Made by a program: the position numbers and the translations under genes | Shown here: piece after piece, positions 1-64,000 of the stretch | How positions within the stretch are numbered: position 1 is the first letter of the stretch | Layout: each line of letters opens with the position of its first letter | Notes under the pieces: generated by a model | Seen by the model: the letters and a program-made list of their open reading frames with translations, nothing else | What the model was told of the DNA's origin: nothing | Databases searched by the model: none | Assembly (NCBI GenBank): GCA_035556555.1 | Contig: DATMES010000022.1 | Location: 7,577 to 71,576 of the forward strand | DNA: 64,000 bases | Reading direction: 5' to 3' | DNA from: Frankiaceae bacterium | GTDB lineage: Bacteria; Actinomycetota; Actinomycetes; BP-191

Positions 1-1
1 G

Positions 2-74
2 CTACCAGCTCCAGATCCAGGCCGCCTCCAGGACGCTCGAGCTGACGCTGCGGCACCCCTACTTCGAGGGCTGA
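2..74 (+). CDS. 3' end of an unidentified upstream CDS (partial; ...LELTLRHPYFEG*)
   Basis: Open frame running into the window with a TGA at 72-74; high GC3. Confidence 0.3.
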   Translation, partial: YQLQIQAASRTLELTLRHPYFEG

Positions 75-114
75 GCGGCGGCGTTTCGCAGGTTGCGCGC
101 GGCTTTGCCAAGAT

Positions 115-1008
115 GTGCGCATGGACAAGGCGCAGTTCGACAAGGTGCGTGAGGGCCGTGGCTTCATCGCCGCGCTCGACCAGAGCGGCGGCAGCACGCC
201 GAAGGCACTGAAGCTCTACGGGGTCGAGGAGTCGGAGTACTCCGGCGAGACCGAGATGTTCGACCGCATCCACGAGATGCGGACCCGGATCATCACGAGC
301 CCCGCGTTCACGGGCGAGCGCGTCCTCGGCGCGATCTTGTTCGAGCAGACGATGGACCGCGAGGTCGAGGGGAAGCCCACCGGCGAGTACCTCTGGTCGG
401 TCAAGCAGGTCGTGCCGTTCATCAAGATCGACAAGGGCCTGGCCGACGAGGCCGACGGCGTCCAGCTCATGAAGCCGATGCCCGAGCTCGACGCGCTGCT
501 CGCGCGCGCGGCGGCCAAGGGGATGTTCGGCACCAAGGAGCGTTCGGTCGTCAAGCTCGCCAACGACGCCGGCATCGAGGCGATCGTCGCGCAGCAGTTC
601 GAGGTCGGCCGCCAGGTGCTCGCCGCCGGGCTCGTGCCGATCCTCGAGCCCGAGGTCGACATCAAGAGCCCCGAGAAGCCGCAGGCCGAGGCCAAGCTCA
701 AGGCCGCGATCCTCCGCCACCTCGAAGACCTGTCCGGCGACCAGCAGGTGATGTTCAAGCTCACGCTGCCCGACGAGGACAACTTCTACGCCGACCTCGT
801 CGACCACCCCAGCGTCGTCAAGGTCGTCGCGCTCTCCGGCGGCTACTCGCGCGAGGAGGCCAACGCGCGCCTGTCCCGCAACAAGGGCGTCATCGCGAGC
901 TTCTCGCGCGCGCTCACCGAGGGGCTCAGCGCGCAGCAGTCCGACGAGGACTTCAACCGGACGCTCGACACCGCGATCCAGGGGATCTACGACGCGTCGG
1001 TGAGCTAG
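115..1008 (+). CDS. fda: Fructose-bisphosphate aldolase, class I (Staphylococcus Fda type)
   Basis: GTG start; near-colinear match to class I bacterial FBA, including GFIAALDQSGGSTPKAL, ILFEQTMDREVEGK and VVALSGGYSREEAN. Confidence 0.9.
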   Translation: MRMDKAQFDKVREGRGFIAALDQSGGSTPKALKLYGVEESEYSGETEMFDRIHEMRTRIITSPAFTGERVLGAILFEQTMDREVEGKPTGEYLWSVKQVVPFIKIDKGLADEADGVQLMKPMPELDALLARAAAKGMFGTKERSVVKLANDAGIEAIVAQQFEVGRQVLAAGLVPILEPEVDIKSPEKPQAEAKLKAAILRHLEDLSGDQQVMFKLTLPDEDNFYADLVDHPSVVKVVALSGGYSREEANARLSRNKGVIASFSRALTEGLSAQQSDEDFNRTLDTAIQGIYDASVS

Positions 1009-1652
1009 GACCGCGCCTCGTCGAGCAGCTCTTCCTGCTCGCGCGCGATCGCCTTGCCCGCTCGGACGTAGTGCACGACGGCGACGACGATCGACAGCAC
1101 CGTCATGAAGCCGGCGGCGGCGAGCGCGTACTTGTCGAACGACTCCGCGCGCTCGCCCAGCACGTAGCCCGCCACGGGCACGCCGACGCCCCAGAGGACG
1201 CCGCCGACGACGTTCCAGAGGAAGAACGTCCGGTAGCGCATCTCGGTGCACCCGGCGATGAGCGGCGCGAACGTCCGCACCATCGGCACCACGCGCGCGA
1301 CGACGATCGTCATGCTGCCGAAGCGGTCGTAGAACGCCGTCGCGCGTCTGAGGTTGTGCTGGTTGAGCACGCGGCCGTCGCGCTTCGCGAGGAGCGGCCG
1401 GCCGGCTCTGCGGCCGATCGTGTAGCCGACGTTGTCCCCGACGATCGCGGCGACGACGATGCCCGCGCAGAGCACGACGATGTTGGCGCGGCCGCTGGCG
1501 GCGACGATGCCCGCGGCCACCAGGAGCGTGTCGCCGGGCAGGAAGAACCCGATCAGCAGCCCGGACTCGACGAAGACGATCGTCCAGACGACGACGTACA
1601 GCGCAATGCCCGTGAACGAATTGATGTCGAAGAACTCGATGGCCTCGGGCAC
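1005..1652 (-). CDS. DedA/VTT-family inner-membrane protein
   Basis: DedA signature region GFFLPGDTLLVAAGIVAASG plus multiple TM helices; stop overlaps the fda stop (convergent). Confidence 0.85.
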   Translation of the reverse strand: MPEAIEFFDINSFTGIALYVVVWTIVFVESGLLIGFFLPGDTLLVAAGIVAASGRANIVVLCAGIVVAAIVGDNVGYTIGRRAGRPLLAKRDGRVLNQHNLRRATAFYDRFGSMTIVVARVVPMVRTFAPLIAGCTEMRYRTFFLWNVVGGVLWGVGVPVAGYVLGERAESFDKYALAAAGFMTVLSIVVAVVHYVRAGKAIAREQEELLDEARS

Positions 1653-1843
1653 CGCCCGACCCTACGTCACGCCCACCGGGTGCGTTCGACCTGATAGCCC
1701 GTCCGGCGTAACCGCTGCCTGCTGCCTGCCGGGAAGTTCCGCGCATCCGAGTGAAATCGGGCGCGGGACGTACCGTCGCGCGTTCCGCTGCCGACTTGTG
1801 GTGTGCGGCGCCGCGCAGGACGGCCCGCGCAGGGAGGGACGCC

Positions 1844-2020
1844 ATGACAGAGGACGCACGCGTGACCGTGCTGCGGGAGGCCGTGGGCGAGCTGCTCGCC
1901 GGCTACTCGGAGGTCGCCCGGCTGGTGCCCGAGCTGGCACCCGACGTCCGCGACCCGCTGCTGGCGCCGTTGCGCCGCGCGGCCGACTCCGCGGCCGCGG
2001 CACTCGCGCAGGCTTCGTAG
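1844..2020 (+). CDS. Small hypothetical protein (58 aa)
   Basis: ATG preceded by GGGAGGGA RBS at 5 nt; high GC3; no recognisable domain. Confidence 0.35.
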   Translation: MTEDARVTVLREAVGELLAGYSEVARLVPELAPDVRDPLLAPLRRAADSAAAALAQAS

Positions 2021-2153
2021 CCAGGGCGGCTCCCTCCCGTTCTGTGAAGATCAGCACGCTCAAGACCGGCGGCTGGGCTCCACAGAACGAGCGGTGGGGC
2101 CAGGCGCGGTAGCGTTCGGCAGTACCCCGCCGGACGTCTGAGAGGGACCCACC

Positions 2154-2363
2154 GTGGCCGTCATCAAGACCATCGAGCTCGTCGGCGTCAGCCCGAGCGA
2201 CTGGACCGACGCCGCCAACCGCGCGCTCGCCGAGGCCGCCAAGACGCTGCGCGGCATCGAGGGCATGGAGATCCTCGACCAGACCGCGGTCGTCAAGGAC
2301 AACGCCGTGTCCGAGTACCAGGCGACCGTACGGATCCGCTTCCGCCTCGAGGACCGCGTCTGA
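2154..2363 (+). CDS. Dodecin family flavin-binding protein
   Basis: 69 aa; matches the dodecin pattern V.K..ELVG.S......A...AL..A..TLR.....E.......V.......EYQ..V...F.LED; GAGAGGGA RBS. Confidence 0.8.
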   Translation: MAVIKTIELVGVSPSDWTDAANRALAEAAKTLRGIEGMEILDQTAVVKDNAVSEYQATVRIRFRLEDRV

Positions 2364-2388
2364 CCCGTCCCGCTGGACGTTACCGGTG

Positions 2389-2458
2389 GGTACGGACTGC
2401 CAAAGTCACCGCTTCGTGCTCGCGCCGTAGTCCGTACTCACCGGTAACAACGCGGCCC
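2389..2458. repeat. Palindromic extragenic element, copy 1 (20-bp arms GTTACCGGTGGGTACGGACT / AGTCCGTACTCACCGGTAAC, 30-nt loop)
   Basis: Near-perfect inverted repeat between convergent genes; related to the copy at 21569-21637. Confidence 0.7.
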
Positions 2459-2481
2459 CGCCCGGGGGTCCGCCGGACCCG

Positions 2482-3384
2482 CTAGAGGATCGCGATGGCG
2501 CGGGGCTCGGGGAGGCCGTTGACGAGCTCGTGCCAGCGGACGCCGTTGTCGTTGCTGACGTAGAGCGACCCGCCGGGCGCGGCGCAGACGACCTGCTCGT
2601 CCCAGGCCGACAGGCAGTACGTGTCGACGTTGCCGGCGAAGTACTCCGGCAGCCCCAGCCGTACGCGGTCGAACACCGAGTCCTCCAGCGCGCGCCGGTA
2701 CAGCGCGGCCTCCGCGCCGTCGGGCCCGGCCGACACCGACAGCACGACGTGGTCGCCGGTGACGGCGATGGCGCGGCAGTACGTGTGCGGCATGCCGCGC
2801 GACTCGACCTCCCACGTCTCGCCGGCGTCCGTCGACAGCGCCATGCCCTGCGCCGTCGCGGCGAGGACCGTCGAGGCGTAGTCGGGAACGGTCACGACCT
2901 GGTGCACGTCCCACTCGATCTCGCCGGACGGCAGCCACGTGTCGCCCGCGTCGAACGACCGCACGATGCCGCCCACGTGCACCGACGCGAACAGCGCGTC
3001 GTCCTCGTCGACGTCGAGCGACCGTACGTCCGGCGGCCCGCCCCACGGCGTGTGCCACTTGTCGCGTCCCTCGACGTCGTCGAACGCCTTCACCGGCATC
3101 AGCTCGCCGCCGCGCACCAGCCACAGGTTGGCGCCCGCGGTGCCGGCCCAGACGTCGTCGCCGTTGACGAGGACGCAGGTGATCGCGCCGCGCGTCGGCG
3201 GCAGCGTCTCGAACTCCGCGGCCCCGTCGTCGTCGACGTTCCACAACGTCCCGTCGGCCGCGAGCGCGACCGCGCCGTCGTCCGCCGCCACCACGTGCCG
3301 GAACCCGCCCTCGACGAGCTGGCGCGAGGCGCCCTCGTCGTCCACGTAGTACAGGCCGTCGTCCGTCGCCACCACGAAGCTCAT
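2482..3384 (-). CDS. BNR/Asp-box repeat protein (sialidase-like beta-propeller), cytoplasmic
   Basis: Three SxDxGxTW Asp-box motifs (SFDAGDTW, STDAGETW, SNDNGVRW); no signal peptide; ATG overlaps upstream GNAT stop (ATGA). Confidence 0.7.
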   Translation of the reverse strand: MSFVVATDDGLYYVDDEGASRQLVEGGFRHVVAADDGAVALAADGTLWNVDDDGAAEFETLPPTRGAITCVLVNGDDVWAGTAGANLWLVRGGELMPVKAFDDVEGRDKWHTPWGGPPDVRSLDVDEDDALFASVHVGGIVRSFDAGDTWLPSGEIEWDVHQVVTVPDYASTVLAATAQGMALSTDAGETWEVESRGMPHTYCRAIAVTGDHVVLSVSAGPDGAEAALYRRALEDSVFDRVRLGLPEYFAGNVDTYCLSAWDEQVVCAAPGGSLYVSNDNGVRWHELVNGLPEPRAIAIL

Positions 3385-4154
3385 GGGGCCGCATTCTGCC
3401 GTGTCGGCGGCAGATACCTCACATGCCGGTCCGCGACGCGGAAGCCGACCGACTCGTAGAGGTGCCGCGGGCCCTGGTTGGCGGGGTCGCCGACGGCGTA
3501 CACGACGGCTGTCGTCGCGCCCGCCTCGCGCAGCCGGTGGAGCGCCGCGACGCAGGCCTGGGCGCCGTACCCCTGCCTTCGATGCTCCCTGTCCGTGCCC
3601 ACGGGCTCGAGCTCGCCGCTGGCCGAGCCGGCGTCGTACCAGGCCAGCGCGTACGCCCTCCACCCGACCACGACGTCGAGGTCGCCGCGGTACGGCGGCG
3701 TCGCACGGACGGCGTCGTACGTCTCCCGCGTGAACCGCGAGCTCGTCCACGCCGCGCGGTGCAGCGCGACCCGCCGGTCGGGGTCTTGTTCTCCGGAGAC
3801 GACCCCGCTGGGGAACGGCGGCAGGTCGTCGAGGTCCCGTACGCAGTGCCACAGCCAGTCCCCCGCCTCCGTGAAGCCCGCGTCCCTCAGTGCGGCGACC
3901 TTCGGCCCCTCGGACTCCAGCGCGTAGACGCTCGCGCCCGCCTCGGCCGCCCGCGCGACGAGCTCCGGCATGGCGTCGTCACGACCGCCGAGGTGCCAGA
4001 CGTCGTCGTCGCGGAAGGCGTACGCACCCTCCACCAGAAGCGCGCGGACCAGCTCCTTGCCGAGCGACGGGTTGGCCCCCCAGGCGATGTCGCCGACGTG
4101 CTGCTCGACGTACGGGCCGTGCGTCCGCCACCGCGCGCTCGCGATCGCCTGCAT
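3381..4154 (-). CDS. GNAT family N-acetyltransferase (tandem GNAT, MshD-like architecture)
   Basis: C-terminal acetyl-CoA-binding motif RQGYGAQACVAAL..LRE.GA; start assigned at MQAIASARW ATG, an upstream GTG is possible. Confidence 0.65.
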   Translation of the reverse strand: MQAIASARWRTHGPYVEQHVGDIAWGANPSLGKELVRALLVEGAYAFRDDDVWHLGGRDDAMPELVARAAEAGASVYALESEGPKVAALRDAGFTEAGDWLWHCVRDLDDLPPFPSGVVSGEQDPDRRVALHRAAWTSSRFTRETYDAVRATPPYRGDLDVVVGWRAYALAWYDAGSASGELEPVGTDREHRRQGYGAQACVAALHRLREAGATTAVVYAVGDPANQGPRHLYESVGFRVADRHVRYLPPTRQNAAP

Positions 4155-4199
4155 CGCGGCGAGGTCCTCGGGAGAGATCACCGGCCTATCGTCTACGCC

Positions 4200-4901
4200 G
4201 TGCCCTTCCTCCTCGACGACGTCGTCGTCACGCGCGGCGAGGGGGACGACCACGTACACCCGCTGGCGGACGTGTCGTTCGCGATCGCGCCCGCCCGCGC
4301 GACCGTCGTCGTGGGGCCTTCCGGCTCCGGCAAGTCGACGCTGCTGCGCCTGCTCAACCGCATGGAGGAGCCGAGCGGCGGCCGGGTCCTGCTGCACGGC
4401 AAGCCGTTGCCGGAGTACGACGTCCTCGCGCTCCGCCGCCGTGTCGGCCTGCTCATGCAGCGGCCGACGCCGTTCCCAGGGTCGGTCATCGACAACCTGC
4501 GGACCGGCGCGCCCGCGCTGTCCGAGCCCGAGGCGCTCGCGCTGCTGGCGCGGGTGGGTCTCGCGGAGACGTTCCTCCACCGCGACACCGACGAGCTCTC
4601 CGGCGGCGAGGCTCAGCGGGTCTGCCTCGCCCGCGCGCTCGCGGTCGGGCCCGAGGTGCTGCTGCTGGACGAGGCGACGAGCGCGCTGGACCCGTTCGCG
4701 GCGCAGGTCGTGGAGGGCGTCGTACGGTCGCTCGTCGACGAGGGCCTCACCGTCGTCATGGTCTCGCACGACCTCGCCCAGGCCCGCCGCGTCGCCGACG
4801 ACCTCGTCGTCGTGCTGGAGGGCCGGGTGGTCGCCGCCGGACCCGCCGTCGAGGTGCTCGCCGACCCGGCCGCGGCGGCGTACCTGAACGGCGTCGCGTG
4901 A
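4200..4901 (+). CDS. ABC transporter ATP-binding protein, FetA/YbbL-like
   Basis: Walker A GPSGSGKST, signature LSGGEAQR, Walker B LLLDEATSALD, H-loop; start is approximate (no upstream stop in frame). Confidence 0.8.
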   Translation: MPFLLDDVVVTRGEGDDHVHPLADVSFAIAPARATVVVGPSGSGKSTLLRLLNRMEEPSGGRVLLHGKPLPEYDVLALRRRVGLLMQRPTPFPGSVIDNLRTGAPALSEPEALALLARVGLAETFLHRDTDELSGGEAQRVCLARALAVGPEVLLLDEATSALDPFAAQVVEGVVRSLVDEGLTVVMVSHDLAQARRVADDLVVVLEGRVVAAGPAVEVLADPAAAAYLNGVA

Positions 4902-5704
4902 ACGACGTCCCCGTCCCGCAGTGGTGGGGCGTCGCGCTGGCGTCGTTGCTCGTCGCGGCCACTGGCGCGGTCATCGTGCGCGAACGCCTCGGCCTCGGTC
5001 GCGACGTGGTCGAGGCCGCCGTCCGCGCCGTCGTCCAGCTCGTCGTCGTCGGCTTCGTGCTGGTGTTCCTCTTCGAGCGCGCGGGCATCCCGGGCTCGCT
5101 CGGCTGGGTCGGCGGGATGGTGCTGCTCGCGGGTCGTACGGCGGGGCGGCGCGCCCGCGGCCTGCCCGGGGGCGTACGCGCCGCCACCGTCGGCATCGCC
5201 GTCGGCGTCGCCTGCACGCTCGGCCTCGTCGTCGGCGCGGGCGTCCTCGCCGCCGAGCCGCGCGTCGTCGTCCCCGTCGGCGGCATGGTCGTCAGCGCAG
5301 CCATGCAGGGCTGCTCGATCGTGCTGCAACGCGTCGCCGACGAGGTCGCGTCGTCGCGGCCGCTCGTCGAGGCGCGGCTGGCGCTCGGGCTGCCGGGGAC
5401 GGCGGCGTTCGCGCCGCACCGGCGCCTCGCGCTGCGCGCGTCGCTCGCGCCGGCCATCGACCAGACCAAGGTCGTCGGGCTCATCGCGCTGCCCGGCACC
5501 ATGACCGGCCTCATCATCGCGGGCGTCTCGCCGCTTACCGCGATCCGCTACCAGATCGTCGTGCAGTACATGTGGCTCGGCGCCGCCGCGATCTCCGGGC
5601 TGGTCGCCGCGCGGCTCGCGTCGCGGACCGTCTTCGACGACGCGCACCGCCTCCGCCCCCTCGTTACGGCGCGCCGCCGGAAAACTGTCACACCCCGCCC
5701 CTAA
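4898..5704 (+). CDS. ABC transporter permease, FetB/YbbM (UPF0014) family
   Basis: GTG overlaps ATPase stop (GTGA); about 268 aa polytopic membrane protein with the YbbM-like GLIALPGTMTG motif. Confidence 0.75.
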   Translation: MNDVPVPQWWGVALASLLVAATGAVIVRERLGLGRDVVEAAVRAVVQLVVVGFVLVFLFERAGIPGSLGWVGGMVLLAGRTAGRRARGLPGGVRAATVGIAVGVACTLGLVVGAGVLAAEPRVVVPVGGMVVSAAMQGCSIVLQRVADEVASSRPLVEARLALGLPGTAAFAPHRRLALRASLAPAIDQTKVVGLIALPGTMTGLIIAGVSPLTAIRYQIVVQYMWLGAAAISGLVAARLASRTVFDDAHRLRPLVTARRRKTVTPRP

Positions 5705-5715
5705 CGTCCCTCCCT

Positions 5716-7599
5716 ATGGAGCGGACCGGGGGACTGCCGTACGTCCCCGCCCTGGACGGCGTGCGCGGCGTGGCCGTGCTCGCCGTGCTGCTGTTCCACG
5801 GCGGCGTCTCGTGGCTGCCCGGCGGCTTCCTCGGGGTGGACGCGTTCTTCGTGCTGTCGGGGTACCTCATCACTGGGTTGCTCCTCGCGGGCGTGCCGCT
5901 CCGGACCTTCTGGTCCCGGCGCGTGCGGCGGCTGCTGCCTGCCCTCGCCTTGCTCGTGCTCGTCGTCCTGTGTCTCGGCTCCGTGCTCAACGCCGCACCC
6001 CGCGACGCGCTGGGCGCCTTGACCTACCTCTCCAACTGGCGGTCGTACGCCACCGGCGGCGGCTACTTCGCGTCGTTCGCCGATCCGTCGGCGTTCAAGC
6101 ACACGTGGTCGCTGGCCGTGGAGGCGCAGTTCTACGTCGTCTGGCCGCTCCTCGTGGTCTGCGTCTGCCGCCGCGCGCGCGGGCCCGTGCTCGCGGCTGC
6201 AGGCGTGGGGGCGCTCGTGTCGGCGGCGGCGATGGCGGCGTCGTTCCGGCCCGGCGGCGACCCCGCGCGGGCCTACTACGGCACCGACACCCGCATCCAG
6301 GCCCTCCTCGTCGGCGCCGCGCTGGCCGTCGTGCTCGCGCGCGCAGCGGTGCCCCGCGCGATCGGCTGGTCGGGCCTCGCGGGCGTGGGGCTGACGCTGT
6401 GGGTCTGGCACACCGCGTCCGGCACCTCCGACGACCTCTACGGCGGCGGCTTCCTGCTAGCGGCCGTCGCCACCGCGGCCGTCATCGCCTCGGTCGTGCT
6501 GCTGCCGTCCGGGCCGCTGGCCCGCGCGCTGTCCGTACGCCCCCTGCGCGCGGTCGGCATCGTGTCGTATGGCGTCTACCTCTGGCACTGGCCGGTGTTC
6601 CTGCTGCTCACCGGCGCGCGCACCGGCCTGAGCGGCTTCTGGCTCCTCGCGCTGCGGTTCGCGGCGACCGCCGCCTGCACCGCCGTCTCCTGGTACGCCG
6701 TCGAGGTCCCCGCCCGCACCTGGTCGCCCCGGCTGCCGCCGCTGCACGTACGGCGGGTGGCGCTGGCGGGCGGCACGGCGTTCGCGCTGGCGGCGTTCCT
6801 CGCGCTGTCGCCCGGCACGCCGCCGGGCCCGCCATCCGCGGCGGCTGACCCGCTACCCACGGCGTCACCCACGGCCGCGCGGCGCCCCGCCCGGGCGCCC
6901 ACGACGACCGCGCCGACGACACCCGCGCCCACCCGGGCCGCCGGCGGGCCGACGCGGGTGCTGGTCCTCGGCGACTCGGTGGCGCAGACGCTCGCGGCCG
7001 GGCTGCCCGACGGCGACGGGTTCGACGTCGTCAACGCCGCCGCCCTCGGCTGCGGCCTCGTCACCGGCGGGTACCGCTACTTCGGCGGCCAGTACGACGA
7101 CCCGCCGCACTGCGTCCAGTGGCCGCAGACCTGGGGCGCGGCCGTGGCACGGCACCAGCCGGACCTCGTCGCGGTGCTCGTCGGCCGGTGGGAGGTCATG
7201 GACCGCCGCCTCGACGGGGAGTGGCGGCGGCTGGGGGACGCGGCGTTCGACGCGTACGTCACCGCCCAGCTCGACCGCGCCGTCGACGTGGTCTCCGCCG
7301 GCGGCACCAAGGTCGCGCTGGTCACGGCGCCGTACTACCTCCGCGGCGAACGCCCCGACGGCGGCCGCTTCCCCGAGGACGACCCCGCCCGCGTCGACCG
7401 CTTCAACGCCCTGCTCCGCGACGTCGCGGCGAGACGCGGCGTCGCCGTTGTGGAGCTCGGGGCGGCGCTCGCGCCGGAGGGGACGTTCACGCGGCACATC
7501 AACGGCACCCTCGTCCGCTACGACGGCGTCCACATCAGCGGCGCCGGCGCGCGCATGCTGCGCCCCTGGCTCCTCCGCCAGCTCACCGCCGCCCTCTGA
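5716..7599 (+). CDS. Acyltransferase-3 (OafA/OatA-like) membrane domain fused to a C-terminal SGNH hydrolase domain
   Basis: N-terminal 10-TM acyltransferase-3 region (FHGGVSWLPGGFLGVDAFFVLSGYLIT); Pro/Thr linker; SGNH block VLVLGDSVA. Confidence 0.85.
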   Translation: MERTGGLPYVPALDGVRGVAVLAVLLFHGGVSWLPGGFLGVDAFFVLSGYLITGLLLAGVPLRTFWSRRVRRLLPALALLVLVVLCLGSVLNAAPRDALGALTYLSNWRSYATGGGYFASFADPSAFKHTWSLAVEAQFYVVWPLLVVCVCRRARGPVLAAAGVGALVSAAAMAASFRPGGDPARAYYGTDTRIQALLVGAALAVVLARAAVPRAIGWSGLAGVGLTLWVWHTASGTSDDLYGGGFLLAAVATAAVIASVVLLPSGPLARALSVRPLRAVGIVSYGVYLWHWPVFLLLTGARTGLSGFWLLALRFAATAACTAVSWYAVEVPARTWSPRLPPLHVRRVALAGGTAFALAAFLALSPGTPPGPPSAAADPLPTASPTAARRPARAPTTTAPTTPAPTRAAGGPTRVLVLGDSVAQTLAAGLPDGDGFDVVNAAALGCGLVTGGYRYFGGQYDDPPHCVQWPQTWGAAVARHQPDLVAVLVGRWEVMDRRLDGEWRRLGDAAFDAYVTAQLDRAVDVVSAGGTKVALVTAPYYLRGERPDGGRFPEDDPARVDRFNALLRDVAARRGVAVVELGAALAPEGTFTRHINGTLVRYDGVHISGAGARMLRPWLLRQLTAAL

Positions 7600-7632
7600 C
7601 CGTCCCCCGGCCCCCCGTCGGCCCGCACCCCG

Positions 7633-7662
7633 CCCCCGTCGCACCCGCACCCGCACCCGCAC
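7633..7662. repeat. Short (GCACCC)n hexamer tandem repeat in a convergent intergenic region
   Basis: cacccgcacccgcacccgcacc read directly. Confidence 0.5.
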
Positions 7663-7672
7663 CTCTGATCAT

Positions 7673-8533
7673 TTAGCGGCGGACGCGGTCCAGGAAGTCG
7701 CGCACGACCTCGAGGTAGCGGTCCTGCTCCTCGACGAACGTCATGTGCCCGCTCCGCTCGAACACCACCAGCTCCGCCCCCGGCACCCCCTCCGCGATCG
7801 CCTCGGCGGCCTCCGGGGGGCACGTACGGTCGTGCCGACCGGCCAGAACCAGCACCGGGTGCTCGACCGAGCCCAGAGCGGCCTCGACCTCGATGCCGCC
7901 GTACGACGCCGTCGCGAAGTGCCGCAGCACGTCCGGCGACCCGGCGAGCCCGGCGGTGCGGGCGTTGTAGTCGGCGATGCGCGGGTCGCGCGGGTCGGCG
8001 AAGTGCCACGGCGCCTGGTCCGCGAGGAGGCGTTCGACCTCCTCGGCGGACGTCACCGACGCCTCGGCCTCCCACGACGCCGTCACCTGGTCGCGCAGCT
8101 CCTCCGGCTCGAACGCCGCCAGCCGGTCGCCCAGCCCGTCGAGGTAGCGGGCCGACGGCAGCCCGCTCGACACGATCGTCCCCGCCGGCTCCCCGGCGAA
8201 GTCGACGGCGTGCTGCAGGGCGACGAACGCGCCGTACGAGTGCCCGAGGACGGCGTACGGGCCGTAGCCGAGCGCGGCGCCCAGCGCCTGCACGTCGGCG
8301 GCCATCTGCTGCAGCGTCCACGTCTCGGGCGGGCACGATTCGGAACGCCCCTGCGCCCGCTGGTCCACGAGCACCAGCCGGTAGTGGTCGGTCAGCGGGT
8401 CGAGGTAGTCGGCGAACATGTGGTGGTCGAGCCCGGGGCCGCCGTGCAGCACCAGCACGGGGAACCCCTCGCCGCGCTCCACGACGTACAGCTTCGTGTC
8501 CCCCACCGAGACGTAACGCTCGTTCTGGTCCAT
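7673..8533 (-). CDS. Alpha/beta hydrolase (proline iminopeptidase-like)
   Basis: HGGPG oxyanion motif and GHSYG nucleophile elbow; 286 aa. Confidence 0.8.
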   Translation of the reverse strand: MDQNERYVSVGDTKLYVVERGEGFPVLVLHGGPGLDHHMFADYLDPLTDHYRLVLVDQRAQGRSESCPPETWTLQQMAADVQALGAALGYGPYAVLGHSYGAFVALQHAVDFAGEPAGTIVSSGLPSARYLDGLGDRLAAFEPEELRDQVTASWEAEASVTSAEEVERLLADQAPWHFADPRDPRIADYNARTAGLAGSPDVLRHFATASYGGIEVEAALGSVEHPVLVLAGRHDRTCPPEAAEAIAEGVPGAELVVFERSGHMTFVEEQDRYLEVVRDFLDRVRR

Positions 8534-8542
8534 CCGGGCATC

Positions 8543-8968
8543 ATGCCTGCCATGGACCCGACCAACCTGCTCGCCGGCCCGCCGCCGACCCTGCTGCCCG
8601 CCGACAACCCCGCCGCCGACGACGCGCTCGCCCGCGGCGACGATCCGAAGACCGTCGCGGCGGCGCACCCGACGCACCTCGCGGCGTGGGCGGCGCTGGC
8701 GGACGCGGCGTACGAGAGCGGGGAGGCCGTCGCGTCGTACGCCTACGCCCGCGTCGGCTACCACCGCGGCCTCGACGCGCTGCGGCGCAACGGCTGGAAG
8801 GGCCACGGCCCCGTGCCGTGGAGCCACGAACCCAACCGCGGCTTCCTCCGCGCCCTCCACGCGCTCGGCAGGGCGGCCGGCGCCATCGGGGAGAACGACG
8901 AGGCGGAACGGTGCGCGACGTTCCTCCGCGACTGCGACCCGGCGGCCGCGGCGGCGCTCCGGACCTAG
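8543..8968 (+). CDS. Conserved actinobacterial hypothetical protein (DUF3151-like)
   Basis: 141 aa; conserved HPTHLAAWAALADAAYESGE...YAYARVGYHRGLDALRRNGWKG region. Confidence 0.55.
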   Translation: MPAMDPTNLLAGPPPTLLPADNPAADDALARGDDPKTVAAAHPTHLAAWAALADAAYESGEAVASYAYARVGYHRGLDALRRNGWKGHGPVPWSHEPNRGFLRALHALGRAAGAIGENDEAERCATFLRDCDPAAAAALRT

Positions 8969-9357
8969 TCCGCCGCGGGTCGCGCGCGCCGGCGCCCGGA
9001 CAGCAGCGGCGCCCCGGGGAACGACGACATCCGCGTTCCCACGTCGTCGATGACGCTCATGATCCGGCCGGTGGTGGCCGCGATCGCGGCGACCTGCTTC
9101 TGGGTGTCGTTGACGCCGACGACGATCGACTGGATCTCGTCGCCCTCCAGCGTGCGGGCCAGCTTCTCCAGTCCAGGCGCGAGCTCCCGCAGTGGCTGCT
9201 CCAGGTCGTCGAGAAGGCTGTCGAGGCGACGTACGACGCGCTGCGCGTCGATCGCCAGCTCCACGACCGCGCGGACCGCGTCGGGGACGGCGAGCAGCGC
9301 CTGGGTCTGCGTGTTGAGCAGGTCGACGACGTCGGACAGGCCGGGCAGCTTGGGCAT
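8965..9357 (-). CDS. Hypothetical protein (130 aa)
   Basis: ATG start; high GC3; no recognisable domain; convergent overlap with the upstream gene. Confidence 0.45.
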
Positions 9358-9445
9358 GGCGAGGAGCGTACGGCGTCCGGTAACATCTCTCCGCAAGAGG
9401 CCTCGGCACTTGCCGGGGTCTTTCGTTTTGTCCGGAGGAGCGCGT

Positions 9446-10729
9446 ATGCCCGCCGTCGTCATCGTCGGGGCACAGTGGGGAGACGAGGGGAAGGGCAAGG
9501 CCACCGACCTGCTCGGTGACCGGCTCGACTACGTCGTCCGCTACAACGGCGGCAACAACGCCGGCCACACCGTCGTCATCGGCAGCGAGAAGTACGCGCT
9601 GCACCTGCTCCCCACCGGCATCCTCACGCCGACGCTCGTGCCGGTCATCGGCAACGGCGTCGTCGTCGACCTCGGCGTCCTCTTCGAGGAGATCGACCTG
9701 CTGGACGCGCGCGGCGTCGACACCTCGCGGCTGCTCATCAGCGCCAACGCGCACGTCATCACGCCGTACCACCGCACCATGGACAAGGTGGTCGAGAGGT
9801 TCCTCGGCAACGCCAAGCTCGGCACCACCGGCCGCGGGATCGGGCCCGCGTACGCCGACAAGATGTCCCGCGTCGGGGTGCGGGTGCAGGACCTGTTCGA
9901 CGAGAAGATCCTGCGGCAGAAGGTCGACGGCGCGCTCAAGGCCAAGAACCAGCTGCTCACCAAGGTCTACAACCGCAAGGCCATCGAGACCGACGCGGTC
10001 GTGGACGAGCTGCTGACGTACGCCGACCGCCTCCAGCCGCTCGTCGCCGACACCGCCCTGCTGCTGCACCACGCGCTGCTCGACGGCAAGAACGTCCTGC
10101 TCGAAGGCGGCCAGGCCACCATGCTCGACGTCGACCACGGGACGTATCCGTTCGTCACGTCGTCCAACCCGACCACCGGCGGCGCCTGCACCGGCTCCGG
10201 CATCGCGCCGCGGCACCTCACGCGCGCGATCGGCGTGCTCAAGGCGTACACGACGCGGGTCGGCGAGGGGCCGTTCCCGACCGAGCTGAACGACGAGTGG
10301 GGCACGCTGCTGCGCGAGAACGGCGGCGAGTTCGGCACCACCACGGGGCGGCCACGTCGGTGCGGGTGGTTCGACGCCGTCATCGCCCGCTACGCCGCGC
10401 GCATCAACGGCCTCACCGACTTCTTCCTCACCAAGCTCGACGTGCTCTCCGGCATCGAGCGCATCCCCGTCTGCGTCGGCTACCGCGTCGGCGGCACGGT
10501 CTTCGACGAGATGCCGGTGTCGCAGTCGGACTTCCACCACGCCGAGCCGGTGTACGAAGAGCTCCCCGGCTGGGACGACGACATCACCGGCGCAACGACG
10601 TTCGAGGACCTGCCGAAGAACGCTCAGGCGTACGTCAAGGCGCTGGAGGAGATGTCCGGCGCGCCCATCAGCGCCATCGGCGTCGGCCCCGGCCGTACGC
10701 AGACGGTGGTCGTCAGGGACTTGGTCTAA
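9446..10729 (+). CDS. purA: Adenylosuccinate synthetase
   Basis: GGAGGAG RBS; N-terminal [10 protein letters not shown]-loop; full-length colinear PurA. Confidence 0.95.
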
Positions 10730-12102
10730 CCGAGGTACCCGCTCTTCCGGAGCGTGTCCTCCGCTGCCTCGGTGAGCGCCTCCAGCGCCGCGGCGATGAT
10801 CTCAGTGACGAGGGCGCTGATCTTGACGCGCGCCACTGTACGTAGCGTCGGCTCGACGTCGCGTACGGCGAACTCAGCTCGGCGACCCATCCCGGCGACG
10901 AGGAATGCGGGGCAGTCGTCGTCCGTGGCGATCAGCGTGACGATGCGGATCGCCCGCCGCGCGCCCGCGGGCGGATGCGACTCCGCGTTGATCTGAACGA
11001 TGCGGGGATCCGCAACAGACGACCGGTAGCCCGGCGCATCGAACCGTCCTTGACGGACGTCCACCGTGAGCGACACACCCACCGGTAGCGACAGCGCGGC
11101 TACCTGCTCGGACACTTCTGAGTGAACTGCGTCGAGCAGGCGGTTCGCCACGGCATCAAGCTGGTCGTGGCTGAGCCCGCCAACACCCGTGACGAGGTCC
11201 CTGAGTCGCGCCAACGACCCTGCCTGGTCAGCCTGCGCGCCGGCTCGGACCGTGAGGACAGCAAGATCCACGGTCTCGATGACGCGCTCGACAACGAACG
11301 AGACGAACCTGCGTAGGTCACCGGAGTCGGCGGCCGCTAGGCAGTCGAGGTACTCGTCGCGGTCCTCGCGCAGCAGCATGAACGGCACGCGCAGCGCGCG
11401 GTACAGCGGAACCGACGCGAGCGCGCGGGAGACGCGGCCGTTCCCGTCGGCGAACGGGTGGATCGCCACGAACGAGTAATGCAGGTACGCCGCCTGCACC
11501 ACCGGATGAGCGGCGAGATACGACTCCGACGACAGCGACGCCACGAGCCGCGCCATCTCCGGCGCGACCATGTCCGGCGGCGCGTAGTGGTGGATCTGAC
11601 CCGTCGCGAGACTGGTCGGGTTGTTGGGCAGCGTCTTGTACTGCCCCTTCGGTAGCGGCTGCTCCTGCGGCCCCACCTCGGTGTGTACGACGTACGTGTC
11701 CTGGCTGCGGCAGAGCATCACGTGGAGCTCGCGAATCACGTGCTCGGTGACCGGCCGCGACTCGGCCACGAGGTCGAGCACCCACTCGTACGCCTCGATC
11801 TGGTCCTTGATGATCGCCGCGGCGTTGGGGCCTCGCTCGTTCGCCGCCGCCTCCCAGCCCGCGGCCTCGATGGCGACGGTGCGGGTGAAGCCACGATCGG
11901 TCGTGTAGAGCCCTTCGATGGCTCCGGTGTCGGTGCCCGCGTACCGCATCGCCGTCTTCACGGCGTGCTCGCGCGCCTCCTCGGTCGCCTCGGCGCGAGC
12001 CTGTTCGAGGAGCGCGGCGTACTGGTCGTACGTCGTCGGGTCGAACGGCACCGCTGTCCACGCCGAGATGTCGGGGAACGGCTGGTATCCCTCGTCCGCC
12101 AC
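10726..12102 (-). CDS. Fic/DOC-family protein, class II (N-terminal inhibitory helix), with an uncharacterised ~200-aa C-terminal domain
   Basis: Canonical Fic motif [12 protein letters not shown]; N-terminal TGAIEG matches the (S/T)xxxE(G/N) alpha-inh motif; stop overlaps purA stop. Confidence 0.85.
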
Positions 12103-12223
12103 GCGGCGCCACCTCCGCTCCCGAGTCTAGAGACGGCGAACGGCGCCGGTGCCGAAGCCGGCGCCGCTCGCGGACGTCCGTTGCGAGTGCCGGCCGAAAC
12201 GGCACCCGGGGGTGGGGCCGCGT

Positions 12224-12436
12224 CTAGCAGAAGACCGTTGTCCACATCGAGCCGCCCCAGCACAGGGGCGCCTCGACGGTGACGGGCGTGCAGCCGCCTT
12301 CCGGCCGCGGGACGCAGTCCTGGTAGAGCACGACGTTGCGGTAGCAGGCCTCGGGGGCCACGCACTCGGCGTGCGCGGCGCCGCCGAGGAACACCGCGGA
12401 CAGCAGGGCGCCGACAGCGAGCAGGCGTCTGACCAT
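12224..12436 (-). CDS. Small secreted cysteine-rich peptide (70 aa precursor; 47-aa mature peptide with 6 Cys)
   Basis: Signal peptide MVRRLLAVGALLSAVFLGGAAHA|E; GGAG RBS; GC3 near 100%. Confidence 0.45.
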   Translation of the reverse strand: MVRRLLAVGALLSAVFLGGAAHAECVAPEACYRNVVLYQDCVPRPEGGCTPVTVEAPLCWGGSMWTTVFC

Positions 12437-12483
12437 GGCTGGCTCCGTTCGGTAGGGAATGCCCGGACGTGGGCGATGGCAGG

Positions 12484-13722
12484 ATGCCGCCCGTGAGAGT
12501 TCTTGTCATCGGCAACGGCGCCCGCGAGCACGCCCTCTGCCTCGCCCTGCGCCGCGACCCCGCGGTACGCCACCTCGTCTGCGCCCCAGGCAACGCCGGC
12601 ACCGCGCAGGTCGCCGAGACCCGCCACGTCGATCCCCTCGACGGCGACGCCGTCGCCGACCTCGCCGACGCCGTGGACGCCGACCTCACGGTCATCGGCC
12701 CCGAGGCGCCGCTGGTCGCCGGCGTCGCGGATGCCGTACGCGCCCGCGGCCGCGCCTGCTTCGGCCCCTCCGCCGAGGCGGCCCAGCTGGAGGGCAGCAA
12801 GGCGTTCGCCAAGGACGTCATGGCGCGCGCCGGCGTCCCGACGGCGGGCTACGCCGTCTGCGAGACCGGCGACGAGGTGGAGGCCGCGCTGGACGAGTAC
12901 GAGCCGCCGTACGTCGTCAAGGACGACGGCCTGGCCGGCGGCAAGGGCGTCGTCGTCACCACGGACCGCGCCGCCGCCGCCGAGCACGCCCGCGGCAAGC
13001 GGGTCGTGATCGAGGAGTACCTGGACGGCCCCGAGGTGAGCCTGTTCGGTATCACGGATGGCACGACGGTGCTGCCGCTGCAGCCCGCGCAGGACTTCAA
13101 GCGCATCGGCGACGGCGACACCGGCCCGAACACCGGCGGCATGGGCGCCTACTCGCCGCTCCCCTGGGCCGACCCCGGCCTGACCGACGAGGTCACGAGA
13201 ACGGTCCTCCAGCCGACGATCGACGAGATGCGCCGCAGGGGAACGCCGTTCCAGGGCCTGCTCTACGCCGGTCTCGCGATCACGAAGAACGGCCCGAAGG
13301 TCATCGAGTTCAACGCCCGCTTCGGCGACCCCGAGACGCAGGTCGTCCTCGCCCGCCTGAAGACCCCGCTGGCGCAGCTGCTCCACCAGGCCGCCACCGG
13401 CAGCCTCGCAGGCACCACCCTGGACTGGGACGACCAGGCAGCCGTCACGGTCGTCATGGCCGCGCTCGGCTACCCGGGCAAGCCCACCACGGGCCAGCCG
13501 ATCGACGGGCTGACCGAAGCCGCCAAGGCAGCAGACGTCCTCCACGCCGGCACCCGCCTCGAGGACGGCAAGGTCCTCACGAACGGCGGCCGGGTCCTCT
13601 CGGTCACGGCCACGGGCTCCGACCTGAACACCGCAAGAACGAAGGCGTACGAGGCCGTCGGCCGGATCTCCTTCCCCGGCGCCCAGTGGCGCACGGACAT
13701 CGCGGCGACAGCCGCCGGTTAG
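12484..13722 (+). CDS. purD: Phosphoribosylamine-glycine ligase
   Basis: RVLVIGNGAREHAL N-terminus; ATP-grasp fold; colinear PurD. Confidence 0.95.
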   Translation: MPPVRVLVIGNGAREHALCLALRRDPAVRHLVCAPGNAGTAQVAETRHVDPLDGDAVADLADAVDADLTVIGPEAPLVAGVADAVRARGRACFGPSAEAAQLEGSKAFAKDVMARAGVPTAGYAVCETGDEVEAALDEYEPPYVVKDDGLAGGKGVVVTTDRAAAAEHARGKRVVIEEYLDGPEVSLFGITDGTTVLPLQPAQDFKRIGDGDTGPNTGGMGAYSPLPWADPGLTDEVTRTVLQPTIDEMRRRGTPFQGLLYAGLAITKNGPKVIEFNARFGDPETQVVLARLKTPLAQLLHQAATGSLAGTTLDWDDQAAVTVVMAALGYPGKPTTGQPIDGLTEAAKAADVLHAGTRLEDGKVLTNGGRVLSVTATGSDLNTARTKAYEAVGRISFPGAQWRTDIAATAAG

Positions 13723-13788
13723 GCGCCACGCCGACGGTGCGAGAGAATGACCCCACCGCGCCCGCGAACATCCAGGGGAGAGAACGAC

Positions 13789-14274
13789 GTGCCCGACGAG
13801 AGCCCGAAGGTCGCCATCGTCTACGGCTCGCTGAGCGACGCCAACGTGATGAACCAGGCCGGAGCGATGCTGGAACGCTTCGGCATCGCGTACGACGAGT
13901 GCTCCATCTCCGCGCACCGCGCCCCGCGCGCGCTCGCCGACTGGATGGCCGAGCTCGAGCCGCGCGGCTACGAGGTCGTCATCGCCGGCGCCGGCATGAG
14001 CGCCGCGCTGCCGGGCGTCGTTGCGGCGCACACGGTCCTGCCGGTCATCGGCGTCCCGATCAAGGGCGGCGCGCTCGACGGGCTCGACGCGCTGCTCGCC
14101 ATCAGCCAGATGCCGCCGGGCGTGCCGGTCGCCTGCGTCGGCCTGGACGCCGCGAAGAACGCCGCCGTCCTCGCCGTGCAGATCCTCGCCACCAACGACC
14201 CGGACCTGCGCGCCAAGCTCTGGAAGTTCAAGGACGACTTCGAGAGCGCCGCCACCGCCTCCCTCTCTCGATGA
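13789..14274 (+). CDS. purE: 5-(carboxyamino)imidazole ribonucleotide mutase (PurE)
   Basis: VAIVYGS.SD, SAHRAP, VIAGAGMSAALPG, PVIGVP; GGGGAGAGA RBS before the GTG. Confidence 0.85.
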   Translation: MPDESPKVAIVYGSLSDANVMNQAGAMLERFGIAYDECSISAHRAPRALADWMAELEPRGYEVVIAGAGMSAALPGVVAAHTVLPVIGVPIKGGALDGLDALLAISQMPPGVPVACVGLDAAKNAAVLAVQILATNDPDLRAKLWKFKDDFESAATASLSR

Positions 14275-15572
14275 TCGGGCGGTACACCCTCCCCGAGATG
14301 GGCCGGGTCTGGTCCGAGGCCCACAAGTACGAGCTCTGGTGCCAGGTCGAGACCCTCGTCCTGGAAGCCCACGCCGCGGCGGGCGTCGTCCCCGCCGACT
14401 GCGTCGAGCCTGTCAAGAACGCGCCGCCGCCCACCCCCGAGGCGGTCGACGAGATCGAGCAGGTGACGCAGCACGACGTCATCGCGTTCCTGTCGGCCTG
14501 GGCGGACAACACGACACCGCGCGAGGCGGCGGCGTACGTCCACTTCGGCATGACGAGCAGCGACCTGCTCGACACCGCGCTGGCGCTGCAGCTCACCGAC
14601 GCCACCGACATCCTGCTGGCCAAGGCCGACGCCCTCGTCGGCCACCTCCGCGGCCTGGGTCTCGCGCACCGTGACACGGTCAAGGTCGGCCGTACGCACG
14701 GTGTCCACGCCGAGCCCGACACGTTCGGCCACACGGTCGCGAACTTCGCGTTCGCCATGGCCCGCAGCCGCGACCGGCTCCGGCGCGCCCGCGAGGCCGT
14801 CGCTATCGCCAAGATCAGCGGCGCGGTGGGGACGTACTCCAACATCGACGACGACGTCGAGCGCCACGTCGCCGCGCAGCTCGGCCTGACCCCCGCCGAC
14901 GCCGCGACGCAGGTCGTGATCCGCGACGGCATCAGCGAGTGGGTCTCCGCGCTCGGCGTCATGGCGACGGTCTGCGAGGCCGTCGCGCTGGAGGTACGCC
15001 ACGGCCAGCGCACCGAGGTACGCGAGCTCGAGGAGCCGTTCAGGAAGGGCCAGAAGGGCTCCTCCGCGATGCCGCACAAGCGCAACCCGATCCTCTGCGA
15101 ACGCATCTGCGGTCTGGCCCGCGTCGTCCGCGCGCAGGTCGTCCCCGTCATGGAGGGCATCCCGCTCTGGCACGAGCGCGACATCAGCCACTCCTCCGTC
15201 GAGCGGATCGCGCTCCCCGACGCCGCGATCGGCACCGACTACCTGCTGCACCTCACGACCAAGCTCGTCACCGGCCTCACCGTCGACGCCGAGCGGATGC
15301 GCGCCAACCTCGACGCGACCGGCGGCCTCATCTACACGAGCGCCGTCCTGCTGGAGCTGGTGGAGGCAGGCCTCTCCCGCGAGGACGCGTACGCCGTCAC
15401 GCAGGCCGCGGCGATGGAGACGTGGCAGAGCGGGGTGCCGTTCCGCGAGACGCTGCGCAAGCACCCCGAGGCCGACGCCCTCACCGACGAACGCCTCGAC
15501 GAGGTCTGCCGCCCCGACCGCTACCTCTCGCGCCTCGGCCCGGTGTTCGACCGGCTGGCGTCGCTGGCCTGA
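14271..15572 (+). CDS. purB: Adenylosuccinate lyase
   Basis: ATGA overlap with the purE stop; fumarate-lyase signature GSSAMPHKRNP. Confidence 0.95.
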   Translation: MIGRYTLPEMGRVWSEAHKYELWCQVETLVLEAHAAAGVVPADCVEPVKNAPPPTPEAVDEIEQVTQHDVIAFLSAWADNTTPREAAAYVHFGMTSSDLLDTALALQLTDATDILLAKADALVGHLRGLGLAHRDTVKVGRTHGVHAEPDTFGHTVANFAFAMARSRDRLRRAREAVAIAKISGAVGTYSNIDDDVERHVAAQLGLTPADAATQVVIRDGISEWVSALGVMATVCEAVALEVRHGQRTEVRELEEPFRKGQKGSSAMPHKRNPILCERICGLARVVRAQVVPVMEGIPLWHERDISHSSVERIALPDAAIGTDYLLHLTTKLVTGLTVDAERMRANLDATGGLIYTSAVLLELVEAGLSREDAYAVTQAAAMETWQSGVPFRETLRKHPEADALTDERLDEVCRPDRYLSRLGPVFDRLASLA

Positions 15573-16615
15573 TGCGGACGCTCGCGGCGGCCCTGGTCCT
15601 GGTGGCCGCCGTCGCGTGCACGAACGACGGCGAACCCGAGCCCACGTCGGCGCCGACCCCCACGGCCTCGGCCACGCGCGAGCCGATCGGCGGGACGCTC
15701 GGTTTCACGACGGCCCGCCAGGTCCGGCTCGCGCTGCCCGACGGCACGGTGCGGACGCTCGCCGGCCAGGCGCCCGAGGCCGACTCGATCGCGTGGACCG
15801 GCGACGGCAGGTACGTCGGCTGGTTCCAGCAGGCGCCGGGCGGCGGGTCCGCGCTCGTCGTCCACGAGCCGGCGACCTCGCGTACCGCGACCTGGGAGGA
15901 GCCGAACCTCTCGACGGAGGGGCTTCTGGGCACCGAGACCGGTTTCGTCACGACGTACCGCCCGGCGGGGAAGCGCTCCATGCTGGTCGTCGCCGACCCG
16001 GCGAAGATGCTCGCCGGCGGCAAGCCCCGCGTCGTCCCGCTCCGGCTGCGCGCCGGCGCGCTGCTCACGGCGAGGGGCCCGGTCCTCGTGGAGGAGCCGA
16101 AGCCCGGCGCGGCGTTCGCGGGCGGCCCGTCGACCGTGTACGAGCTCACCACGGACGGCCGCGCGACGCCGTTCTTCGCCAACCCGCGCGACTACCCGGT
16201 CCACCACGCGGCCGTCACCACCGACGGGCGCCGGGTCGTGCACAGCGCGGGCGACCGCATCAACCGGGACCGCACCAGGGAGTGGGTCGTCGTCCGTGAC
16301 CTCGCCGCGAAGCGCGAGCTGCCCATCGAGTCGCCGGTACGCCGCCGCGCCGAGCCGGCCGTGCTCTCCATCGTGACCGGCGCGGACGGCCGGATCGTCG
16401 CCACCCTCGCCTACCTCGGTCCCCAGGGCGAGGACGTCGCGAGCGAGGCGTACGCGCTCGTCGACGACGGGTGGAGGCACGTCGCGGCCGACGCGCGGTG
16501 GGCGGCGAGCGGGCCGGACGAGAGGCTCGCCGTGATCACCAGGGACGACCAGCTCCAGATCGGCGGCGACGTCTTCGCCGAGGGCGTGCAGGCCGCCGCG
16601 TGGGCGCCCGCGTAG
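15572..16615 (+). CDS. Putative lipoprotein (347 aa)
   Basis: TGATG overlap with the purB stop; signal plus lipobox LVAAVAC; no recognisable domain. Confidence 0.55.
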   Translation: MRTLAAALVLVAAVACTNDGEPEPTSAPTPTASATREPIGGTLGFTTARQVRLALPDGTVRTLAGQAPEADSIAWTGDGRYVGWFQQAPGGGSALVVHEPATSRTATWEEPNLSTEGLLGTETGFVTTYRPAGKRSMLVVADPAKMLAGGKPRVVPLRLRAGALLTARGPVLVEEPKPGAAFAGGPSTVYELTTDGRATPFFANPRDYPVHHAAVTTDGRRVVHSAGDRINRDRTREWVVVRDLAAKRELPIESPVRRRAEPAVLSIVTGADGRIVATLAYLGPQGEDVASEAYALVDDGWRHVAADARWAASGPDERLAVITRDDQLQIGGDVFAEGVQAAAWAPA

Positions 16616-16632
16616 ATGAGAGACTGGCGCCC

Positions 16633-17130
16633 GTGACCCCCGAGGAGTTCCTGGCCGAGGCCGAACGCCGCCTCGCCGCGAACAAGTACGCCGTGGAGCG
16701 CATCAGCCTGCGCGGCGTGCCCGCGATCGTCGGGCGGCGCAAGCCGTTCCGCGTCCAGTGGATGCTCACGCAGCTCAAGACCAGCGTCGTAGTCTGCGCG
16801 GTGCCGGAGGTGACGCTCCAGGGGTGGCTCGACTTCGTCAACGAGGCGACGCAGGTCGCGCGCGGCTTCCCGGGCGGCCTGCCGAACGGCCTCCAGTCCG
16901 GCTTCGGCGCCGTCCCCGTCCTCGCCGCCACCACCGTGGAGCCCGGCGCCGCCGGGGTCGCCCAGGGCACCAAGCCGCCGGTCGAGTGGTTCGGCGGCGT
17001 CTGCACGCCGGGCCTCGTCGACCTGACGCAGCGCCAGGTCCACGCGTTCGGCGGCAAGCAGATGGTCGGCGCCGTGTACTTCCCGTTCCTCCGCAAGCAG
17101 CGCGACCTCGTCACCAGCATCGTCCGATAA
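16633..17130 (+). CDS. Hypothetical cytoplasmic protein (165 aa)
   Basis: GTG start 18 nt after the lipoprotein stop; high GC3. Confidence 0.45.
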   Translation: MTPEEFLAEAERRLAANKYAVERISLRGVPAIVGRRKPFRVQWMLTQLKTSVVVCAVPEVTLQGWLDFVNEATQVARGFPGGLPNGLQSGFGAVPVLAATTVEPGAAGVAQGTKPPVEWFGGVCTPGLVDLTQRQVHAFGGKQMVGAVYFPFLRKQRDLVTSIVR

Positions 17131-17139
17131 AGGAGCCCC

Positions 17140-18051
17140 ATGCCCCTCGCCGCCGAAGAGTTCGCCGGTCTCACGCACGTCGGGTCCGGCAAGGTCCGCG
17201 AGCTGTTCGCGGTGGGCGACGACGCGATCCTGCTCGTCGCCTCCGACCGGATCAGCGCGTTCGACTACGTCCTCCCCACCGAGATCCCCGACAAGGGCGC
17301 GGTGCTGACGGCGCTGAGCCTGTTCTGGTTCGACCTGCTCGCGGAGATCGTGCCGAGCCACGTCATCACGACGAAGGTGGACGAGTACCCAGCCGAGCTG
17401 AAGCCGTACACCGAGCAGCTGCGCGGGCGTTCGATGCTCTGCAAGCGGCTCGCCATGGTGCCCGTCGAGTGCGTCGCGCGCGGCTACCTCACCGGCTCCG
17501 GCCTCAAGGACTACAACGCCACCGGCGAGGTCTGCGGCATCGCGCTGCCCGCCGGCCTCGTGGACGGCTCGAAGCTGCCCGCGCCGATCTTCACGCCGGC
17601 CACCAAGGCCGAGGTCGGGCTGCACGACGAGAACATCTCCGAGGAGGCCGTCGCCGCCACCGTCGGCCGCGAGCTCACCGACGAGCTCAAGCGGCTCACC
17701 ATCGGCATCTTCGAACGCGCCTCCGTCCACGCCGGCGAGCGCGGCGTCATCCTCGCCGACACCAAGTTCGAGTTCGGCCACGACGAGAACGGCGTCCTGA
17801 CCCTCGGCGACGAGGTGCTGACGCCGGACTCGTCGCGGTTCTGGCCCGCGGACACGTACGAGCCCGGCAAGGCGCAGCCGTCGTACGACAAGCAGTACGT
17901 CCGCGACTGGCTCGTCGGCTCGGGCTGGGACAAGAACAGCGAGCCGCCCGCGCTGCCCGCCGAGGTCGTCGAGAAGACGCGCGCGAAGTACGTCGAGGCG
18001 TACGAGCGGCTCACCGGCGCGTCGTTCGACGACTACCTGCGCAACGCGTAG
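17140..18051 (+). CDS. purC: Phosphoribosylaminoimidazole-succinocarboxamide synthase
   Basis: Long-form SAICAR synthetase; GKVRELF and ILADTKFEFG motifs. Confidence 0.95.
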   Translation: MPLAAEEFAGLTHVGSGKVRELFAVGDDAILLVASDRISAFDYVLPTEIPDKGAVLTALSLFWFDLLAEIVPSHVITTKVDEYPAELKPYTEQLRGRSMLCKRLAMVPVECVARGYLTGSGLKDYNATGEVCGIALPAGLVDGSKLPAPIFTPATKAEVGLHDENISEEAVAATVGRELTDELKRLTIGIFERASVHAGERGVILADTKFEFGHDENGVLTLGDEVLTPDSSRFWPADTYEPGKAQPSYDKQYVRDWLVGSGWDKNSEPPALPAEVVEKTRAKYVEAYERLTGASFDDYLRNA

Positions 18052-18236
18052 GGCGCGTCTCACCACCCGTGATCGTCGCGAGCGGCGTCCGGGATGGGGC
18101 ATCGCAAGGCGGAGGAGGCAACGCCGCGAGGTACCGTACCGGGCGTCGCACGGCAGATCGACGGGTCGTGAGACACGCCCTCCATGTGACGTAGATCACA
18201 GGGGTACGTCGCCACGAAACGGCGAAGCATGACCTT

Positions 18237-19166
18237 GTGACACGGTGGCGCCGCCTGCACGCCGGCGCGGTCGTCCTGACCCTCGTCGGCGGCTGCGGCG
18301 CGCTCGGCCTGCGCGCGCTCTCCGACGCCAAGCCGGTGAGCGTCGACGACGCCGTGGCCCGCTTCCGCGAGGGGCAGAGCGCGACGCCGTCACCGGGGTC
18401 GCCGACGAGTCCGGCGCCCACGCCGTCCGCGACCGGCACCGCCGTCCGCGGCAGCAGCGCTCCGGCCAAGCCGGGGACGAGCGGCGCGCCCACCGCGACG
18501 GCCCGGCCAGGCGGCACCACAGCGCCCAAGCCGGGGACCGCGGGGCCGAGCCTCACCGCCGCGCCCGAGGGCGTGTACGTCTACGCCACCACCGGCCACG
18601 AGACCGGCGACGCCGGCCCGACCACGTCGCGGCACGACTACCCGTCGGAGACCACGTGGACGATCCGGCGTTCGGGCTGCGGGTCGAGCCTGCGCTGGGA
18701 GCCGGTCGAGGGCCGCTGGGACGACGTCACCGACTGCGGGGACGGCAGGACCAGCAAGATCAGGACGTACGACACGATGCACACGTTCTACGGGATCTCC
18801 GAGCGGATGACGTACCAGTGCTCGGGCGACTCGTGGCTCCGTCCGCCCTCGACCGCGGCGGGGTACACGTGGGAGTTCGACTGCGTGTCGGAGCGCGCGA
18901 AGACGCACACCGAGGCGCGCATCGTCGGGATCGAACGCGTCTCCGCCGGCGACGGCACGGTCCGCGCGCTGCACGTGCGCTTCGACACGACGCTGTCCGG
19001 CAGCTCCACGGGCACCAACCCGAGCGACTACTGGCTGGCGCTCGACGGGCCGTACATGATCCGCAAGACGGGGCGCGTGGACGCGACGGTGCGCACGGAG
19101 TTCGGGACGATCGACTACCACGAGGAGTACGACGTCCGCCTCGTCTCGCGCAAGCCGCGCACGTAG
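18237..19166 (+). CDS. Putative lipoprotein with a Pro/Thr/Ser-rich linker (309 aa)
   Basis: Lipobox LVGGC; low-complexity PT linker followed by a Cys-containing globular domain. Confidence 0.5.
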   Translation: MTRWRRLHAGAVVLTLVGGCGALGLRALSDAKPVSVDDAVARFREGQSATPSPGSPTSPAPTPSATGTAVRGSSAPAKPGTSGAPTATARPGGTTAPKPGTAGPSLTAAPEGVYVYATTGHETGDAGPTTSRHDYPSETTWTIRRSGCGSSLRWEPVEGRWDDVTDCGDGRTSKIRTYDTMHTFYGISERMTYQCSGDSWLRPPSTAAGYTWEFDCVSERAKTHTEARIVGIERVSAGDGTVRALHVRFDTTLSGSSTGTNPSDYWLALDGPYMIRKTGRVDATVRTEFGTIDYHEEYDVRLVSRKPRT

Positions 19167-19204
19167 GTAGGGTTGGGCGCACCGCCAACCGAACGGAGCC
19201 CGCC

Positions 19205-19450
19205 GTGCCGCGCGTCGTCGTCGACGTCACGCTCAAGCCCGAGATCCTCGACCCGCAGGGCCAGGCCGTCGCCAACGCCCTGCCTTCGCTCGGCTTCACC
19301 GGCGTCGAGGGGGTCCGCGTCGGGAAGCACTTCGAGATCGACCTGTCGGGCGAGGTCGACGAGCAGCGGCTCGCCGACGTCCGCACGATGGCGGAGAAGC
19401 TGCTCGCCAACCCCGTCATCGAGGACTTCACCGTCCGAGTAGAGGAATGA
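19205..19450 (+). CDS. purS: Phosphoribosylformylglycinamidine synthase subunit PurS
   Basis: 81 aa; VVVDVTLKPEILDPQGQAV...GVEGVRVGKHFEIDL. Confidence 0.9.
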   Translation: MPRVVVDVTLKPEILDPQGQAVANALPSLGFTGVEGVRVGKHFEIDLSGEVDEQRLADVRTMAEKLLANPVIEDFTVRVEE

Positions 19451-20196
19451 CGCAGACCCCTGTGCCGCAGGTCGGCCAGGGGCGTCGCCCACCCGTCAAG
19501 CGCCCGTGGCCCCGGCTCCCGCTGTGGTTCTGGGCCGGCATCGGCGTGGTGCTCACCGGGTTCGTCGCCGTCGGCATCGTCGCGATCGTCACGATGGCGT
19601 CGTTCGAGGAGCAGCCCCTCTACGAACGCCGATCGCCCCCCATGGCCGGCGAGCAGTCGCACCACGTGGGCCGGGTCGTCCTGCCGGACGCGCCGGTGCG
19701 CGACGTCGAGTGCGGCGCGATCAGCGGCCTCAAGGTGCAGGGCGGCGCGGAGACCGGCGACCTGCTCGCCGAGGCACTGCGCGGGCTCTGCCGGCGGGTC
19801 GCCGCGGTGGACACGTACGGCGTCGAGCTGGCCGAGCGTATGAAGCGCCTCGCGGAGCAGGGCGCGGTGGTGTCGTTCGCCAACTTCGGGCGCACCGGCG
19901 AGCTGACCACGACGCTGCCGGGCACGCCGCCGCGCATCCTGCTCAACGACGCGTTCATCCGCGGCGGGGGGCAGTTCAAGGGGTTCCTGCTGCCGGAGCT
20001 GGCGCACGAGCTGTGGCACGCGGGCAGCGTCGACGTCACCGCCGAGGACGAGCTGACGGCGCGGAAGGTCGAGCTGGCTGCGTGCGCGCTGACGCCGTCG
20101 AGCGAGGCGTTCCGCGGGTGCACGGACGCGAAGCGGATCGTGGCCGAGGGCGACGAGAAGGCACTCGCGGGGCTGCGCGAGGCGGGATACCCCTAG
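19447..20196 (+). CDS. Membrane-anchored protein with an HExxH motif (putative Zn-dependent hydrolase), inserted between purS and purQ
   Basis: ATGA overlap with the purS stop; one N-terminal TM helix (LWFWAGIGVVLTGFVAVGIVAIV); LPELAHELWH contains HELWH. Confidence 0.55.
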   Translation: MTQTPVPQVGQGRRPPVKRPWPRLPLWFWAGIGVVLTGFVAVGIVAIVTMASFEEQPLYERRSPPMAGEQSHHVGRVVLPDAPVRDVECGAISGLKVQGGAETGDLLAEALRGLCRRVAAVDTYGVELAERMKRLAEQGAVVSFANFGRTGELTTTLPGTPPRILLNDAFIRGGGQFKGFLLPELAHELWHAGSVDVTAEDELTARKVELAACALTPSSEAFRGCTDAKRIVAEGDEKALAGLREAGYP

Positions 20197-20726
20197 GAGG
20201 GCTTCTTGCGCTCCGGCGGGAGCGCCGTCCACGTGATGGTGGCCTTGAACGTCCCCGTACCCCCGCGGTTGACGACCGCGAACGTGTAACGGCCCATCGG
20301 AAGCTGGTTGACCCGGAAGCTCAGGTGGTACTTGGTGAAGGTTTCGCTGTCCGGAAGCGGGCAGCACCCCACGATGTCGTGGCTGCGGTAGAAGTCGCCC
20401 TTGCTGGTGTACAGCACGAGCGCGCCGGCCATCGACGCGTCGAAGACGCCGCTGACGACGAACTCGCCCTTGGTCCTGCCCTTGGGGAGTGTGAGCCGGA
20501 GGTTGCGCACGCTGCAGCTCTGCTCGGTGCAGTCCTCGAGGACCGGGTCGATCTCGCCCTCGGTCGTGCCGGTGACCGGGACGGCGGCCGCGTCGAGCGT
20601 GCCGGACCACGTCCTCGACGTCGTCCGCTTGCCGTCCAGGGTGTACGTCCCCACAGCCGTCGCCGGCGACGACGCCAGCAGCGCGCTGACGGCGGTCGCG
20701 GCGAGGAGCACCCGGCGGACGTTCAC
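20193..20726 (-). CDS. Secreted hypothetical protein (178 aa)
   Basis: GTG start with AAGGGAGAG RBS; signal peptide VNVRRVLLAATAVSALLASSPATA; convergent overlap with the upstream gene. Confidence 0.5.
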   Translation of the reverse strand: MNVRRVLLAATAVSALLASSPATAVGTYTLDGKRTTSRTWSGTLDAAAVPVTGTTEGEIDPVLEDCTEQSCSVRNLRLTLPKGRTKGEFVVSGVFDASMAGALVLYTSKGDFYRSHDIVGCCPLPDSETFTKYHLSFRVNQLPMGRYTFAVVNRGGTGTFKATITWTALPPERKKPS

Positions 20727-20857
20727 GGCTCTCCCTTGCTGGGGGGTGAGAAAGCCTATTTCTGCGCCGATTGTGGGTTCTCCTTCCTGGCGCGTAAAGA
20801 CCCCGGCCCCCAGGTACGCTGGGACCGCACCCCTCCAGACCACGTCGAGGAGCCCGC

Positions 20858-21538
20858 ATGCCCGCCCGCGTCGGCGTCGTGACGTTCCCCGGATCGCTCG
20901 ACGACCGCGACGCGCTGCGCGCCGTCGAGCTGGCCGGCGGCGAACCCGTGAGCCTGTGGCACGCCGACCCGTCGCTGCACGGCGTGGACGCCGTGATCCT
21001 GCCGGGCGGGTTCTCGTACGGCGACTACCTCCGCTGTGGCGCCATCGCCCGCTTCTCGCCGGTGATGGAGGCCGTCATCGCGCACGCGCGCTCCGGCGGC
21101 CCGGTCCTCGGCATCTGCAACGGCTTCCAGGTGCTCTGCGAGTCGCACCTGCTCCCCGGCGCGCTCATGCGCAACGGCGGCCGCCGCTTCACCTGCCTCG
21201 ACCAGCGGCTGCGGATCGAGTGCGCCAAGACCGCGTGGACGACGGCGTACGCCGAGGGCGACGAGGTCACGATCGTCCTCAAGAACGGCGAGGGCCGCTT
21301 CTACGCCGACGAGCGCACGCTCGACGCGCTCGAGGCCGAGGGGCGGGTCGTCGCGCGGTACCTCGACGGCAACCCCAACGGCTCGCTCCGCGACATCGCC
21401 GGCATCACCAACGAGGACGGCAACGTCGTCGGCCTCATGCCGCACCCCGAGCACGCGGTCGAGGCGCTGACCGGCCCCGGCACCGACGGGCTCGGCTTCT
21501 TCACGAGCGTCCTGGAGCACGTCGGCCTCAAGGCGTAG
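20858..21538 (+). CDS. purQ: Phosphoribosylformylglycinamidine synthase I (glutaminase subunit)
   Basis: Class I glutamine amidotransferase; GICNGFQ nucleophile and PHPE motif. Confidence 0.95.
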
Positions 21539-21568
21539 CTGCGGGGGCCGACATCGGCCGGCGCAGAT

Positions 21569-21637
21569 GTTACTGGTGAGTAGCGACGTCGTGGCTCACC
21601 AGTTCGTGCTGGGCCGTTGTCGCTACTCACCAGTAAC
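21569..21637. repeat. Palindromic extragenic element, copy 2 (19-bp arms GTTACTGGTGAGTAGCGAC / GTCGCTACTCACCAGTAAC, with a nested 9-bp alternative stem)
   Basis: Inverted repeat read directly; same family as 2389-2458. Confidence 0.7.
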
Positions 21638-21664
21638 CGCGGGCAGCTTCGTTAGCCTGGCGGC

Positions 21665-22459
21665 GTGCCTGGTCTGGTCGGCGCCCTGTCGGTGCTGGGC
21701 ATGGCCGTCGTCGCGCCGCTCGGGCTCCGCCGCCTGGCGACGCCGGGCGTGGCCCGCCTGGTCCCGTTCTGGCCGTTCCTCGCGCTCGTCGCGGGCTGGG
21801 GTCTGCTGCTGGAACGCGGCGCCGTCGCGGTGGCTCTCGTGCTGCCGTACGCCGTCGCCTGCGCTGCCGTCGCGGCGCTCGCTGCACTGCGGTTCCTGCG
21901 CGACCGGCGGCTCGGCACGCGCGACATGGTGGCGGGGTTCGCCTGCGCGGCGCTGTTCGTCGCGGCGACCAGCCTCGTGGCGGAGCGCGCGGGAATCGAG
22001 TTGCTCGGCTTCACCCTCGCCATCCACGGGCTGACCGTGGCGCACTTCCACTACGCGGCGTTCGCGGCGGTGCTCGTCGCGGGGCTCACCTGGCAGGCCG
22101 CGCCGAGCCGTCTCACGACCGCGGGCGCGTGGGCGGTGCCGGTCGGGACCGCGATCACGTTCGCGGGCTTCTTCACCGGCAACGCCGTCGAGCTCGTCGG
22201 CGCCACGGTGCTGACGGGCGGGCTGCTGCTGACGTCGTACGCCCTGCTTCGCCTGCGCCCCCACGCGTTCCTCGTCGTCGCCGCGCTGGCCATCCCGCTG
22301 ACGATGGCGCTGGCGCTGTGGTGGGCGGCGGGCGAGGCGTTCGGGTACGGCCACCCGACTCTGCGGCAGATGGCCGCGACCCACGGCGTCGCGAACGCGC
22401 TCGGCGTCGGCCTCTGCGGCCTGCTCGGCTGGCGTTCGGTGACGCCGCCATCGCTGTAG
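21665..22459 (+). CDS. Integral membrane protein (264 aa, about 8 TM), unknown function
   Basis: GTG start; hydrophobic throughout; lies between purQ and purL. Confidence 0.5.
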   Translation: MPGLVGALSVLGMAVVAPLGLRRLATPGVARLVPFWPFLALVAGWGLLLERGAVAVALVLPYAVACAAVAALAALRFLRDRRLGTRDMVAGFACAALFVAATSLVAERAGIELLGFTLAIHGLTVAHFHYAAFAAVLVAGLTWQAAPSRLTTAGAWAVPVGTAITFAGFFTGNAVELVGATVLTGGLLLTSYALLRLRPHAFLVVAALAIPLTMALALWWAAGEAFGYGHPTLRQMAATHGVANALGVGLCGLLGWRSVTPPSL

Positions 22460-22510
22460 AGACGGCTCCGGCGCCCACCGAAGACAGCGGGCGCCGGGGC
22501 CGTCACTGGA

Positions 22511-22753
22511 TCAGCCGTCGTACGGCGGACAGTCCCAGGTCGGCTCACCTGCGACGTAGACGTCCCCCTGCGAGGTCACCGTGACCACGCCGTAGCTGCC
22601 GGCGAGGCTGGTGAAAGCCGGGCACGCCGCCTCGTCGGCATGGCCCGACCAGCAGCGCGGGTTGCCCGGGTTGGTCAGGTGACATGCGTCTGCCGGGGTG
22701 GTGCCGTACAGCGCACCACCCGCGAGCACCGTGACGAGCAGGATCCTCCTCAT
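22511..22753 (-). CDS. Small secreted Cys-containing protein (80 aa), truncated paralog of the two downstream genes
   Basis: Signal peptide MRRILLVTVLAGGALYG; shares the N-terminal ACHLTNPGNPRC motif with the paralogs. Confidence 0.45.
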   Translation of the reverse strand: MRRILLVTVLAGGALYGTTPADACHLTNPGNPRCWSGHADEAACPAFTSLAGSYGVVTVTSQGDVYVAGEPTWDCPPYDG

Positions 22754-22755
22754 CG

Positions 22756-23208
22756 TCACGTCCCCTCGATCGCGCCGGCGACTTGTGCGGTGACGGGCCC
22801 GCCACATGGATTGCCGACAGGGGACGTCACGACGAACACGGCGGCACCCGCGCCGTCGATGTCTCCCGTAGTCGTGATGACCGCCGTGGCGCCGACACGT
22901 AGCCAGGTGAAGTTGACGTCGATCGCGCCGGTGACCGAGCCGGTTGCGCTGCCACTGATGACGCAGGTCGCGTCAGCCGGGTCGACGACGGTGTACGAAG
23001 CGCTGGCGCTCCCGAAAGCAGCCCCAACGACCGTCAGTGTGGCGGTTCCGGGACGCGGACCTGGGCAGCCGAAACAGCCGATGCTGGCTACACCAGTGAA
23101 GCCCACAGCACACCGGGGATTCAGCGGTTGGGTCCGGCAGGCGCTCGCTACGGGAGCGGCGTGCGCCACGCTGCCGGTGAGCAACGTGGCGAGCAAGAAC
23201 AGCTTCAT
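22756..23208 (-). CDS. Secreted hypothetical protein, paralog A (150 aa)
   Basis: GGAGGA RBS; signal peptide; ACRTQPLNPRC...GCFGCPGPRPGTA...ITTTGDIDGAG...TSPVGNPCGGP. Confidence 0.6.
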   Translation of the reverse strand: MKLFLLATLLTGSVAHAAPVASACRTQPLNPRCAVGFTGVASIGCFGCPGPRPGTATLTVVGAAFGSASASYTVVDPADATCVISGSATGSVTGAIDVNFTWLRVGATAVITTTGDIDGAGAAVFVVTSPVGNPCGGPVTAQVAGAIEGT

Positions 23209-23224
23209 TCATCCTCCATTGCTG

Positions 23225-23695
23225 TTAGGTACCGGCCACCGCGCCGGCGACTTGCGCAGTGATCGGGCCGCCGCAGGGGTTACCGACCGGCGACGTGATG
23301 ACGAACGTGGCGACACCCGCGCCGTTGATGTCGCCCGTGGTCGTGATGACTGCCACGGCGCCGAGGCGCACCCAGTTGAAGTTGACGTTGACGGCACCCG
23401 TCACGTTGCCCGTCGCCGTGCCGCTGATGATGCAGGTCGTGTCAGCCGGTAGGACCGCCGTGTAGTCAGCGTGGGCGCTTCCGTTGATGACGACGCCGCT
23501 CGTGACCGACAGGCTGGCGGTACCGGGCCGTGGGCCAGGGCAGCCGAAGCAACCCATCTGGGTTGTTCCGGTGAACGCAGCGGAGTGAACGTGGCACCGG
23601 GGATTCAGCGGTTGGGTGATGTGGCAGGCGCTCGCCGAGGGAGCGCCGTACGCCACGCTGCCGGCGAGCAGCGCGAGTAGAGCGACTTTGCGCAT
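23225..23695 (-). CDS. Secreted hypothetical protein, paralog B (156 aa)
   Basis: GGAGGA RBS before the internal ATG (MRKVALLALLAG); family identity with paralog A is high. Confidence 0.6.
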   Translation of the reverse strand: MRKVALLALLAGSVAYGAPSASACHITQPLNPRCHVHSAAFTGTTQMGCFGCPGPRPGTASLSVTSGVVINGSAHADYTAVLPADTTCIISGTATGNVTGAVNVNFNWVRLGAVAVITTTGDINGAGVATFVITSPVGNPCGGPITAQVAGAVAGT

Positions 23696-23805
23696 TCTTC
23701 CTCCGTGGAAAAGCAAGGCTGTCTCTCACTCCGGCTGTATGAGTGAGTCAGCGTGACTGCGCAGCGGACCGCCCCGGAAGTAGTCCCGGGGCGGCCTCGG
23801 GTGCG

Positions 23806-24405
23806 CTACGGGAAGAGACGGTCGTTGGTCTCCATGCAGTCCGTCGGCTCCTGGATCGCGACAGCGAGCGCGAACTCGACCGGGCACGCGGCGACGTCGA
23901 AGTAGCCCCAGTCGGCCCCGCCGTCACGCCAGACCTCGAGCACCGGGAGCGTGCTCGGGCCCACGTTTCCCTCGAGGAACTGGATGCTCATCGTGGTGGT
24001 GCCGGTCTTGACGCAGACAGCACTGGCCGCGAGCCCGATCGAGATCTGGACGGGTACCGGGTCGGCGACCGTGGCGAGCACGGTGGGGCAGAGCGACGCG
24101 TCGTCGTCGACGTCCACGTCGGGCAGCGTGCCGCCGGACGCGACGTCCGCGATGATCGTGAGGCCCCCGAGCGGGACCTGTACCCACGTCCACCGGACGC
24201 AGACGACGGTGCGGGTCGAGCTCTGGCTGTCGATCCAGACGCGGTCGTCGGGCTGCTCGTTGAGGCCACCAGTGAAGAGCCTGGTGGACTCCGTCGCGCG
24301 GCAGTCGTCGGACGTGGCGGCGACGGCCGTGCTGGCCGGCAGCAACGTCGTGGTCAGGACGGCGGTGGCTGCCACGGCAGCACAGCGCAGGATTGCCTTT
24401 CGCAT
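23806..24405 (-). CDS. Secreted hypothetical protein (199 aa, 6 Cys)
   Basis: AAGGGGG RBS; signal peptide MRKAILRCAAVAATAVLTTTLLPASTAVAA. Confidence 0.5.
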   Translation of the reverse strand: MRKAILRCAAVAATAVLTTTLLPASTAVAATSDDCRATESTRLFTGGLNEQPDDRVWIDSQSSTRTVVCVRWTWVQVPLGGLTIIADVASGGTLPDVDVDDDASLCPTVLATVADPVPVQISIGLAASAVCVKTGTTTMSIQFLEGNVGPSTLPVLEVWRDGGADWGYFDVAACPVEFALAVAIQEPTDCMETNDRLFP

Positions 24406-24628
24406 GGTTCCCCCTTCTGGGTGTGAGATTCCCCCGAAACGGGACGAACCGTACGGGGGACCTCACTACGGTGTACAGGTTTGCTTGCCGATGAAGTACG
24501 GAAATGTGCGAAAGTAGTCAGCCCCGCCGCGAAATGGGTGATATCTCACCCGAATGGGCGCGGGTCGCGAATTCCGCCTCGCCTGGACGGCGGGGCGCCC
24601 GCCGCTCGGCGTCGTCTAGCCTGAGCGT

Positions 24629-26839
<2,211 letters not shown>

Positions 26840-26855
26840 GGTAGCGTCCCTCGCC

Positions 26856-27641
26856 GTGCCCGTACGACTGCCCGCAGGGGCCGACGCGCTCGCCGGCGTG
26901 ACGGCGCAGTACGCCCTCGTCTCCGAGACGGTGGCGGCGCTGTCCGACGAGGCGTTCGCGCTGCCGACGAGGCTCGGTACGTGGACCGTCGCCGAGCTGG
27001 TCGCGCACCTCGCCTCGACGCTCGACGCCGTGCCGCGCGCGCTCGCCAAGCCGGCGCCGGCGGAGCCCGAGGCGGACATGCTGACGTACCTCGGAGCCAT
27101 GCGCGCGGTCTCCGACGCCGTCGCGCAACGAGCCGTCGACAACGCCGCCGGCGTCGCGCCCGCCGACCTCCGCGCGCGGGTCGCCGCGGCCGTGACTGCC
27201 ACCGAGGAGGCGCTCGACGGCGCCGACCCCGCGCGGCTCGTGCTCGTCCGGCTCGGCGCCGTACCGCTGGGGGACTTCCTCGTCACGCGCTGCGTCGAGG
27301 GCGTCGTGCACGGCCTCGACCTCGCCGCCGCGACCGGCACCCCGTGGCCGCCGGACCCGACGGCGCTCAAGGTCGTGGTGCGCGCGTTCGCGGCGCTGCT
27401 CGAGCAGGTCGCGCCGGGCCGCGCGCTGGAGGTACGCGTCCCCGGTCACGTCGCCGTCCAGTGCCTCGGCGGCCCCCGGCACACCCGCGGCACGCCCCCG
27501 AACCTCGCCGAGGCCGACCCCGTGGCGTTCGTCGAGGTGAGCGCCGGGCGGCTGAGCTGGGTCAACGCGATCGCCCGTGGCCAGATCAGGGCGTCCGGCA
27601 AGCGTTCCGACCTCACCGAGCACCTGCCGCTGATCGGATGA
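26856..27641 (+). CDS. Mycothiol-dependent maleylpyruvate isomerase-like (MDMPI N-terminal, DinB_2 fold) family protein
   Basis: WTVAELVAHL motif typical of the TIGR03083 family. Confidence 0.65.
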   Translation: MPVRLPAGADALAGVTAQYALVSETVAALSDEAFALPTRLGTWTVAELVAHLASTLDAVPRALAKPAPAEPEADMLTYLGAMRAVSDAVAQRAVDNAAGVAPADLRARVAAAVTATEEALDGADPARLVLVRLGAVPLGDFLVTRCVEGVVHGLDLAAATGTPWPPDPTALKVVVRAFAALLEQVAPGRALEVRVPGHVAVQCLGGPRHTRGTPPNLAEADPVAFVEVSAGRLSWVNAIARGQIRASGKRSDLTEHLPLIG

Positions 27642-27934
27642 CCGAGTTCGAGCGCCGCGTCGTGGAGCACGTCCGCGTCGACGCCGAGGCGCGGGCCCGC
27701 GGCAAGTTCGGCTGGCTGCGCCGCGCCCACGAACGGCCACGCGAGCTGTACACGATGACCCCAGGACCGCGCGGCGGGCGGTTCAGCAGGGCCGCGATCA
27801 TGAGCGCCGTGTCGGAGGCGGCGGAGCGCTTCTCGGAGCAGGAACGCTTCGAGTTCGACCACGACCGGACGCTGCCCAACTGGTTCTGGACGTGGGTCGA
27901 CGAACGCGCGAAGTGGTGGGACTCGGAAGTGTGA
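27638..27934 (+). CDS. Small hypothetical protein (98 aa)
   Basis: ATGA overlap with the upstream stop; high GC3. Confidence 0.45.
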   Translation: MTEFERRVVEHVRVDAEARARGKFGWLRRAHERPRELYTMTPGPRGGRFSRAAIMSAVSEAAERFSEQERFEFDHDRTLPNWFWTWVDERAKWWDSEV

Positions 27935-28007
27935 CCACCGTCCCTACCCAGGGATCGGTACACTGAACCGCACGGCTTCCCCGCCCGCGACCGACGAGGA
28001 GCGCCGA

Positions 28008-29531
28008 GTGGCCATCAGCCACCCGCCGACCGAGCCGAACATCCCCGACGAGCAGCCACCCAAGGACGCCTGCGGCGTCTTCGGGGTCTGGGCGCCCGGC
28101 GAGGACGTGGCCAAGCTGACGTACTACGGCCTCTACGCCCTGCAGCACCGCGGGCAGGAGGCGGCCGGCATCGCCGTCAGCGACTTCACGAACGTCATCG
28201 TCTACAAGGACCTCGGGCTCGTCGCCCAGGTCTTCGACGAGCCGACGCTCGCGACGCTGACCGGCAGCCTCGCCATCGGGCACACGCGCTACTCGACGAC
28301 CGGCTCGTGCACGTACGAGAACGCCCAGCCGTCGTTCAAGCAGATCCAGGGCGGCCGCGGCAGCGTCGCGCTCGGCCACAACGGCAACCTCACCAACACC
28401 CACGAGCTCGCGCGCGAGGTCGACACCGCGCAGGACGAGATGGGCGCGACGACCGACTCGGACCTCATCACGACGATGCTCGCCGCCAACCCCGACCTGT
28501 CGCTGGAGGAGGCCGCCGTCGGCGTGCTGCCGCGGCTGCGGGGGGCGTTCTCGCTGGTGTTCATGGACGAGCAGACGCTGTACGCCGCCCGCGACCGCAA
28601 CGGCGTCCGCCCGCTCGTCCTCGGCCGCCTCGAGCGCGGCTGGGTCGTCGCGAGCGAGACCGCCGCGCTGGACATCGTCGGCGCGTCGTTCGTCCGCGAG
28701 GTCGAGCCGGGCGAGCTGGTCGCGATCGACAGCAACGGCCTGCGCGCCCGTACGTGGGCGGAGCCGGAGCCCAAGGGCTGCCTGTTCGAGTACGTCTACC
28801 TGGCCCGCCCCGACACGCGCATCGCCGGACGCGGCGTCCACGCCACCCGCGTCGAGCTCGGCCGCCAGCTCGCCCGCGAGGCGCCCGCCAACGCCGACCT
28901 CGTCATCCCCGTCCCCGAGTCGGGCGGCCCGGCCGCCATCGGCTACGCCGAGCAGAGCGGGATCCCGTACGGCGAGGGGCTGGTCAAGAACCGCTACGTC
29001 GGCAGGACGTTCATCCAGCCGTCCGACACGATCCGCCAGCTCGGCATCCGGCTCAAGCTCAACCCCGTCCGCGAGGTGCTGCACGGCAAGCGGCTCGTCG
29101 TCGTCGACGACACCATCGTCCGCGGCAACACCCAGCGCGCACTCGTCCGCATGCTGCGCGAGGCCGGCGCCCTGGAGATCCACGTCCGCATCTCCGCGCC
29201 GCCGGTGAAGTGGCCGTGCTTCTACGGCATCGACTTCGCGACCAAGGCCGAGCTCATCGCCAGCGCCGCGACCGTCGACGAGATCCGCAGGCACATCGGC
29301 GCCGACTCGCTGGCGTACGTCTCGCAGGAGGGCCTCGTCGCCGCGACGACGATCCCCGCCGAACGCCTCTGCAGCGCCTGCTTCGACGGCCAGTACCCGA
29401 TCCAGCTGCCCGCCGCCGAGCAGCTCGGCAAGCACCTGCTCGAGGGCATGGGCACCCTCGGCAGCGCCGACCCCGGCCCCGACGCGATGCTGGAGGGGGT
29501 CGGCGCGGCCGACGCCCTCCTGCGCCCGTGA
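28008..29531 (+). CDS. purF: Amidophosphoribosyltransferase
   Basis: N-terminal CGVFGVW nucleophile; PRTase domain. Confidence 0.95.
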   Translation: MAISHPPTEPNIPDEQPPKDACGVFGVWAPGEDVAKLTYYGLYALQHRGQEAAGIAVSDFTNVIVYKDLGLVAQVFDEPTLATLTGSLAIGHTRYSTTGSCTYENAQPSFKQIQGGRGSVALGHNGNLTNTHELAREVDTAQDEMGATTDSDLITTMLAANPDLSLEEAAVGVLPRLRGAFSLVFMDEQTLYAARDRNGVRPLVLGRLERGWVVASETAALDIVGASFVREVEPGELVAIDSNGLRARTWAEPEPKGCLFEYVYLARPDTRIAGRGVHATRVELGRQLAREAPANADLVIPVPESGGPAAIGYAEQSGIPYGEGLVKNRYVGRTFIQPSDTIRQLGIRLKLNPVREVLHGKRLVVVDDTIVRGNTQRALVRMLREAGALEIHVRISAPPVKWPCFYGIDFATKAELIASAATVDEIRRHIGADSLAYVSQEGLVAATTIPAERLCSACFDGQYPIQLPAAEQLGKHLLEGMGTLGSADPGPDAMLEGVGAADALLRP

Positions 29532-30586
29532 CGGGGCGGGTCGAGGGCGGCAGCACGTACGCCGCCGCCGGCGTCGACATCGAGGCGGGCGAACGCGCCG
29601 TCGAGCTCATGAAGGAGAAGGTCGCGAAGGCGACCAGGCCTGAGGTCGTCGGTGACCTCGGCGGCTTCGCGGGGCTGTTCGCGCTCGACACGGCGAAGTA
29701 CCGCAAGCCGCTGCTCGCGTCGTCCACCGACGGCGTCGGCACCAAGCTCGCCGTCGCGCAGGCGATGGACAAGCACGACACCGTCGGCATCGACCTCGTC
29801 GCGATGGTCGTCGACGACCTCGTCGTCTGCGGCGCCGAGCCGCTGTTCCTCCTCGACTACATCGCCTGCGGCAAGGTCGTACCCGAGCGGATGGCCGAGA
29901 TCGTCGGCGGCATCGCCGAAGGGTGCCGGCAGGCCCGCTGCGCGCTCATCGGCGGCGAGACGGCGGAGCACCCGGGGATCATGGACGACGACGCGTACGA
30001 CCTCGCCGCGACCGGCGTGGGCGTCGTGGAGGCGGACAACGTTCTCGGGTCCGACCGCGTCCGTGACGGCGACGTCGTCGTCGCGATGGCGTCGAGCGGC
30101 CTGCACAGCAACGGCTTCGCGCTCGTACGCCACGCGATCCTCGGCGCCGCGCGCATGCGCCTGGACCGCTACGTCGACGAGCTCGAGTCAACGCTGGGCG
30201 AGGTGCTGCTGACGCCGACGAAGATCTACGCCCGCCAGGTCCTCGCGCTCATCGAGGAGGTGGAGGCGCACGCCTTCGCGCACATCACCGGCGGCGGCCT
30301 CGCCGCGAACATCTCCCGCGTCATCCCCGAGGGGCTCGACGCGGAGATCGACCGCGGGTCGTGGGCGCTGCCCGAGCTGTTCCGGTTCATCTCCGAGCGC
30401 GGCGGCGTGTCCGAGGCCGAGATGGAGCGGACGTTCAACAACGGCGTGGGCATGGTGGCGTTCGTCAACCCCGACGACGAGGACCGGGCGCTGGCGGTGC
30501 TCCAGCGGCACGGCGTGCACGCGTGGGTCGCGGGGCGCGTCGTGCCGGGGACGGGCACCGCGCGGCTGGTCGGCAAGCACCCGTAG
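29528..30586 (+). CDS. purM: Phosphoribosylformylglycinamidine cyclo-ligase (AIR synthetase)
   Basis: GTGA overlap with the purF stop; colinear PurM. Confidence 0.95.
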   Translation: MTGRVEGGSTYAAAGVDIEAGERAVELMKEKVAKATRPEVVGDLGGFAGLFALDTAKYRKPLLASSTDGVGTKLAVAQAMDKHDTVGIDLVAMVVDDLVVCGAEPLFLLDYIACGKVVPERMAEIVGGIAEGCRQARCALIGGETAEHPGIMDDDAYDLAATGVGVVEADNVLGSDRVRDGDVVVAMASSGLHSNGFALVRHAILGAARMRLDRYVDELESTLGEVLLTPTKIYARQVLALIEEVEAHAFAHITGGGLAANISRVIPEGLDAEIDRGSWALPELFRFISERGGVSEAEMERTFNNGVGMVAFVNPDDEDRALAVLQRHGVHAWVAGRVVPGTGTARLVGKHP

Positions 30587-30588
30587 CC

Positions 30589-31332
30589 GTGCGCGCGTCG
30601 GTGGCCGCCGTCGTGGCGGCAGTGGTGCTGGCGGGGTGTGGCGGCTCGTCTCCCGAGCCGGTCGCCTCCGAGACGCCGACCCCCTCGGCGACGACGAAGA
30701 AGCCGCGCCCCAAGCCGAAGCCGACCAAGACCGCCACCCCGTCACCCACGCCGACGGCCACGACGCCGCCGCCGGTCACCGGGGATCCCGTCACCACCGC
30801 CGAGTCGTTGGTGGCGCTCGTGGACCCTGGCGTGCCGCGGCAGGGCAGCGAGTGCCGGGCGCTCGTACCCGACATGGCCACGCCCGCCTGCCTCGCGGTC
30901 AAGACCGACGCGGGTCAGCTCGTCTCCGCGACCGGGCGGATAGACGGGCGCAAGGCGATCCGGCTGCTGGTCCAGACCCCCAACGGGTACGTCGCCCGCT
31001 ACGAGGGCCGCGACGACGGGCGCTCGTGGGCGCAGCTCAAGGTGTACGCGACGCCGCTCACCGGGCAGGGCCTCGACGGCGTGGTGTTCTCCGTACGGCT
31101 CACCGACGGCGCGCTGACGTACGACGTCCTGACCTGGGCCAGGGGCGGCCCGCTGGTGCTGCGCGCCCACCGCGGGCCGGTCGCGGACGGGCGCCTCGTC
31201 CCGCGCGCGGAAGGGCTGGACGAGTACGCGCAGGCCGTCGACGGCTCGTACGTCCTCCGCCGGCTGGCCTGGGACGGCCGCCGCTTCCTCATCTCGAAGG
31301 GCGTCCGCGCGACGACGGTGCCCGGCCGCTGA
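30589..31332 (+). CDS. Putative lipoprotein (247 aa) with a PT-rich linker
   Basis: GTG start 3 nt after the purM stop; lipobox LAGC. Confidence 0.5.
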   Translation: MRASVAAVVAAVVLAGCGGSSPEPVASETPTPSATTKKPRPKPKPTKTATPSPTPTATTPPPVTGDPVTTAESLVALVDPGVPRQGSECRALVPDMATPACLAVKTDAGQLVSATGRIDGRKAIRLLVQTPNGYVARYEGRDDGRSWAQLKVYATPLTGQGLDGVVFSVRLTDGALTYDVLTWARGGPLVLRAHRGPVADGRLVPRAEGLDEYAQAVDGSYVLRRLAWDGRRFLISKGVRATTVPGR

Positions 31333-31335
31333 CGT

Positions 31336-31755
31336 TCAGGGCAGCAGAACGAGCGCGCCGACGTGGCGTGGGCGTACGACCGTGAAGTGACGACGGTCCA
31401 GGGTCGCGACTTCGGCAACACCCAGGCGCTCCGCGAGCGCGATCACGGCGGCATCGGTCGTGCCGAGGGGAAGGTCCGCGTACTCCTCGACGAGGTCGGC
31501 CATGCGCCCGTAGTCCTCCACGGTCAGGTCGACCGGCTCGAAGTCGCCGTCAGCCGCCGAACGAAGGAACAGCGATTCCACCGACGGACCGGCCTCCCGC
31601 GCGAGCAGGTAGCCGACCTCCGCGGTGACCGGTGCCGGCAACAGCAGGGCACGGCCCGCTAGGTGGAGCCCCGTGAACAGGTCGACGCACGTACGGTGCG
31701 CATCGTCGTTCGACAGCGCCGCGGCCACCAGCGGCCCCGTGTCACAGAGGATCAC
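31336..31755 (-). CDS. vapC: PIN-domain ribonuclease toxin VapC
   Basis: VILCDTGPLVAAL...D N-terminus typical of PIN; 140 aa. Confidence 0.75.
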   Translation of the reverse strand: MILCDTGPLVAAALSNDDAHRTCVDLFTGLHLAGRALLLPAPVTAEVGYLLAREAGPSVESLFLRSAADGDFEPVDLTVEDYGRMADLVEEYADLPLGTTDAAVIALAERLGVAEVATLDRRHFTVVRPRHVGALVLLP

Positions 31756-31964
31756 GCGGGGCGGCCGAAGCCCTCGGCGAGCAGGTCGTCGACGTTCGCG
31801 GCAATGTCCGTACGGCGCGCGACCGCAGCGCCGAACCAGGCGGGCGGCCACGACCCCGGAGAGCGTCGGACGGCGCGGCGGCGTACGTCGGCCAGCGCGG
31901 AAGGGACCTGGTCGTCAGGCAGCTCGTCGACCAGGCGGCGCAGCTCGTCACGTTCGGCACTCAC
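31752..31964 (-). CDS. vapB: Putative VapB-type antitoxin (70 aa)
   Basis: Small gene with a 4-nt overlap onto the vapC start; the assignment rests on operon context. Confidence 0.55.
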   Translation of the reverse strand: MSAERDELRRLVDELPDDQVPSALADVRRRAVRRSPGSWPPAWFGAAVARRTDIAANVDDLLAEGFGRPA

Positions 31965-32083
31965 ACCGCAAGTCTAGGACCGCTGCCGCTGCCGGACGGC
32001 GAGCGACGCAACCGGGTCGCGGGCTACGCACGGGAAAAGCGCAGAACGCACCCCGAAGGGCGTTCGGTCACGCGGACAGGCGG

Positions 32084-32272
32084 CTACGCGTCCTCGTCGT
32101 CGTCCGCGAACGGGTCGTACTCGTCGTCGTCCTCGTCGGGCTCGCTCGACGACGTGTGCTCGGCGCCGCCGGTGAGCTCGGCGCGCAGGCGTTCGAGGTC
32201 GGTGCCCCCGCTGCTGTACTTCAGGTCGCGCGCGATCTTCTTCTGGATCGCCTTGGCACGGCCGCGCCCCAT
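32084..32272 (-). CDS. DUF3073-family small acidic protein
   Basis: MGRGRAKAIQKKIARDLKYSSGGTDLERLRAEL followed by a poly-Asp/Glu tail; GGAGG RBS. Confidence 0.75.
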   Translation of the reverse strand: MGRGRAKAIQKKIARDLKYSSGGTDLERLRAELTGGAEHTSSSEPDEDDDEYDPFADDDEDA

Positions 32273-32426
32273 GTGGCTCGACCTCCTCGAGGGACGGGCA
32301 GGCGCTACGCCCCCCGTGAACGGTCCGCTTGCTTTCGGGAAGTGTCTCATGTCGCGAGACACCCCTACGGTACCTGACCTGTCGCCCTGTCACATCTTGA
32401 TCGCGCTTTGTCCCGTTATGGGCCGA

Positions 32427-32810
32427 TCAGACGGTCAGGCCGAGCATCTCCCGTACGACGGGGAGCAGCTGGGCGAGGTCGTGCTTGCGCAGGTACCGGT
32501 CGATCGCGGGCTCGCGCGACACCTCGACCGCGAGATCGTGCGTCGTGAACAGCAGGATCCGCGACGTCGGCGCCACCCGCTTGATCATCGGCGCGAGGTC
32601 GACACCCATGATCGTGCCCTCGATGAAGTGGTCGAGGATGACGAGGTCGGGCGCCATGGCCTCGGCGAGCGGCAGGGCCTCCTCCGCGCTGGCGGCCTCG
32701 CCGTCGACCTCGATCCCCGGCTCGCCCATGAGCGTGAGCCGGATGAGTCGCCGGAAGTCGGCGTCGTCCTCGATGACGACCAGCACCTTCAGCAACGGCG
32801 CGTCCGTCAC
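32427..32810 (-). CDS. Single-domain response regulator (receiver only, CheY-like)
   Basis: LVVIEDD...DLVILD; GTGA overlap with the kinase stop. Confidence 0.8.
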   Translation of the reverse strand: MTDAPLLKVLVVIEDDADFRRLIRLTLMGEPGIEVDGEAASAEEALPLAEAMAPDLVILDHFIEGTIMGVDLAPMIKRVAPTSRILLFTTHDLAVEVSREPAIDRYLRKHDLAQLLPVVREMLGLTV

Positions 32811-34939
32811 GTCACGCTCCTCGCCCGCGGCACCGTGTAGCGCAGCGTCGTACCCGTACCGACGTGGCTCTCCACGCCGATCTCGCCACCCTGTGCCTCG
32901 ACAAGGGCACGGCAGATGTACAGGCCCAGACCGGTGCCTTTCTCTCCCCCGGACGGCGTAGCGAGGCGGGAGAACTTTCCGAACAGCCGCGGCAGGTCCT
33001 CCGGCGGGATTCCCGGACCGCGGTCGCACACGCGCACCTCGAGAAAGTCCCCCACGACGCCCACAGAGACCCGGATCGGGTACTCCGGCGGGGAGAACTT
33101 CTGCGCGTTCGAGATGAGGTTGGTCAGCACCCGCCACTGGCGGTCCTCGTCGCCGAGCGCCGTGGGGAGGTCCTCCGGTACGTCGGCGACGACGTTGCGG
33201 TCGTCGCGCGCGGCGTTCATCTCGTCCACGGTGCGGGTGACGAGCGCGCCGAGGTCGAACGGCGCGATGTCGTACGGGAAGTCGCCCGACTCGATCCGCG
33301 CGACCTGCAGCACGTCCTCGACGAGGACCGACAACCGCTTGGTGTTCTTGCTCGCGACGCCGAGGAGCTCCCGCTTCATCTCGTCCGGCAGGTCGTCCCA
33401 GCGCTGGAGCACCGTGTCGACGTAGCCGGCGATGACGGTCATCGGGGAGCGCAGGTCGTGGGCGACGACGCCGACGAACTCGTTCTTCAACGCGTCCAGC
33501 TCGCGCAGCCGCGCCGTCGTCTCGCGCTCGTACTCGAGCCGCGCCAGCGTGTAGAGCGCGCCGCCGACGACGTTGACCAGCTCGCCGACGATGACGAGGT
33601 CCTCCGGCGAGAACGTGTCCGGCTCGGTCGCCGCGAAGCTCAGCAGCGCGCGCGGCTGACCCGTGACGACGACGGGCGCCGCGACGCAGGACCGGACGCC
33701 GAGCCGGACGGCGTGCTCGCCGAACGCCGCCGCGATGTCGTTCTGCAGGAACGGCCCCCGCGCCTCGAGGATCGCGTGGAGCAAAGGGTCGTCGAGGGAG
33801 ACCTCGCTGCCGATCGGCAGGGCGGTCATGTCCTTGCCGCAGACCGCGACGACGGTCGTCACCTCGCCGTCGACGATCGACAGCGTCGCCCGGTCGAACC
33901 GCAGCACGCTCGACACCGCGCCGGAGAACGCGTCGAACCCCTCACCGAGGCTCGTCGCCGTCGCGACGGCGAGGTACGCCGCGCGCAGCACCGCGTCGCG
34001 CCCAGTGCGCCGTACGAGCACGTCCTGGAACGCCAGCCGCCGCGCCGCCTCCTCCTCCAGCTTGGCGGCGAGCCCCTCGGCGACGAGCCTGCGGCGGCGC
34101 GCGTGCTGGCCGAGCGACGTCGCGACCGCGAGCAGCGCCGAGAAGACGAGGCCGATGACGAGTACGCCGCCGGCCGCCCGGTCGAGCGAGATGGTGCGCG
34201 TGGCGTCGGTGCCGAGGTTGGTCAGCGCCTGCCAGAGCACGAGCGTCGCCGCGAGCGCGCCCACCGCCACGGGGATGGGCAGCCAGCGCGGCAGACCGTC
34301 GGTGTTGGCGAGGTTCCACGCGGTCCCGAGGTAGCCCATGGAGAGCAGCAGCAGGAGGAACGCCGTCAACGGCGCCATCGCGGTGCTGGAGCGCCACGTG
34401 TAGGCGGTCGTGACGTCGGCGGCGTACCCGAACAGCGCGACCAGCGCGAGGCCGGCCACGAGCGAGGCGGCCACGCCGACCGCGAGCGCGGCGCGGCGGG
34501 ACCGTTCGGATCGCGCGAACCAGAACGCGCTCGCGCCGAGCAGGGCGAAGCAGGCGGCGGAGTTGCCCGGCATCCGGCCCGGCGACTCGCCGGTCTTCAG
34601 CCACGGGTCGAACAGCAGCCGGTCGATGCCGAGGTCGACGCCGGCGACGTACTCCACGACGGTCGCGGCACCGGCGAACGTCACCAGCGCGATCGGCACG
34701 GTCGCGAAGCGGACCCAGCGGGACAGCGTGAGAAGCAGGCCGACGCCGAGCAGCCCGAGGCAGAGCGCGGTGTTGAACTGCATCGGCACCTGGTCGGCGC
34801 GCAGCCGCACCAGCTCGACGCGGTGCGTCAGCCAGCCGGCGAGCACCACCGCGCCGCCCAGCACCGCGACGACGGCGGCGGCCTCGGCGGGAAGGCGGGC
34901 GCTACGGGGCGGCAGCGGTGCCGACGCGACCGACGCCAC
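32807..34939 (-). CDS. Sensor histidine kinase: polytopic membrane N-domain, GAF, HisKA, HATPase_c
   Basis: H-box EFVGVVAHDLRSP; N, G1 and G2 boxes; GGGAGG RBS before the GTG. Confidence 0.8.
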   Translation of the reverse strand: MASVASAPLPPRSARLPAEAAAVVAVLGGAVVLAGWLTHRVELVRLRADQVPMQFNTALCLGLLGVGLLLTLSRWVRFATVPIALVTFAGAATVVEYVAGVDLGIDRLLFDPWLKTGESPGRMPGNSAACFALLGASAFWFARSERSRRAALAVGVAASLVAGLALVALFGYAADVTTAYTWRSSTAMAPLTAFLLLLLSMGYLGTAWNLANTDGLPRWLPIPVAVGALAATLVLWQALTNLGTDATRTISLDRAAGGVLVIGLVFSALLAVATSLGQHARRRRLVAEGLAAKLEEEAARRLAFQDVLVRRTGRDAVLRAAYLAVATATSLGEGFDAFSGAVSSVLRFDRATLSIVDGEVTTVVAVCGKDMTALPIGSEVSLDDPLLHAILEARGPFLQNDIAAAFGEHAVRLGVRSCVAAPVVVTGQPRALLSFAATEPDTFSPEDLVIVGELVNVVGGALYTLARLEYERETTARLRELDALKNEFVGVVAHDLRSPMTVIAGYVDTVLQRWDDLPDEMKRELLGVASKNTKRLSVLVEDVLQVARIESGDFPYDIAPFDLGALVTRTVDEMNAARDDRNVVADVPEDLPTALGDEDRQWRVLTNLISNAQKFSPPEYPIRVSVGVVGDFLEVRVCDRGPGIPPEDLPRLFGKFSRLATPSGGEKGTGLGLYICRALVEAQGGEIGVESHVGTGTTLRYTVPRARSVT

Positions 34940-35134
34940 AGCCACCTCCCTGGGACCCCTGGAGCCGTTGCGTGGATCTTGCCCCCCTTTGGTCTCCCGA
35001 TGCGACAGGTTGGCCGAACGTTCGCGGCGGCGCCGCGCGGCATGCGAGACTCGGCGACCACGAGCAGCAACGGCGCTGCGACCCGTCCGGCCCGCTTCCT
35101 TCCCCAGGCTGCGTACCGCATTGGAGCCCGTTGC

Positions 35135-38100
35135 ATGACCCGCACCCCGTACCACCTCGACCCCGAACGCGACGCCTGCGGCATCGGGTTCGTCGCCGAC
35201 GTGCGCGGGCGGCGTACGCACGAGCCCGTCGCCGAGGCGCTGAACGCCCTCGGCAGGGTCGAGCACAGGGGCGCGATCGCCGACGACCCGCAGGCCGGCG
35301 ATGGCGCGGGCCTGCTCGTGCCGATCGACGCGGCGTTCTACGCGGCCCGGCTGCCTGGCCTCCAGCCCGACGACGTGGAGCTGCTGGGCATCGCGATGGC
35401 GTTCCTGCCTGCCGACGTCGAGGGCGGGGAGCCGATCCAGGCCGCCGCGCGGCGCGCCTTGGAGGACGCCTGCCTGCACGAGGGCATCGGCGTCTCCGGC
35501 TGGCGGGTCGTGCCCGTCGATCCCGAGGCGCTCGGCGAGCACGCGCGCAGGCACGCGCCGCGCATCGAGCAGGCGGTCCTGCTGCGCTCGACGTCGGTGC
35601 CCGTCGACGAGGCCGAGCGGCGCGCGTTCCGCGCCCGCAAGCGCTTCGCGCGGACGGTGGCGGCGCGCGGCATCCCCGCGTACCTCGCGTCGATCTCGTT
35701 CCGCACGGTGACGTACAAGGCGCTCTGCGCGGCGGAGCAGCTCGGCGCGTTCTACGCCGACCTGACGGATCCGGAGCTGACGGGGTCGTTCGCGGTGTTC
35801 CACCAGCGGTACTCGACCAACACGACGCCGACGTGGACCCGCGCGCAGCCGTTCCGCTTCCTCTGCCACAACGGCGAGATCAACACCATCCAGGGCAACG
35901 TCAACTGGATGAGCGCCCGCGAGGGGTCGCTCGGCACCGGCGACCTCATCGAGGAGGAGCTGGTCCGCCCGGTCATCGAGCCCGACGGCTCCGACTCGGC
36001 GATGCTCGACAACGCCGTCGAGCTGCTCGTGCGCGCGGGCCGCGACATCCGGCACGTCATGGCGATGCTGGTGCCCGAGGCGTGGGAGGACGCGGGCCAC
36101 CTGCCCGCCGACGTGCGCGACTTCTACGAGTACCACGCGGGCCTGACCGAGCCGTGGGACGGCCCCGCGGGGCTGGTCTTCACCGACGGCGAGCGGGTCG
36201 GCGCCTGCCTGGACCGCAACGGCCTCCGCCCGCTCCGGTGGGCGGCGTCACAGGACGGCCTCGTCGTCTGCTCGTCCGAGGCCGGCGTCGTCAACCTCTC
36301 GGGCCGCGGCACCGTCACGCGAGGCCGCCTCGGGCCGGGCCAGATGATCTGCGTGGACCCGCGGTACGGCCTGCAGACCGACGCCGACATCAAGGGCTGG
36401 CTCGCGCGGCGGCGCCCGTACGGCGAGTGGCTGCGCAACGGCCTGCGCCGCGTCTCCGCCGGCGCGCCCGTGCGTGAAGCCGGACCGGCGCTGGCGCTGC
36501 GGCAGGTGGCGTACGGCTACACCCGCGAGGAGCTCACGACCGTCCTGCGCTCGATGGGCACGACCGGCAAGGAGCCGGTCTCGTCCATGGGCGACGACAC
36601 CGCGCTGTCGCTGCTGTCGGGGACGCGGCGGTCCGTCGCGTCGTACCTGAAGCAGCGGTTCGCGCAGGTCACGAACCCCGCGCTCGACCACCTGCGCGAG
36701 CGCACCGTCATGTCACTGCGTACGCGCCTCGGCATGCTGGAGCCGCTGCTCACCGAGCGGCCCGAGGCGGCGCGCGGCGTGGAGCTGGCGACGTTCCTGC
36801 TGACGCCGGCGGGGCTCGACGAGCTGGTCGGCGCGTCCGAGGTGCTCGGGCGCTACACGCGCCTCGACGCGACGTTCCCCGTGGCCGACGGCCCGGCGGG
36901 ACTGGAGAGCGCGCTCATCAAGCTGTCGTACGCCGCCGAGTCGGCGATCCTCGCCGGCTCGGAGCTCGTCGTGCTGGACGACTCGGCCGTCTCACCCGAC
37001 CGCGCGCCGGTGCCGATGCTGCTCGCCGTCGGCGCCGTGCACCAGCACCTCATCGACGGGCAGCTGCGCTCGCTCGCGTCGGTCGTCGTGGACTCCGGCG
37101 AGCCGCGCGAGGTGCACCACTTCGCGACGCTGCTCGGGTACGGCGCCGAGGCCGTCTGCCCGCGCCTCGCGCTGGAGACCGTGGCCGCGCTCGCCACCAA
37201 GACCGGCGGTCCCGAGGCGGCGGGGCCCGCGCAGGAGGCGTACCGGCACGCGGTCGAGGACGGCGTGCTCAAGGTGATGTCGAAGATGGGCATCTCGTGC
37301 CTCGACTCGTACCGCGGGGCGCAGATCTTCGACGCCGTGGGCCTGTCCGCGGCCGTCGTCGACCGCTGCTTCCGCGGCACGGTGTCGCCGATCGGCGGCG
37401 CGGGGTTCGCGGACCTCGCGGAGGACGTGCTGTACCGGCACCAGAAGGCGTACGACGCCAAGCCGGTCCTCGACAACCCCGGCTACGTGAAGTGGCGGCG
37501 CGGCGGCGAGTACCACCACAACAACCCCGACGTCATCCAGGCGCTCCAGTCGCTGACGGTCCCGGATGCGCCACCGGTGCCGGGCGCCGACAAGGAGCTG
37601 GCCGCGGCCCACTCGCTGCGGACGGCCGTGCAGAAGGGCGAGCGGGCGGCGTACGACCGGTTCGCCGCGCTCGTCGACGACCGGCCGCCCACCAACCCGC
37701 GCGACCTGCTGGAGGTCATCCCCGCGGCGACCCCGGTGCCGCTGGACGAGGTCGAGCCGGTGGCGTCGATCGTGAAGCGGTTCTCGACCGGCGCGATGTC
37801 GCACGGGTCCATCGGCGCGGAGGCGCACGAGACGCTGGCGCGGGCCATGAACATGCTCGGCGCCAAGAGCAACTGCGGCGAGGGCGGCGAGGACCCGGCG
37901 CGGTTCCGCAACGACCGCAACAGCAGGATCAAGCAGATCGCGTCGGGGCGGTTCGGGGTGACGCCGGAGTACGCGGCGTTCGCCGACGAATTGCAGATCA
38001 AGGTGTCGCAGGGCTCGAAGCCCGGCGAGGGCGGGCAGATCCCAGGCCACAAGGTGTCGGAGGAGATCGCGCGGCTGCGGCACACGACACCCGGCGTCGG

Positions 38101-39634
38101 TCTCATCTCCCCGCCGCCGCACCACGACATCTACTCGATCGAGGACCTCTCGCAGCTCATCTACGACCTCAAGCAGGTCAACCCGCGCGCGGACGTCTCG
38201 GTCAAGCTCGTCGCGTCGGCCGGCGTCGGGACGATCGCGGCCGGCGTGGCGAAGGCGTTCGCCGAGGTCGTGCACGTCTCGGGCACCGACGGCGGCACGG
38301 GCGCCTCCGCGCTGTCGTCCATCAAGAACGCCGGCCTCGACTGGGAGTTCGGGCTCGCGGAGGCGCAGCAGTCGCTCCTCGCCAACGGCCTCCGCTCCCG
38401 CGTGCGGCTGCGCGTCGACGGCGGCTTCAAGACGGGCCGCGACGTCATCATGGCCGCGCTGCTGGGGGCCGACGAGTACTCGTTCGGCACGGCCGCGCTG
38501 CTCGCCGAGGGCTGCATCATGGTCCGCGCCTGCCACCGCAACACCTGCCCCGTCGGCATCGCGACGCAGGACCCCGAGCTGCGGAAGAAGTTCACGGGCA
38601 CGGCCGAGCAGGTCGCCGACTACCTGCGCTTCGTGGCCGAGGAGGTGCGCGAGACGCTCGCGGTGCTGGGCTTCCGTTCGCTGGACGAGGCGATCGGGCG
38701 TACGGAGTCGCTGCGGCAGCGGCGTACCGACGACCCGCGCGCCGAGTCGCTCGACCTGCGCCCGCTGCTCGCGGTGCCCGCGGAAGGCCCTCGTCGGTTC
38801 GTGGCGCCGGTGTCGATCCAGCGCCAGCACGCGCCGCTGGGCGACCGGCTCTTCGACGTCGCGTGGCCGGTGGTCTCGACCGGCGGCACGCTCGAGGTCG
38901 ACTGGGACATCCGCAACGGCGACCGGTCGTTCGGGGCGCGGCTCGGCGGCGCGATCGGTCGCGCGTTCGGGGCGGCGGCGCCTCCCGGCGCGGTCACGGC
39001 ACGGCTGACCGGCGTAGCGGGGCAGAGCCTCGGGGCGTTCCTCACCGAGGGCATCCGCGTCGAGCTGACCGGCGAGGCCAACGACTACGTCGGCAAGTCC
39101 ATGGGCGGCGGCGTCGTCGCGATCACGCCGCCCGCCGACGACGCGGGCGACGCCGTGCTGGCCGGCAACACCGTGCTGTACGGCGCCACCGGCGGCCGCG
39201 TGTTCATCGGCGGGCGCGCCGGCGAGCGGTACGCCGTCCGCAACTCCGGCGCCGTCTCCGTCGTCGAGGGCGTGGGCGACCACCTGGCCGAGTACATGAC
39301 CGGCGGCACCGTCGTCGTCCTCGGCCCGACGGGCCGCAACGTCGGCGCGGGGATGAGCGGCGGGGAGGTCTTCGTCCACGACCTCGACCAGGCCCGCGTC
39401 AACCCCGCGATGGTGCGCGTGGACGCGCTCACCGCCGAGCAGGCGGGGCGCGTGAAGGCTCTGCTCGAGGAGCACCTCGCCGCGACCGGCTCGCGCCGCG
39501 CCGCCGCGCTGCTCGCCGACTGGGCGGTCGAGGCGGGCCGGTTCCTGCGCGTCGCGCCGACGCCGCCGGTCGTCGAGCTCGACGTCGAGGACGAGGAGAA
39601 GGTGGAGGCGTCGGCGACGGGTTCGACCGGATAA
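35135..39634 (+). CDS. gltB: Glutamate synthase large subunit
   Basis: 1499 aa; N-terminal CGIGFVA amidotransferase nucleophile; FMN, Fe-S and GXGXG domains. Confidence 0.95.
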   Translation: MTRTPYHLDPERDACGIGFVADVRGRRTHEPVAEALNALGRVEHRGAIADDPQAGDGAGLLVPIDAAFYAARLPGLQPDDVELLGIAMAFLPADVEGGEPIQAAARRALEDACLHEGIGVSGWRVVPVDPEALGEHARRHAPRIEQAVLLRSTSVPVDEAERRAFRARKRFARTVAARGIPAYLASISFRTVTYKALCAAEQLGAFYADLTDPELTGSFAVFHQRYSTNTTPTWTRAQPFRFLCHNGEINTIQGNVNWMSAREGSLGTGDLIEEELVRPVIEPDGSDSAMLDNAVELLVRAGRDIRHVMAMLVPEAWEDAGHLPADVRDFYEYHAGLTEPWDGPAGLVFTDGERVGACLDRNGLRPLRWAASQDGLVVCSSEAGVVNLSGRGTVTRGRLGPGQMICVDPRYGLQTDADIKGWLARRRPYGEWLRNGLRRVSAGAPVREAGPALALRQVAYGYTREELTTVLRSMGTTGKEPVSSMGDDTALSLLSGTRRSVASYLKQRFAQVTNPALDHLRERTVMSLRTRLGMLEPLLTERPEAARGVELATFLLTPAGLDELVGASEVLGRYTRLDATFPVADGPAGLESALIKLSYAAESAILAGSELVVLDDSAVSPDRAPVPMLLAVGAVHQHLIDGQLRSLASVVVDSGEPREVHHFATLLGYGAEAVCPRLALETVAALATKTGGPEAAGPAQEAYRHAVEDGVLKVMSKMGISCLDSYRGAQIFDAVGLSAAVVDRCFRGTVSPIGGAGFADLAEDVLYRHQKAYDAKPVLDNPGYVKWRRGGEYHHNNPDVIQALQSLTVPDAPPVPGADKELAAAHSLRTAVQKGERAAYDRFAALVDDRPPTNPRDLLEVIPAATPVPLDEVEPVASIVKRFSTGAMSHGSIGAEAHETLARAMNMLGAKSNCGEGGEDPARFRNDRNSRIKQIASGRFGVTPEYAAFADELQIKVSQGSKPGEGGQIPGHKVSEEIARLRHTTPGVGLISPPPHHDIYSIEDLSQLIYDLKQVNPRADVSVKLVASAGVGTIAAGVAKAFAEVVHVSGTDGGTGASALSSIKNAGLDWEFGLAEAQQSLLANGLRSRVRLRVDGGFKTGRDVIMAALLGADEYSFGTAALLAEGCIMVRACHRNTCPVGIATQDPELRKKFTGTAEQVADYLRFVAEEVRETLAVLGFRSLDEAIGRTESLRQRRTDDPRAESLDLRPLLAVPAEGPRRFVAPVSIQRQHAPLGDRLFDVAWPVVSTGGTLEVDWDIRNGDRSFGARLGGAIGRAFGAAAPPGAVTARLTGVAGQSLGAFLTEGIRVELTGEANDYVGKSMGGGVVAITPPADDAGDAVLAGNTVLYGATGGRVFIGGRAGERYAVRNSGAVSVVEGVGDHLAEYMTGGTVVVLGPTGRNVGAGMSGGEVFVHDLDQARVNPAMVRVDALTAEQAGRVKALLEEHLAATGSRRAAALLADWAVEAGRFLRVAPTPPVVELDVEDEEKVEASATGSTG

Positions 39635-39709
39635 CTGCCTTGCCTGCCCCTTTCGTCATCGCTACGGTGCGCATCGCGCTGGACGCCCCCTACGAATAGA
39701 GGTCTCTCA

Positions 39710-40552
39710 GTGACGCGTTCCATGCCTTTCGCAGCCGCGACTGCAGTCGTCGGCGCGGCTTTGCTGGTGGCAGTTTCGACCCCCGCCGACGCCCAGACGC
39801 CGGAGGTGACCGTATCGTCATGCGCAGCCGAGAACTCGATGGCGCATGCAGGTACGAACGTTGGATGGACGTGCGTCGAAGTCAATGTCATGGAACTCCT
39901 GCAGAGCGACCCCCTGGAAACTCCGGTTCCGGTTCCTGATCCGTTCGCAACACTCGTCGACGACGCCGAGGAGTCCGCTGACTTCGCGACCGACGAGTTG
40001 TGGAACACCGCCACCGACAATCGGGTTTACCTCGACCCGGCCAACGACGTGGACGGTGGCTGCTCGATACAAACCGACTACTGCTACCGCTCCGACATCT
40101 ACCAGTGGCGCATGGACGGCACGCTCTGGTATGGCATCGGTGAGCGGACGATCGGCAAGATCCGTCAGCAGGGACGCATCTCGTTGAACGGCCGGCAGTC
40201 GAACTTCCTGTGGTCGGCGGACCCTATCGAGGGTCCCGCGATCGACTCGATCCTCGATACGTTCTGTACAGACGGCAACGGATGGCGTAGCAGCACCTCG
40301 TGCGGGCGCAATACGGTGAAGTCGTTTGGGTATACGACCAGTTTGATCAGCATGGCGCCGTCCTATTATCACAGTGACGACAGCGACTACTACGGCCGGT
40401 TCCGCCTCATGTTCAAGTCTCAGGGAAACCCGAATCCCTCGGATCAGAGTGGTCAAGGATACTTCTACGCACCGGTGATCACGAGCCAGTACTTCGACTG
40501 CGACGACGACTTCCGCGAATCGGCCAAGTGCCGGTTCCGCGAAGCGAGCTGA
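39710..40552 (+). CDS. Secreted cysteine-rich protein (280 aa) encoded in a low-GC islet
   Basis: Signal peptide ending ADAQT; at least 10 Cys; local GC about 58-60% versus about 72% in the flanks. Confidence 0.55.
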   Translation: MTRSMPFAAATAVVGAALLVAVSTPADAQTPEVTVSSCAAENSMAHAGTNVGWTCVEVNVMELLQSDPLETPVPVPDPFATLVDDAEESADFATDELWNTATDNRVYLDPANDVDGGCSIQTDYCYRSDIYQWRMDGTLWYGIGERTIGKIRQQGRISLNGRQSNFLWSADPIEGPAIDSILDTFCTDGNGWRSSTSCGRNTVKSFGYTTSLISMAPSYYHSDDSDYYGRFRLMFKSQGNPNPSDQSGQGYFYAPVITSQYFDCDDDFRESAKCRFREAS

Positions 40553-40554
40553 CG

Positions 40555-40857
40555 ATGACCGGTGCGGACCGGGTCGTGTACATAGCCGAGCGACTCGCCG
40601 AGGACGCTCACCTCGGGTGGCCTGCTACGACGCGACTCTACGGCCACTGCGAGAAGCGGCAGCCCCTGCCGAGAGTCGTCGAGGCTGGCCCGGGTTGGGA
40701 CAGTGCCGAGGACGCGATCGAGTGGGCCCGAGCCCGCGCGGCCGTCGTCATGCTTCGACTTGGCTCGACAGTTCCACAGGTGACCTACTCCGCCGGATCG
40801 GTCCATCCCGACCAGGATCTGCCGCTGTGGCCCGCCTCCGTGAGGGAGCAACAGTAG
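40555..40857 (+). CDS. Small cytoplasmic hypothetical protein (100 aa), downstream partner of the secreted protein
   Basis: ATG 3 nt after the upstream stop; GC about 64%. Confidence 0.4.
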   Translation: MTGADRVVYIAERLAEDAHLGWPATTRLYGHCEKRQPLPRVVEAGPGWDSAEDAIEWARARAAVVMLRLGSTVPQVTYSAGSVHPDQDLPLWPASVREQQ

Positions 40858-40999
40858 GTCTGCTGGAGAAGCGTTGTCCCTTGCGACGTAGCGCGCGGTG
40901 GCGCTCCGGCGCGTGGCACGACCTGGTGACGTACTCGCGGCTGCGGGGCGACTGAGCGTACGGTCTGCCGGTCACGCCCCCTACACCGGAGGAACCCCT

Positions 41000-41242
41000 A
41001 TGCGCCTGCGCCTCCTCGCGGCCGGCCTCGCCGCCGCCGCGTCGCTCGCCGTGCCTGCCGCGGCAGACCCGCTGTACTTCGAGCGCGAGTGCTCGGGGCC
41101 GGTCGACGCGGCCTGCTACCACGACTTCTGCGGGATCTACGACTGCATCAGGTCCGACTGCCTCGCGTACACCGGGCTGCTCGGCGAGGGCAACGCCGGC
41201 CTCTGCGTCGGCAAGGCGCGCCCGCGCGACCCCATCTCATAG
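41000..41242 (+). CDS. Small secreted cysteine-rich peptide (80 aa precursor; mature peptide with 6 Cys)
   Basis: GGAGGA RBS 7 nt before the ATG; signal peptide MRLRLLAAGLAAAASLAVPAAA|DPLY. Confidence 0.5.
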   Translation: MRLRLLAAGLAAAASLAVPAAADPLYFERECSGPVDAACYHDFCGIYDCIRSDCLAYTGLLGEGNAGLCVGKARPRDPIS

Positions 41243-41329
41243 GGGGCCTGTGGACGGCGGTCTCGGCGCCGTCCACAGATTGCGCCCGGCTGGTGGTCTC
41301 CGGGCTCGCGCGTCCCTAGCGTCGTACGG

Positions 41330-41770
41330 GTGGGACAGCCAGCCGGCCTCGACGTCGTCGAGGGGACCGTACGCCGCGAGCTCGACGCGCAGGAACGCCG
41401 CGTCGACGCGGCGGACTCCCACGCGCGCCTCGTCATGGCGACCGCCGGCGTCTTCGTGACCCTGGCCGACGGCGGCTGGCTACCGCTGCTGCTGACGTCG
41501 CGGCTGATGGCGGGGCTCGCCGCACTGGCGGCGTTGGTGGCCCTCGCACCCAGTACGCGCGCGGCATTCGACGCGCGCGTACTGGGCGGGTACCTCGACG
41601 CCGACCCGGCCGACGTGCGTCTGGAGCTGCTGGCCGGCGACATCCGGGCGTCCGACCGCCTGGAGGCGCGTCTGACGGTCAAGGTGGCGCGTCTGCGCCT
41701 CGCGTCCAGGCTGATCATGGCGTCGGTGGCGTTCGCCACGCTCGCCGCTATCGTCGACGGTGTGACGTGA
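41330..41770 (+). CDS. Small membrane protein (146 aa; 2-3 TM after an N-terminal helical segment)
   Basis: GTG start; hydrophobic helices; no recognisable domain. Confidence 0.4.
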   Translation: MGQPAGLDVVEGTVRRELDAQERRVDAADSHARLVMATAGVFVTLADGGWLPLLLTSRLMAGLAALAALVALAPSTRAAFDARVLGGYLDADPADVRLELLAGDIRASDRLEARLTVKVARLRLASRLIMASVAFATLAAIVDGVT

Positions 41771-41783
41771 CGGGAGGTACCCC

Positions 41784-42017
41784 GTGAAGTGTGTGTGCGA
41801 CGAGGACGGGAAGTTCGACTTCGACCTGATCGAGCCCCTCCGCGGGGTGCGGTACCTCCTCGGGGAGAAGCAGCAGTGGCTCCGCATGCAGGACGAGATG
41901 ATCGCCCGCATCCGCGCCAGGAGAGCCGAGATCGCGGCCAACAGGCGGGTGCCGTGCACGTGCGAGGCGAACTTCCGCCTCCTGTCGACCGGCACGCGCG
42001 AGCGGCCGGCCTCCTAG
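41784..42017 (+). CDS. Small protein with two CxC pairs (77 aa; possible zinc ribbon)
   Basis: GGGAGG RBS before the GTG; KCVCD...PCTCE. Confidence 0.45.
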   Translation: MKCVCDEDGKFDFDLIEPLRGVRYLLGEKQQWLRMQDEMIARIRARRAEIAANRRVPCTCEANFRLLSTGTRERPAS

Positions 42018-43457
42018 CTACGACCAGGCGATGAACGCCGCCGGGTCGGCCAGGCAGCGCGCCACGTCCGCGAGGAACTGCGACCCGAGCTGGCCGTCCA
42101 CCATCCGGTGGTCGAACGACAGCGCCAGCTGCGTCACCTGCCGGATCGCGATCTGCCCCTCGTGCACCCACGGCATCTCGCGGACGGCGCCGAAGCAGAG
42201 GATCGCCGCCTCGCCGGGGTTGATGATCGGCGTGCCGTTGTCGACGCCGAACACCCCGACGTTCGTGATCGTGATCGTCCCGCCGGTGAGGTCGGCCGGC
42301 GGCGTCTTGCCCTCGCGGGCGACGGCGGTGAGGTCGTTGAGCGCGCCGACCAGCTCGGGCAGCGACAGGGCGTCGGCGTCCTTGATGTTCGGGACCATGA
42401 GGCCGCGCGGGGTGGCGGCGGCGATGCCGAGGTTGACGTAGTTCTTGACGACGATCTCCTGCGCCGCCTCGTCCCACGACGCGTTGATCTCGGGGTTGCG
42501 CTTGACGGCGAGCAGCAGCGCGCGGGCGACGAGGGCGAGCGGCGTGATCTTCAGCCCGTCGAACTCCGGCAGCGCGCCGAGCGACTTCCGCAGCTCCATC
42601 ATCGGCGTCACGTCGACGGTGATGAACTCCGTGACGTGCGGCGCCGTGAACGCCGACTCCACCATCGCCGCCGCGGTCAGCTTGCGGACGCCCTTGATCG
42701 GCACCCGCGTCTCGCGCTCGCCCGAACGGACGGGCCGCGCGGCGCGTGCCGGGGCCTCGGACGGAGCGCCGTTGGACGACACCGCGGCCTGGACGTCGTC
42801 ACGGGTGATGACGCCGTCGGGGCCGGTGCCGTGCAGCAGCGCGAGGTCGACGCCGAGGTCCTTGGCGAGCTTGCGGACGGGCGGCTTCGCCTTGGCGCGG
42901 CCACCCGCGGGGGCTACGACGGCCGCGTGCTCGGCGACGGTCGCGGCGGACACCCGCGCGGGCGGGGTCGGCTTCGACGGCGTCGTGGGCGCGGCGGGGG
43001 CGCGGCGGGGGCGGCGTTCGGCGGTCGTCTCCTTGATGCCGTAGCCGACGAGGACGGCGGTACGGCCGGTGGACGTCTTGCCGCCGATCTTGCCCTCCTC
43101 GACCTCGTCCTCGGCGGGCGGTGCGCCGGCGGCGCCGGACAGCTCGGCCTGGACGGCGGCCCTGGCCTCGGAGACCGGGTCGGCGGACTCCGCGGGCAGG
43201 TCGCCGGCAGAAGGGTCGGTGTCGACGGCGATGATCGGCTGGCCGACGTCGACCGTCGTGCCCTCCTCGTAGAACAGCTTGGTCACGACACCGGTGAACG
43301 GGCACGGCACCTCGACGGCCGCCTTCGCCGTCTCGACCTCGACGATCGGCTGGCCGTCCTTGACCTCGTCGCCGGGGGCGACGAGCCACTTGAGGATCTC
43401 GCCCTCGGTGAGCCCCTCGCCGAGGTCGGGGAGCTTGAACTCGCGGATACGAGACAT
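42018..43457 (-). CDS. bkdC: Dihydrolipoamide acyltransferase, E2 of the branched-chain/pyruvate 2-oxoacid dehydrogenase complex
   Basis: N-terminal lipoyl domain (EVETAKAAVEVP), E3-binding domain, and C-terminal catalytic DHRMVDG. Confidence 0.9.
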   Translation of the reverse strand: MSRIREFKLPDLGEGLTEGEILKWLVAPGDEVKDGQPIVEVETAKAAVEVPCPFTGVVTKLFYEEGTTVDVGQPIIAVDTDPSAGDLPAESADPVSEARAAVQAELSGAAGAPPAEDEVEEGKIGGKTSTGRTAVLVGYGIKETTAERRPRRAPAAPTTPSKPTPPARVSAATVAEHAAVVAPAGGRAKAKPPVRKLAKDLGVDLALLHGTGPDGVITRDDVQAAVSSNGAPSEAPARAARPVRSGERETRVPIKGVRKLTAAAMVESAFTAPHVTEFITVDVTPMMELRKSLGALPEFDGLKITPLALVARALLLAVKRNPEINASWDEAAQEIVVKNYVNLGIAAATPRGLMVPNIKDADALSLPELVGALNDLTAVAREGKTPPADLTGGTITITNVGVFGVDNGTPIINPGEAAILCFGAVREMPWVHEGQIAIRQVTQLALSFDHRMVDGQLGSQFLADVARCLADPAAFIAWS

Positions 43458-43468
43458 GAGCGGGCTCC

Positions 43469-44446
43469 CTAGTACGAGAAGGTCTTGTCGACGGCGTCGA
43501 GCAGCCGGTCCAGGTCGGGGAGGTACTCCTCCTCGAGCCTGCTCGGCGGGTACGGGATGTCGAAGCCGGTGACCCGGCCGACCGGCGCCTCGAGGGCGTA
43601 GAACGCCCGCTCGGCGATCTCCGCGGCCAGCTCTGAGGCGATGGAGCCCTCGCGCGGCGCCTCGGTGACGACGACGGCGCGGCCCGTCTTCTCGACCGAC
43701 GCGAGGACCGGCGGCAGGTCGAGCGGCGACAGCGAGCGCAGGTCGATGACCTCGATCGAACGCCCGTCGGACTTCTGCGCGGCGGTCGCGGCATCGAGCG
43801 CCACGCGGACCATCGGCCCGTACGCCAGCACGGTCACGTCGCTGCCCTCCCGCACGACGCGCGAGGCGAACAGCGGGTCGGGCGTGATGGACGTGTCGAG
43901 CTCGGCCTTCTCCCAGTAGCGCCGCTTCGGCTCGAAGAAGACGACCGGGTCGTCGCACGCGACGGCCTGCTGGATCATGAAGTACGCGTCGACCGGGTTG
44001 GAGCACGCGACGACCCGCAGGCCGGCGGTGTGCGCGAAGTACGCCTCGGGCGACTCGCTGTGGTGCTCGACCGCGCCGATGCCGCCGCCGAACGGGATGC
44101 GGATCGTGATCGGCATCTTCACGTCGCCCTGCGAGCGGTAGTGCAGCTTGGCGACCTGGCTGACGATCTGGTCGAAGCCCGGGTAGACGAAGCCGTCGAA
44201 CTGGATCTCGCAGACGGGCCGGTAGCCGCGCATCGCGAGGCCTACGGCGGTGCCGATGATGCCGGACTCGGCGAGCGGCGTGTCGATGACGCGGTCCTCG
44301 CCGAAGTCCTTCTGCAGGCCGTCGGTGATGCGGAACACGCCGCCGAGCTTGCCGACGTCCTCGCCCATGACGAGGACCTTGGGGTCGTTCTCCATCGCCT
44401 TGCGCAGGCCCTCGTTGAGCGCCTTGCCGAGCGTTACCTGAGCCAT
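43469..44446 (-). CDS. bkdB: 2-oxoacid dehydrogenase E1 component, beta subunit
   Basis: Transketolase-like pyrimidine-binding and C-terminal domains. Confidence 0.95.
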   Translation of the reverse strand: MAQVTLGKALNEGLRKAMENDPKVLVMGEDVGKLGGVFRITDGLQKDFGEDRVIDTPLAESGIIGTAVGLAMRGYRPVCEIQFDGFVYPGFDQIVSQVAKLHYRSQGDVKMPITIRIPFGGGIGAVEHHSESPEAYFAHTAGLRVVACSNPVDAYFMIQQAVACDDPVVFFEPKRRYWEKAELDTSITPDPLFASRVVREGSDVTVLAYGPMVRVALDAATAAQKSDGRSIEVIDLRSLSPLDLPPVLASVEKTGRAVVVTEAPREGSIASELAAEIAERAFYALEAPVGRVTGFDIPYPPSRLEEEYLPDLDRLLDAVDKTFSY

Positions 44447-45519
44447 CAGTGACCACCCTCGAAACCCGCGATGTACGACGCGAACTCCTCACGCTGCTCC
44501 AGCAGGCGGGGCGTCGGCTCGGTGTAGACGTTGTCGAACAGCTCCATCGGCTCGGGGCTCGGCATCGACCGGCACCCCTCGCGCAGGTAGACGGCGAGGT
44601 CCTCGGCCTCCTTGTCGAGCGCCTCGAACCAGTCCTTCTCCGCGAGCTGGTTGCGGACGAGGAACGACCGCATGCGCTCGAGCGGGTCCTTGAGCTTCCA
44701 CGCCTCGAGGTCGCTGGAGAGGCGGTAGCGCGTCGGGTCGTCGGAGGTCGTGTGCGCGCCCATCCGGTACGTGAACGCCTCGATGAGCGTGGGGCCGTTG
44801 CCCTCGCGCGCGTAGTCGAGGGCCGAACGCGTCACCGCGAGCGTCGCGAGGACGTCGTTGCCGTCGACACGGACCCCAGGAAAACCGAAGCCCTGCGCGC
44901 GGCGGTACAGCGGGATGCGGGTCTGGCGCTCCAGCGGCTCGGAGATGGCCCACTGGTTGTTCTGGCAGAAGAAGACGATCGGCGCGTTGAAGACCGCCGA
45001 CCAGACGAACGCCTCGTTGACGTCGCCCTGGCTCGACGCGCCGTCGCCGAAGTACGCGATGACGGCCTGGTCGCCGCCGTCCTTCGCGATGCCCATGGCG
45101 TAGCCGGTGGCGTGCAGCGTCTGGGAGCCGATGACGATCGTGTAGAGCGCGAAGTTCTTCTCGTTGGGGTCCCAGCCGCCGTGCGAGGCGCCGCGGAACA
45201 GCGCCAGCAGCTTGAGCGGGTCGACGTCGCGGGTCAGCGCGACGCCGTGCTCGCGGTACGTCGGGAACGCGAAGTCGTCGCGCCGCAGCGCCCGGCCCGA
45301 GCCGACCTGCGCGGCCTCCTGGCCGAGCAGCGAGGCCCAGATGCCGAGCTCGCCCTGCCGCTGCAGGGCCGTCGCCTCGACGTCGATGCGGCGGGTCAGG
45401 ACGAGGTCGCGGTAGAGCCCGCGGTACTCCTCGTCGCTGAGCGAGATGTCGTACTCGGGGTGGCTGACGCGCTCACCCTCGGGCGTGAGCAGCTGTACGA
45501 GCTCCGCGCCGTCGTCCAT
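44446..45519 (-). CDS. bkdA: 2-oxoacid dehydrogenase E1 component, alpha subunit
   Basis: TPP-binding motif YFGDGASSQGDVNE; ATGA overlap with E1-beta. Confidence 0.95.
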   Translation of the reverse strand: MDDGAELVQLLTPEGERVSHPEYDISLSDEEYRGLYRDLVLTRRIDVEATALQRQGELGIWASLLGQEAAQVGSGRALRRDDFAFPTYREHGVALTRDVDPLKLLALFRGASHGGWDPNEKNFALYTIVIGSQTLHATGYAMGIAKDGGDQAVIAYFGDGASSQGDVNEAFVWSAVFNAPIVFFCQNNQWAISEPLERQTRIPLYRRAQGFGFPGVRVDGNDVLATLAVTRSALDYAREGNGPTLIEAFTYRMGAHTTSDDPTRYRLSSDLEAWKLKDPLERMRSFLVRNQLAEKDWFEALDKEAEDLAVYLREGCRSMPSPEPMELFDNVYTEPTPRLLEQREEFASYIAGFEGGH

Positions 45520-45736
45520 GCGTCCGTCGTCTCCTTCGCGAACGCGCCAGGTCGTACGGGTTGTCCGCGACCGGGCGCTGGGACCGCGCGGGACCGCCCC
45601 GGCCGGAGGGACGGCCGGATCGCCACGCGCGGGTGTTGCTGCGGCTCCGCGCGCGGGTCTTCGCGGCGGGAGCCGTCATTGTGACGCATGAGCCGTCGCG
45701 CGCACTAGCCGGGGCCGTCTGGCCCGGGGGCAGCCC

Positions 45737-46438
45737 CTACTTGCGGCCGGACTTGCCGCGGTTCTTCTTCGCCTTGGTCTCGGAGTACGACGGGGCGGAC
45801 GACTCGGACTCGTACGACTGGTAGCTCGTCGTCGAGTAGCCGGACGGGGTGGCCGAGGCGTCGGCGGCGCGCGGGCAGCGGGGCTTGCGGCCGGTGCCGC
45901 AGGTCGGCGCGGGGCTCGGGGCCTGCGTCGTGGACGTCGGGGCCGGCGTCGTCGGCTTCACCGTGGGCGACGGGCTCGTCGTCTTCTTCGGCGGCGCGGT
46001 GGTGGCCGGCGCCTTGGTGGGGGCCTTGGTCGCGGTGGGCTGCGTGCCGGGGTTGCTGACGGACGTCGTGGACGTACGGACCGGGTCGGGCGTGCGGGCG
46101 TTCGTCGTCTCGTCCGGGCCCTGCGTCGGCGCGTCGGTGGGCGCGGACGAGCCGGGGCCGGAGGTCGGGCGGACGGACGCGGGCGCGTCCGTGGCGGGGT
46201 TCTCGGTGACCTGGACGTTGCGCGACTCCTGGTCGTCGCCGCCGAACGTCGACGGGATGACGGACTCGGGCAGCGTCTGGAATCCGACGACGACGAGCAG
46301 CCCGGTCGCGGCGGTCGCGAGCATGACCATGAACACGCTGGACAGCAGCGGACCACGCTGCGCCTTCTTGCTGGTCACCGTGGCCACCTCCCCGGAAGGG
46401 CTCTCGGTGCGGATGCTTTCCGCAGTTCTCTTCGGCAC
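45737..46438 (-). CDS. Membrane-anchored Pro/Thr/Ser-rich low-complexity protein (233 aa)
   Basis: Single TM helix (LLSSVFMVMLATAATGLLVVV) followed by a PT-rich repeat region. Confidence 0.45.
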   Translation of the reverse strand: MPKRTAESIRTESPSGEVATVTSKKAQRGPLLSSVFMVMLATAATGLLVVVGFQTLPESVIPSTFGGDDQESRNVQVTENPATDAPASVRPTSGPGSSAPTDAPTQGPDETTNARTPDPVRTSTTSVSNPGTQPTATKAPTKAPATTAPPKKTTSPSPTVKPTTPAPTSTTQAPSPAPTCGTGRKPRCPRAADASATPSGYSTTSYQSYESESSAPSYSETKAKKNRGKSGRK

Positions 46439-46526
46439 GTTCTTCCACTGACTGTACCCGCGTAGTCACGCTGTGTCACTAACAGTAGCACGTCGGGACG
46501 AACTGGACACGGGCCCTACGGCAGGG

Positions 46527-46748
46527 TCAGAGGTTGTAGCCCTCGGCGACGAACGTCGCCACGGCCCACGTCGTCGCGACGAAGCCCACGACGACCAGCG
46601 CGACGAGCCGGCCCTGGGACGGCGTCCGGGCGGCCCCGGCGGGCGGGCCCTCGCGGCGCAGGCGCACCAGCGCGAGGCCGTACGCCACGACCATCGCCAG
46701 CCCGATGGCCGCGATGAACTCGATGAGGATGACCGGGAGCGGGATCAC
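46527..46748 (-). CDS. Small 2-TM membrane protein (73 aa)
   Basis: GTG start; two hydrophobic helices; a weak call. Confidence 0.3.
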   Translation of the reverse strand: MIPLPVILIEFIAAIGLAMVVAYGLALVRLRREGPPAGAARTPSQGRLVALVVVGFVATTWAVATFVAEGYNL

Positions 46749-46815
46749 GCCGTCGATCGTGCCATGTGACGCGGGTCACGCCCGTCCAGCGTAGAAACCG
46801 ACCGGTCGGTCTGAT

Positions 46816-47418
46816 ATGGTGCCGGACGTGGCCAAGGGAGCGCAGACCCGCGAGCGGATCGTCGAGCTGGCGGCGGGCGTGTTCAGCGAGCGGGGGTTCT
46901 TCGGGACCTCGATGACGGACCTGCTCGCGGTCACCGGCCTGCAGAAGGGCGGCCTCTACAACCACTTCGCCGGCAAGGAGCAGCTCGCGCTGGAGTCGTT
47001 CGACTGGTCGGTGGGGCTGGTCGAGGCGCGGTACGCCGCGGCGCTCGACGGCGTCGACGGCAGCGTCGACAGGCTGCTCGCCATCGTCGACGTCATCCGC
47101 GGCCTCTGCGCGGACCGCGCGCTGCCCGGCGGCTGCCCGATCCTCACCACGGCGATCGAGGCCGACGACACGATGCCCGCGCTGCGCGACCGGGCCCGCG
47201 AGGCCATGACCCGCTGGCAGCGGCTCATCGGCGGCACCGTCAAGGCCGGCGTCGCGCGCGGCGAGCTGCGGCCGGACGCCGACCCGTACGAGGTCGCCAC
47301 GATCGTCACCGCGACGCTCGAGGGCGCGGTGTTCCTCTCGAAGCTGTACGACGACGACGTGCACATGCTGCGCGCCGTCGACCACGTTGCCGCCTACGTA
47401 CGGGGACTGACCCGATGA
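46816..47418 (+). CDS. TetR/AcrR family transcriptional regulator
   Basis: N-terminal HTH region FGTSMTDLLAVTGLQKGGLYNHF. Confidence 0.85.
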   Translation: MVPDVAKGAQTRERIVELAAGVFSERGFFGTSMTDLLAVTGLQKGGLYNHFAGKEQLALESFDWSVGLVEARYAAALDGVDGSVDRLLAIVDVIRGLCADRALPGGCPILTTAIEADDTMPALRDRAREAMTRWQRLIGGTVKAGVARGELRPDADPYEVATIVTATLEGAVFLSKLYDDDVHMLRAVDHVAAYVRGLTR

Positions 47419-47912
47419 CCACCATGACGACGACCGCGCCCGCGCTGCGGATCCTCCAGCCGAGCGACGACGTACGGCTCGAGCGCCTGTTCTACCGGCT
47501 CTCTCCGGAGTCGGTGTACCGGCGGTTCTTCACGCTCTACACGACCCCGCCGTGCGGGGTCCTGCGCAGGCTGACCGAGCTCGACCACGACTCCCGCGAC
47601 GCCATGGTGGCGGTCGTGGACGACGAGATCGTGGCCGTCGCGCGGTACGGCGCCGTCGGCCCGCACGAGGCCGAGGTCGCCGTGCTCGTGGAGGACGCGT
47701 GGCAGGGGCACGGCCTCGGCCCGCGGCTGCTCACCTGCATCGCGGCGCTGGCCCGCGTGCACGGCTACACGACGCTGACGGCGACCGTTCTCTCCGAGAA
47801 CCGCCCCGCCATCGCCATGCTCCGCGCCGTCTTCCCCGACGGGGAGTGGACCCCCGACGGCACCGAGTACGCGTGGCGCGTCGCGCTCGCGCCCGAGAGG
47901 AAGACAGCATGA
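47415..47912 (+). CDS. GNAT family N-acetyltransferase
   Basis: Acetyl-CoA-binding motif WQGHGLGPRLL; overlaps the TetR stop. Confidence 0.8.
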   Translation: MTTMTTTAPALRILQPSDDVRLERLFYRLSPESVYRRFFTLYTTPPCGVLRRLTELDHDSRDAMVAVVDDEIVAVARYGAVGPHEAEVAVLVEDAWQGHGLGPRLLTCIAALARVHGYTTLTATVLSENRPAIAMLRAVFPDGEWTPDGTEYAWRVALAPERKTA

Positions 47913-48358
47913 CCATCGACTACGCCGCGCTGCCGCAGCTGTTCGCGGCGGCGGTGCCGTTCGCGGGGTTCCTCGGGATCACGTACGACGCGGTCTCACC
48001 CGGCTCGGCCGTGCTGCGGCTCGCCGACGACCCGGCCAAGCACAACCACATCGGGACGCTGCACGCGGGGGCGCTGTTCTCGCTGGCGGAGTCGGCGTCG
48101 GGGCTCTGCATGATGGCGACCGTCGCCGAACGCCTCGCCGGCGTGACGCCGCTCGCGGCCCGGGCGGAGATCACGTACAGGAAGGTCGCGCGCGGGGACG
48201 TCACCGCGACCGCGAGGGTCGACGCGCCGGTCGAGGAGATCCTCGCGACGCTCGACTCCGCCGGGAAGGTCCGTTTCGCCGTCGAGGTCGAGCTGGCCGA
48301 CAGCAGCGGCGAGGTCTGCGCGGAGGTCACCGTGGACTGGCACCTCAGGCGCGCCTGA
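47909..48358 (+). CDS. Hotdog-fold (PaaI-like) thioesterase
   Basis: ATGA overlap with the GNAT stop; HNHIGTLHAGALFSLAESA motif. Confidence 0.7.
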   Translation: MTIDYAALPQLFAAAVPFAGFLGITYDAVSPGSAVLRLADDPAKHNHIGTLHAGALFSLAESASGLCMMATVAERLAGVTPLAARAEITYRKVARGDVTATARVDAPVEEILATLDSAGKVRFAVEVELADSSGEVCAEVTVDWHLRRA

Positions 48359-48445
48359 CGTTCACCCCTTCGGGACTTTGGTACGTCCGCACGTCACCCG
48401 AACGGGGTAACCCGCGACCCCGTCTCAGCCACGATCCTTGCCGGT

Positions 48446-48868
48446 ATGGACGACGTGCGTACTCGCGACGAGGGCTTCTCGCTGGTGGAGCTGCTCGTGG
48501 TCATGGTGATCATCGGCATTCTCAGCGGCATCGCGATCCCCGCGCTGGCCGCGCAGACCAAGAAGGCGAAGATCGCCGCGCTGAAGTCGCAGCTCAAGGC
48601 CGCCGCGCTCGCGCAGGAGGAACGCCTCACCGACGGGCTGCCGTACGCCGTCCCTGGTCCGGTCGGCCTCGCGCACCTCGCCGAGCAGGGCTTCGTGCTC
48701 AGCAGCGGTGTCGTCATGACGATCGTCGACGACGACATGGTCGCCGGCGGCCGCGGCTTCTGCCTCCGCGCGCACCACGAGACGCTGACCGCCGCCGACG
48801 ACTGGTACTACGCGAGCACCGGCCCGAACGCAGGCCGACCCACCGCGACCGCCTGCGTGGCGTCGTAG
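48446..48868 (+). CDS. Type IV pilin-like protein (prepilin-type N-terminal cleavage/methylation domain)
   Basis: Class III leader MDDVRTRDEG|FSLVELLVVMVIIGILSGIA, with Glu at +5. Confidence 0.75.
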   Translation: MDDVRTRDEGFSLVELLVVMVIIGILSGIAIPALAAQTKKAKIAALKSQLKAAALAQEERLTDGLPYAVPGPVGLAHLAEQGFVLSSGVVMTIVDDDMVAGGRGFCLRAHHETLTAADDWYYASTGPNAGRPTATACVAS

Positions 48869-48869
48869 C

Positions 48870-49529
48870 TCAGAACAGCCGCAGGCCGCTCGGCTCGTAG
48901 CCGCGCAGCTCGTCGTAGTCCACCGTCACGCAGCTCAAGCCCCTGTCGGCCGCGAGCACCTTCGCTTGCGGCTTGATCTCCTGCGCCGCGAAGACGCCCC
49001 GCACCGGCGCGAGCAACGGGTCGCGGCCCAGCAGCTCGACGTAGCGCGTCAGCTGCTCCACCCCGTCGATCTCGCCGCGCCGCTTCACCTCGACCGCGAC
49101 GCAACCGCCCTCGGGGTCCCGGAACAGGATGTCGACGGGCCCGATCGCGGTCGGGTACTCGCGGCGTACGAGCGTCAGGCCCTCGCCGAAGCACTCCGGG
49201 TGGTCGGCCAGCAGCTCCTGCAGGTGCGCCTCGACGCCGTCCTTGACCAGCCCCGGGTCGAGCCCGAGCTCGTGGGTGAGGTCGTGCAGCACCTCCTCGA
49301 TGGAGATGACGAGCTGCTCGCCGGTCTTGTTGGTCACCCGCCAGACTCCGGGCGCCTCCTCGAGGAAGCACGGCGGGCTCATCCAGTTCAGCGGCTTGTA
49401 CGCCCTGTCGTCGGCGTGCACCGACACGCTGCCGTCGGCCTTGACCAGCAGCAGGCGGGTGGCCGTGGGCAGGTGCGCGGTCAGCCGGCCGACGTAGTCG
49501 ACCGAGCACTTCGCGATGACGAGCCGCAC
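48870..49529 (-). CDS. nucS: Endonuclease NucS (EndoMS mismatch-specific endonuclease)
   Basis: Colinear NucS, including the catalytic region DILFRD...VEVKRRGE. Confidence 0.9.
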
Positions 49530-49623
49530 GCCCGGACGATACTTCCCCCTTGCCGTCCGCGAGGCAGCGGGCCCTCGGCCGTTCCTCGATGTGTCAGGTC
49601 ACCCCTACGCCGAGGGGTCACTC

Positions 49624-49785
49624 ATGAGCAAGGTTCTCCTCGCTGGTGTCGTCGCCGCGCTGGCCCTCGTGCCGGCGTCCGCGCACGCCGACCCCCTCCC
49701 CGCCGCGTGCGTCGTCGTGACGCCGGCGCACGTCCAGGCCGGCTACGCGCCGAACGGGCCGAGCGACTGCGTCGTCCTGGCGTAG
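49624..49785 (+). CDS. Small secreted peptide (53 aa precursor; 31-aa mature peptide with 2 Cys)
   Basis: GAGGGG RBS; signal peptide MSKVLLAGVVAALALVPASAHA|DPLP; high GC3. Confidence 0.4.
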   Translation: MSKVLLAGVVAALALVPASAHADPLPAACVVVTPAHVQAGYAPNGPSDCVVLA

Positions 49786-49794
49786 CAGCGCGCC

Positions 49795-51783
49795 TTACGC
49801 CGCGAGCTGCGGCGGCAGCGGCTCGTCGTGGACCACCGTGAGAGACGTGACGGCGCGGGTGAGGACGACGTAGAGCCTTCTGAGCCCGCGCGGCTCGGCC
49901 GCGGCGATGGCGGCGGGCTCGACGACGACCACGTGGTCGTACTCCAGGCCCTTCGCCAGCGTCGCCGGCACCAGCTCGACGCGGACGTCGTGCGCCTCGG
50001 TGTCGGCGCCGAGCAGCCGCGCCTCGACCTGGGCAGCGGCCAGCGCGGCGTGGAGGGCAGGCGCGGCGGCGTCGGCGACGATGACGCCGACCGAGCCCTC
50101 CCGCTGGAGAGCCGCGGTCACGGCTGACACGGGGTCTCCGCTCGTGAGGGCGAGCGAGCCGGCGCCGCGGCGTACGGAGGTCGCGGGGTCCACCCCGGCC
50201 GCGATCGTCGGGAGCAGCCGGTTGGCGAAGTCGAGGACCTCCTGCGGTACGCGGTAGCCGCGGGTCAGCGCCTGCACGCGGCCGTCGGGCTTGCCGAGGT
50301 GGGCGAGCGTCGTATGCCAGTCCCCCGTCGCCCACGGCGTCGTGCCCTGGGCGACGTCGCCGAGCAGCGTCGCGGAGCCGGTCGAGCAGCGGCGGCCCAC
50401 CGCGCGGCACTGCATCGGGGAGAGGTCCTGCGCCTCGTCGAGGATGACGTGGCCGTAGCTGGGGGTGCGTTCCAGCAGGTCCGCGACCTCGTCGGCGAGG
50501 AACGCGTCCGCCCGCGTCCACGGCGCGCTCCTCGGGCTCCGGGGCGTCTCCCGCCAGAGCAGCGCGGCCTGCTCGTCGCCGGTGAGGACGCCGTCGGCGG
50601 CCTTGGCCAGGGTGGTCGCGTCGGTGAACAGCGCGTACAGCAGGCCCGCGGGGTCCGTCGCCGGCCAGTGCTCGTCGACGTACGCCCGCACGTCGGGGCT
50701 GCCCGCGATCCGCTGCACCGCGCCGTCCGTCGGCGTCGAGCCCTCCGCCTCGAGCTCGCGGCGGACGTGCTCGGCGACGTGGGTACGGAGGCGCTCGCGC
50801 GCGGTGGCGTACCGGACGTCGGCCTGGAGCAGGTCGCGCACCAGCCCGCGCAGTACCTCGGTGTCGAGGCGCCGTCTCCGGCCGCCGGCCTCCAGGACGA
50901 GAGGCGTGGCGGGGCGGCGGATGCGGGCGTACAGCGCCTTCTTCAGCACCGCCGCCATCCGCGCGTCGCCCTTCAGCGTCGCGACGTCCGGGGGCTCCGT
51001 GGCTTTGACCGGAACGGCGGTGGCGAGGTCGTCGACCGTCTGCTGCGTGACGTCGATCTCGCCGAGCGCGGGGAGGACGTCGCCGATGTAGGAGAGGAAC
51101 GCCTTGTTCGGGCCGAGGATGAGCACGCCGCCGCGGCGGAGGCGGTCGCGGTAGGTGTAGAGCAGGTACGCCGCGCGGTGCAGGCCCACCGCGGTCTTGC
51201 CGGTGCCGGGGGCACCCTGGACGCAGATCGTCTCGGCGAGGTCGGCGCGGACCAGCTCGTCCTGGTCGGGCTGGATCGTGGCGACGATGTCGCGCATCGG
51301 GCCGACGCGGGGACGTTCGATCTCCTCGGTGAGGATGCGGCTGGTGATGCCGAGCGCCTCGCCGCGGGTCAGCGCCTCGTCCTCGAAGGACGTCAGAACG
51401 CCGTGCGAGAAGCCGAAGCGGCGGCGGCGTTCGACGCCCATCGGCTCCAGCGCCGTAGCCCGGTAGAACGGCAGCGCGATCGGCGCGCGCCAGTCGACGA
51501 CCATCGGGTCGCCGCGGGTGTCGAGGATGTGCCGGCGGCCGATGTGGAACGTCTCGTCGGTATCCGCCTGGTCGACGCGGCCGAAGAACAGCGGCGTCGT
51601 ACCGTCGTCGACCAGGGCCTTGAGGCGCTGTGCGCGCGCCTTGCCGAGCGCCTCGGACGCCAGCGCGTCGACGGCGAAGTCGCCGATGGCCTCCGCGCGC
51701 TCGCGCATGTGCCGCAGGGCGGTACGGCTGGCGGCCATGTGCGCGCGCTCGGCGTCGAGCTCGGCGCGGACGTCCGTCGTCAT
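49795..51783 (-). CDS. helD: HelD-family (UvrD-like, RNA polymerase-associated) helicase
   Basis: Walker A GAPGTGKT; N-terminal HelD-specific domain; DEAQD motif. Confidence 0.85.
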   Translation of the reverse strand: MTTDVRAELDAERAHMAASRTALRHMRERAEAIGDFAVDALASEALGKARAQRLKALVDDGTTPLFFGRVDQADTDETFHIGRRHILDTRGDPMVVDWRAPIALPFYRATALEPMGVERRRRFGFSHGVLTSFEDEALTRGEALGITSRILTEEIERPRVGPMRDIVATIQPDQDELVRADLAETICVQGAPGTGKTAVGLHRAAYLLYTYRDRLRRGGVLILGPNKAFLSYIGDVLPALGEIDVTQQTVDDLATAVPVKATEPPDVATLKGDARMAAVLKKALYARIRRPATPLVLEAGGRRRRLDTEVLRGLVRDLLQADVRYATARERLRTHVAEHVRRELEAEGSTPTDGAVQRIAGSPDVRAYVDEHWPATDPAGLLYALFTDATTLAKAADGVLTGDEQAALLWRETPRSPRSAPWTRADAFLADEVADLLERTPSYGHVILDEAQDLSPMQCRAVGRRCSTGSATLLGDVAQGTTPWATGDWHTTLAHLGKPDGRVQALTRGYRVPQEVLDFANRLLPTIAAGVDPATSVRRGAGSLALTSGDPVSAVTAALQREGSVGVIVADAAAPALHAALAAAQVEARLLGADTEAHDVRVELVPATLAKGLEYDHVVVVEPAAIAAAEPRGLRRLYVVLTRAVTSLTVVHDEPLPPQLAA

Positions 51784-51903
51784 CGTGTCCCCGGGTCGCG
51801 GTGGGTGCCCACTGCCCTCGACCGTACGGCCTGGCTCGACGGGGCGCGGGTGTTCCGCGCGAGCGGGGGAGGCTACTGGCCTTCCGCTTCCCGCGCCAGC
51901 GGT

Positions 51904-52203
51904 TCAGGCCCCGAGCATCCGCGCCTCGACGGCGAGGTACTCGGCGGCGGCGCGCTCGTACAGCGCCTCGAAGTCCGGTCCGAGCCGATGCGCGCGCCGC
52001 CCGAACCGCAGGCGTACGACGCTCCCGCAGAGCAGCCGCGCCAGCCGCCACGGCACGCCCGGGTCGAAGTGGTCGGCCTCGTCCACGAAGACCACGACCT
52101 CGGCGCCGCGCGGCACGTCCACCACCGCGAGGTCGACGTCCCACTCGGTCAGCAGCCCGTCGCCGCGTACCGGGTCGAGGCGGACCTCGTACTCGGCGCT
52201 CAC
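51904..52203 (-). CDS. Hypothetical protein (about 100 aa) located immediately downstream of dnaB
   Basis: GTGA overlap with the dnaB stop; high GC3. Confidence 0.45.
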   Translation of the reverse strand: MSAEYEVRLDPVRGDGLLTEWDVDLAVVDVPRGAEVVVFVDEADHFDPGVPWRLARLLCGSVVRLRFGRRAHRLGPDFEALYERAAAEYLAVEARMLGA

Positions 52204-54791
52204 CCTGCGGGAGTCATGTCGATGAAGCGGGAGTAGTGGCCCTGGAACGCCACCGTGATCGTGCCCGTGGGGCCGTTGCGGTGCTTGGCGACGATGAAGT
52301 CGGCCTCGCCGGCGCGGGGCGACTCCTTCTCGAACGCATCCTCGCGGTACAGCAGGATCACCATGTCGGCGTCCTGCTCCAGCGAGCCCGACTCGCGCAG
52401 GTCGGACAGCTGCGGCTTCTTGTCGGTGCGGGACTCGGGGCCGCGGTTCAGCTGGCTGATCGCGACGACGGGGACCTCGAGCTCCTTGGCCAGCAGCTTC
52501 ATGGACCGGGAGATCTCGGAGACCTCCTGCTGTCGGTTCTCGACCTTGCGCGGCGAGCTCATGAGCTGCATGTAGTCGACGACGATCAGCTCGAGGTTCT
52601 GCCGCTGCTTGAGCCGCCGCGCCTTGGCGCGGATCTCCATCATCGTGAGGTTGGGGCTGTCGTCGATGAACAGCGGCGCGTTGGCGACCTCGCCCATCCG
52701 GCGCGCCAGCCGCGACCAGTCGTCGTCGGTCATGCGGCCGGTGCGCATGTTCTGCAGCGAGACCCGCGCCTCGGCGGAGAGCAGGCGCATGGTGATCTCG
52801 TGCTTGCTCATTTCGAGCGAGAAGATCACTGAGGTCTTGCCTGCCTTGATCGACGCCGCGCGGGAGAAGTCGAGCCCCAGCGTGGAGTTGTGCGTCGGGA
52901 TCATCGAACGCGTCGCGAGGTAGAGGTGCTCGTCGTTGCCGACCTCGACGCAACGCACGGGAACGCTCGGGATCGGTCGCACCGCGACGATGAGCCGCGA
53001 CCGGTTGCGCGCGTCGCCCTTGGCGCCGCGCCGGTCCTTGTGCACGAGCCGCTTGCGCTCCAGGCGGAACACGTCGTCGGAGGTCGTGAAGTTGAGGATG
53101 TACGCGATCGACGACTCCGGCGTACGGCCCCGCACGGCCTTGGTACACACCGAGACGCGATAGCCGAGGCTGGTGACGAGCTCGCGGACGTCCTCGGCCA
53201 GCCGGCGCGACGTGACGCAGAACTGCAGCTGCCCCCTCGGCGTCACGGTGCCGTCAGTGTCCATGAGCCCGGCGAGCAGCGCGCGCCGCTGTGCCTCCGA
53301 CGCGCGGAGGTACGCGGCCGGGATGTGCTTGGCACCGAGGACGCCGAGCGTGCGCAGGATGCCCTGCACGGTGCCGTGCGCGTCGTGGCACTCCTGGCAG
53401 CGCAGCAGACCGGTGGACGGACGGCCGCAGTCGGGGCAGGTCGGCGCGGGGACGGGAGCGGACACGAAGCGGGCACGGCCGCCGCAGGACTGCCCGCAGG
53501 TGCGGACGTGGGCGAGCGGGTTGACGAACTCGGTGCCGCAGACGGCGCAGGCGCGCGGCGCGGGCGGCGGCGGCTCGGGGAGCCGGATCGTGAACGTCAG
53601 GCCGTTCGACGCGCTCGGAACGACGCGGTATCCCTCGTCCTCCAGGTACAGCACCATCTCCGGATCGGCCGTCGTGATGCGCGCGGCGGCGGAGTGGCCG
53701 TCGCCGAGCCAGGCACCGAGGACGTACGGCGACAGGGGCAGGACGGCGGCGGGCAGGTCGAGCGGGGCGGCGTTGGGGACGGAGTGGTTGAGGCGCCGGT
53801 CCGCCGTCTCGCAGCGCAGGGTCGCGGCGATCTCCGCCGTGGTCCTGACCGAAGCCACAGCACGGCCGCTCGACCGTCGTGACGCGCGGGTGTCGGTGAG
53901 CCACTGGTGCTCGGCGTCGGCGACGACGACGGTGCCGTCGGCGAACTCCACCTCGTAGCACGACCGATCGGTCATGACCTCGGTCGCCGCGACGACGGGC
54001 GTCGGACGGCCCGAACGGTCGAGCAGCAGGTCGCCGACCGCGACCTCGCCCATCGTCGTCCACCCCGTGGGCGTGGGCAGCGGGGTGTCGAGCGCCAGCG
54101 CCTTGCCGATGGCGGGACGCGCGGCGACGATGACGAGCTGGCCGGGGTGGAGGCCGTTGGTCAGGGCGTCGAGGTCCTTGAAGCCCGTGGGAACGCCGTG
54201 CAGGTCGCCGTCGCGGGAACCGATCGCCTCGATCTCGTCCAGCGTCGGCTGCAGCAGGTCCTCGAGGCGGATGTAGTCCTCGGACGTACGCCGCTCGGTG
54301 ACGTCGAAGATCGCCTGCTGCGCCCGGTCGACGATGTCGTCGACCTCGCCGCCGCGGCCGCCGTAGCCGAGCTGGACGATCCGGGTGCCGGCCTCGACGA
54401 GGCGGCGCAGGATCGCCTGCTCGGCGACGATCTTGGCGTAGTAGCCGGCGCTGGCGGCGGTGGGGACGGCGGACGCGAGGTCGATGAGGTACGTCGCCCC
54501 GCCGATCCGCCCGATCTCCCCCGTGCGGGTGAGCTCGGCGGCGACGGTGATCTGGTCGACGGGCTCGCCGCGGCCGTAGAGGTCGACGGCGGCCTCGTAG
54601 ATGACCTGGTGCGCGGGCCGGTAGAAGTCGCCGGGGCGGAGCACCTCGACGACGTCGGCGATGGCGTCCTTGGACAGCAGCATCCCGCCGAGCACGCTCT
54701 GCTCGGCCTCGATGTTCTGCGGCGGCGTGCGGTCGAACTCACGATGCTCGACGGGCGGCGCTGCGCGCTGCGGGAACTCGACTGCGGTCAC
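52200..54791 (-). CDS. dnaB: Replicative DNA helicase DnaB, interrupted by an intein in the Walker A motif
   Basis: N-terminus aligns with actinobacterial DnaB (QNIEAEQSVLGGMLLSKDAIADV); Walker A is split as AARPAIGK|[intein]|STLGLDF. Confidence 0.9.
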   Translation of the reverse strand: MTAVEFPQRAAPPVEHREFDRTPPQNIEAEQSVLGGMLLSKDAIADVVEVLRPGDFYRPAHQVIYEAAVDLYGRGEPVDQITVAAELTRTGEIGRIGGATYLIDLASAVPTAASAGYYAKIVAEQAILRRLVEAGTRIVQLGYGGRGGEVDDIVDRAQQAIFDVTERRTSEDYIRLEDLLQPTLDEIEAIGSRDGDLHGVPTGFKDLDALTNGLHPGQLVIVAARPAIGKALALDTPLPTPTGWTTMGEVAVGDLLLDRSGRPTPVVAATEVMTDRSCYEVEFADGTVVVADAEHQWLTDTRASRRSSGRAVASVRTTAEIAATLRCETADRRLNHSVPNAAPLDLPAAVLPLSPYVLGAWLGDGHSAAARITTADPEMVLYLEDEGYRVVPSASNGLTFTIRLPEPPPPAPRACAVCGTEFVNPLAHVRTCGQSCGGRARFVSAPVPAPTCPDCGRPSTGLLRCQECHDAHGTVQGILRTLGVLGAKHIPAAYLRASEAQRRALLAGLMDTDGTVTPRGQLQFCVTSRRLAEDVRELVTSLGYRVSVCTKAVRGRTPESSIAYILNFTTSDDVFRLERKRLVHKDRRGAKGDARNRSRLIVAVRPIPSVPVRCVEVGNDEHLYLATRSMIPTHNSTLGLDFSRAASIKAGKTSVIFSLEMSKHEITMRLLSAEARVSLQNMRTGRMTDDDWSRLARRMGEVANAPLFIDDSPNLTMMEIRAKARRLKQRQNLELIVVDYMQLMSSPRKVENRQQEVSEISRSMKLLAKELEVPVVAISQLNRGPESRTDKKPQLSDLRESGSLEQDADMVILLYREDAFEKESPRAGEADFIVAKHRNGPTGTITVAFQGHYSRFIDMTPAG
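52887..54101 (-). mobile_element. DnaB P-loop intein, class 3-like (N-terminal Ala, internal Trp and Cys, C-terminal THN) with a LAGLIDADG homing endonuclease domain and a Cys-rich insert
   Basis: Begins ALALDTP and ends SMIPTHN, followed by extein Ser; LGAWLGDGH and LLAGLMDTDG motifs; block F VRCVEV; boundaries are approximate. Confidence 0.8.
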
Positions 54792-55197
54792 TCGGGCGGA
54801 TCCGTTTCGGGTGGGTGAGCCGAGCATCGGAGGGGGGTGTGACAGAAAGTTATCCACAGGTAGTGAACAGGCTGTGGATGGGGGCTCGGGGCCAAAGGGG
54901 ACGCTAGGCGACCAGCCGACGCGACGTAACCCACGCACCCGAACCCGCCCTGTGCACAGCCGGTGAACGTCGCGGCGTGGCGTTGTGGACGGGCTGGGGA
55001 CGAACGCGGGGAACGACCGCCGCTGAGCACGAATCCGTCCACACGGGGTGTGCGCAAAGAAACGTGCGGGGTGTGTGGAACGCCGGTCGCGCACTCGCGC
55101 GTGTCGCCTTACCTAACGCGCCTCACCCGGTGCGGAGACGCCGAACGGCCCGGTGCCGCGCGGGCGCGGGCCGGGCCGTTCGGTGGATAACCAACTG
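54792..55197. promoter_or_regulatory. rplI-dnaB intergenic region with a cluster of DnaA-box-like 9-mers and the dnaB 5' leader
   Basis: TTATCCACA (54850-54858), TGTGGATGG, TTGTGGACG, CGTCCACAC, GTGGATAAC (55183-55191), plus the palindrome TGTGCACA. Confidence 0.4.
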
Positions 55198-55644
55198 CTA
55201 CTGCGCGACTACCTCGATGGAGATGGTCGCGTCGACCTCGGGGTGGACCTTGACGGTCACCGAGTGGGTGCCGAGCGCCTTGATGGGCGCGTTGAGCACG
55301 ACGCGGCGCTTGTCGAGCTTCGGCCCGCCGGCGCGGGTCACCGCCTCGACGACGTCGCCGGCGGTCACCGAGCCGAACAGCCGGCCTCCCTCGCCGGCGC
55401 GGGCCGGCAGGGTGACGGTCAGCGCGCCGAGCTCGGAGGCCATCGTCTTGGCCGAGCCGAGGTCACGGACCTCGCGCACCTCGCGAGCGCGGCGGATCGC
55501 CGCGATCTGCTTCTCGGCGCCCTTGGTCGCGAGCATCGCCTTGCCCTGCGGGAGCAGGTAGTTGCGGCCGAACCCGTCCGCGACCTCGACCATGTCGCCG
55601 GGGCCACCGAGGCCGGTGACCTCCTGCTTGAGGATGAGCTTCAT
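55198..55644 (-). CDS. rplI: 50S ribosomal protein L9
   Basis: [13 protein letters not shown]; colinear L9. Confidence 0.95.
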
Positions 55645-55653
55645 CGCCGCCCC

Positions 55654-55890
55654 CTACCGCGCGGTGCTGGTGTAGGGCAGCAGCGCCATCTCACGGCTGT
55701 TCTTGACGGCCGTGGCGACGTCGCGCTGGTGCTGCGAGCAGTTGCCGCTGACGCGGCGGGCGCGGATCTTGCCGCGGTCGGAGATGAACTTCCGCAGCAG
55801 GCCCGTGTCCTTGTAGTCGACGTAGGTGATCTTGTCCTTGCAGAAGACGCAGACCTTCTTCTTCGGCTTCCGCGCCGGAGGCTTAGCCAT
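55654..55890 (-). CDS. rpsR: 30S ribosomal protein S18
   Basis: 78 aa; [10 protein letters not shown]...[20 protein letters not shown]. Confidence 0.9.
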
Positions 55891-55924
55891 GTCTTTAGGG
55901 TCTCTTTCGTGTTCGGGGAAGTAG

Positions 55925-56401
55925 CTAGAAAGGGGGCTCGTCGGTCGCCGCGCCCACCCGCGCGGGAGCCGGGCTGCCCCACGGGTCGTCCGCGGGAGCG
56001 CCGCCGCCGAAGCCGCCGCCGCCACCCGCGCCGGAGCGCTGGACCTTGTTGACCTTGGCGGTGGCGTACTTGAGGGAGGGGCCGATCTCGTCGACCTCGA
56101 CCTCGTAGACCGTGCGCTTCTCGCCTTCCTTGGTCTCGTACGACCGCTGCTTGAGCCGCCCGGAGACGATGACGCGCGCGCCGCGGGTGAGCGACTCGGC
56201 GACGTTCTCCGCCGCCTGGCGCCAGATCGAGCAGCGCAGGAACAGCGCGTCGCCGTCCTTCCACTCGTTGGTCGTCTTGTCGAGGAACCGCGGGGTGGAC
56301 GCGACGGTGAAGTTGGCGACGGCCGCGCCGTTCGGCGTGTACCGCAGCTCGGGGTCGTCGGTGAGGTTGCCGATGATCGTGATGGTCGTGTCGCCTGCCA
56401 T
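55925..56401 (-). CDS. ssb: Single-stranded DNA-binding protein
   Basis: OB fold ([27 protein letters not shown]); Gly-rich tail ending DEPPF. Confidence 0.95.
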
Positions 56402-56486
56402 GTGCGTTCGCCCTTCCGCGAGCGGGACTGACTACGGGTGACTGCCGCGGGCGCGGGAGCCGGTGTGGGGAAGGGAGGTGCCGGTC

Positions 56487-56777
56487 CTAGTGCATGTCCG
56501 GACGCAGGACCTTGGTGCGCATGACGGCCTCGGAGAGGTTGAGCTGACGGTCCAGCTCCTTCACCGTGGCGGGTTCGGCAACGAGGTCGACGACCGCGTA
56601 GATGCCTTCCCAGCGCTTCTGGATCTCGTACGACAGCCGGCGGCGACCCCAGATGTCGACCTTCTCGACCGTGCCGCCGCCGTCACGGATGACGCCGAGG
56701 AACTGGTCGAGCTGCGGTCCTACCGACTTCTCTTCGAGGTCGGGGTTCAGGATCACCATGAGCTCGTAGTGACGCAT
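56487..56777 (-). CDS. rpsF: 30S ribosomal protein S6
   Basis: [16 protein letters not shown]; colinear S6. Confidence 0.95.
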
Positions 56778-56921
56778 GGAAGTGCCTCACCTCCTGTGGG
56801 CTAGGCGGCCACGGTCTCTCCGTGGCAGGAGGGCATTCGCGTCAACGAATCCACGGAACGGTAGCAGACCACCTCCACCCGCTCGAACCGGACTCCCTTG
56901 CTTCCCTGCCCGACACGCTAG

Positions 56922-56988
56922 GACGGGGGTGTGACAGAAACGAGGGGGCGGCGCGGATCTGTGGACGGCGCGCCGACGATCTGTGGAC
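56922..56988. promoter_or_regulatory. rpsF-operon upstream region with the 16-mer GGGGGTGTGACAGAAA and two direct GATCTGTGGAC (DnaA-box-like) repeats
   Basis: Exact 16-mer also found at 54833-54848; direct repeats at 56955-56965 and 56978-56988. Confidence 0.4.
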
Positions 56989-57113
56989 AGCCGCGCGGCT
57001 AGTGGCGCTCCGGGCGGCGGTGGTCGTTCTGTGCAGCCGGTACGCCGGTCTCGAGCGTGTTGATCTTCACAGAACGGGCAGCGGGCGCGGCGGGGCAGGG
57101 ATGCACCCCGCGG

Positions 57114-57863
57114 CTACGGCGACGGCGGGGCGCTGGCGAGCAGCGCGCGCAGCTCGGCCGAGCCGACGCCGCCGATGAGCAGCAGCGCGAGCATGACCGG
57201 CAGGCCCTTCTCGCGGCCGGTGGCCGGCTGCGGCGTCAGCCCGCCCGCCCCGAGGAACGTCTCCTTCGGCGTCTCGGGGTCCGGCGCGACGCTGGGCAGC
57301 AGCGGCGTCGAGGTCGCCGACGGCGGCGCCACGGAGCCGCTGGGGATGGCCGGGGACGCGGTGCCCGAGGACGGGGTCGGCGACGGCGTCTCCGACACGG
57401 TCTCCGACGGGCGCGGCGAGGAGGTCGCGGTCCGCGTGGTCGTCGGGCGCGGCGACGACGTCCTGGTCTTCGTCGGCGACGGCTTGACCGTCCCCTCGAC
57501 GATGACGGTGCCCTTCATGCCGACGTCCTCGTGCGTGGTGCAGACGTAGCGGTACGTCCCCGCGCGCGAGAACGTCGCCTCCGTCGTGAAGTTCAGCAGC
57601 GCGGGCGGGCCGACGGGGTCGCTCTTGTCCCAGTTGGCGCTGGACGACGTGACGTTGTGACCCGAGCCACCGGCGTACTGCCACGTCACGGTGTCGCCGG
57701 GCTTGATGCGCACGGTCGCGGGGGTGAAGCGGTTCTCGTTGTTCTGGCCGACCGCGACCGTCTGGTCCTCCGCGGTGGCCGGCGTCATGAACGCGGGCAC
57801 GACGAGGAACGCCGACGCGCCGAGGGCGGCGACGGCGCGCAGGACGCGGAACGCGGGGCGCAC
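57114..57863 (-). CDS. Secreted/membrane-anchored cupredoxin (type-1 blue copper) protein with a PT-rich linker and C-terminal TM anchor
   Basis: Signal peptide; copper ligands GHNV...YVCTTHEDVGM (His, Cys, His, Met). Confidence 0.7.
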   Translation of the reverse strand: MRPAFRVLRAVAALGASAFLVVPAFMTPATAEDQTVAVGQNNENRFTPATVRIKPGDTVTWQYAGGSGHNVTSSSANWDKSDPVGPPALLNFTTEATFSRAGTYRYVCTTHEDVGMKGTVIVEGTVKPSPTKTRTSSPRPTTTRTATSSPRPSETVSETPSPTPSSGTASPAIPSGSVAPPSATSTPLLPSVAPDPETPKETFLGAGGLTPQPATGREKGLPVMLALLLIGGVGSAELRALLASAPPSP

Positions 57864-57919
57864 CGATCCAGTGTCGCACCCGGGCTGGCAGGGTGTCCGC
57901 CCAAGGCGTACAAACCTGG

Positions 57920-59426
57920 CATGGCCGAGAACGCGCGCGAGCTCCGCATGCTCATCGACGGCGAGCTGACCGGCGCCGCCGACGGGCGGACGTACGAGTC
58001 GATCAACCCGTCCACCGGCGAGGTCTCCTGCGTCGTCCCCGACGCGGGCACGGAGGACGTCGAGCGCGCGCTCGCGGCGGCGCGGAAGGCGTTCGACACG
58101 AGCGACTGGGCCACGCAGGGGCGGGAGAGCCGCGTCCGCACGGTGAAGGCGTTCGTCGAGGGGATCACCGCGCGGCTGCCGGAGTTCATCGAGTACGAGG
58201 TCGCCGACGCCGGCCACACGAGCCGCCTGGCCAACCTCTTCACGGTGCCGCTCGCGGTGGAGCACAGCAGGCAGGCGATAGAGCTGTACGAGCAGCGCCG
58301 CGACGTCGAGCCGCTGCCGCAGATCACGACGCCGGCGCTGTCGGCCAACTACGTCCGCCGCGAGCCGGTCGGCGTCTGCTCGCTCATCAGCCCGTTCAAC
58401 TTCCCGATCCTCATCGCGATGTGGAAGGTCGCGCCGGCGCTGGTCACCGGCTGCACGGCCGTGCTCAAGCCGAGCCCGCTGACGCCGGCGACGGCGCTGC
58501 TGCTCGGCGAGGTCGCGGCCGAGCTGCTGCCGCCCGGCGTCCTCAACGTCGTCACGCCGAGCGGCATCGGCCCCGCGGAGGTGCTGACGACGAGCCCGCT
58601 GCCGGACAAGGTGTCGTTCACCGGGTCGACCGACACAGGGCGAAGGATCATGCGCGGCGCGGCGGACACGTTGAAGGACCTGACGCTGGAGCTCGGCGGC
58701 AAGGGGCCGGCGATCTTCCTCGACGACGTGGACCTCGAGGCGGCGGTGCCGGGGGCGCTGTTCGGCTTCCTCATGCACCAGGGGCAGGCCTGCGAGTCCA
58801 CGACGCGGCTGCTCGTGCCGCGACGCCGGTACGACGAGACGCTCGAGGCGCTGAAGGCCGCGACGGAGGCGCTCGTGGTCGGGCCGGCCGACGACTTCGG
58901 GTCCGACCTCGGGCCGCTCATCTCCGCGGGCCAGCTCGACCGCGTGCAGCGGTACGTCAAGCTCGGCCTCGACCAGGGCGCGCGCCTGCTCACGGGCGGC
59001 GAGCCGATCGAGATCGGCGGCGGGTTCTTCCACCAGCCGACGATCTTCGCGGACGCCACCAACGACATGACGATCGCCCAGGAGGAGATCTTCGGGCCCG
59101 TGCTGACGGTGATCCCGTACGACACCGAGGGCGAGGCCGTCGCGATCGCCAACGACACCGTCTTCGGCCTGTCGGCGTCGGTCTGGTCGCGCGACGTGCC
59201 GCGCGCGGCGGGCGTCGCGCACCGCGTCCGCGCCGGCACCGTCTGGATCAACGACGTGCACCTGCTCAACGGGTACGCGCCGTTCGGCGGCTACAAGCAG
59301 TCCGGCGTCGGCCGCGAGCTCGGCCCGCAGGTGCTGGACGCGTACCTCGAGACGAAGCACGTGCACGTCGACCTGTCGCCGTCGCTGGCGCAGAAGTACT
59401 GGTACGGCACCATCGGGCTCGGCTAG
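57920..59426 (+). CDS. NAD(P)-dependent aldehyde dehydrogenase
   Basis: ALDH Glu and Cys active-site motifs: LELGGKGP and FLMHQGQACESTTR. Confidence 0.9.
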
Positions 59427-60526
59427 TCCACGACCACCTTGTGGGTCTCGGTGGCCCACTGGCGGTCCTCGCCGTCGCAGCCTGTCGAGGAGAAGGTCAG
59501 CGTGACCGTGCGCGCGCCCGCCGAGGCGTACTCGTGCGCCGCCTCGTCGGCGAACCTCGTGTTGGGGTAGCGCGCGCCGTCGCCGTCGTCGCACTCGCGG
59601 CTCCCGCGGAACCGCTCGGGCTCGGAGCCGTCGCCCCAGTCGACGAGGACGGACGAGACGTAGCCGTCGGTGTCGCGCAGCGTCCACTCCAGCGTGACCG
59701 TCCGGTAGAACTCGTCGTCGCCATAGAGGTGGCCGACGTGGTCGGCGAACGGCGAGGCGGGGCCGTTGGAGACGACCTTGCCCGGGCGGATCTCGATGGG
59801 AAGGCGGACCGTCTGGCGCTCCTGCTCGACGCCCTCGTCGCAGTAGTCAAACGAGACGACGGTGACGAGCACGGTGTACGTCCCCGGGTTGCGCCAGGCG
59901 TGGGTGAACGACTCGCGCAGCGACCCTGGGTCCTTCTCGTCGGGGCCGTCGGACGGCACGCAGGAGCCGCCGGCGCTGACGGCGCCCTTGGGCTCGCCCT
60001 CGCCCCAGTCGATCACCGGCATCGCGGGCTGGCCGTCGTCGTCCTCGGCCTCGACGGTGAGCGTCACCGACGTCGCCGTGGGCGCGCCGCCCTTCGCCAG
60101 CGTCGCGACGACGCGCAGGCCGCTCTCGCCACCGGCCGACCCGGTGACTGGGCCGGGGTCGGTCGGTGACGGCGTCGCCGGCGGCGCGGTCGTGGCCGTC
60201 GGCTGGTCGCTCGGCGGCGGCGCGCCGGTCCGGGTCGAGTACGGCGTCGGGACGCTCGTCGGGCTCGTGGTCGGCACCAGCTCCTCGGACGGCGTCGCGC
60301 TGGGCGTGTCGACGGCGAGGACGCCGACGGTGCTCTTGTCGCCGCGGTCGAGCGTCGCGACGCCGGTGCCGGCGATCGCGGCGGCGAGGACAGCCGTACC
60401 CGCGATCATCGTCTGGCGGGCACGCTGCCTGCGGGCCATCCGCGCCCCGAGACCAGCGCGCGGGTCGAGGTCGGGCGTGGCCGCGGCGTACGCGGACAGG
60501 GCGCGGCGGACGTCGTCGTCACTCAT
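59423..60526 (-). CDS. ECF-sigma-associated membrane protein with extracytoplasmic PKD-like repeats (putative anti-sigma factor)
   Basis: 8-nt overlap with the upstream ECF sigma stop; short cytoplasmic N-terminus, one TM, PT linker; IDWGEGEP and VDWGDGSEP PKD-like motifs. Confidence 0.6.
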   Translation of the reverse strand: MSDDDVRRALSAYAAATPDLDPRAGLGARMARRQRARQTMIAGTAVLAAAIAGTGVATLDRGDKSTVGVLAVDTPSATPSEELVPTTSPTSVPTPYSTRTGAPPPSDQPTATTAPPATPSPTDPGPVTGSAGGESGLRVVATLAKGGAPTATSVTLTVEAEDDDGQPAMPVIDWGEGEPKGAVSAGGSCVPSDGPDEKDPGSLRESFTHAWRNPGTYTVLVTVVSFDYCDEGVEQERQTVRLPIEIRPGKVVSNGPASPFADHVGHLYGDDEFYRTVTLEWTLRDTDGYVSSVLVDWGDGSEPERFRGSRECDDGDGARYPNTRFADEAAHEYASAGARTVTLTFSSTGCDGEDRQWATETHKVVVD

Positions 60527-61016
60527 GAGCCAGGTCTCCAATGGGAAGCGCGGCGCGCAGCGTCGCGAGCGCGCGGGACGTCGTGCTCTTCACGGTGCCG
60601 ACGGAGCAGCCCATGGCTCGCGCGACCTCGGTCTCGGGCAGGTCCTCGTAGAACCGCAGGACCACCGTGGCGCGCTGGCGGGGCGTGAGCGTGGCGAGCG
60701 CGCGGCCGATCTGGTCGCGCTGGTGCACGGCGTCGTACGCGTCGGCCGCCGCCGGCTCCGGCAGCTCGCCGGTGGGCACCTCGGCGCGCCAGCGCCGCCG
60801 CCACCACGCGACGGACGTCGACGCCATGACGCTGCGGACGTACGCCGGTGCCGACCCCTCGTCGCGCAGGGTGGGCCAGCGCGACCAGGTCTTCACGAGC
60901 GCGGTCTGCAGGAGGTCGTGCGCGAGGTGGGCGTCACCGGTCAGCAGAAATGCCGTCCGCAGCAACGCCCTGCCGTGCGCGTCGACCATGGCGTCGAACG
61001 CCTCCCGCCGTGCCAC
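60519..61016 (-). CDS. ECF (group IV) RNA polymerase sigma factor, copy 1
   Basis: Region 2 (LLQTALVKTW) and region 4 (VVLRFYEDLPETEVARAMGCSVGTVKS); GGAGGGGG RBS before the GTG. Confidence 0.85.
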   Translation of the reverse strand: MARREAFDAMVDAHGRALLRTAFLLTGDAHLAHDLLQTALVKTWSRWPTLRDEGSAPAYVRSVMASTSVAWWRRRWRAEVPTGELPEPAAADAYDAVHQRDQIGRALATLTPRQRATVVLRFYEDLPETEVARAMGCSVGTVKSTTSRALATLRAALPIGDLAHE

Positions 61017-61127
61017 CTGTGTAGCCCCCTCCGTCACCGGCTTCGATGCCCCAGGGTGGCGGAAAGGTTGTGAGCACGTGCGAACGCCCCCGCCGGGGGG
61101 GTGGCAGGGGCGTTCGCGGCTCGCGTA

Positions 61128-62189
61128 CTAGACGGTGATCGTGAGGGTGATGCTCTTGGTCTGGCCCTGGCCGGCGTCGCAGTTCACCGACATCACGGTG
61201 ACCGTGACGGTGTACGTGCCCGGCTCGGCGTAGGAGCGGCCCGCGCCGGTGTTCCACTGGGAGCCCTGGCCGTCGACGCAGGAGTCGAGCGAGCGCGGGC
61301 CGACGTACGACTCCGGCGAGCCGTCGCCCCAGTCGATGTAGAACTTCTTCACGAACCCGTCCGCGTCGGCGCCGGACAGCGAGATCCCGGTCGCGGTCTG
61401 CTTCGCGGAGACCGTCGGCTGCGCGGGGCCGTTGCCGGTCCCCTCGGCGATGACCTTGACGCTCGTCGAGACCGACTTCGTCTCGGTCTCCGCGCCGCAG
61501 CCACCGGTCGTGACCGTCGCCTTGCCGGTGTACGTCCCGGCCTTGGCGTACGTGTGCGAGAAGAACTGCTTGACGCTGGTGCCGTAGCCGCAGGCCTCGC
61601 TCGGCTCGTACACCTTCGACTGCCCGTCGCCGAACTGCACCTCGATCCGCAGCAGGCGGCCCGCGCCGTCGTACGCCTTGACCTTCCAGTCCATCGACTG
61701 GCCGGCGACGGCGTCGGTGTACGGCCAGAACTCGACCTGCAGCGGGTCGCCGGTGACCGTCGGCTTGGACTCCGTCGGCTTCGGCTCGTCCGGGTCCTTC
61801 GTGTACGTCGGCTCGGGCTTGTCCGGCTCGTCGTACGTCGGCTTCGGCTCGTCGGGCGCGTACGTCGGCTTCGGCTTCTCCGTCTTCTTCGCCGTGGGCT
61901 TCGGCTTCGGCGTCGTCGTCGGGTCCGCCTTGGGCGTCTTGACCGCGACCGGCTTGGGGCTCTTCGTCGGCTCCACGATGAGCGAGTCGGATCCGGCGGG
62001 CGTCGTGCTGATGACCTGCGTCGCGCCGAACGCGACCGACGCGACGAGGAACGCCGAGAGCGTGGCCTGCGTGGCGACGCGGCGGCGGGTGTGCACTCGT
62101 TCGATGCGCCTCATGACTGCTCCCCTTCGACCGATGGTGGTGGGGGGCGTGCCTACGAGGTCGTCGAGTGCCCTGCGGATGTCGTTCAC
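61128..62189 (-). CDS. ECF-sigma-associated membrane protein with PKD-like repeats (putative anti-sigma factor), paralog 2
   Basis: GTGA overlap with the sigma stop; same architecture as copy 1; VQFGDGQSK and IDWGDGSPES motifs. Confidence 0.6.
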   Translation of the reverse strand: MNDIRRALDDLVGTPPTTIGRRGAVMRRIERVHTRRRVATQATLSAFLVASVAFGATQVISTTPAGSDSLIVEPTKSPKPVAVKTPKADPTTTPKPKPTAKKTEKPKPTYAPDEPKPTYDEPDKPEPTYTKDPDEPKPTESKPTVTGDPLQVEFWPYTDAVAGQSMDWKVKAYDGAGRLLRIEVQFGDGQSKVYEPSEACGYGTSVKQFFSHTYAKAGTYTGKATVTTGGCGAETETKSVSTSVKVIAEGTGNGPAQPTVSAKQTATGISLSGADADGFVKKFYIDWGDGSPESYVGPRSLDSCVDGQGSQWNTGAGRSYAEPGTYTVTVTVMSVNCDAGQGQTKSITLTITV

Positions 62190-62731
62190 GCCGGCTGCTC
62201 CCTTCGCTCCACGCCCCGCTGGACGGGCAGGACGGAGGCGCCGGGGACGTCCCCGACGAGGCCACGGAGCCGGACGAGCGCCCGCGACGCGGTGCTCTTG
62301 ACGGTCCCGACGCTGCACCCGAGGAGCGATGCGACCTGCGCCTCCGAGAGGTCCTCGTAGAACCGGAGGACCACGATGGCGCGCTGGCGGGGCGGCAGCT
62401 CCGCGAGCGCGCGGCGGAGAGCGTGCCGCGAGTCGACGTCGGCGTACGCGTCGCGAGCGGGGACGTCGGGGAGCTCACCCGTCGCCAGCTCGCCACGCCA
62501 CTTCCGGCGCCACCACGTGGCGTACGTGCGCGCCATGACCTGACGCACGTACGACTCCGCGGCGTCCTTGTCGCGCAGCCTGTCCCACCGGAACCAGGTC
62601 TTGACCAGTGCCGTCTGCAGCAGGTCCTCGGCCAGTCCCCAGTCGCCCGTGAGCAGGTACGCCGTCCGCAGCAGGCTCGCGGCACGGACGTCGACCAGAG
62701 CGTCGAACGCCTCCCGGTCTTCCGTGTCCAC
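62186..62731 (-). CDS. ECF (group IV) RNA polymerase sigma factor, copy 2 (paralog of 60519-61016)
   Basis: REAFDALVD...LLRTAYLLTGD...LLQTALVKTW; strong GGAGAGAGAGGAGGG RBS. Confidence 0.85.
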   Translation of the reverse strand: MDTEDREAFDALVDVRAASLLRTAYLLTGDWGLAEDLLQTALVKTWFRWDRLRDKDAAESYVRQVMARTYATWWRRKWRGELATGELPDVPARDAYADVDSRHALRRALAELPPRQRAIVVLRFYEDLSEAQVASLLGCSVGTVKSTASRALVRLRGLVGDVPGASVLPVQRGVERREQPA

Positions 62732-62967
62732 GAGCCCTCCTCTCTCTCCGTTGGCGTCTAGGACTACCTGGGTACGTGGTTAGGTTGAGCCGTCGTCACT
62801 CTCAGTGATCGGGTATTTCTGAGGACGGGTCGTACGCCCGTCCGGGCTACTCCGGTCGTGGCGCGCGGCTCTTCGTGATCTTGGCCGCATCCGTGTCGCC
62901 CGGGCAGCACAGACGCAACCAAGATCACGTCCATCGGAACGTCGGGCGCGTCGTTAGGCTGGGCAGC

Positions 62968-63732
62968 ATGCAGATCGGGGCGCACGTCGACCGCCAGGAC
63001 CCCGTCGCCGAGGCGAAGGCGCGCGAGGCGGACCTCGTGCAGTTCTTCCTCAGCGACCCGCAGGGGTGGAAGAAGCCGGAGCCGCGCGAGGACGCCACCG
63101 CGCTGCGGGCCAGCGGCGTGACGCTCTACGTGCACGCGCCGTACATCGTCAACGTCGCGTCGCTCAACAACAAGATCCGCATCCCGTCGCGCAAGATCCT
63201 CGCCGACCAGTGCGCCGCGGCGGCCGAGATCGGGGCCACCGCCGTCATCGTTCACGGCGGGCACGTCGGCTCCGAGGACGAGGTCGAGGCGGGGTACGAG
63301 AACTGGCGCAAGACGTTCGAGCGCCTGGAGTCGCCGGTGCCGGTGCTCATCGAGAACACCGCCGGCGGCGACCACGCGATGGCCCGCCGCTTCGACCGGC
63401 TGGCGCGGCTCTGGGACGCCCTCGACGGCTACGACGTCGGCTTCTGCCTCGACACCTGCCACGCCCACGCGGGCGGCGAGGAGCTCGTCGGGATCGTCGA
63501 GCGCGTGCTGTCGATCACCGGCCGCATCGACCTCGTGCACGCCAACGACTCCAAGGACCCGGCCGGCTGCGGCCGCGACCGGCACGAGAACTTCGGCTCC
63601 GGCCAGATCGACCCCGAGGTGCTCGTGGCGGTGGTCGCGGCGGCAGGCGCGCCGGTCGTCTGCGAGACGCCGGGCGGCGCAGAGGGCCAGGCGAACGACA
63701 TCGCGTTCCTCCGCGACCGCCTGCCGCGCTGA
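62968..63732 (+). CDS. nfo: Endonuclease IV (AP endonuclease, xylose-isomerase-like TIM barrel)
   Basis: Colinear with the mycobacterial End / E. coli Nfo family, including [25 protein letters not shown] and CLDTCHA. Confidence 0.85.
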
Positions 63733-63822
63733 GTTTTTCCGGACATTTCCGGCGCGTACCTTCCCGGGGGTCGGCGGCGTTAGTAGGGTTCCGCGCACGC
63801 TCGACCGTGGGGGGATCCACGT

Positions 63823-64000
63823 ATGCAGTACCGCCGCCCAGCCCGGCTCGTTCTTGCCTTGTCACTGCTCGCCGTCGGCTTCGCCGTTCCCGCGACGTCG
63901 TCGGCCGCGCCGTTCTCCTTCGCGCGCGTCGCCGTCGGCTCGCTGACCGCACCGCTGACGCGGACGTTCGCCGTGCCCTCCGGCGCGGTGCTCGCCGGCG
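63823..64000 (+). CDS. 5' end of a secreted protein gene (partial; signal peptide MQYRRPARLVLALSLLAVGFAVPATSSAA)
   Basis: ATG with a signal peptide; the ORF runs off the end of the window. Confidence 0.4.
   Translation, partial: MQYRRPARLVLALSLLAVGFAVPATSSAAPFSFARVAVGSLTAPLTRTFAVPSGAVLAG

Follow-up and report, generated by a model that had tools for sequence, protein, structure and literature searches.

The 64-kb stretch of DNA analyzed here (the window) was found to contain an island of four small genes for exported proteins, termed A to D. Two of them, B and C, are tandem copies from a family of small predicted beta-barrel proteins that has not been described so far. The four exported, disulfide-bonded proteins would make up a conserved module restricted to the Frankiaceae lineage. 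From the sequences we assign a probability of about 40% to the reading that the module consists of exported, disulfide-bonded, ligand-binding barrels that are held together with D via a shared N-terminal loop. The features of the region are:

20858..21538 (+), purQ (GATase_5, E 1e-33)
21665..22459 (+), gene for a YndJ-like integral membrane protein, convergent with A (PF14158, E 7e-54)
22461..22504 (-), GC-rich hairpin inside the 51-nt gap between the convergent A and YndJ stop codons, probable bidirectional terminator
22511..22753 (-), gene A, 80-aa exported protein consisting of the tag and a C-terminal WDCPPY module, GC3 0.86
22652..22684 (-), Cys-loop tag of A (CHLTNPGNPRC), from regex and alignments
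22756..23208 (-), gene B, 150-aa tandem paralog of C, GC3 0.77, family HMM E 4e-47
23110..23139 (-), Cys-loop tag of B (CRTQPLNPRC), from regex and alignments
23225..23695 (-), gene C, 156-aa beta-barrel family member with N-terminal Cys-loop tag, GC3 0.83
23594..23626 (-), Cys-loop tag of C (CHITQPLNPRC), which follows the predicted ASA cleavage site directly, from regex and alignments
23759..23806 (-), GC-rich hairpin directly 3' of the D stop codon, probable terminator without U-tract
23806..24405 (-), gene D, ORF for a 199-aa exported protein with six conserved cysteines in the mature part, GC3 0.93
24406..24628 (no strand), 223-nt intergenic region separating the divergent D and purL, with the lowest GC content in the neighbourhood
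24629..26839 (+), purL (AIRS, AIRS_C and FGAR-AT_linker domains)

An ORF check found all four reading frames on the minus strand, as the first-pass annotation had described. They correspond to VNQ77_07240, VNQ77_07245, VNQ77_07250 and VNQ77_07255 in the annotation of the depositor, independent gene callers agree on all four, and a matching set of genes (199, 156, 150, and 80 aa) was called in a second assembly (L009). The ribosome-binding sequence GGAGGA, already pointed out for B and C, is located 6–7 nt 5' of both start codons, and D has GGGGGA. The hairpin after D has a predicted RNA folding energy of -40.8 kcal/mol (z -4.8 relative to dinucleotide shuffles) and that between A and YndJ, which was also recovered as inverted repeat I9 in the repeat search, of -44.3 kcal/mol (z -6.5); in both cases 0 of 200 shuffles were as stable. 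A consensus terminator scan gave no match after D because a T-run is lacking. Two transcription units are probable, a monocistronic D and then C-B-A: only 16 nt separate the C stop from the B start and 2 nt the B stop from the A start, and D and A are each followed by a strong hairpin. The region between D and purL has a GC content of 0.645–0.66 compared to 0.70–0.77 in the surroundings; it should carry the D promoter and perhaps the purL promoter too. It contained no sigma-70 consensus in the promoter scan and no Rfam match, and consensus promoter and terminator scans of the island as a whole gave nothing, as expected for a high-GC actinobacterium. GC3 of A to C is 0.77–0.86 compared to 0.95–0.99 in the neighbouring genes, which could reflect low expression.

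The island was originally placed between purQ and purL and taken to be embedded in a housekeeping operon. The location is correct, except that the YndJ-like gene also lies between purQ and the island. The pur genes do not form one tight operon here; several non-pur genes are interspersed on both strands. Neither flanking direct repeats nor tRNA-like or Rfam features, i.e., signatures of mobile elements, were found around the island. Other contigs show the same order, D, B/C, A, beside purQ or YndJ. In L010, D, B/C and A are followed by the 3' end of purQ, which directly abuts the A-like gene, and in L021, B/C and A are followed by the 3' end of YndJ with the same convergent A/YndJ junction as in the window. 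As an insertion site, the position between purQ and purL is inherited and without a functional link to purine synthesis.

B and C are identical in 105 of 156 residues (67%; BLASTP E 5e-71), a similarity far beyond chance that bears out their description as tandem paralogs. At the nucleotide level they are 73% identical, and they share an identical run of 23 nt inside the Cys-loop tag (repeat D9). The Nei-Gojobori rates, a check proposed with the first-pass annotation, were dN 0.24 and dS 0.64; the resulting dN/dS of 0.37 is consistent with purifying selection. A neighbour-joining tree placed B closer to P0003 (78%) than it did to C (73%), while the D-linked P0004 grouped with a paralog from the home locus, a type of locus described below; the tree is too weakly resolved to choose between an old duplication and gene conversion. 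A secreted orphan located upstream (20193–20843) was considered as a fifth family member and rejected, as it matches in the signal peptide only.

A had been counted as a third tandem paralog and regarded as a truncated copy. When tandem paralogs are taken to be adjacent genes with significant similarity over their full length, only B and C belong. The match between A and C is limited to residues 1–55, which comprise the signal peptide and the Cys loop (44% identity, E 6e-12), and A is not truncated: it represents a conserved type of protein of 80–88 aa, with P0170 (71% identity) and an 88-aa gene product of L010 (49%) as orthologues, the full-length orthologues having 83 and 88 aa. The type has its own conserved C-terminal module, CP..LAG.YG.VT...GDVY..GEP.WDCPPY (alignment A5), which also ends proteins of 209 and 222 aa elsewhere. 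No homologue of A with known function was detected.

D was described as unrelated to the other three, and by sequence it is indeed unrelated to the B/C profile; the recurrent gene order shows that it is nevertheless linked to them syntenically. Only four relatives of D are known, with 51–55% identity and all cysteines invariant; A and B/C likewise have orthologues with invariant cysteines in other assemblies. No match to D was found in Pfam, NCBIfam, PDB, PADLOC or PHROGs, nor any homologue with known function, and a metagenome scan for further homologues gave one chance match in an unrelated large protein.

Clustering of the B/C family, which had also been proposed as a check, gave 229 clusters at 50% identity. 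All labelled members are from Frankiaceae/Mycobacteriales MAGs, and on other contigs the family occurs in arrays of 2–7 copies, with up to seven in 10 kb. The notion of a lineage-specific, expanding family thus holds with respect to lineage restriction and tandem arrays, but the family is confined neither to this genome nor to this position. The source of the window is an uncultured soil actinobacterium. The mature proteins have about 125 residues, and the first-pass statement that proteins of this kind look secreted and lack a known function agrees with our searches: the family has no match in Pfam, NCBIfam, PADLOC, PHROGs or PDB sequences. Scans of A to D, 115 family members, ten longer members and the neighbour proteins against Pfam, NCBIfam, PADLOC and PHROGs gave nothing significant, a PDB sequence search with the family profile returned noise only, and no description of the family was found in the literature on DUF3224 barrels and the Frankia secretome.

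The sequence motifs that were first quoted for B and C are all present. Those of the barrel domain (CFGC, WxRxG and SPVGNPCGG) are conserved across the family in the alignments, whereas the ACxxTQPLNPRC loop occurs in only 3 of 168 family sequences. Among 115 members 78 have all four conserved cysteines, while 22 lack C49 and C52 yet keep C88 and C141. This joint loss indicates two pairs, C49-C52 in the CFGC turn and C88-C141. Column entropy is highest, with indels, at residues 60–83, which cover strands 2 and 3 and the joining hairpin.

A small, cysteine-rich, secreted protein from a lineage-restricted family with variable copy number and a variable loop could also be an antagonistic or interaction factor, bacteriocin-like or effector-like, whose diversification under conflict would account for the arrays and the rarity. 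The GC3 below that of the neighbouring genes and weak fold matches to the fungal effector-type barrels Alt a 1 and PevD1 would agree with this. The dN/dS of B and C is however purifying and not diversifying, in several organisms the genes have been stably inherited beside purQ or YndJ, the surroundings contain no genes for immunity, export or processing, and there was no PADLOC or PHROGs signal. We consider antagonism a most improbable role for the cluster.

By inspection, all four proteins carry a signal peptide, as first suggested, with a basic n-region, a hydrophobic core of 13–15 residues and an AxA site (ADA, ASA, ASA, and AVA for A, B, C, and D, respectively). The layouts are MRR/ILLVTVLAGGALY/..ADA for A, MK/LFLLATLLTGSVA/..ASA for B, MRK/VALLALLAGSVAY/..ASA for C and MRKAILR/CAAVAATAVLTTTLL/..AVA for D. 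A to D thus have the n-region, the h-region of 10–15 residues and the small residues at -3 and -1 of Sec/SPase I substrates, and all relatives keep this layout.

A, B, and C have in common an N-terminal Cys loop of 10–11 residues, C-x3-4-P-x-N/D-P-x-C. Apart from these three, the loop was found in two genes of L010, three of L007, one of L020 and in P0170; no further ORF in about 140 kb scanned of L001–L017 or in the rest of the 64-kb window carries it. The three tagged protein types can be aligned at their 5' ends, with the ribosome-binding site included. One tagged protein, of 170 aa from L007, was considered as a divergent barrel, and the similarity was not significant (HMM score 1.0 compared to -4.8 ± 4.5 for shuffles, hhalign probability 6%); the 209-aa protein of L007 gave noise only in a PDB sequence search. 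Wherever the flank is visible the tagged genes adjoin D-like genes, an association seen at four or five loci from related organisms that shared ancestry alone could produce. D itself is the invariant, untagged member of the module.

The permissive Gram-positive lipobox is [LIVMFESTAG][LVIAM][IVMSTAFG][AG]C. In B and C the first cysteine of the loop comes right after A-S-A and fits this pattern, and by inspection the same is true of the A-like gene of L010, the 209-aa gene of L007 and the L020 gene, all of which fit from -4 to +1. B and C could hence be lipoproteins, with the loop-opening cysteine as +1 of the lipobox (V/S-A-S-A-C) and a lipid anchor holding the barrels to the membrane from outside. 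This would be a matter of localisation, compatible with a function in ligand binding or in a coat. A, which has Asp at -2, and the P0004 and P0170 orthologues, which have His before the tag cysteine (ANA-H-C and AHA-H-C), do not fit. The cysteine is always partnered by another 9–11 residues on, as in a disulfide loop, and the c-region is long (7–8 residues) as in SPase I substrates. Moreover, 165 of the 168 family sequences are without the tag; most of them have no cysteine close to where the signal peptide is cleaved, and other N-terminal cysteine pairs occur in a few. Lipid anchoring appears unlikely.

A beta-sandwich had been anticipated from AlphaFold. AF2 instead gave eight strands for C when run with 115 sequences (pLDDT 87.8, above 95 in the core), superseding a model from 17 sequences with a pLDDT of 57, and the fold of the family is confidently predicted to be an eight-stranded up-and-down beta-barrel. 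One strand face of the family is composed of G (28%), A (17%), V (13%), and F (10%), the other of T (28%), S (11.5%), and N (5%) and is almost uncharged. The conserved face, which as judged from residue alternation probably points inwards, carries F106, W108, and R110 together with much Gly and Ala, which would be compatible with a cavity. Similarity found with Foldseek is at the level of the fold class, with E values of 5e-3 or higher and sequence identities of at most 15%, and this class holds enzymes, binders and membrane barrels alike.

Dirigent proteins, allene oxide cyclase and the barrel Diels-Alderases PloI4, PyrI4, AbnU, and Cyc15 are among the best structural neighbours. The barrels might accordingly be thought of as extracellular enzymes or dirigent-like catalysts (cyclase or Diels-Alderase-like) that act on a secreted metabolite, with CFGC as a redox-active CxxC; thiol-disulfide oxidoreductases have this spacing, and the L011 locus lies near small lanthipeptide-leader-like genes, a weak sign. 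We found this very unlikely, as 22 of the 115 members are entirely without CFGC, sequence similarity to the dirigent, cyclase and Diels-Alderase families is absent, and neither the window nor the home locus has a biosynthetic gene cluster alongside the family. In addition, the known barrel Diels-Alderases are cytoplasmic while the family proteins carry signal peptides.

The locus where the family occurs most often, the home locus, is a conserved cluster in which genes for an ECF-type sigma factor and a GAF protein are combined with those for a LIV-type ABC transporter and a membrane-anchored protein of 918 aa. The gene order is alike in six loci (L001, L002, L013, L014, L016, and L017) and partly so in L005 and L011. 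Arrays of the family lie beside an operon that is translationally coupled throughout and encodes the 918-aa protein, a Peripla_BP_6 binding protein, a fused LivHM-like permease/ATPase, a family member and a second ATPase. Start and stop codons overlap by 1–4 nt all the way from the gene for the 918-aa protein to that for the second ATPase, the family member included. L001 and L011/L012 have this embedded member, whereas the versions of the operon in L005 and L017 lack it. The binding protein resembles LivJ only distantly, and for the 918-aa protein no homologue with known function was detected, a PDB sequence search giving noise only. Because neither an ABC transporter nor a homologue of the 918-aa protein is encoded in the 64-kb window, the link to transport is by family and not by locus.

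The same neighbourhood bears on the possibility that the barrels are structural components of the envelope or surface, uncharged and Thr-laddered proteins packing with each other or with wall or polysaccharide into a coat in the manner of chaplins, rodlins or hydrophobins. The paralog arrays would then supply bulk or variant subunits, with D and A as minor or anchoring subunits. A composition with 54% Gly+Ala+Thr+Val, 7.7% charged residues and 0.3% Lys, the strand face rich in Thr and Ser, and the arrays with up to seven copies agree with a coat. So do the ECF-type sigma factor, GAF regulator, lipoprotein and large membrane-anchored protein nearby, which are typical of envelope-remodelling loci; single members also gave weak Pfam matches to DUF4402 and to the endospore-appendage family Enas, which were not significant. 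Translational coupling of a family member within an ABC importer operon would on the other hand be odd for a bulk structural protein, and the conserved F-x-W-T-R and CFGC would suit a site better than a packing surface. Furthermore, no chaplin or rodlin match was found in Pfam, and no repeats or self-assembly signals were detected. A coat is a possibility to be kept in mind, if a doubtful one.

We favour the ligand-binding reading. The barrels would be extracytoplasmic and would bind or carry a small ligand, and the variable segment 60–83 would tune specificity between paralogs. The N-terminal loop would most likely dock A, B, and C to D or to a common partner, resulting in one surface complex. 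A bolder version, which we hold to be improbable, is that the Cys loop after the signal-peptide cleavage site is a new modular tag for capture, anchoring or assembly by D, and that the barrels are an extracytoplasmic accessory subunit of the LIV-type ABC importer. Such a tag may cover barrels, WDCPPY proteins and at least one further domain type. To our knowledge, no accessory component of this kind has been described for LIV-type ABC importers.

If the inferences hold, the B/C family could be defined as a protein family in its own right; with a confident fold prediction, a disulfide map and a conserved set of genomic partners, it would be ready for curation as a new domain. If the tag reading is true, uncultured Frankiaceae would have a new small-scale surface-display or sorting system. 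Under the same condition, the translational coupling of a small secreted barrel with the genes of a LIV-type ABC importer would point to an accessory component of such transporters that has gone unrecognised in Gram-positive bacteria, and the loop would be a candidate for an N-terminal tag by which unrelated exported proteins are tied to a single partner. As all members come from uncultured soil Frankiaceae, the practical impact will be limited as long as there is neither an isolate nor heterologous expression. The island is real, yet it is ordinary lineage-specific secreted protein "dark matter" and not a new kind of system.

Sorting and docking tags such as LPXTG/sortase, PEP-CTERM/exosortase and dockerin/cohesin are likewise short motifs on unrelated exported proteins, and the tagged proteins of the island cluster with one invariant untagged gene, D; this likeness is an analogy only. 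The Cys loop differs from the known tags in being N-terminal, directly after the signal peptide and a disulfide loop, and D has no similarity to sortase, exosortase or cohesin in Pfam, NCBIfam or PDB sequences.

The family was also compared with outer-membrane eight-stranded barrels (OmpA N-domain, NspA, PagL, and OmpW) and designed transmembrane barrels. It would lack the hydrophobic, lipid-facing exterior and the polar or charged interior of OmpA-like barrels: the aromatics are found on the G/A/V/F/L/I face, opposite the T/S/N face. This pattern would be that of a soluble barrel with a hydrophobic core, the reverse of a membrane barrel. No outer or mycolate membrane is known from Frankiaceae. 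Avidin and streptavidin gave a lower structural match than the AOC-like barrels and no match with the Avidin HMM or by sequence search, and differ from the new family, which has disulfides and paralog arrays. Chaplins and rodlins resemble it in being small, secreted, low in charge and rich in Gly, Ala, Val, and Thr, with a conserved cysteine pair and multiple actinobacterial paralogs. They have an amyloid-forming domain, whereas the new family has a predicted closed barrel and one member inside an ABC-transporter operon; the chaplin HMM (PF03777) matched neither A to D nor any of the 115 family members.

The closest comparison is with the AOC-barrel-like superfamily, whose eight-stranded antiparallel beta-barrel is also the predicted fold of the new family. 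We compared the DUF3224 proteins 2q03 and 2ooj, the dirigent proteins 7r5z and 5lal, allene oxide cyclase 1z8k and the Diels-Alderases/cyclases PloI4 (7x80), PyrI4 (7dvk), AbnU (7dvi), and Cyc15 (8of7), and identity to the family is 4–15% across the group. The Dirigent (PF03018), Allene_ox_cyc (PF06351) and DUF3224 (PF11528) HMMs matched neither B or C at E ≤ 1 nor the 115 family members at E ≤ 0.1. The bacterial relatives compared are cytoplasmic, unlike the new family, which is Sec-exported and has two conserved cysteine pairs and an uncharged face rich in Thr and Ser.

The island occupies the minus strand of a high-GC window (about 70-77%), which is part of a 256,792-bp contig in a MAG that carries the label "Frankiaceae bacterium". 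It consists of four ORFs arranged head to tail (locus tags VNQ77_07240 to 07255), and the gene calls were identical in L009, a second assembly of this DNA:

23806-24405, minus strand, ORF D, 199 aa
23225-23695, minus strand, ORF C, 156 aa
22756-23208, minus strand, ORF B, 150 aa
22511-22753, minus strand, ORF A, 80 aa

The first-pass annotation was correct in observing this island and only partly so in interpreting it. The motifs it quoted and the GGAGGA ribosome-binding sites were found in the sequence, and the four products carry putative export signals, as judged by inspection. Since a full-length comparison of B and C showed 67% identity (E 5e-71; nucleotide identity 73%) and the dN/dS comparison proposed for them gave 0.37 (dN 0.24, dS 0.64), they are real paralogs under purifying selection. 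A had been counted as a third tandem paralog. Its similarity to C is limited to residues 1-55, that is, the signal peptide and a cysteine loop (E 6e-12).

The island is flanked by the following genes:

20858-21538, purQ
21665-22459, gene for a YndJ-like membrane protein (PF14158)
24629-26839, purL

The surrounding genes run purA, an opposite-strand Fic gene, purD, purE, purC, an orphan gene for a secreted 309-aa protein, purS (about 19211-19450), two orphan genes (one minus-strand), purQ, YndJ, the island, purL, an MDMPI/SCP gene and purF. Because the pur genes of the window do not form a single compact operon, to call the island embedded in a housekeeping operon was an overstatement. There is no evidence for a connection to purine metabolism. 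The three orphan genes just named break up the pur cluster (18237-20843), and the 249- and 216-aa proteins had no match in Pfam or NCBIfam:

18237-19166, plus strand, secreted 309-aa protein
19447-20196, plus strand, membrane-anchored 249-aa protein
20193-20843, minus strand, secreted 216-aa protein, its end overlapping the 249-aa gene by 4 nt

The Fic/DOC-domain protein between purA and purD has 458 aa (10726-12102, minus strand). Between the purQ stop and the YndJ start, two perfect 19-nt inverted-repeat arms (GTTACTGGTGAGTAGCGAC / GTCGCTACTCACCAGTAAC) enclose a loop of 31 nt (21569-21637), a structure that may act as a terminator or in regulation. A very long ORF of 2256 aa (32864-39634; GC3 0.89) is overlapped by a long antisense ORF.

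The gap from C to B is 16 nt and includes GGAGGA, while that from B to A is 2 nt. GC-rich hairpins were found 3' of D (-40.8 kcal/mol, z -4.8) and where A and YndJ converge (-44.3 kcal/mol, z -6.5). These gaps and hairpins make two transcription units likely, a monocistronic D and C-B-A. The 223-nt divergent spacer between D and purL has the lowest GC of the area; neither consensus scans for promoters and terminators nor Rfam gave a match. GC3 of A (0.86), B (0.77) and C (0.83) is below that of purQ (0.99) and purL (0.98), and D has 0.93.

No model in Pfam, NCBIfam, PADLOC or PHROGs matched A-D, and that the exported products of this cluster are antagonism or effector proteins is most improbable. 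With C as query, a word-indexed search across 5.8 billion proteins returned 17, of 145-162 aa. Among 1.84 billion cluster representatives a profile search detected 229 at E<=1e-3 (132 at E<=1e-10); most have 135-180 aa and a signal peptide, and a few of about 300 aa have two domains or an extension. No meaningful Pfam match was found for 115 members of this B/C family, and its profile found none among PDB sequences. All labelled members come from Frankiaceae or "Mycobacteriales bacterium" MAGs, and a scan of one genome per species (185,579 species) found four family loci, all in Frankiaceae MAGs. Some family members of about 320 aa (P0037, P0043) have a C-terminal extension opening with a Cys-flanked, Asp-rich CSDGxDNDLDGxxDYPADxGC, which resembles a calcium-binding motif; the Cys-rich domain after it had no Pfam match.

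Conserved features of the family are CFGC(G), C88, F-x-W-T-R-x-G and (T/S)-P-x-G-x-P-C-G. All four cysteines are present in 78 of the 115 members, and 22 lack both C49 and C52 while keeping C88 and C141, a co-occurrence implying that C49 would pair with C52 and C88 with C141. A CxxC redox activity, or dirigent- or cyclase-like catalysis by the barrels, is very unlikely. Variability is highest at residues 60-83, a segment with indels that comprises strands 2-3 and the hairpin joining them.

From 17 sequences AF2 gave no reliable model (pLDDT 57). With 115 sequences it gave a confident model of eight strands (pLDDT 87.8; 115 residues at >=90), and all Foldseek matches had a sequence identity of <=15% and E-values of 5e-3 or weaker. 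The family is accordingly new in sequence and has a predicted eight-stranded up-and-down barrel, in place of the beta-sandwich that had been expected. Along the strands one face is rich in G (28%), A (17%), V (13%) and F (10%), and includes F41, I47, L62, F78, F106, W108, R110 and F131; the other has T (28%), S (11.5%) and N (5%). From this alternation the interior would be hydrophobic and Gly/Ala-rich, and may form a cavity, and the exterior would be Thr-laddered and nearly uncharged. Mature regions contain 54% Gly+Ala+Thr+Val, 7.7% charged residues and 0.3% Lys. Such barrels could also build a structural, Thr-laddered surface coat, which we find unlikely.

The family commonly resides in a neighbourhood that recurs in eight independent contigs (L001, L002, L013, L014, L016, L017 and partly L005 and L011). 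This home locus is conserved over about 13 kb in Frankiaceae MAGs (L001 3538-16465), in the order:

1, dnaE, followed in some contigs by extra family members
2, ECF-type sigma factor, opposite strand
3, GAF protein, exported protein of about 200 aa, lipoprotein
4, one to three family members
5, 918-aa protein with membrane anchors at the N- and C-terminus
6, Peripla_BP_6 binding protein, fused LivHM-like permease/ATPase
7, further embedded family member in L001 and L011/L012, not in L005 or L017
8, second ATPase

Overlaps of 1-4 nt between successive start and stop codons continue from the 918-aa gene through the second ATPase, also at the embedded family member; the family is linked to an ABC importer at operon level. 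Nearly all non-transporter parts had no Pfam match, no relative of the 918-aa protein is known, and the binding protein resembles LivJ only remotely. None of the partner genes occurs within the 64-kb window. In the largest array observed (L013 1495-10091), seven family copies on both strands surround the genes for the sigma factor and the GAF protein in a stretch of 10 kb; tandem amplification is recurrent. A few kb from barrel members, four tandem genes of 55-60 aa lie beside a PLP-dependent decarboxylase (L011 7258-8103), one with a weak lanthipeptide-leader Pfam match.

D has only four relatives (51-55% identity), in which all six mature cysteines are invariant, and a metagenome scan for D relatives added nothing real. 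The related loci are:

L010, D-like gene, one B/C member (P0004), 88-aa A orthologue, then purQ 3' end (opposite strand)
L021, B/C C-terminus, 83-aa A orthologue (P0170), then YndJ 3' end
L007/L008, D-like gene, then exported proteins of 209, 170 and 222 aa
L020, D-like gene, then another, different exported protein

Every non-D gene of the D-linked loci opens with C-x(3-4)-P-x-(N/D)-P-x-C directly after the AxA site. A regular-expression search of ORFs in all six frames, covering the window and L001-L017, found this tag confined to such genes, and it occurs in three of 168 family sequences (B, C and P0004); it co-occurs exclusively with D. The 5' ends, ribosome-binding site included, can be aligned at the DNA level across three protein types. 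Two of the three L007/L008 proteins, of 209 and 222 aa, end in the WDCPPY module that forms the conserved C-terminus of A. From these loci and the tag distribution it follows that D is the constant untagged partner and that A is a minimal protein of tag plus WDCPPY module rather than a truncated barrel copy, as had been suggested. The site beside purQ or YndJ is therefore inherited in at least three organisms, and the B/C duplication is specific to the window organism. Beside D-like genes the tag is also found on at least two further unrelated domain types (L007 1341-3209, L020 985-1326), one being the proteins ending in WDCPPY and the other a protein of >114 aa starting MNQLALMV...ACHLLFPWDPQCW. 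Lipoprotein anchoring of B and C is quite doubtful and would concern localisation only, fitting a binder or carrier as well as a coat.

Across the loop B and C share an identical 23-nt run (23111-23133 and 23595-23617; 73% overall) encoding TQPLNPRC, which suggests local gene conversion or nucleotide-level constraint. In a neighbour-joining tree (alignment A1) the barrel domain of B is nearer to P0003, a home-locus gene on another contig (78%), than to C (73%), and the D-linked P0004 groups with the home-locus P0006. This pattern may reflect an old duplication, or else an exchange of sequence between copies at the home locus and those linked to D.

The family has conserved cysteine pairs and a predicted barrel fold, and its members B and C are under purifying selection. 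Our tentative reading, with a probability of roughly 40%, is that the barrels would bind or carry small ligands outside the cytoplasm, that the variable strand 2-3 segment would tune specificity, and that in the D module the N-terminal loop would keep them together with A and D. A tag/D sorting system together with an ABC accessory barrel seems rather improbable. Compared with known proteins, B and C belong to a new sequence family of a known fold class, found in a lineage that is conserved but tiny and uncultured.

Follow-up and report, generated by a model that had tools for sequence, protein, structure and literature searches.

In the window, by which we mean the whole 64-kb stretch of DNA that was analyzed, the glutamate synthase gene gltB is followed on the same strand by a pair of genes of foreign composition. 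The first of them encodes a protein of 280 amino acids that is predicted to be exported (p280), the second a non-secreted protein of 100 amino acids (p100), and the pair is followed in turn by a gene for a small secreted protein (p80). The features of this region are as follows.

35135–39634, + strand: gltB, glutamate synthase large subunit, 1499 aa (Pfam GATase_2, Glu_syn_central, Glu_synthase and GXGXG; NCBIfam NF008730, 1566 bits); the upstream neighbour, outside the cassette
39668–39709, + strand: ancestral spacer and ribosome-binding region, now serving p280, homologous to the relatives' spacer between the gltB stop and p80; left insertion junction
39710–40552, + strand: p280, exported 280-aa protein (predicted from ORF and translation; GTG start; GC3 0.776), with about 30 distant relatives by HMMER
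39710–39793, + strand: Sec signal peptide (residues 1–28), predicted cleavage between ADA and Q, read from the sequence
39815–39886, + strand: N-terminal Cys-loop module, residues 36–59 (C38...GW-x-C55), modelled as helix plus strand (AF2 pLDDT ~85)
39887–40096, + strand: acidic proline-rich linker, residues 60–129 (AF2 pLDDT <50 for residues 62–129; gappy in the family alignment)
40097–40549, + strand: conserved C-terminal beta-sandwich domain, residues 130–280, with conserved cysteine pairs C186/C198 and C264/C274; candidate payload
40187–40198, + strand: codons of N160-G161-R162-Q163, the tip of a long beta-hairpin (strands 146–160 and 163–174)
40555–40857, + strand: p100, non-secreted 100-aa partner (GC3 0.782)
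40858–40999, + strand: spacer between p100 and p80, without a counterpart in the relatives when aligned with loci L009 and L011
41000–41242, + strand: p80, secreted cysteine-containing 80-aa protein (GC3 0.96, native composition), with tblastn homologues in relatives
41248–41278: perfect 12-bp hairpin, downstream of p80

Composition and origin of the gene pair

The p280 gene has a GC content of 0.607 and the p100 gene one of 0.683, against 0.72–0.77 in the flanks. No other 843-bp stretch of the window falls as low as the p280 gene (window mean 0.722, sd 0.027; z ~ −4.4), which shows the correct coding-frame GC pattern. The deviation lies at the codon level and not in amino-acid composition alone, since the GC3 of both genes is about five standard deviations below that of the surrounding genes (z of −5.1 for p280 and −4.9 for p100, relative to a mean of 0.954, sd 0.035 and minimum 0.843 in 21 independently called neighbours). 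Moreover, the two genes have the same GC3 despite differing amino-acid compositions. The low GC1 of p280 (0.55) is a family trait, as secreted genes in the other loci range from 0.49 to 0.55; low GC3 is no such trait, because a homologous pair at another locus (L094) has a GC3 of 0.94, the value of its host. The islet of lower GC that the first-pass annotation had described is thus real, and the proposed check of GC and codon statistics returned a strong deviation from the neighbours (GC3 of 0.78 in both genes vs 0.95 ± 0.035, z about −5). The GTG start of p280 is preceded, 8 nt upstream, by a ribosome-binding site (AGAGG); scans of positions 39400–42200 for promoter and terminator consensus sequences gave no match.

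The same annotation had placed the islet at the position where gltD is expected. GltB scores equally against Fd-GOGAT and NADPH-GOGAT PDB structures, and no Fd-loop-type insertion was seen in comparison with the E. coli protein. That gltD is absent from the window was borne out (nothing by tblastn with E. coli GltD at E ≤ 1e-5, with a motif positive control that worked). The expectation itself was mistaken: a gltD-like gene lies within 10 kb in none of the 80 gltB loci closest to this one, taken from 185,579 species-representative genomes, so that gltD is not expected at this site in the lineage and its absence carries no significance. The notion that the islet replaced gltD and thereby disrupted a gltBD operon draws its one argument from the textbook adjacency of the two genes, as in E. 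coli; given that adjacent gltD never occurs in this gltB clade, and that a p80 homologue starts about 37 nt after gltB in relatives, it is almost certainly wrong, and we rejected it.

In the closest relatives, which are Frankiaceae/Mycobacteriales MAGs, gltB is followed directly by a homologue of the gene at 41000, and neither p280 nor p100 occurs in any of the seven relatives L009–L015. This arrangement indicates, from the sequence comparison, that the p280–p100 pair is an insertion of about 1.3 kb. Two different related species (L009 and L011) have the compact order gltB-spacer-p80; by tblastn, p80 homologues stand directly after gltB in these two and before E2 in L010. p80 is therefore the ancestral first gene after gltB and lies outside the cassette. 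In the seven closest loci, gltB is succeeded by small secreted genes and then by an opposite-strand E2-E1beta-E1alpha operon, and the gltB-to-E2 region as a whole, which holds genes for secreted proteins, differs from one related genome to another. At the left junction, positions 39668–39709 align with the DNA of L009 and L011 with a local alignment score that was reached by 1 of 2000 shuffles. The spacer at 40858–40999, by comparison, resembles the relatives' spacer at chance level (820 of 2000 shuffles); having no counterpart there, it probably arrived with the cassette, and the right junction lies near its 3′ end.

Like a genomic island, the segment combines atypical composition with absence from close relatives. 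We suggest that the two genes came by horizontal transfer as one cassette, spanning roughly 39710–40990 and lodged between gltB and the native small secreted-protein gene; this is part of an overall explanation that we hold with roughly even confidence. No tRNA or Rfam element was detected in the window, no integrase, transposase or other mobility gene among the called genes within 10 kb, and no convincing flanking repeats or clear target-site duplication around the segment. An ancestral pair, lost from the relatives by deletion and low in GC because of amino-acid composition or weak expression, would accord with these unmarked flanks, with the low GC1 shared by the family's secreted genes and with a gltB–E2 region variable enough to make losses plausible. 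It is nevertheless highly improbable in view of the GC3 depressed equally in two genes of different amino-acid composition, the uninterrupted gltB-spacer-p80 order of L009 and L011 together with the absence of both genes from all seven relatives, and the L094 pair that conforms to its host.

The exported protein, its family and its partner

p280 begins with a typical Sec signal peptide (MTRSMPFAAATAVVGAALLVAVSTPADA, followed by QTPE), and a signal peptide also opens most full-length family members. The earlier description of ORF 39710–40552 as a signal-peptide protein of 280 residues thus holds, with a correction to its cysteine content, given as at least 10: we count eight, at residues 38, 55, 118, 125, 186, 198, 264 and 274. 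The C-x(6-15)-GW-x-C motif of the Cys-loop module recurs in many family members, and the AF2 model ahead of the linker consists only of a helix (37–45) and a strand (52–59). The linker is predicted to be disordered, differs in length between members and carries the pair C118/C125, which is specific to p280.

The 150-aa C-terminal domain is a confident beta-sandwich in the AlphaFold model. The fold is generic, and Foldseek searches against PDB and BFVD gave no significant match. Conservation across the family is concentrated in structural residues (glycine, proline, cysteine and aromatic positions) and in the NGRQ turn. No other polar feature of the domain is strongly conserved; within the turn, G161 is invariant and R162, N160 and Q163 are found in 27, 26 and 20 of 30 sequences, respectively. 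The domain alignment contains no conserved catalytic residues, in agreement with the previous remark that p280 lacks a catalytic motif. A domain that depends on disulfides should act outside the cytoplasm.

As judged by these searches, the p280 family appears to be rare and undescribed. An exhaustive HMMER search found about 30 distant clusters that share the C-terminal 150-aa domain among 1.84 billion representatives, whereas word-indexed homologue searches with p280 and p100 each retrieved the query alone, and a profile search with the domain alignment found only six proteins, all on short contigs. Pfam, NCBIfam, PADLOC, PHROGs and PDB sequences gave no match to p280, p100, p80, the type-B partner described below or longer p100-like variants. 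The check for a housekeeping-family match accordingly found none for the 280-aa protein, and with Pfam, NCBIfam and PADLOC run over 30 family members there were again no matches, and thus no membership in a known toxin family. For the subfamily closest to p280, neither 185,579 species genomes nor viral contigs yielded a relative, and the p100 family is absent from viral contigs as well; the plasmid collection lacks p280, p100 and the long p100-like variant, and the phage collection lacks the long variant. A phage or plasmid origin was rejected, given the lack of relatives in the viral, plasmid and phage collections. A homologue is carried by a cultured organism, Streptomyces sp. SID8379 (WP_158689152.1).

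p100 has neither a signal peptide nor a membrane segment, and its position, 2 nt after the p280 stop, predicts translational coupling; a 100-aa cytoplasmic ORF close behind p280 had been reported before, and its placement is correct (ATG at 40555, stop ending at 40552). By BLASTP, p100 matches the tail of the family member P0019 (E 2e-6), and p100-homologous ORFs stand behind family members in L089, L090, L091–93, L094 and L095–97. A same-strand ORF of about 100 aa without a signal peptide lies downstream in all nine family loci that offer enough sequence. The co-occurrence of the partner in other genomes, which had been proposed as a check, therefore came out positive, with a small intracellular ORF in 9/9 informative loci. 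The partner is of the p100 type in six cases (the window, P0004, P0019, P0011, P0020 and P0013) and of a second type, type B, in three (P0032, P0033 and P0034). The two types are unrelated (hhalign probability 0.2%); that is, in one clade p100 has given way to an unrelated protein that matches it in size and position. The C186–C198 loop of the domain is absent from the type-B clade. In most loci, gene and partner overlap by at most 4 nt or are separated by up to about 60 nt. The called type-B partner in L004 starts 168 nt past the stop, and in L089 the p100-like match lies about 150 nt downstream with a 47-aa ORF between; this last partner, that of P0004, runs off its contig and is less securely identified (HMM E 1.8e-9).

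p100-like genes were also found independently in metagenomes, and all 15 of them lack a p280-type neighbour, indicating that p100 is not a dedicated partner family. One such solo locus, L101, also contains a truncated duplicate together with an RHS-repeat fragment and an LprI lysozyme-inhibitor-like gene, and other solo genes adjoin Rep or recombinase genes. Orphan immunity genes typically show a solo pattern of this kind. Domain identity and partner identity showed no co-variation (r = 0.06 over 10 pairs), and a p100 model from a two-sequence alignment was poor (pLDDT 42).

Possible function of the pair

In one family member, P0014, the last 34 positions of an Rhs-associated core run directly into a p280-family domain. 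The core end covers positions 42–75 of 76 of TIGR03696 (E 3.6e-4) and carries the motif GRFISxD...LYAY...DPDG; it is a sub-threshold match (21 bits vs a cut-off of 32.5) and a single instance on a contig-edge fragment. BLASTP of P0014 against E. coli RhsA gave no significant alignment of the core end, and the link consists of the profile match and the visible motif. In Rhs proteins, the segment after the core-end motif is the toxic payload. The family domain of P0014 shares 46% identity with the one in P0020, a member accompanied at its locus by a p100-type partner.

We speculate, with about an even chance of being right, that the pair encodes a Sec-exported polymorphic-toxin payload and its cognate immunity-like partner, an idea drawn from sequence. 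On this proposal, the beta-sandwich would be released outside the cell as a payload acting on competitors, probably as a non-enzymatic, target-binding toxin for which the conserved NGRQ hairpin tip would be the best candidate functional surface, and p100 would be the cognate neutralizing protein that protects the producer. Toxicity, physical binding between p280 and p100, a target and a mode of entry are all elements that we infer. The first-pass annotation had likened the pair to either toxin/immunity or effector/chaperone pairs. The Rhs core-end fusion and the partner swap speak for the former half of this comparison; the latter half is left without support by the Sec signal and the lack of a dedicated secretion system nearby, and an effector with its chaperone for a specialised secretion system was rejected on the same grounds. 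A bolder proposal, which we regard as decidedly unlikely, is that the beta-sandwich is the first of a class of non-enzymatic, disulfide-locked toxins, delivered by Sec or at an Rhs tip and neutralized in the cytoplasm by two unrelated families of antidotes. If such a class were to exist, it would imply either entry into target cells and action after reduction, or protection of the producer before export.

Several observations count against reading the pair as a toxin with its antidote, namely the lack of catalytic residues, the generic fold, the lack of a match to known toxin or immunity families, the restriction of the Rhs link to one sub-threshold contig-edge fragment, the 15 p100-like genes without a p280-type neighbour and the missing co-variation of partner and domain. 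Immunity to toxins that act outside the cytoplasm is usually provided by membrane-bound or exported proteins. p100 has no export signal, and how an antidote in the cytoplasm would serve against an exported protein with disulfide bonds is not readily explained.

It is possible, though rather unlikely, that the exported protein is instead a harmless binding or structural protein (cell-surface or cell-wall-associated, a lectin or an inhibitor of a foreign enzyme), with a partner that is regulatory or assists folding or export. A non-catalytic sandwich with an exposed conserved hairpin tip would suit a binding module or an inhibitor loop, p280 sits among other small secreted proteins without assigned function, and the many unrelated contexts in which p100-like genes occur without a secreted protein are those of a general-purpose small protein; a cytoplasmic partner, moreover, is ill-suited to an extracellular disulfide-bonded toxin. 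However, a harmless binder leaves unexplained why in one clade the partner position is filled by a protein of equal size but no relation to p100, why the domain stands behind an Rhs core end in P0014, and why the distribution is so rare and patchy and the composition foreign. In addition, dedicated cytoplasmic chaperones are unusual for Sec substrates, which counts against it as well. A very remote alternative makes the exported protein an MspA-like channel or a beta-barrel pore-forming envelope protein. The domain resembles the rim domain of the MspA porin (PDB 2v9u and 1uun) in fold only, at 12% identity, and the score lies in the range of generic Ig-like sandwiches. An MspA-like porin was rejected, as p280 has no Pfam match to the MspA family (PF09203) and no stem-forming hairpins.

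Sec-exported protein toxins in soil actinobacteria have been recognized only recently. Should the toxin reading be true, the known secreted protein weapons of these organisms would gain a novel payload fold along with two novel families of antidotes, and a disulfide-bonded exported protein with a cytoplasmic partner could hint at a new mode of action or of self-protection. The cultured carrier, Streptomyces sp. SID8379, makes the idea directly testable. Should it be wrong, the locus would still offer a clean example of the recent insertion of a tiny foreign cassette, as well as a gene pair that is conserved yet rare and that no library annotates.

Among known systems, barnase–barstar, the RNase Sa–barstar homologues, staphopain–staphostatin and SPN–IFS are pairs of a secreted enzyme and a cytoplasmic inhibitor. 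As in the p280–p100 pair, the gene for a Sec-exported protein adjoins one for a cytoplasmic protein of about 90–110 aa, which in these systems binds the exported one; their logic is that the producer is protected against protein that folds before export. A protein that requires four disulfides, in contrast, is unlikely to fold in the cytoplasm, and the secreted proteins of these pairs are hydrolases with clear active sites, none of which is recognizable in p280.

Gram-positives including actinobacteria also have toxins that are exported by Sec and followed by a gene for a cytoplasmic immunity protein, in the S8-PTS/ABP system, whose components are the protease AbpP, the toxin AbpT and the immunity protein AbpI (PMC9424270, PMC12582261). 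The likeness to the p280 locus is one of layout: the toxin carries a Sec signal, its payload forms the C-terminal part behind an N-terminal module and a linker, and the next gene downstream is that for immunity. The differences are several. p280 lacks BetaH, a seven-stranded sheet of about 120 aa wrapped round a helix (PMC9424270), and has one helix and one strand before its linker in the AF2 model; the genes called in the 10 kb to the left and to the right include no S8 or other protease; ABP payloads are nucleases, whereas the p280 domain is no enzyme by its sequence; and conservation lies in the N-terminal domain in ABP, where the payloads differ, but in the C-terminal domain in the p280 family.

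The comparison with polymorphic toxins of the Rhs/YD-repeat type has two sides as well. The p280 domain, a putative toxin, differs in being disulfide-bonded, non-catalytic and outside the catalogued toxin families; a recognizable toxin signature is absent from 30 members, and neither Rhs repeats nor any other known scaffold for delivery is present in the copy from the window. Like these toxins, however, the family places one C-terminal domain behind different N-terminal trafficking parts (the Sec signal with the Cys-loop in most members, and the Rhs core end in P0014 alone). It also has a small non-secreted gene directly downstream on the same strand, recognized by position and conservation in all nine loci, whose family varies with the clade, having been swapped in one of them, and it shares with polymorphic toxins a patchy horizontal distribution and the occurrence of solo partner-like genes.

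A foreign gene pair downstream of gltB

The low-GC islet that the first-pass annotation placed after gltB is confirmed. Against a GC content of 72.2% for the window, GC is 0.58-0.63 over 39700-40600 and 0.72-0.77 in both flanks, and the lowest-GC 843 bp of the whole window lie around the p280 ORF (0.604; window mean 0.722, sd 0.027). Codon composition likewise deviates strongly from that of the neighbours: GC3 is 0.776 in the p280 gene (z = -5.1) and 0.782 in the p100 gene (z = -4.9), compared with 0.954 +/- 0.035 (minimum 0.843) in 21 neighbouring genes, namely the 23 genes found by an independent gene caller on the identical public contig L001 after removal of p280 and p100.

Genes downstream of gltB
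35135-39634 (+), gltB; the p280 and p100 genes lie directly 3' of it
39710-40552 (+), p280 gene; GTG start, 280 aa
40555-40857 (+), p100 gene; ATG start, 100 aa
41000-41242 (+), p80 gene; 80 aa, secreted
41330-41770 (+), small gene, 146 aa, native composition, between p80 and E2, no Pfam match
41784-42017 (+), small gene, 77 aa, native composition, between p80 and E2, no Pfam match

Both ORFs of the pair show the expected coding pattern in the frame plot. An AGAGG ribosome-binding site precedes p280, whose N-terminus reads as a typical Sec signal peptide with predicted cleavage between ADA and Q, and neither a signal peptide nor a membrane segment was found in p100. The p100 start codon lies 2 nt beyond the p280 stop. 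The earlier description of a secreted 280-aa protein with a small non-secreted partner stands, except that p280 has 8 cysteines instead of at least 10. Long ORFs opposite real genes (41137-42477, 39085-40020 and 32807-36136, all (-); 446, 311 and 1109 aa) are high-GC artefacts and not genes; the 446-aa one, the only one tested, has no Pfam match and a non-coding GC3 of 0.66.

A tblastn search with E. coli GltD gave no gltD match at E<=1e-5 in the window, as the first reading had it, or in any of the 80 loci that carry the nearest gltB relatives in a set of 185,579 species genomes, and a motif scan with E. coli GltD as positive control agrees. Closest to the window are MAGs of the Frankiaceae/Mycobacteriales, which are 84-87% identical to it in the C-terminal part of GltB and 92-96% in E1beta. 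Since adjacent gltD is absent in 80/80 related loci, and the seven closest share an order of gltB, small secreted genes and then E2-E1beta-E1alpha on the opposite strand, gltD is not to be expected at this site, contrary to the first-pass annotation. Its replacement by the cassette, that is, by the p280-p100 pair, is effectively excluded. GltB itself carries a 24-residue insertion (residues 806-829, SLTVPDAPPVPGADKELAAAHSLR) that the proteins of E. coli, Synechococcus and Verrucomicrobia lack and that is complete in L009, one of the seven loci, and partial in a Thermoleophilia MAG.

The p280 and p100 genes are absent throughout all seven related loci, and in L009 and L011 a p80 homologue lies ~37 nt past the gltB stop. 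The ~40 nt before p280 (39668-39709) share homology with the spacer that separates gltB and p80 in the relatives (score matched by 1/2000 shuffles), whereas the spacer now before p80 has no such homology (820/2000). The insertion, about 1.3 kb long (roughly 39710-40990), therefore went in after the ancestral ribosome-binding region and ahead of p80. Neither a tRNA nor an Rfam element nor an integrase is present, and no flanking repeat is convincing. An ancestral pair lost in the relatives, an alternative that bears on origin only, is improbable; insertion in this lineage is favoured over such loss because both genes share aberrant GC3 and because the homologous pair of another organism (L094) has its own host's GC3 (0.94). 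The cassette is of foreign origin and was inserted here.

The contents of the gltB-E2 zone vary between relatives, where it is occupied by other secreted proteins. This stretch reaches to the branched-chain keto-acid dehydrogenase operon and forms a pocket of variable secreted-protein content; in relatives it holds one or two secreted proteins of ~460 aa that are missing from the window (L009 11043-12452; L010 7992-9365 and 9398-10780). p80 has six cysteines (motif ...FEReC.G.vD..CY..FCGI..C...DC...), no match in Pfam or NCBIfam, and a perfect 12-bp stem after its stop in the window (hairpin 41248-41278). It is conserved directly after gltB in relatives, with a second, more divergent copy adjoining the E2 gene in L009 and L011 (copies at L009 10743-10991 and 13294-13488, L010 10820-11155, L011 10745-10993 and 13248-13454). 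A weak homologue of the 146-aa protein occupies the corresponding site in both L009 and L011.

The p280 family and its downstream partners

p280 matched nothing in Pfam, NCBIfam, PADLOC, PHROGs or PDB sequences, no housekeeping family included, and was itself the sole hit when 5.8 billion proteins were searched by a word index. Exhaustive HMMER against 1.84 billion cluster representatives found 30 relatives at E<=1e-3, 7 of them at E<=1e-10, with nearly all matches confined to p280 residues ~125-278. Nearly all stem from short contigs of soil metagenomes; one belongs to a Dehalococcoidia MAG and one to a strain in culture, Streptomyces sp. SID8379 (WP_158689152.1). Members are 200-290 aa long, most with a signal peptide, and comprise an N-terminal C-x(6-15)-GW-x-C loop (in many), a variable linker and a conserved 150-aa domain. 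With the family alignment as input, AlphaFold2 predicts this domain (residues 130-280) as an all-beta sandwich at pLDDT >90, residues 62-129 as disordered and a small helix-plus-strand at 37-59. Conserved in the domain are glycines, prolines, aromatic residues and the cysteine pairs 186/198 and 264/274; a long hairpin carries its sole conserved polar feature, N160-G161-R162-Q163, at the tip. The family shares no catalytic constellation, and sequence and predicted fold mark the domain as a module for binding or structure rather than an enzyme.

p100 had no match in any library searched, and structure prediction gave no usable model. It is nevertheless a real, conserved gene: the tail of the family member P0019 matches it (BLASTP E 2e-6, 33% identity over 70 aa), and p100-like ORFs, often missed by gene finders, directly follow four more members.

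Family members followed by a p100-like ORF
P0011 (L091-93), directly after
P0020 (L094), 4-nt overlap
P0013 (L095-97), directly after
P0004 (L089), copy truncated where the contig ends (HMM E 1.8e-9); a 47-aa ORF intervenes

P0019 (L090 418-1443, 341 aa) joins a family member to its downstream partner through a frameshift, and the true C-terminus of the secreted protein, in another frame, is ...FTCRTTDRLCQFP up to the stop. The 47-aa ORF (L089 1469-1612, MTRRRVIVLLGGVVVVAALVAATW...) has one predicted membrane helix and overlaps the stop of the gene for P0004, the closest full-length relative; it was not seen at the other loci. In a clade without the C186/C198 loop (P0032, P0033, P0034) the next gene encodes a different ~100-aa non-secreted protein, type B, whose three copies are mutually conserved and unrelated to p100 (hhalign probability 0.2%). 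A small intracellular partner thus follows 9/9 members with enough downstream sequence, the contigs of the remaining members stopping short of this position, and the pairing suggested from one genome recurs in others. Partner identity does not track domain identity at this depth (r = 0.06).

Partner-like genes elsewhere and an Rhs fusion

Scanning metagenomes with the p100 motif as seed gave 15 loci with p100-like genes and a p280-type domain near none of them (0/15); the p100 superfamily is wider than the pairing. At two loci (L108 204-2481, L112 344-3186) solo copies have Rep (REP_ORF2-G2P / pSAM2-like), a serine recombinase and a small HTH gene as neighbours, a setting that points to carriage on small actinobacterial elements of an integrative or plasmid-like kind; no match was found in plasmid or phage collections. 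L101 (86-3064) holds an NlpC/P60 gene, a truncated p100-like duplicate, an RHS-repeat fragment (PF05593, E 7e-4), an LprI-type lysozyme-inhibitor gene and, directly upstream of an intact p100-like copy, a SecDF-P1-head-like lipoprotein gene; the locus has the look of a jumbled graveyard of toxin and immunity genes. On three near-identical contigs (L099 4947-5210, L100 4947-5177, L103 3982-4233) a p100-like sequence beside genes for an HtrA-type protease and a CAP-domain secreted protein is split across two frames, either as a pseudogene or by a shared assembly error.

In Rhs/YD proteins, what follows the core-end motif is a toxic payload that varies, and immunity is encoded by the gene after it. 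P0014 is a fragment of 202 aa from a contig edge and lacks a signal peptide. It starts GRFISEDSLLGEP...HLYAYATGGPVGAWDPDG, which matches the end of the Rhs-associated core domain over its last 34 positions (TIGR03696, E 3.6e-4, 21 bits), a match that falls under the full-length cut-off because only the core end is present. This core end runs straight into a p280-family domain, 46% identical to that of P0020, which has a p100-type partner at its own locus. The fusion is a single fragment with a sub-threshold match.

A candidate payload and its putative neutraliser

We give about even chances to a reading in which the p280 payload binds a target in competitors and p100 neutralises it for the producer. 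The cassette would export the beta-sandwich payload, which would act on rival bacteria through target binding, with the NGRQ hairpin as candidate surface, and p100 would be the producer's cognate neutraliser; toxicity, p280-p100 binding, target and entry are each what we infer here. The toxin/immunity guess of the first-pass annotation gains from the conserved pairing, the partner swap and the one Rhs fusion, which are shown here together with the export signal, the fold, and the foreign origin and insertion of the cassette; it loses from the lack of catalytic residues or a match to a known toxin family. Further weak points are real: the domain appears to need disulfides and the partner has no export signal, the Rhs fragment stands alone, p100 extends beyond the pairing, and co-variation is missing. 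The main rival, in which the exported protein is a harmless binder or inhibitor and the co-expressed cytoplasmic protein its accessory, is possible and rather unlikely, and an MspA-like pore is so improbable as to be effectively excluded. The payload-and-neutraliser hypothesis is testable, since a cultured Streptomyces carrier exists.

The p280 and p100 families are undescribed, and the gene pair is without annotation, in the libraries searched; the kind most resembled, a secreted polymorphic toxin with immunity, is already well known, and new payload and immunity families turn up regularly. As in polymorphic toxin systems, one domain occurs in two delivery contexts, a small downstream gene is obligatory, the partner is replaced in one clade, solo partner-like genes exist, and the p280 family is rare, patchily distributed and spread horizontally. 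In Gram-positives, actinobacteria among them, toxins exported by Sec and paired with genes for cytoplasmic immunity are documented (S8-PTS/ABP; PMC9424270, PMC12582261). However, those systems have a BetaH domain and a protease, and since both are missing here the p280-p100 pair is not a member. Its unusual aspect would be a non-enzymatic, disulfide-locked candidate payload with a cytoplasmic partner.

Follow-up and report, generated by a model that had tools for sequence, protein, structure and literature searches.

The dnaB gene in this window (by which we mean the whole 64,000-nt stretch of DNA analysed) raises the question of what kind of element interrupts the P-loop of its helicase, whether the homing nuclease carried inside still works, and what two cysteine-rich fingers might add to that nuclease. 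We read the element as combining class 3 splicing, a homing nuclease and accessory DNA-binding fingers, and would put this reading, taken whole, at a probability of close to 0.9. The precursor gene (52200..54791, minus strand; 863 codons plus stop) lies in an operon ordered rpsF-ssb-rpsR-rplI-dnaB, and its product matches Pfam DnaB (E 7e-36) and DnaB_C (E 6e-99). Its minus-strand orientation, shared by every feature located below, is the sole item left out of an earlier sequence-only reading of this DNA. Rfam and tRNA scans of the 64,000-nt window returned no match. We infer a GTG start at 54791 because conservation with two relatives (L001 and L012) begins at the N terminus VTAVEFPQR. The N-extein (230 aa, 54102..54791) is 90–94% identical to the N-exteins of these two relatives and ends partway through the Walker A motif, in AARPAIGK; the C-extein (228 aa plus stop, 52200..52886) opens with STLGLDF. 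After splicing, the mature DnaB would be 458 aa long. Annotated correctly, this is a single dnaB of 863 codons from whose product a 405-aa intein is spliced out, and neither a fragmented nor a fused helicase.

The reverse strand of 52887–54101 is stop-free and encodes exactly 405 aa (Ala1–Asn405, ALALDTPL...SMIPTHN), bearing out the P-loop intein of about 405 residues proposed by the sequence-only reading. The flanks AARPAIGK and STLGLDF fix the junctions at AARPAIGK|ALALD...PTHN|STLGLDF, within the Walker A motif and between its Lys and its Ser, just where that reading had set them within GK(S/T). Splitting of this motif is the mark of DnaB insertion site b, as defined previously (PMC6195587), and the element (52887..54101), lodged in the chromosomal gene for the replicative helicase of a high-GC, Frankiaceae-like actinomycete, is, judged on its sequence features, a full-length intein of class 3 from the DnaB site-b lineage, a known kind whose family is large and in which it does not stand out. 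The second mycobacterial DnaB site had been said to be uninterrupted, and site a (RESG|SLEQ, motif H4, 52374..52397) is indeed empty, reading SDLRESG|SLEQDADMV here and, when occupied in the two-intein DnaB P0132, RESG|CLTAS...AVHN|SLEQDADMV.

Searches of PDB sequences with phmmer returned 6RIX (E 1.6e-38) and 6BS8 (E 6.9e-38), with both of which the two intein ends align ungapped, residue for residue; at E ≤ 1e-5 there are 3398 matching database proteins. Class 3 inteins carry a WCT triplet made up of a Trp (block B position 12), a Cys (block F position 4) and a Thr (block G position 5) (Tori et al. 2010; PMC2807308), and here alignment with 6BS8 pairs Trp67 with W67, Cys384 with C118 and Thr403 with T137. 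Block A (ALALDTPLPTPTG, 54063..54101) pairs 1:1 with residues 1–13 of 6BS8 and begins with Ala1, not a Cys, Ser or Thr, so it offers no N-terminal nucleophile. Block B (VVVADAEHQWLT, 53895..53930) contains Asp62-x-x-His65-x-Trp67, the last being the WCT Trp, with the same numbering as D62/H65/W67 of the M. smegmatis intein Msm DnaBi1 (PMC6195587). Block F (PVRCVEVGNDEHLYLA, 52914..52961) supplies the F:4 nucleophile Cys384 together with Val385 and Tyr394; the three correspond to C118/V119/Y128, the site of zinc inhibition in the Msm intein (PMC7360933). Block G (SMIPTHN, 52884..52907) supplies Thr403, His404 and Asn405, followed by Ser+1, which is the Walker A Ser. Ungapped alignment to 6BS8 also matches Cys48 (53958..53960) with Cys48 of Msm DnaBi1, which there pairs with the block F Cys in a disulfide (PMC6195587). 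The remaining class 3 positions are occupied as well, by His65 (B:10), the penultimate His404, the terminal Asn405 and Ser+1. Among the 106 non-redundant DnaB site-b inteins that form our set for conservation counts, A1, C48, D62, H65, W67, C384, T403, H404 and N405 are invariant (106/106), as is Ser+1. The sequence-only reading thus placed its hallmarks well: EHQW (His65, Trp67), VRCVEV (Cys384) and THN (403–405) all fall at these residues, the initial Ala holds in translation, 6BS8 alignment and all 106 relatives, alignment to 6BS8 and 6RIX upholds the insertion point, and the Trp-Cys-Thr pattern retains its block B Trp and block F Cys.

With GK|S of the Walker A loop divided by the intein, the 863-aa precursor should have no ATPase activity before splicing. 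By homology with MP-Be DnaB and Msm DnaBi1, whose class 3 mechanism has been described (PMC2807308, PMC6195587, PMC7360933), Cys384 would attack the Lys(-1)-Ala1 peptide bond, at a junction activated and packed by His65, Asp62 and Trp67, giving a thioester branch; the N-extein would then pass to Ser+1, Asn405 would cyclize with help from His404, and an O-to-N shift would finally restore GKST. Biochemically, the class is marked by a block F Cys that it cannot do without and by a thiol-labile branched intermediate at block F (PMC2807308). In the homologous M. smegmatis mini-intein, splicing is reversibly blocked by H2O2 and zinc (PMC6195587, PMC7360933), and since Cys48 and Cys384/Val385/Tyr394 match the M. 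smegmatis residues, redox or zinc control is plausible here by analogy.

An embedded homing endonuclease had been proposed from two LAGLIDADG-like blocks, LGAWLGDGH (residues 128–136) and LLAGLMDTDG (residues 275–284), and profile, model and fold comparison all agree. The domain spans about residues 111–367, zinc module included (53001..53771), with motif 1 (PYVLGAWLGDG, catalytic Asp134) at 53697..53729 and motif 2 (ALLAGLMDTDG, catalytic Asp283) at 53250..53282. It scores above curated Pfam thresholds for LAGLIDADG_3 (PF14528; 31 bits, cut-off 22.5) and Hom_end (PF05204; 23.5 bits, cut-off 21.1). An AF2 model of the whole intein (pLDDT 93.2, pTM 0.90) gives the nuclease two alpha-beta-beta-alpha-beta-beta-alpha halves, a pseudo-dimeric alpha-beta fold in which each of the two motif helices ends in an acidic residue and Gly. 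Foldseek against the PDB ranks PI-SceI first (E 1e-16, TM ~0.6), then 6BS8, with further fold matches of the nuclease to PI-PfuI and I-DmoI.

Conservation bears on whether this nuclease still functions. Of the 106 relatives, 85 keep Asp134 (49 of the 52 with the zinc module) and 86 keep Asp283; both persist in 49/52 finger-bearing and 28/29 finger-less full-length inteins, and both have been lost from the 11 shortened inteins (<310 aa) and the 8 mini-inteins. Against two Frankiaceae relatives, dN/dS is 0.15–0.29 in every intein segment, nuclease and fingers included, an estimate of purifying selection drawn from only two pairwise comparisons at dS 0.5–1.0. The nuclease is probably still active. 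It might instead be an inactive relic within a fixed, vertically inherited intein, retained with its fingers for the folding or splicing of an essential protein: decayed forms occur in many lineages, selection on folding could likewise hold dN/dS low, and the composition profile is free of GC or skew anomalies, the intein (GC 0.69–0.76) equalling its host gene and so giving no sign of recent arrival. However, the catalytic Asp residues play no part in splicing and are nevertheless kept in 77/81 full-length inteins (finger-bearing and finger-less together), their loss being confined to shortened forms; the intein is patchy among exteins more than 90% identical; and its dS (0.62–0.63) exceeds that of the exteins (0.28–0.47), a hint of exchange uncoupled from the host gene. 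We consider a relic unlikely, if still deserving of some weight.

The best intein matches in genome contigs come from two Frankiaceae MAGs (79–80% intein identity). The closest DnaB exteins (P0198–P0202, 91–94% identity) have no intein, an absence that is as would be expected for a mobile element. Intein-less L069 has the same gene order as here, and the empty alleles of L069 and L070 read IVAARPAIGKSTLGLDF at the insertion site; the reconstructed empty site for this dnaB is GCCGCGCGTCCCGCCATCGGCAAG|TCCACGCTGGGGCTCGACTTCTCC. When the empty-site DNA of close relatives is compared, the differences are all synonymous. An active nuclease would cut intein-less dnaB alleles at ...GCCATCGGCAAG|TCCACGCTGGGG..., letting repair copy the intein in. 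The plasmid collection yielded distant relatives only, and phage relatives of the intein reach at most 47% identity, with lengths of ~330–353 aa. InBase holds several actinobacterial DnaB site-b inteins of ~400 aa. The literature searched contained nothing relevant on DnaB inteins in Frankia.

Within the first nuclease half-domain, after its fourth strand, sits a double zinc-finger module (residues 183–243, 53373..53555), which the AF2 model places between strand 4 and helix 3. Finger 1 is C185-x2-C188-x13-C202-x3-C206 (CAVCGTEFVNPLAHVRTCGQSC, 53484..53549) and finger 2 is C222-x2-C225-x9-C235-x2-C238 (CPDCGRPSTGLLRCQEC, 53388..53438). A zinc-finger-like Cys module between the LAGLIDADG motifs had been noticed earlier; its four Cys pairs (185/188, 202/206, 222/225, 235/238) stand, but it is not peculiar to this intein, being the prevailing architecture in the family, where 52/106 site-b inteins carry both fingers. 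Each finger presents four ligands as two knuckles of conserved spacing, as in a zinc ribbon or treble clef, with zinc as the putative metal. It is barely credible that the stretch is a low-complexity or chance insertion, unfolded and metal-free: the eight Cys hold a fixed spacing and are each present in 51 or 52 of the 52 finger-bearing inteins, Gly, Phe and Arg are conserved around them in the same 52 sequences, the module is modelled at pLDDT 82–93 in the context of the whole intein, its dN/dS is 0.16–0.28, and the same module occurs in inteins of two unrelated ATPases. Conservation of the eight Cys in 52 inteins effectively refutes that account.

The module falls outside curated families. 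Pfam searches with the isolated module and with each finger gave only sub-threshold zinc-ribbon matches, the best being DZR_2 (16.8 bits; cut-off 27), and it could be assigned to none of DZR_2, DUF2116, the NinG N terminus or others. Finger 1 nonetheless aligns with all five tandem fingers of an HNH_3 protein (P0136; BLASTP 2e-7) that itself matches the Pfam 'probable treble clef' DUF2116, and with finger arrays of NinG-like phage proteins, three of our proteins (P0140, P0142 and P0145) matching NinG. As the query is below all those Pfam thresholds, the link between finger 1 and the DUF2116, NinG and HNH_3 fingers is transitive. The module is strongly basic, with a mean net charge of +5.25 and conserved Arg/Lys at 183, 200, 204, 209 and 211, and close relatives have lost it time and again while keeping the nuclease. 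The nuclease fold does not require it, because finger-less relatives retain both catalytic Asp.

Taken together, the fingers most probably serve as a dispensable DNA-binding accessory that would lengthen or strengthen contact with the target; this is the least certain step of our reading. The module might alternatively be a sensor, its eight thiolates beside the splicing domain tying helicase maturation to zinc supply or oxidants and so extending the Cys48-Cys118 redox switch and zinc inhibition of the M. smegmatis mini-intein. Such a role would draw on the reversible H2O2 and zinc block of that mini-intein (PMC6195587, PMC7360933), on conservation here of the residues behind it and on purifying selection on the module. 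DNA contact is the better fit because the module lies in the nuclease domain rather than the Hint domain, has been lost many times while splicing residues and nuclease Asp were retained, resembles through finger 1 the finger arrays on other nucleases, and is basic; we regard a sensor as distinctly improbable. Building on the DNA-binding reading, we offer, tentatively and with more doubt than confidence, a broader proposal: that the paired C4 fingers are an undescribed modular DNA-binding accessory of intein LAGLIDADG nucleases, ancestral to the actinobacterial DnaB site-b clade, cleanly shed many times and taken along by the intein into P-loops of further ATPases (a Prim-Pol helicase and one more), and that they extend target recognition past the nuclease saddle and perhaps make nuclease activity or helicase maturation zinc- and redox-dependent. 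In the literature searched, no LAGLIDADG or intein nuclease was described as bearing a zinc finger or zinc ribbon.

Current understanding is not overturned by this intein, whose only little-described feature is the conserved zinc-finger pair inside its homing nuclease. The locus and its relatives present a full-length DnaB site-b form under selection beside natural empty alleles more than 90% identical, a convenient system for asking whether class 3 inteins still home, what a zinc-finger add-on gives a LAGLIDADG nuclease (of some interest for nuclease engineering) and whether mycobacterial redox or zinc control of helicase maturation reaches other actinomycetes.

Msm DnaBi1 (6BS8; zinc-bound 6OWN) and the M. 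leprae DnaB intein occupy the same site b (GK|S) of the same host protein, and the present intein shares with Msm DnaBi1 the numbering of A1, C48, D62, H65 and W67, the block F Cys/Val/Tyr and THN|S. The likeness to the mycobacterial DnaB-i1 type drawn by the sequence-only reading holds for site and class 3 residues and fails for overall form: the studied mycobacterial DnaBi1 are endonuclease-less mini-inteins (PMC6195587, PMC5050341) of 139–145 aa with an unstructured linker in place of the nuclease (PMC6195587), whereas the 405-aa intein here has an apparently intact nuclease and two zinc fingers, making it a full-length form of the DnaBi1 lineage rather than an equivalent of those mini-inteins. 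MchDnaB-1 (6RIX, 6RIY), the best splicing-domain sequence match (E 1.6e-38) and also found by Foldseek, differs likewise as a 145-aa mini-intein without endonuclease. MP-Be DnaB of Mycobacteriophage Bethlehem, 341 aa in InBase, differs in having Pro1 and no zinc-finger module. As the biochemical prototype of class 3, with a length of 341 aa deduced from its Thr339 and an endonuclease whose expression is toxic in E. coli, it shares the missing N-terminal nucleophile, the WCT triplet, Ser/Thr at +1 and the embedded LAGLIDADG endonuclease (PMC2807308). PI-SceI (yeast VMA1 intein; 1EF0, 1LWT) shares the Hint domain with an inserted single-chain, two-motif LAGLIDADG nuclease, but is class 1 (Cys1) and only 15% identical in sequence. 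It gains its additional DNA contacts through a DNA-recognition region of its Hint domain rather than through zinc fingers. The CxxCGxxF...C(S/G)xxC fingers of phage nucleases (DUF2116, NinG N terminus, HNH_3 arrays) have the Cys spacing, Gly and Phe of finger 1; unlike them, finger 1 is internal to a LAGLIDADG domain and paired with a C-x2-C...C-x2-C finger 2.

The 405 codons at 52887–54101 (−) fall within a long minus-strand ORF and translate without stops on the reverse strand (ALALDTPL...SMIPTHN), flanked by ...VIVAARPAIGK upstream and STLGLDFSRAASIK... downstream. Pfam DnaB (N-terminal domain) and DnaB_C lie either side; the 405 aa between ...ARPAIGK and STLGLDF interrupt the DnaB_C match, leaving it in two parts, and bear out the sequence-only reading of an intein at the Lys/Ser junction of the DnaB P-loop (site b). 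The gene (52200–54791 (−); precursor 863 aa, spliced product 458 aa) is the chromosomal replicative helicase. Its likely start codon is the GTG at 54791, since VTAVEFPQR marks the onset of conservation with the two closest loci. It is last in a conserved rpsF–ssb–rpsR–rplI–dnaB cluster, followed immediately by a UvrD-like (HelD-type) helicase and mismatch endonuclease NucS (48870–51783 (−)), an order also present in an intein-less relative (L069). GC is 72% for the window, and the intein matches its host gene. No tRNA genes, and no Rfam families at gathering threshold, were found in the whole 64 kb (1–64000). Two other ORFs have long N-terminal extensions: in 32777–39634 (+) glutamate synthase domains begin at about residue 800 of 2285, and in 57003–59426 (+) an aldehyde dehydrogenase domain begins at residue 327 of 807. 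Both are probably over-extended, as is usual in high-GC DNA, the alternative being a fused N-terminal domain.

Searching all PDB sequences with phmmer matched the intein to MchDnaB-1 (6RIX, E 1.6e-38) and Mycobacterium smegmatis DnaBi1 (6BS8 and 6OWN, E 6.9e-38), in line with the suggested likeness to mycobacterial DnaB-i1. Residues 1–72 and 371–405 align gaplessly with both halves of these class 3 DnaB mini-inteins (139–145 aa), and the published M. smegmatis residues therefore map directly (PMC6195587): A1, C48, D62, H65, W67, C118, T137, H138 and N139 correspond to Ala1, Cys48, Asp62, His65, Trp67, Cys384, Thr403, His404 and Asn405, with Ser+1 following. The inhibitory zinc of 6OWN is held by C118, V119 and Y128 (PMC7360933), whose counterparts are Cys384, Val385 and Tyr394. 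We compared 106 non-redundant inteins from the same DnaB site, drawn from protein matches and genome loci; each of the mapped residues from Ala1 to Asn405 is present in 106/106, including the Ala start and Trp-Cys-Thr pattern (Ala1, Trp67, Cys384, Thr403) recognized earlier. All sequence-level features of class 3 (PMC2807308) are present, and by these the intein is assigned to that class. Cys48 (53958–53960) was termed non-conserved in the M. smegmatis paper, being outside the splicing blocks (PMC6195587); despite this label it is invariant among site-b DnaB inteins (106/106), suggesting that a Cys48/block F Cys pair may be general to the lineage.

Pfam LAGLIDADG_3 and Hom_end both exceed gathering scores, with motifs PYVLGAWLGDG (Asp134) and ALLAGLMDTDG (Asp283). 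An AlphaFold2 model built from a 59-sequence alignment (mean pLDDT 93.2, pTM 0.90) places the Hint domain at 1–110 and 368–405, with the insert forming two αββαββα halves. Foldseek against the PDB ranks PI-SceI top (E 1e-16, TM about 0.6), followed by the TliVMA and PhoVMA inteins, PI-PfuI and, for the Hint part, 6BS8/6RIX. Sequence and fold thus agree with the embedded endonuclease first proposed, and the zinc-finger-like module noticed between its LAGLIDADG blocks resolves into eight cysteines in two C4 units: C185-x2-C188-x13-C202-x3-C206 (finger 1) and C222-x2-C225-x9-C235-x2-C238 (finger 2). In the model (module pLDDT 82–93) it lies between strand 4 (169–173) and helix 3 (245–252) of the first nuclease half.

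The module is not peculiar to this genome. Nuclease and both fingers occur in 52/106 site-b inteins (398–419 aa, one 506), finger 2 alone with nuclease in 4 (375–384 aa), the finger 1 pattern alone with nuclease in 2 (327 and 476 aa) and a full nuclease without fingers in 29 (318–379 aa, one 472); the remainder are 11 shortened forms (261–302 aa) and 8 mini-inteins (138–146 aa). The catalytic Asp pair persists in 28/29 finger-less inteins and is lost only in shortened and mini forms; such stepwise decay is what the homing cycle predicts. Nearest neighbours of finger-less inteins are often finger-bearing, with identities outside the module of 91% (P0092, L003), 88% (P0104, P0017), 87% (P0103, P0016) and 84% (L030, L006). 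The module has therefore been cleanly lost, or gained, several times, and repeated loss would be the more parsimonious. Three inteins, L019 (506 aa), L021 (476 aa) and L033 (472 aa), exceed the 400–419 aa norm by 60–100 residues and so carry further insertions; the L033 contig is labelled a Bifidobacterium breve MAG, odd for an actinomycete-soil clade.

Each of the eight cysteines is retained in 51 or 52 of the 52 finger-bearing inteins, the surround of finger 1 is strongly conserved (R-x-C-V-V-C-G-x-x-F-x-P-x-T-S-Q-V-R-T-C-G-R-S-C-G-G-R-A-R), and the module's mean net charge is +5.25 across 63 residues. Against the closest loci, two Frankiaceae MAGs (L001 and L012; intein identity 79–81%), Nei–Gojobori dN/dS is 0.15–0.29 in every intein segment and 0.28 and 0.16 in the module. 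These low values argue for a functional module, though they come from two comparisons only (dS 0.5–1.0).

No Pfam family reached threshold with the module as query (best DZR_2 'double zinc ribbon', scoring 16.8 bits where the cut-off is 27), and phmmer with 75 aa (53352–53576) returned only 78 matches at E <= 1e-3 from 1.84 billion representatives. The strong matches are DnaB intein fragments, from which two proteins stand apart. P0144 (1204 aa; Prim-Pol plus AAA_25 helicase) carries the same class 3 intein, fingers included, within its P-loop (SPGAGK/ALKLD...VPTHN/SS), and P0182 (1104 aa; ATPase-like, with N-terminal hydrophobic segments) likewise has this intein with both fingers (KEAGK/ALALD...IPTHN/TV). 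The whole element, class 3 intein and fingers together, has therefore moved between P-loop hosts. Weaker, multi-stretch matches are proteins of tandem finger 1 motifs: P0136, an HNH_3 endonuclease matching Pfam DUF2116 ('probable treble clef'), has five such fingers, each aligning to the query (BLASTP 2e-7), P0140, P0142 and P0145 match the NinG family, and PHROGs gives a weak match of the module to phrog_1333. These CxxCGxxF...C(S/G)xxC arrays (matching 53484–53549) run from 3–5 copies up to ~20 (1662-aa P0140), one fused to the HNH_3 nuclease and others matching NinG. They appear to represent a modular, seemingly little-described array of fingers belonging to mobile nucleases. Accessory DNA binding is our best reading of the module, at about even odds (roughly 0.5), because this basic finger type is arrayed on other mobile nucleases, the module sits at the edge of a DNA-binding half-domain and it is dispensable for the fold; alternatively, it could be a sensor placing splicing under zinc or redox control.

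The intein family (3398 matches at E <= 1e-5) is Actinomycetota-wide in one-genome-per-species contigs, including Pseudonocardia, Nocardiopsis, Nonomuraea, Microbacterium, Gordonia, Mycobacterium and Frankiales, with more distant relatives in other phyla. Phage relatives, in terminase, RecB-like exonuclease and DnaB-like genes (<=47% identity, about 330–353 aa), are too short for fingers and fit the published idea of phage–host intein exchange (PMC5050341). With the spliced 458-aa DnaB as query, the five closest exteins (P0198–P0202; 91–94% identity, 454–459 aa) are intein-less, one of them encoded at L069, a locus whose genes are arranged as in the window. Extein identity to intein-bearing L012 is 94–97% and to L001 90–91%; presence and absence are therefore interleaved among near relatives. 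Empty alleles encode an identical IVAARPAIGK/STLGLDF, their DNA differing from the window at synonymous positions only. Intein dS (0.62–0.63) exceeds flanking extein dS (0.28–0.47) in both comparisons (52200–54791 against L001 and L012), possibly through exchange of the intein independently of its host gene, possibly through stronger constraint on helicase codon usage.

We could not find the double zinc-finger module, alone among the elements of this intein, described within a nuclease in the searchable literature, whose coverage stops short of subscription journals and InBase records. In all else the intein is an ordinary object, joining the known DnaB site-b class 3 inteins. These are well characterized in structure and biochemistry as mycobacterial mini-inteins (PMC6195587, PMC7360933, PMC5050341), which lack a nuclease, whereas the window intein has a LAGLIDADG nuclease; this combination with class 3 splicing is already known from the mycobacteriophage Bethlehem intein, MP-Be DnaB (PMC2807308).

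Follow-up and report, generated by a model that had tools for sequence, protein, structure and literature searches.

Why should DnaA boxes crowd together directly in front of the gene for the replicative helicase? The question is raised by the intergenic region between rplI and dnaB in a stretch of 64,000 nucleotides from a Frankiaceae bacterium (in the following termed the window; GC content 72%), for which a preliminary description had proposed either DnaA-dependent transcriptional control of dnaB or a DnaA-titrating locus resembling datA of E. coli. Our analysis identifies the box cluster as real, conserved and biologically meaningful. The spacer is the positional counterpart and orthologue of the mycobacterial dnaB-rplI (Rv0057) DnaA-binding region, i.e. 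a known element in a new example. We regard it as rather probable that it acts as a multi-input regulatory region dominated by DnaA boxes, through which DnaA controls the transcription of dnaB.

The rplI-dnaB spacer and its DnaA boxes

On the minus strand, the genes rpsF, ssb, rpsR and rplI are followed by a gap of 406 bp (54792-55197) and then by dnaB. The rplI gene (55198-55644, minus), which closes the rpsF-ssb-rpsR-rplI run, encodes ribosomal protein L9 in an ORF of 148 aa. The replicative helicase gene dnaB (52200-54791, minus; Pfam DnaB, DnaB_C and LAGLIDADG_3) starts with a GTG at 54791. The same start is kept in the nearest relative, L001, and the DnaB N-terminus is 89% identical to that from an uncultured Frankiaceae genome. 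DnaB carries an intein of 405 aa (aa 231-635; 52887-54101, minus), which sits in the P-loop after ...ARPAIGK, has Ala at its start, ends with ...THN before the following S and contains a LAGLIDADG homing-endonuclease domain plus a Cys-rich stretch. Around dnaB lie ribosomal protein genes, ssb, an aldehyde dehydrogenase gene and, directly 3' of dnaB (48870-51903, minus), genes for a UvrD-like helicase and for the mismatch endonuclease NucS. The latter two form a small DNA-metabolism gene neighbourhood with ssb and dnaB.

In each of the six frames, first, second and third codon positions of the gap alike have a GC content of about 0.69, compared with a GC3 of 0.97 for rplI. Since codon-position GC is flat in every frame, we consider the gap non-coding. 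A hidden small gene, comparable to the annotated Rv0057 of Mycobacterium tuberculosis (Mtb), is ruled out, with codon-position GC bias in none of the six frames. A perfect inverted repeat of 13 nt right after the rplI stop codon forms a hairpin (55141-55183, minus) that is probably the rplI terminator and lacks a U-tract. Its RNA fold has an energy of -40 kcal/mol (z = -3.4). The hairpin was caught by repeat and folding tools and, being without a T-run, was not called by a scan for T-run terminators. Rfam yielded no match across 54300-57300, even at E = 1.

Searching with the box consensus TT[AG]TCCACA and allowing up to two mismatches, we found nine of the 85 matches in the window inside the 406-bp gap, while about 1.1 would be expected from 2000 dinucleotide shuffles of the gap. 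None of the 2000 shuffles attained nine matches and every other 400-bp stretch of the window contains three at most, which bears out the earlier remark that the density of boxes is unusual. The core hexamer TCCACA occurs 19 times in the window and five of these copies reside in the gap (0.12 expected). The preliminary description had further suggested scoring the region with a weight matrix of the species' own oriC boxes, and its proposal would have been refuted by a score no better than that of random intergenic DNA. By the published mycobacterial DnaA-box matrix (PWM), which may differ from the host's own box preference, the gap stands far above the rest of the window, with 12 of 94 matches at a score of at least 11 (0.58 expected) and six of 16 at a score of at least 13 (0.1 expected), an outcome that does not refute the proposal. 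Altogether, seven to nine box-like sites are present per 406 bp, outside oriC.

Chance clustering is ruled out by the shuffles together with the conservation of the cluster across 80 species (see below). A second or relic replication origin would have the box cluster itself in its favor and nothing else. An AT-rich unwinding tract is lacking: among stretches of 30 nt, the GC content drops to its minimum of 40% just once, at the TTATCCACA box, and is 53-93% in the rest of the gap. Neither dnaA, dnaN nor oriC was found within the 64-kb window, and the mycobacterial oriC lies elsewhere (PMC7738170). We thus regard accumulation of words by chance, or an origin, as an extremely improbable explanation for the cluster.

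Two further stretches that seemed box-rich, 40150-40700 and 24300-24850, were rejected because they merely contain low-scoring matches in DNA of lower GC content. The former has a GC content of 61.5% as compared to 72% and adjoins short ORFs (40892-41770) without Pfam match. The only other perfect actinobacterial box of the window, TTGTCCACA at 12238-12246, is isolated and located in the 3' end of a small ORF for a signal-peptide-like, Cys-rich protein of 70 aa (12224-12436, minus), which is flanked by a Fic-domain gene and purD. This box probably arose by chance.

All six 9-mers that had been listed for the gap are present at the coordinates given. Those at 55183-55191 and 55074-55081 are doubtful as boxes, the first being weak and the second having three mismatches. 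Two were given one base off the best register, the better reading being CCGTCCACA at both 54984-54992 (minus) and 55035-55043 (plus). Absent from the list were the box-like sites TCGTCCCCA (54995-55003), TTGCGCACA (55049-55057) and the weak CTGTTCACT (54862-54870), all on the minus strand.

Closest to dnaB, TTATCCACA at 54850-54858 (plus, antisense to dnaB) had been described as a perfect DnaA box, and it is indeed the sole perfect one among those listed, with a PWM score of 15.0 out of a maximum of 15.2. Its counterpart in L001 reads TCATCCACA. It forms the right arm of an inverted pair, the left arm of which, CCATCCACA at 54873-54881 (minus; PWM 13.8), lies downstream of a -10-like hexamer. 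Here, L001 has TTGTCCACA with the same 14-nt spacer to the partner box. The weak CTGTTCACT box (PWM 11.1) follows 11 bp beyond the left arm. The inverted pair is present before the dnaB start as noted earlier, but it is a lineage-specific trait, common only to the window and L001.

The same pair can also be read at the RNA level, where ATCCACAG-N12-CTGTGGAT in the 5' leader of dnaB would form a hairpin that affects stability or translation and would not constitute DnaA sites. The leader does fold with this 8-bp stem, and L001 retains an 8-bp stem with altered flanks (CACAG/CUGUG replaced by CACAAC/GUUGUG). However, the folding energy of the leader is no better than that of shuffled sequences (z = -0.28), Rfam is without a match, each arm scores high as a DnaA box (15.0 and 13.8) and the pair occurs in two sequences only, which is too few for covariation. 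A leader hairpin in place of DnaA sites therefore appears very unlikely.

Farther upstream of dnaB, CTGTGCACAG at 54950-54959 is a palindrome that represents a DnaA-box variant on both strands (PWM 13.9 each). It includes the palindrome TGTGCACA (54951-54958) that had been pointed out before. L001 has TTGTGCACA at this place, and TGCACA as well as CTGTGCAC are enriched 5' of dnaB in relatives. CACAG-N4-GTGAAC occurs in two copies at a distance of 100 bp (54855-54968), one following the perfect box and the other the palindrome.

The next two boxes form a head-to-tail pair with a distance of 11 bp. The first is TCGTCCCCA at 54995-55003 (minus), a CCCCA variant, for which L001 has TTGTCCACA; in relatives, TTGTCCCCA ranks with the top-enriched 8/9-mers 5' of dnaB. 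The second is the CCGTCCACA box at 54984-54992 (minus; PWM 13.6), four of the nine positions of which are kept in L001, while other relatives carry GTCCACA or GTGCACA there. This pair and the weaker one made up of 54873-54881 and 54862-54870 are the 11-bp pairs of the window.

The box-like CCGTCCACA at 55035-55043 (plus, antisense to dnaB; PWM 13.6; eight of nine positions kept in L001) converges with TTGCGCACA at 55049-55057 (minus, dnaB sense; two mismatches, PWM 13.0; seven of nine kept), the spacer between them being 5 nt. TTCCACACA at 55072-55080 (minus; PWM 11.6; eight of nine kept in L001) is ambiguous and may be either a weak DnaA box or else the second WhiA-type repeat in degenerate form. 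It lies 28 bp after the first WhiA-type motif and is a 14-nt direct repeat of the site at 55044-55057. The earlier TGTGGAAC (55074-55081) has three mismatches, and relatives have a second WhiA-type repeat in its place. The sequence TT(G/C)C(G/A)CACACCCCG occurs twice in the flanks of boxes at 55044-55080, with a distance of 23 bp. Finally, the weak 9-mer TTATCCACC at 55182-55190 (minus; PWM 10.7) overlaps the stem of the rplI terminator. Its one mismatch concerns the heavily weighted last A, and L001 keeps four of the nine positions. It is probably non-functional as a box.

Conservation of the box array upstream of dnaB

The conservation check that had been suggested for relatives was performed on 80 loci retrieved around homologues of the DnaB N-terminus. 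These stem from Frankiales/Acidothermales, Geodermatophilales, Pseudonocardiales, Streptosporangiales, Mycobacteriales and unplaced MAGs; Streptomyces is not among them. A box cluster resides at the same position upstream of dnaB and was found in all five named orders, Mycobacteriales included. The 80 loci contain 258 near-perfect boxes between -500 and -100 of dnaB, and bins outside this peak almost all contain 0-3 boxes per 100 bp. The exceptions include 13 boxes at about -1500, each of them a lone site without neighbors. In Streptosporangiales, TCGTCCACA is found about 1.5 kb upstream of dnaB and was set aside as a single conserved site per locus that does not form a cluster.

De novo word enrichment in the relatives yielded (G)TT[AG]TCC[AC]CAG(G), which we take to be the actinobacterial DnaA box including its known CCCCA variant. 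Boxes in the relatives are mostly arranged head-to-tail and 304 of 336 are on the sense strand of dnaB. This bias in orientation could reflect the direction of replication instead of that of transcription, dnaB usually being co-oriented with the fork. The commonest spacing between boxes is 11 bp (64 cases), followed by 12 bp (30 cases), with further peaks at about 44, 55 and 65 bp; with such spacings, the boxes lie on one face of the helix. In the lineages nearest to the window, most boxes are degenerate at their first two or three positions, and the median number of boxes with one mismatch at most is 1-3.5. When the spacer is aligned with that of L001, 57% of the positions are identical overall, 77% inside the features listed here and 51% outside.

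By tblastn, rplI was found upstream of dnaB in 45 of the 80 relatives. Among the 35 loci without rplI as the upstream neighbor, 31 still have at least three boxes. As the boxes persist where the upstream gene differs, the cluster is tied to dnaB.

Putative promoter elements and WhiA-type motifs in the spacer

The hexamer TAGCGT at 54901-54906 (minus), located upstream of the inverted pair and identical in L001, resembles a -10 element. Among the relatives, TA[AG]CGT is present in 41 copies between -500 and 0 in 39 loci and in a single copy elsewhere within +/-1500 bp. The distance from the last strong box to this hexamer is 31, 42-43, 53-54, 64, 75-76 or 87-88 bp and hence follows the same 11-bp register as the boxes themselves. 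From this arrangement we infer that TAGCGT is the putative -10 element of a distal dnaB promoter. A scan for sigma-70 consensus promoters returned nothing, such a scan being blind to promoters of this kind here.

A second promoter motif may lie closer to dnaB. The RecA-independent DNA-damage promoter, RecA-NDp, has the consensus tTGTCRgtg-N8-TAnnnT. As read from the sequence, CTGTCACAC-N8-GATGCT at 54823-54845 (minus) resembles this PafBC-type promoter and would be the proximal one of dnaB; its -10 part is imperfect, as the first base of GATGCT departs from the consensus. The strict RecA-NDp pattern is present in just three to six relatives. Upstream of rpsF, CTGTCACAC-N8-TAGCGT (56937-56915, minus) fits in full, and the 16-nt sequence TTTCTGTCACACCCCC precedes both dnaB (54828-54848) and rpsF-ssb (56921-56940). 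This is suggestive of a DNA-damage (PafBC-type) promoter element shared by the genes for the helicase and for SSB. In Mtb, dnaB and ssb have been reported to be PafBC-linked. Two box-like sites also precede rpsF, CCGTCCACAGAT at 56960-56968 and CTGTCCACAGAT at 56982-56990 (both minus, 22 bp apart), and the stretch 56915-56990 is the second most box-rich of the window. L001 retains one box and the RecA-NDp-like motif at this place, and nine of about 40 relatives have one box in the region from about -100 to -215 relative to rpsF.

At the other end of the array, GACACGCG at 55098-55105 (minus) matches the WhiA/WhiB2-type motif GACACGCC at seven of eight positions, and L001 has a perfect GACACGCC in the aligned column. 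This is the one recognizable WhiA-type motif in the window; a degenerate second copy overlaps TGTGGAAC. In the relatives, CGACACGCCG(A) was recovered de novo just upstream of the box array. It is confined to -600 to -300 and usually present as two direct repeats that are 26-27 bp apart. Streptosporangiales have one copy of the motif, in inverted orientation. It was found 5' of dnaB in all nine Mycobacteriales, 26 of 28 Pseudonocardiales, four of five Geodermatophilales, seven of 20 Streptosporangiales and two of six members of the Frankiales group. The dnaB promoter of Mtb is bound by WhiA and WhiB2 and activated by both in vitro (PMC13473873). It shares the GACACGCC-type motif upstream of dnaB with the window, which differs by its 7/8 match and the degenerate state of its second copy. 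The DnaA boxes situated between the WhiA sites and dnaB are left aside in that study (PMC13473873). In a 2026 paper, WhiA/WhiB2 control of replication genes is said to appear unique to mycobacteria; the extension of WhiA-type sites beyond this group is modestly new.

Probable DnaA-dependent control of dnaB versus a possible sink for DnaA

DnaA sites have been mapped in Mtb by IDAP-seq and in M. smegmatis by ChIP-seq (Hicks et al., 2020; PMC7738170). When purified Mtb DnaA was used, the top site of the genome was located between the two genes, 309-334 nt after rplI and 195-220 nt before dnaB, with an enrichment of 35-45-fold compared to 8-15-fold at oriC (PMC7738170). In M. smegmatis, the top ChIP-seq peak is likewise dnaB-rplI (225-fold versus 44-fold at oriC; PMC7738170). 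The DnaA variant I282T binds about three-fold more weakly at the dnaB-rplI site and uniquely under-expresses dnaB (PMC7738170). The site was remarked on by Hicks et al. without being dissected (PMC7738170). DnaA binding, and lower dnaB expression with a binding-defective DnaA, have thus been shown by others and only in mycobacteria, and the evidence for activation is a correlation observed with one allele.

The window resembles the mycobacterial Rv0057 region in its place, the mycobacterial peak being 200-300 bp upstream of dnaB, and in the type of box. In the mycobacterial loci among our 80, the array recurs together with the GACACGCC repeats. The window differs in that its boxes are more degenerate at their 5' ends, that it adds the inverted pair, common only to L001, and that it has just one recognizable WhiA-type motif. 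The proposal that DnaA binds here gains support by analogy, as the orthologous spacer is the most strongly DnaA-bound region in Mtb and M. smegmatis, and from the box cluster being conserved at this place in the 80 relatives.

Such strong binding is also what would be expected of a primary sink or inactivation locus for DnaA that restrains re-initiation, as in datA, the B. subtilis clusters or D78, with the adjacency to dnaB being incidental or secondary. Points in its favor are the occupancy by DnaA, which exceeds that of oriC in M. smegmatis (225- versus 44-fold) and in Mtb in vitro, the many boxes and their helically phased head-to-tail arrays, of a kind that supports DnaA oligomers. Five to ten boxes with an occupancy above that of oriC exceed what a simple promoter switch needs and fit a role as a sink. 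So does the position of the orthologous locus, which in M. smegmatis lies about 47 kb from oriC (Table S9 coordinates combined with the genome length). In Mtb, the distance is about 60 kb (PMC7738170), and for Bacillus and Streptomyces, a negative regulatory role has been ascribed to clusters near oriC. On the other side, the cluster accompanies dnaB even when the upstream gene is a different one, the boxes keep a fixed 11-bp register with the -10-like hexamer, and lower binding of DnaA goes along with lower dnaB expression in Mtb. A deletion phenotype for the rplI-dnaB locus, which would bear on this reading, was not found in the literature. This is the main alternative reading, and we consider a primary function as a sink possible, albeit doubtful.

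Known clusters share single traits with the locus. In E. coli, datA is a DnaA-box cluster outside oriC that lowers the initiation potential, but it does not belong to the promoter of any replication gene. It acts via IHF-dependent hydrolysis of DnaA-bound ATP, and to our knowledge Actinobacteria are without an E. coli-type IHF, as they are without SeqA and Hda. The affinity of D78 from S. coelicolor for DnaA reportedly exceeds that of oriC. D78, H24 and H69 are actinobacterial DnaA-box clusters near oriC (Smulczyk-Krawczyszyn, 2006), and the literature cites a negative effect of D78 on replication. The oriC-proximal clusters of B. subtilis are likewise intergenic, situated outside oriC and stably bound by DnaA; some regulate their neighbors and jointly they restrain initiation (Ishikawa et al., 2007, PMC2533591; Okumura et al., 2012, PMC3245932). 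None of the six was reported upstream of a helicase gene (PMC2533591, PMC3245932). For Caulobacter crescentus, DnaA is reported to control dnaB, according to the citation given in PMC7738170, which makes it a similar case in a different phylum. The resemblance is to DnaA control of this gene; we know of no box array of such size at Caulobacter dnaB.

We favor DnaA-dependent control of dnaB because of the linkage to the gene, the register with the hexamer and the correlation seen with the Mtb mutant. DnaA would bind cooperatively to the boxes upstream of TAGCGT, which for the most part share one strand and are spaced by one turn of the helix, and in this Frankiaceae-like lineage also to the strong inverted pair between the hexamer and the start codon. 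The level of active initiator would thereby be passed on to the transcription of dnaB. Judging from M. tuberculosis, activation of dnaB is the most likely effect of the upstream array; at high DnaA, the downstream pair could have a braking effect. The WhiA/WhiB2-type site and the PafBC-type promoter motif may feed into the same spacer. A site of this strength would also retain a share of the cell's DnaA, which we see as a consequence and not as the primary role.

A more far-reaching version is conceivable but, in our view, rather improbable: the array may correspond in Actinobacteria to datA and the Bacillus clusters and be the main chromosomal sink for DnaA and at the same time a hub for DnaA, WhiA/WhiB2 and PafBC. 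If so, an ancient, order-spanning and helically phased array would let these inputs converge on the supply of helicase, and the mycobacteria-only view of WhiA/WhiB2 control of replication genes would be too narrow.

For the window itself, the outcome is a gain in annotation and not a new biological principle; the comparative architecture is modestly new. It matters since the strongest DnaA site of mycobacteria is the rplI-dnaB spacer and not the origin. The geometry described here, head-to-tail boxes with one-turn spacing and a register with the hexamer, found with dnaB in at least five orders and flanked by WhiA-type repeats, is testable and can guide work on the coupling of initiation to helicase supply in Actinobacteria.
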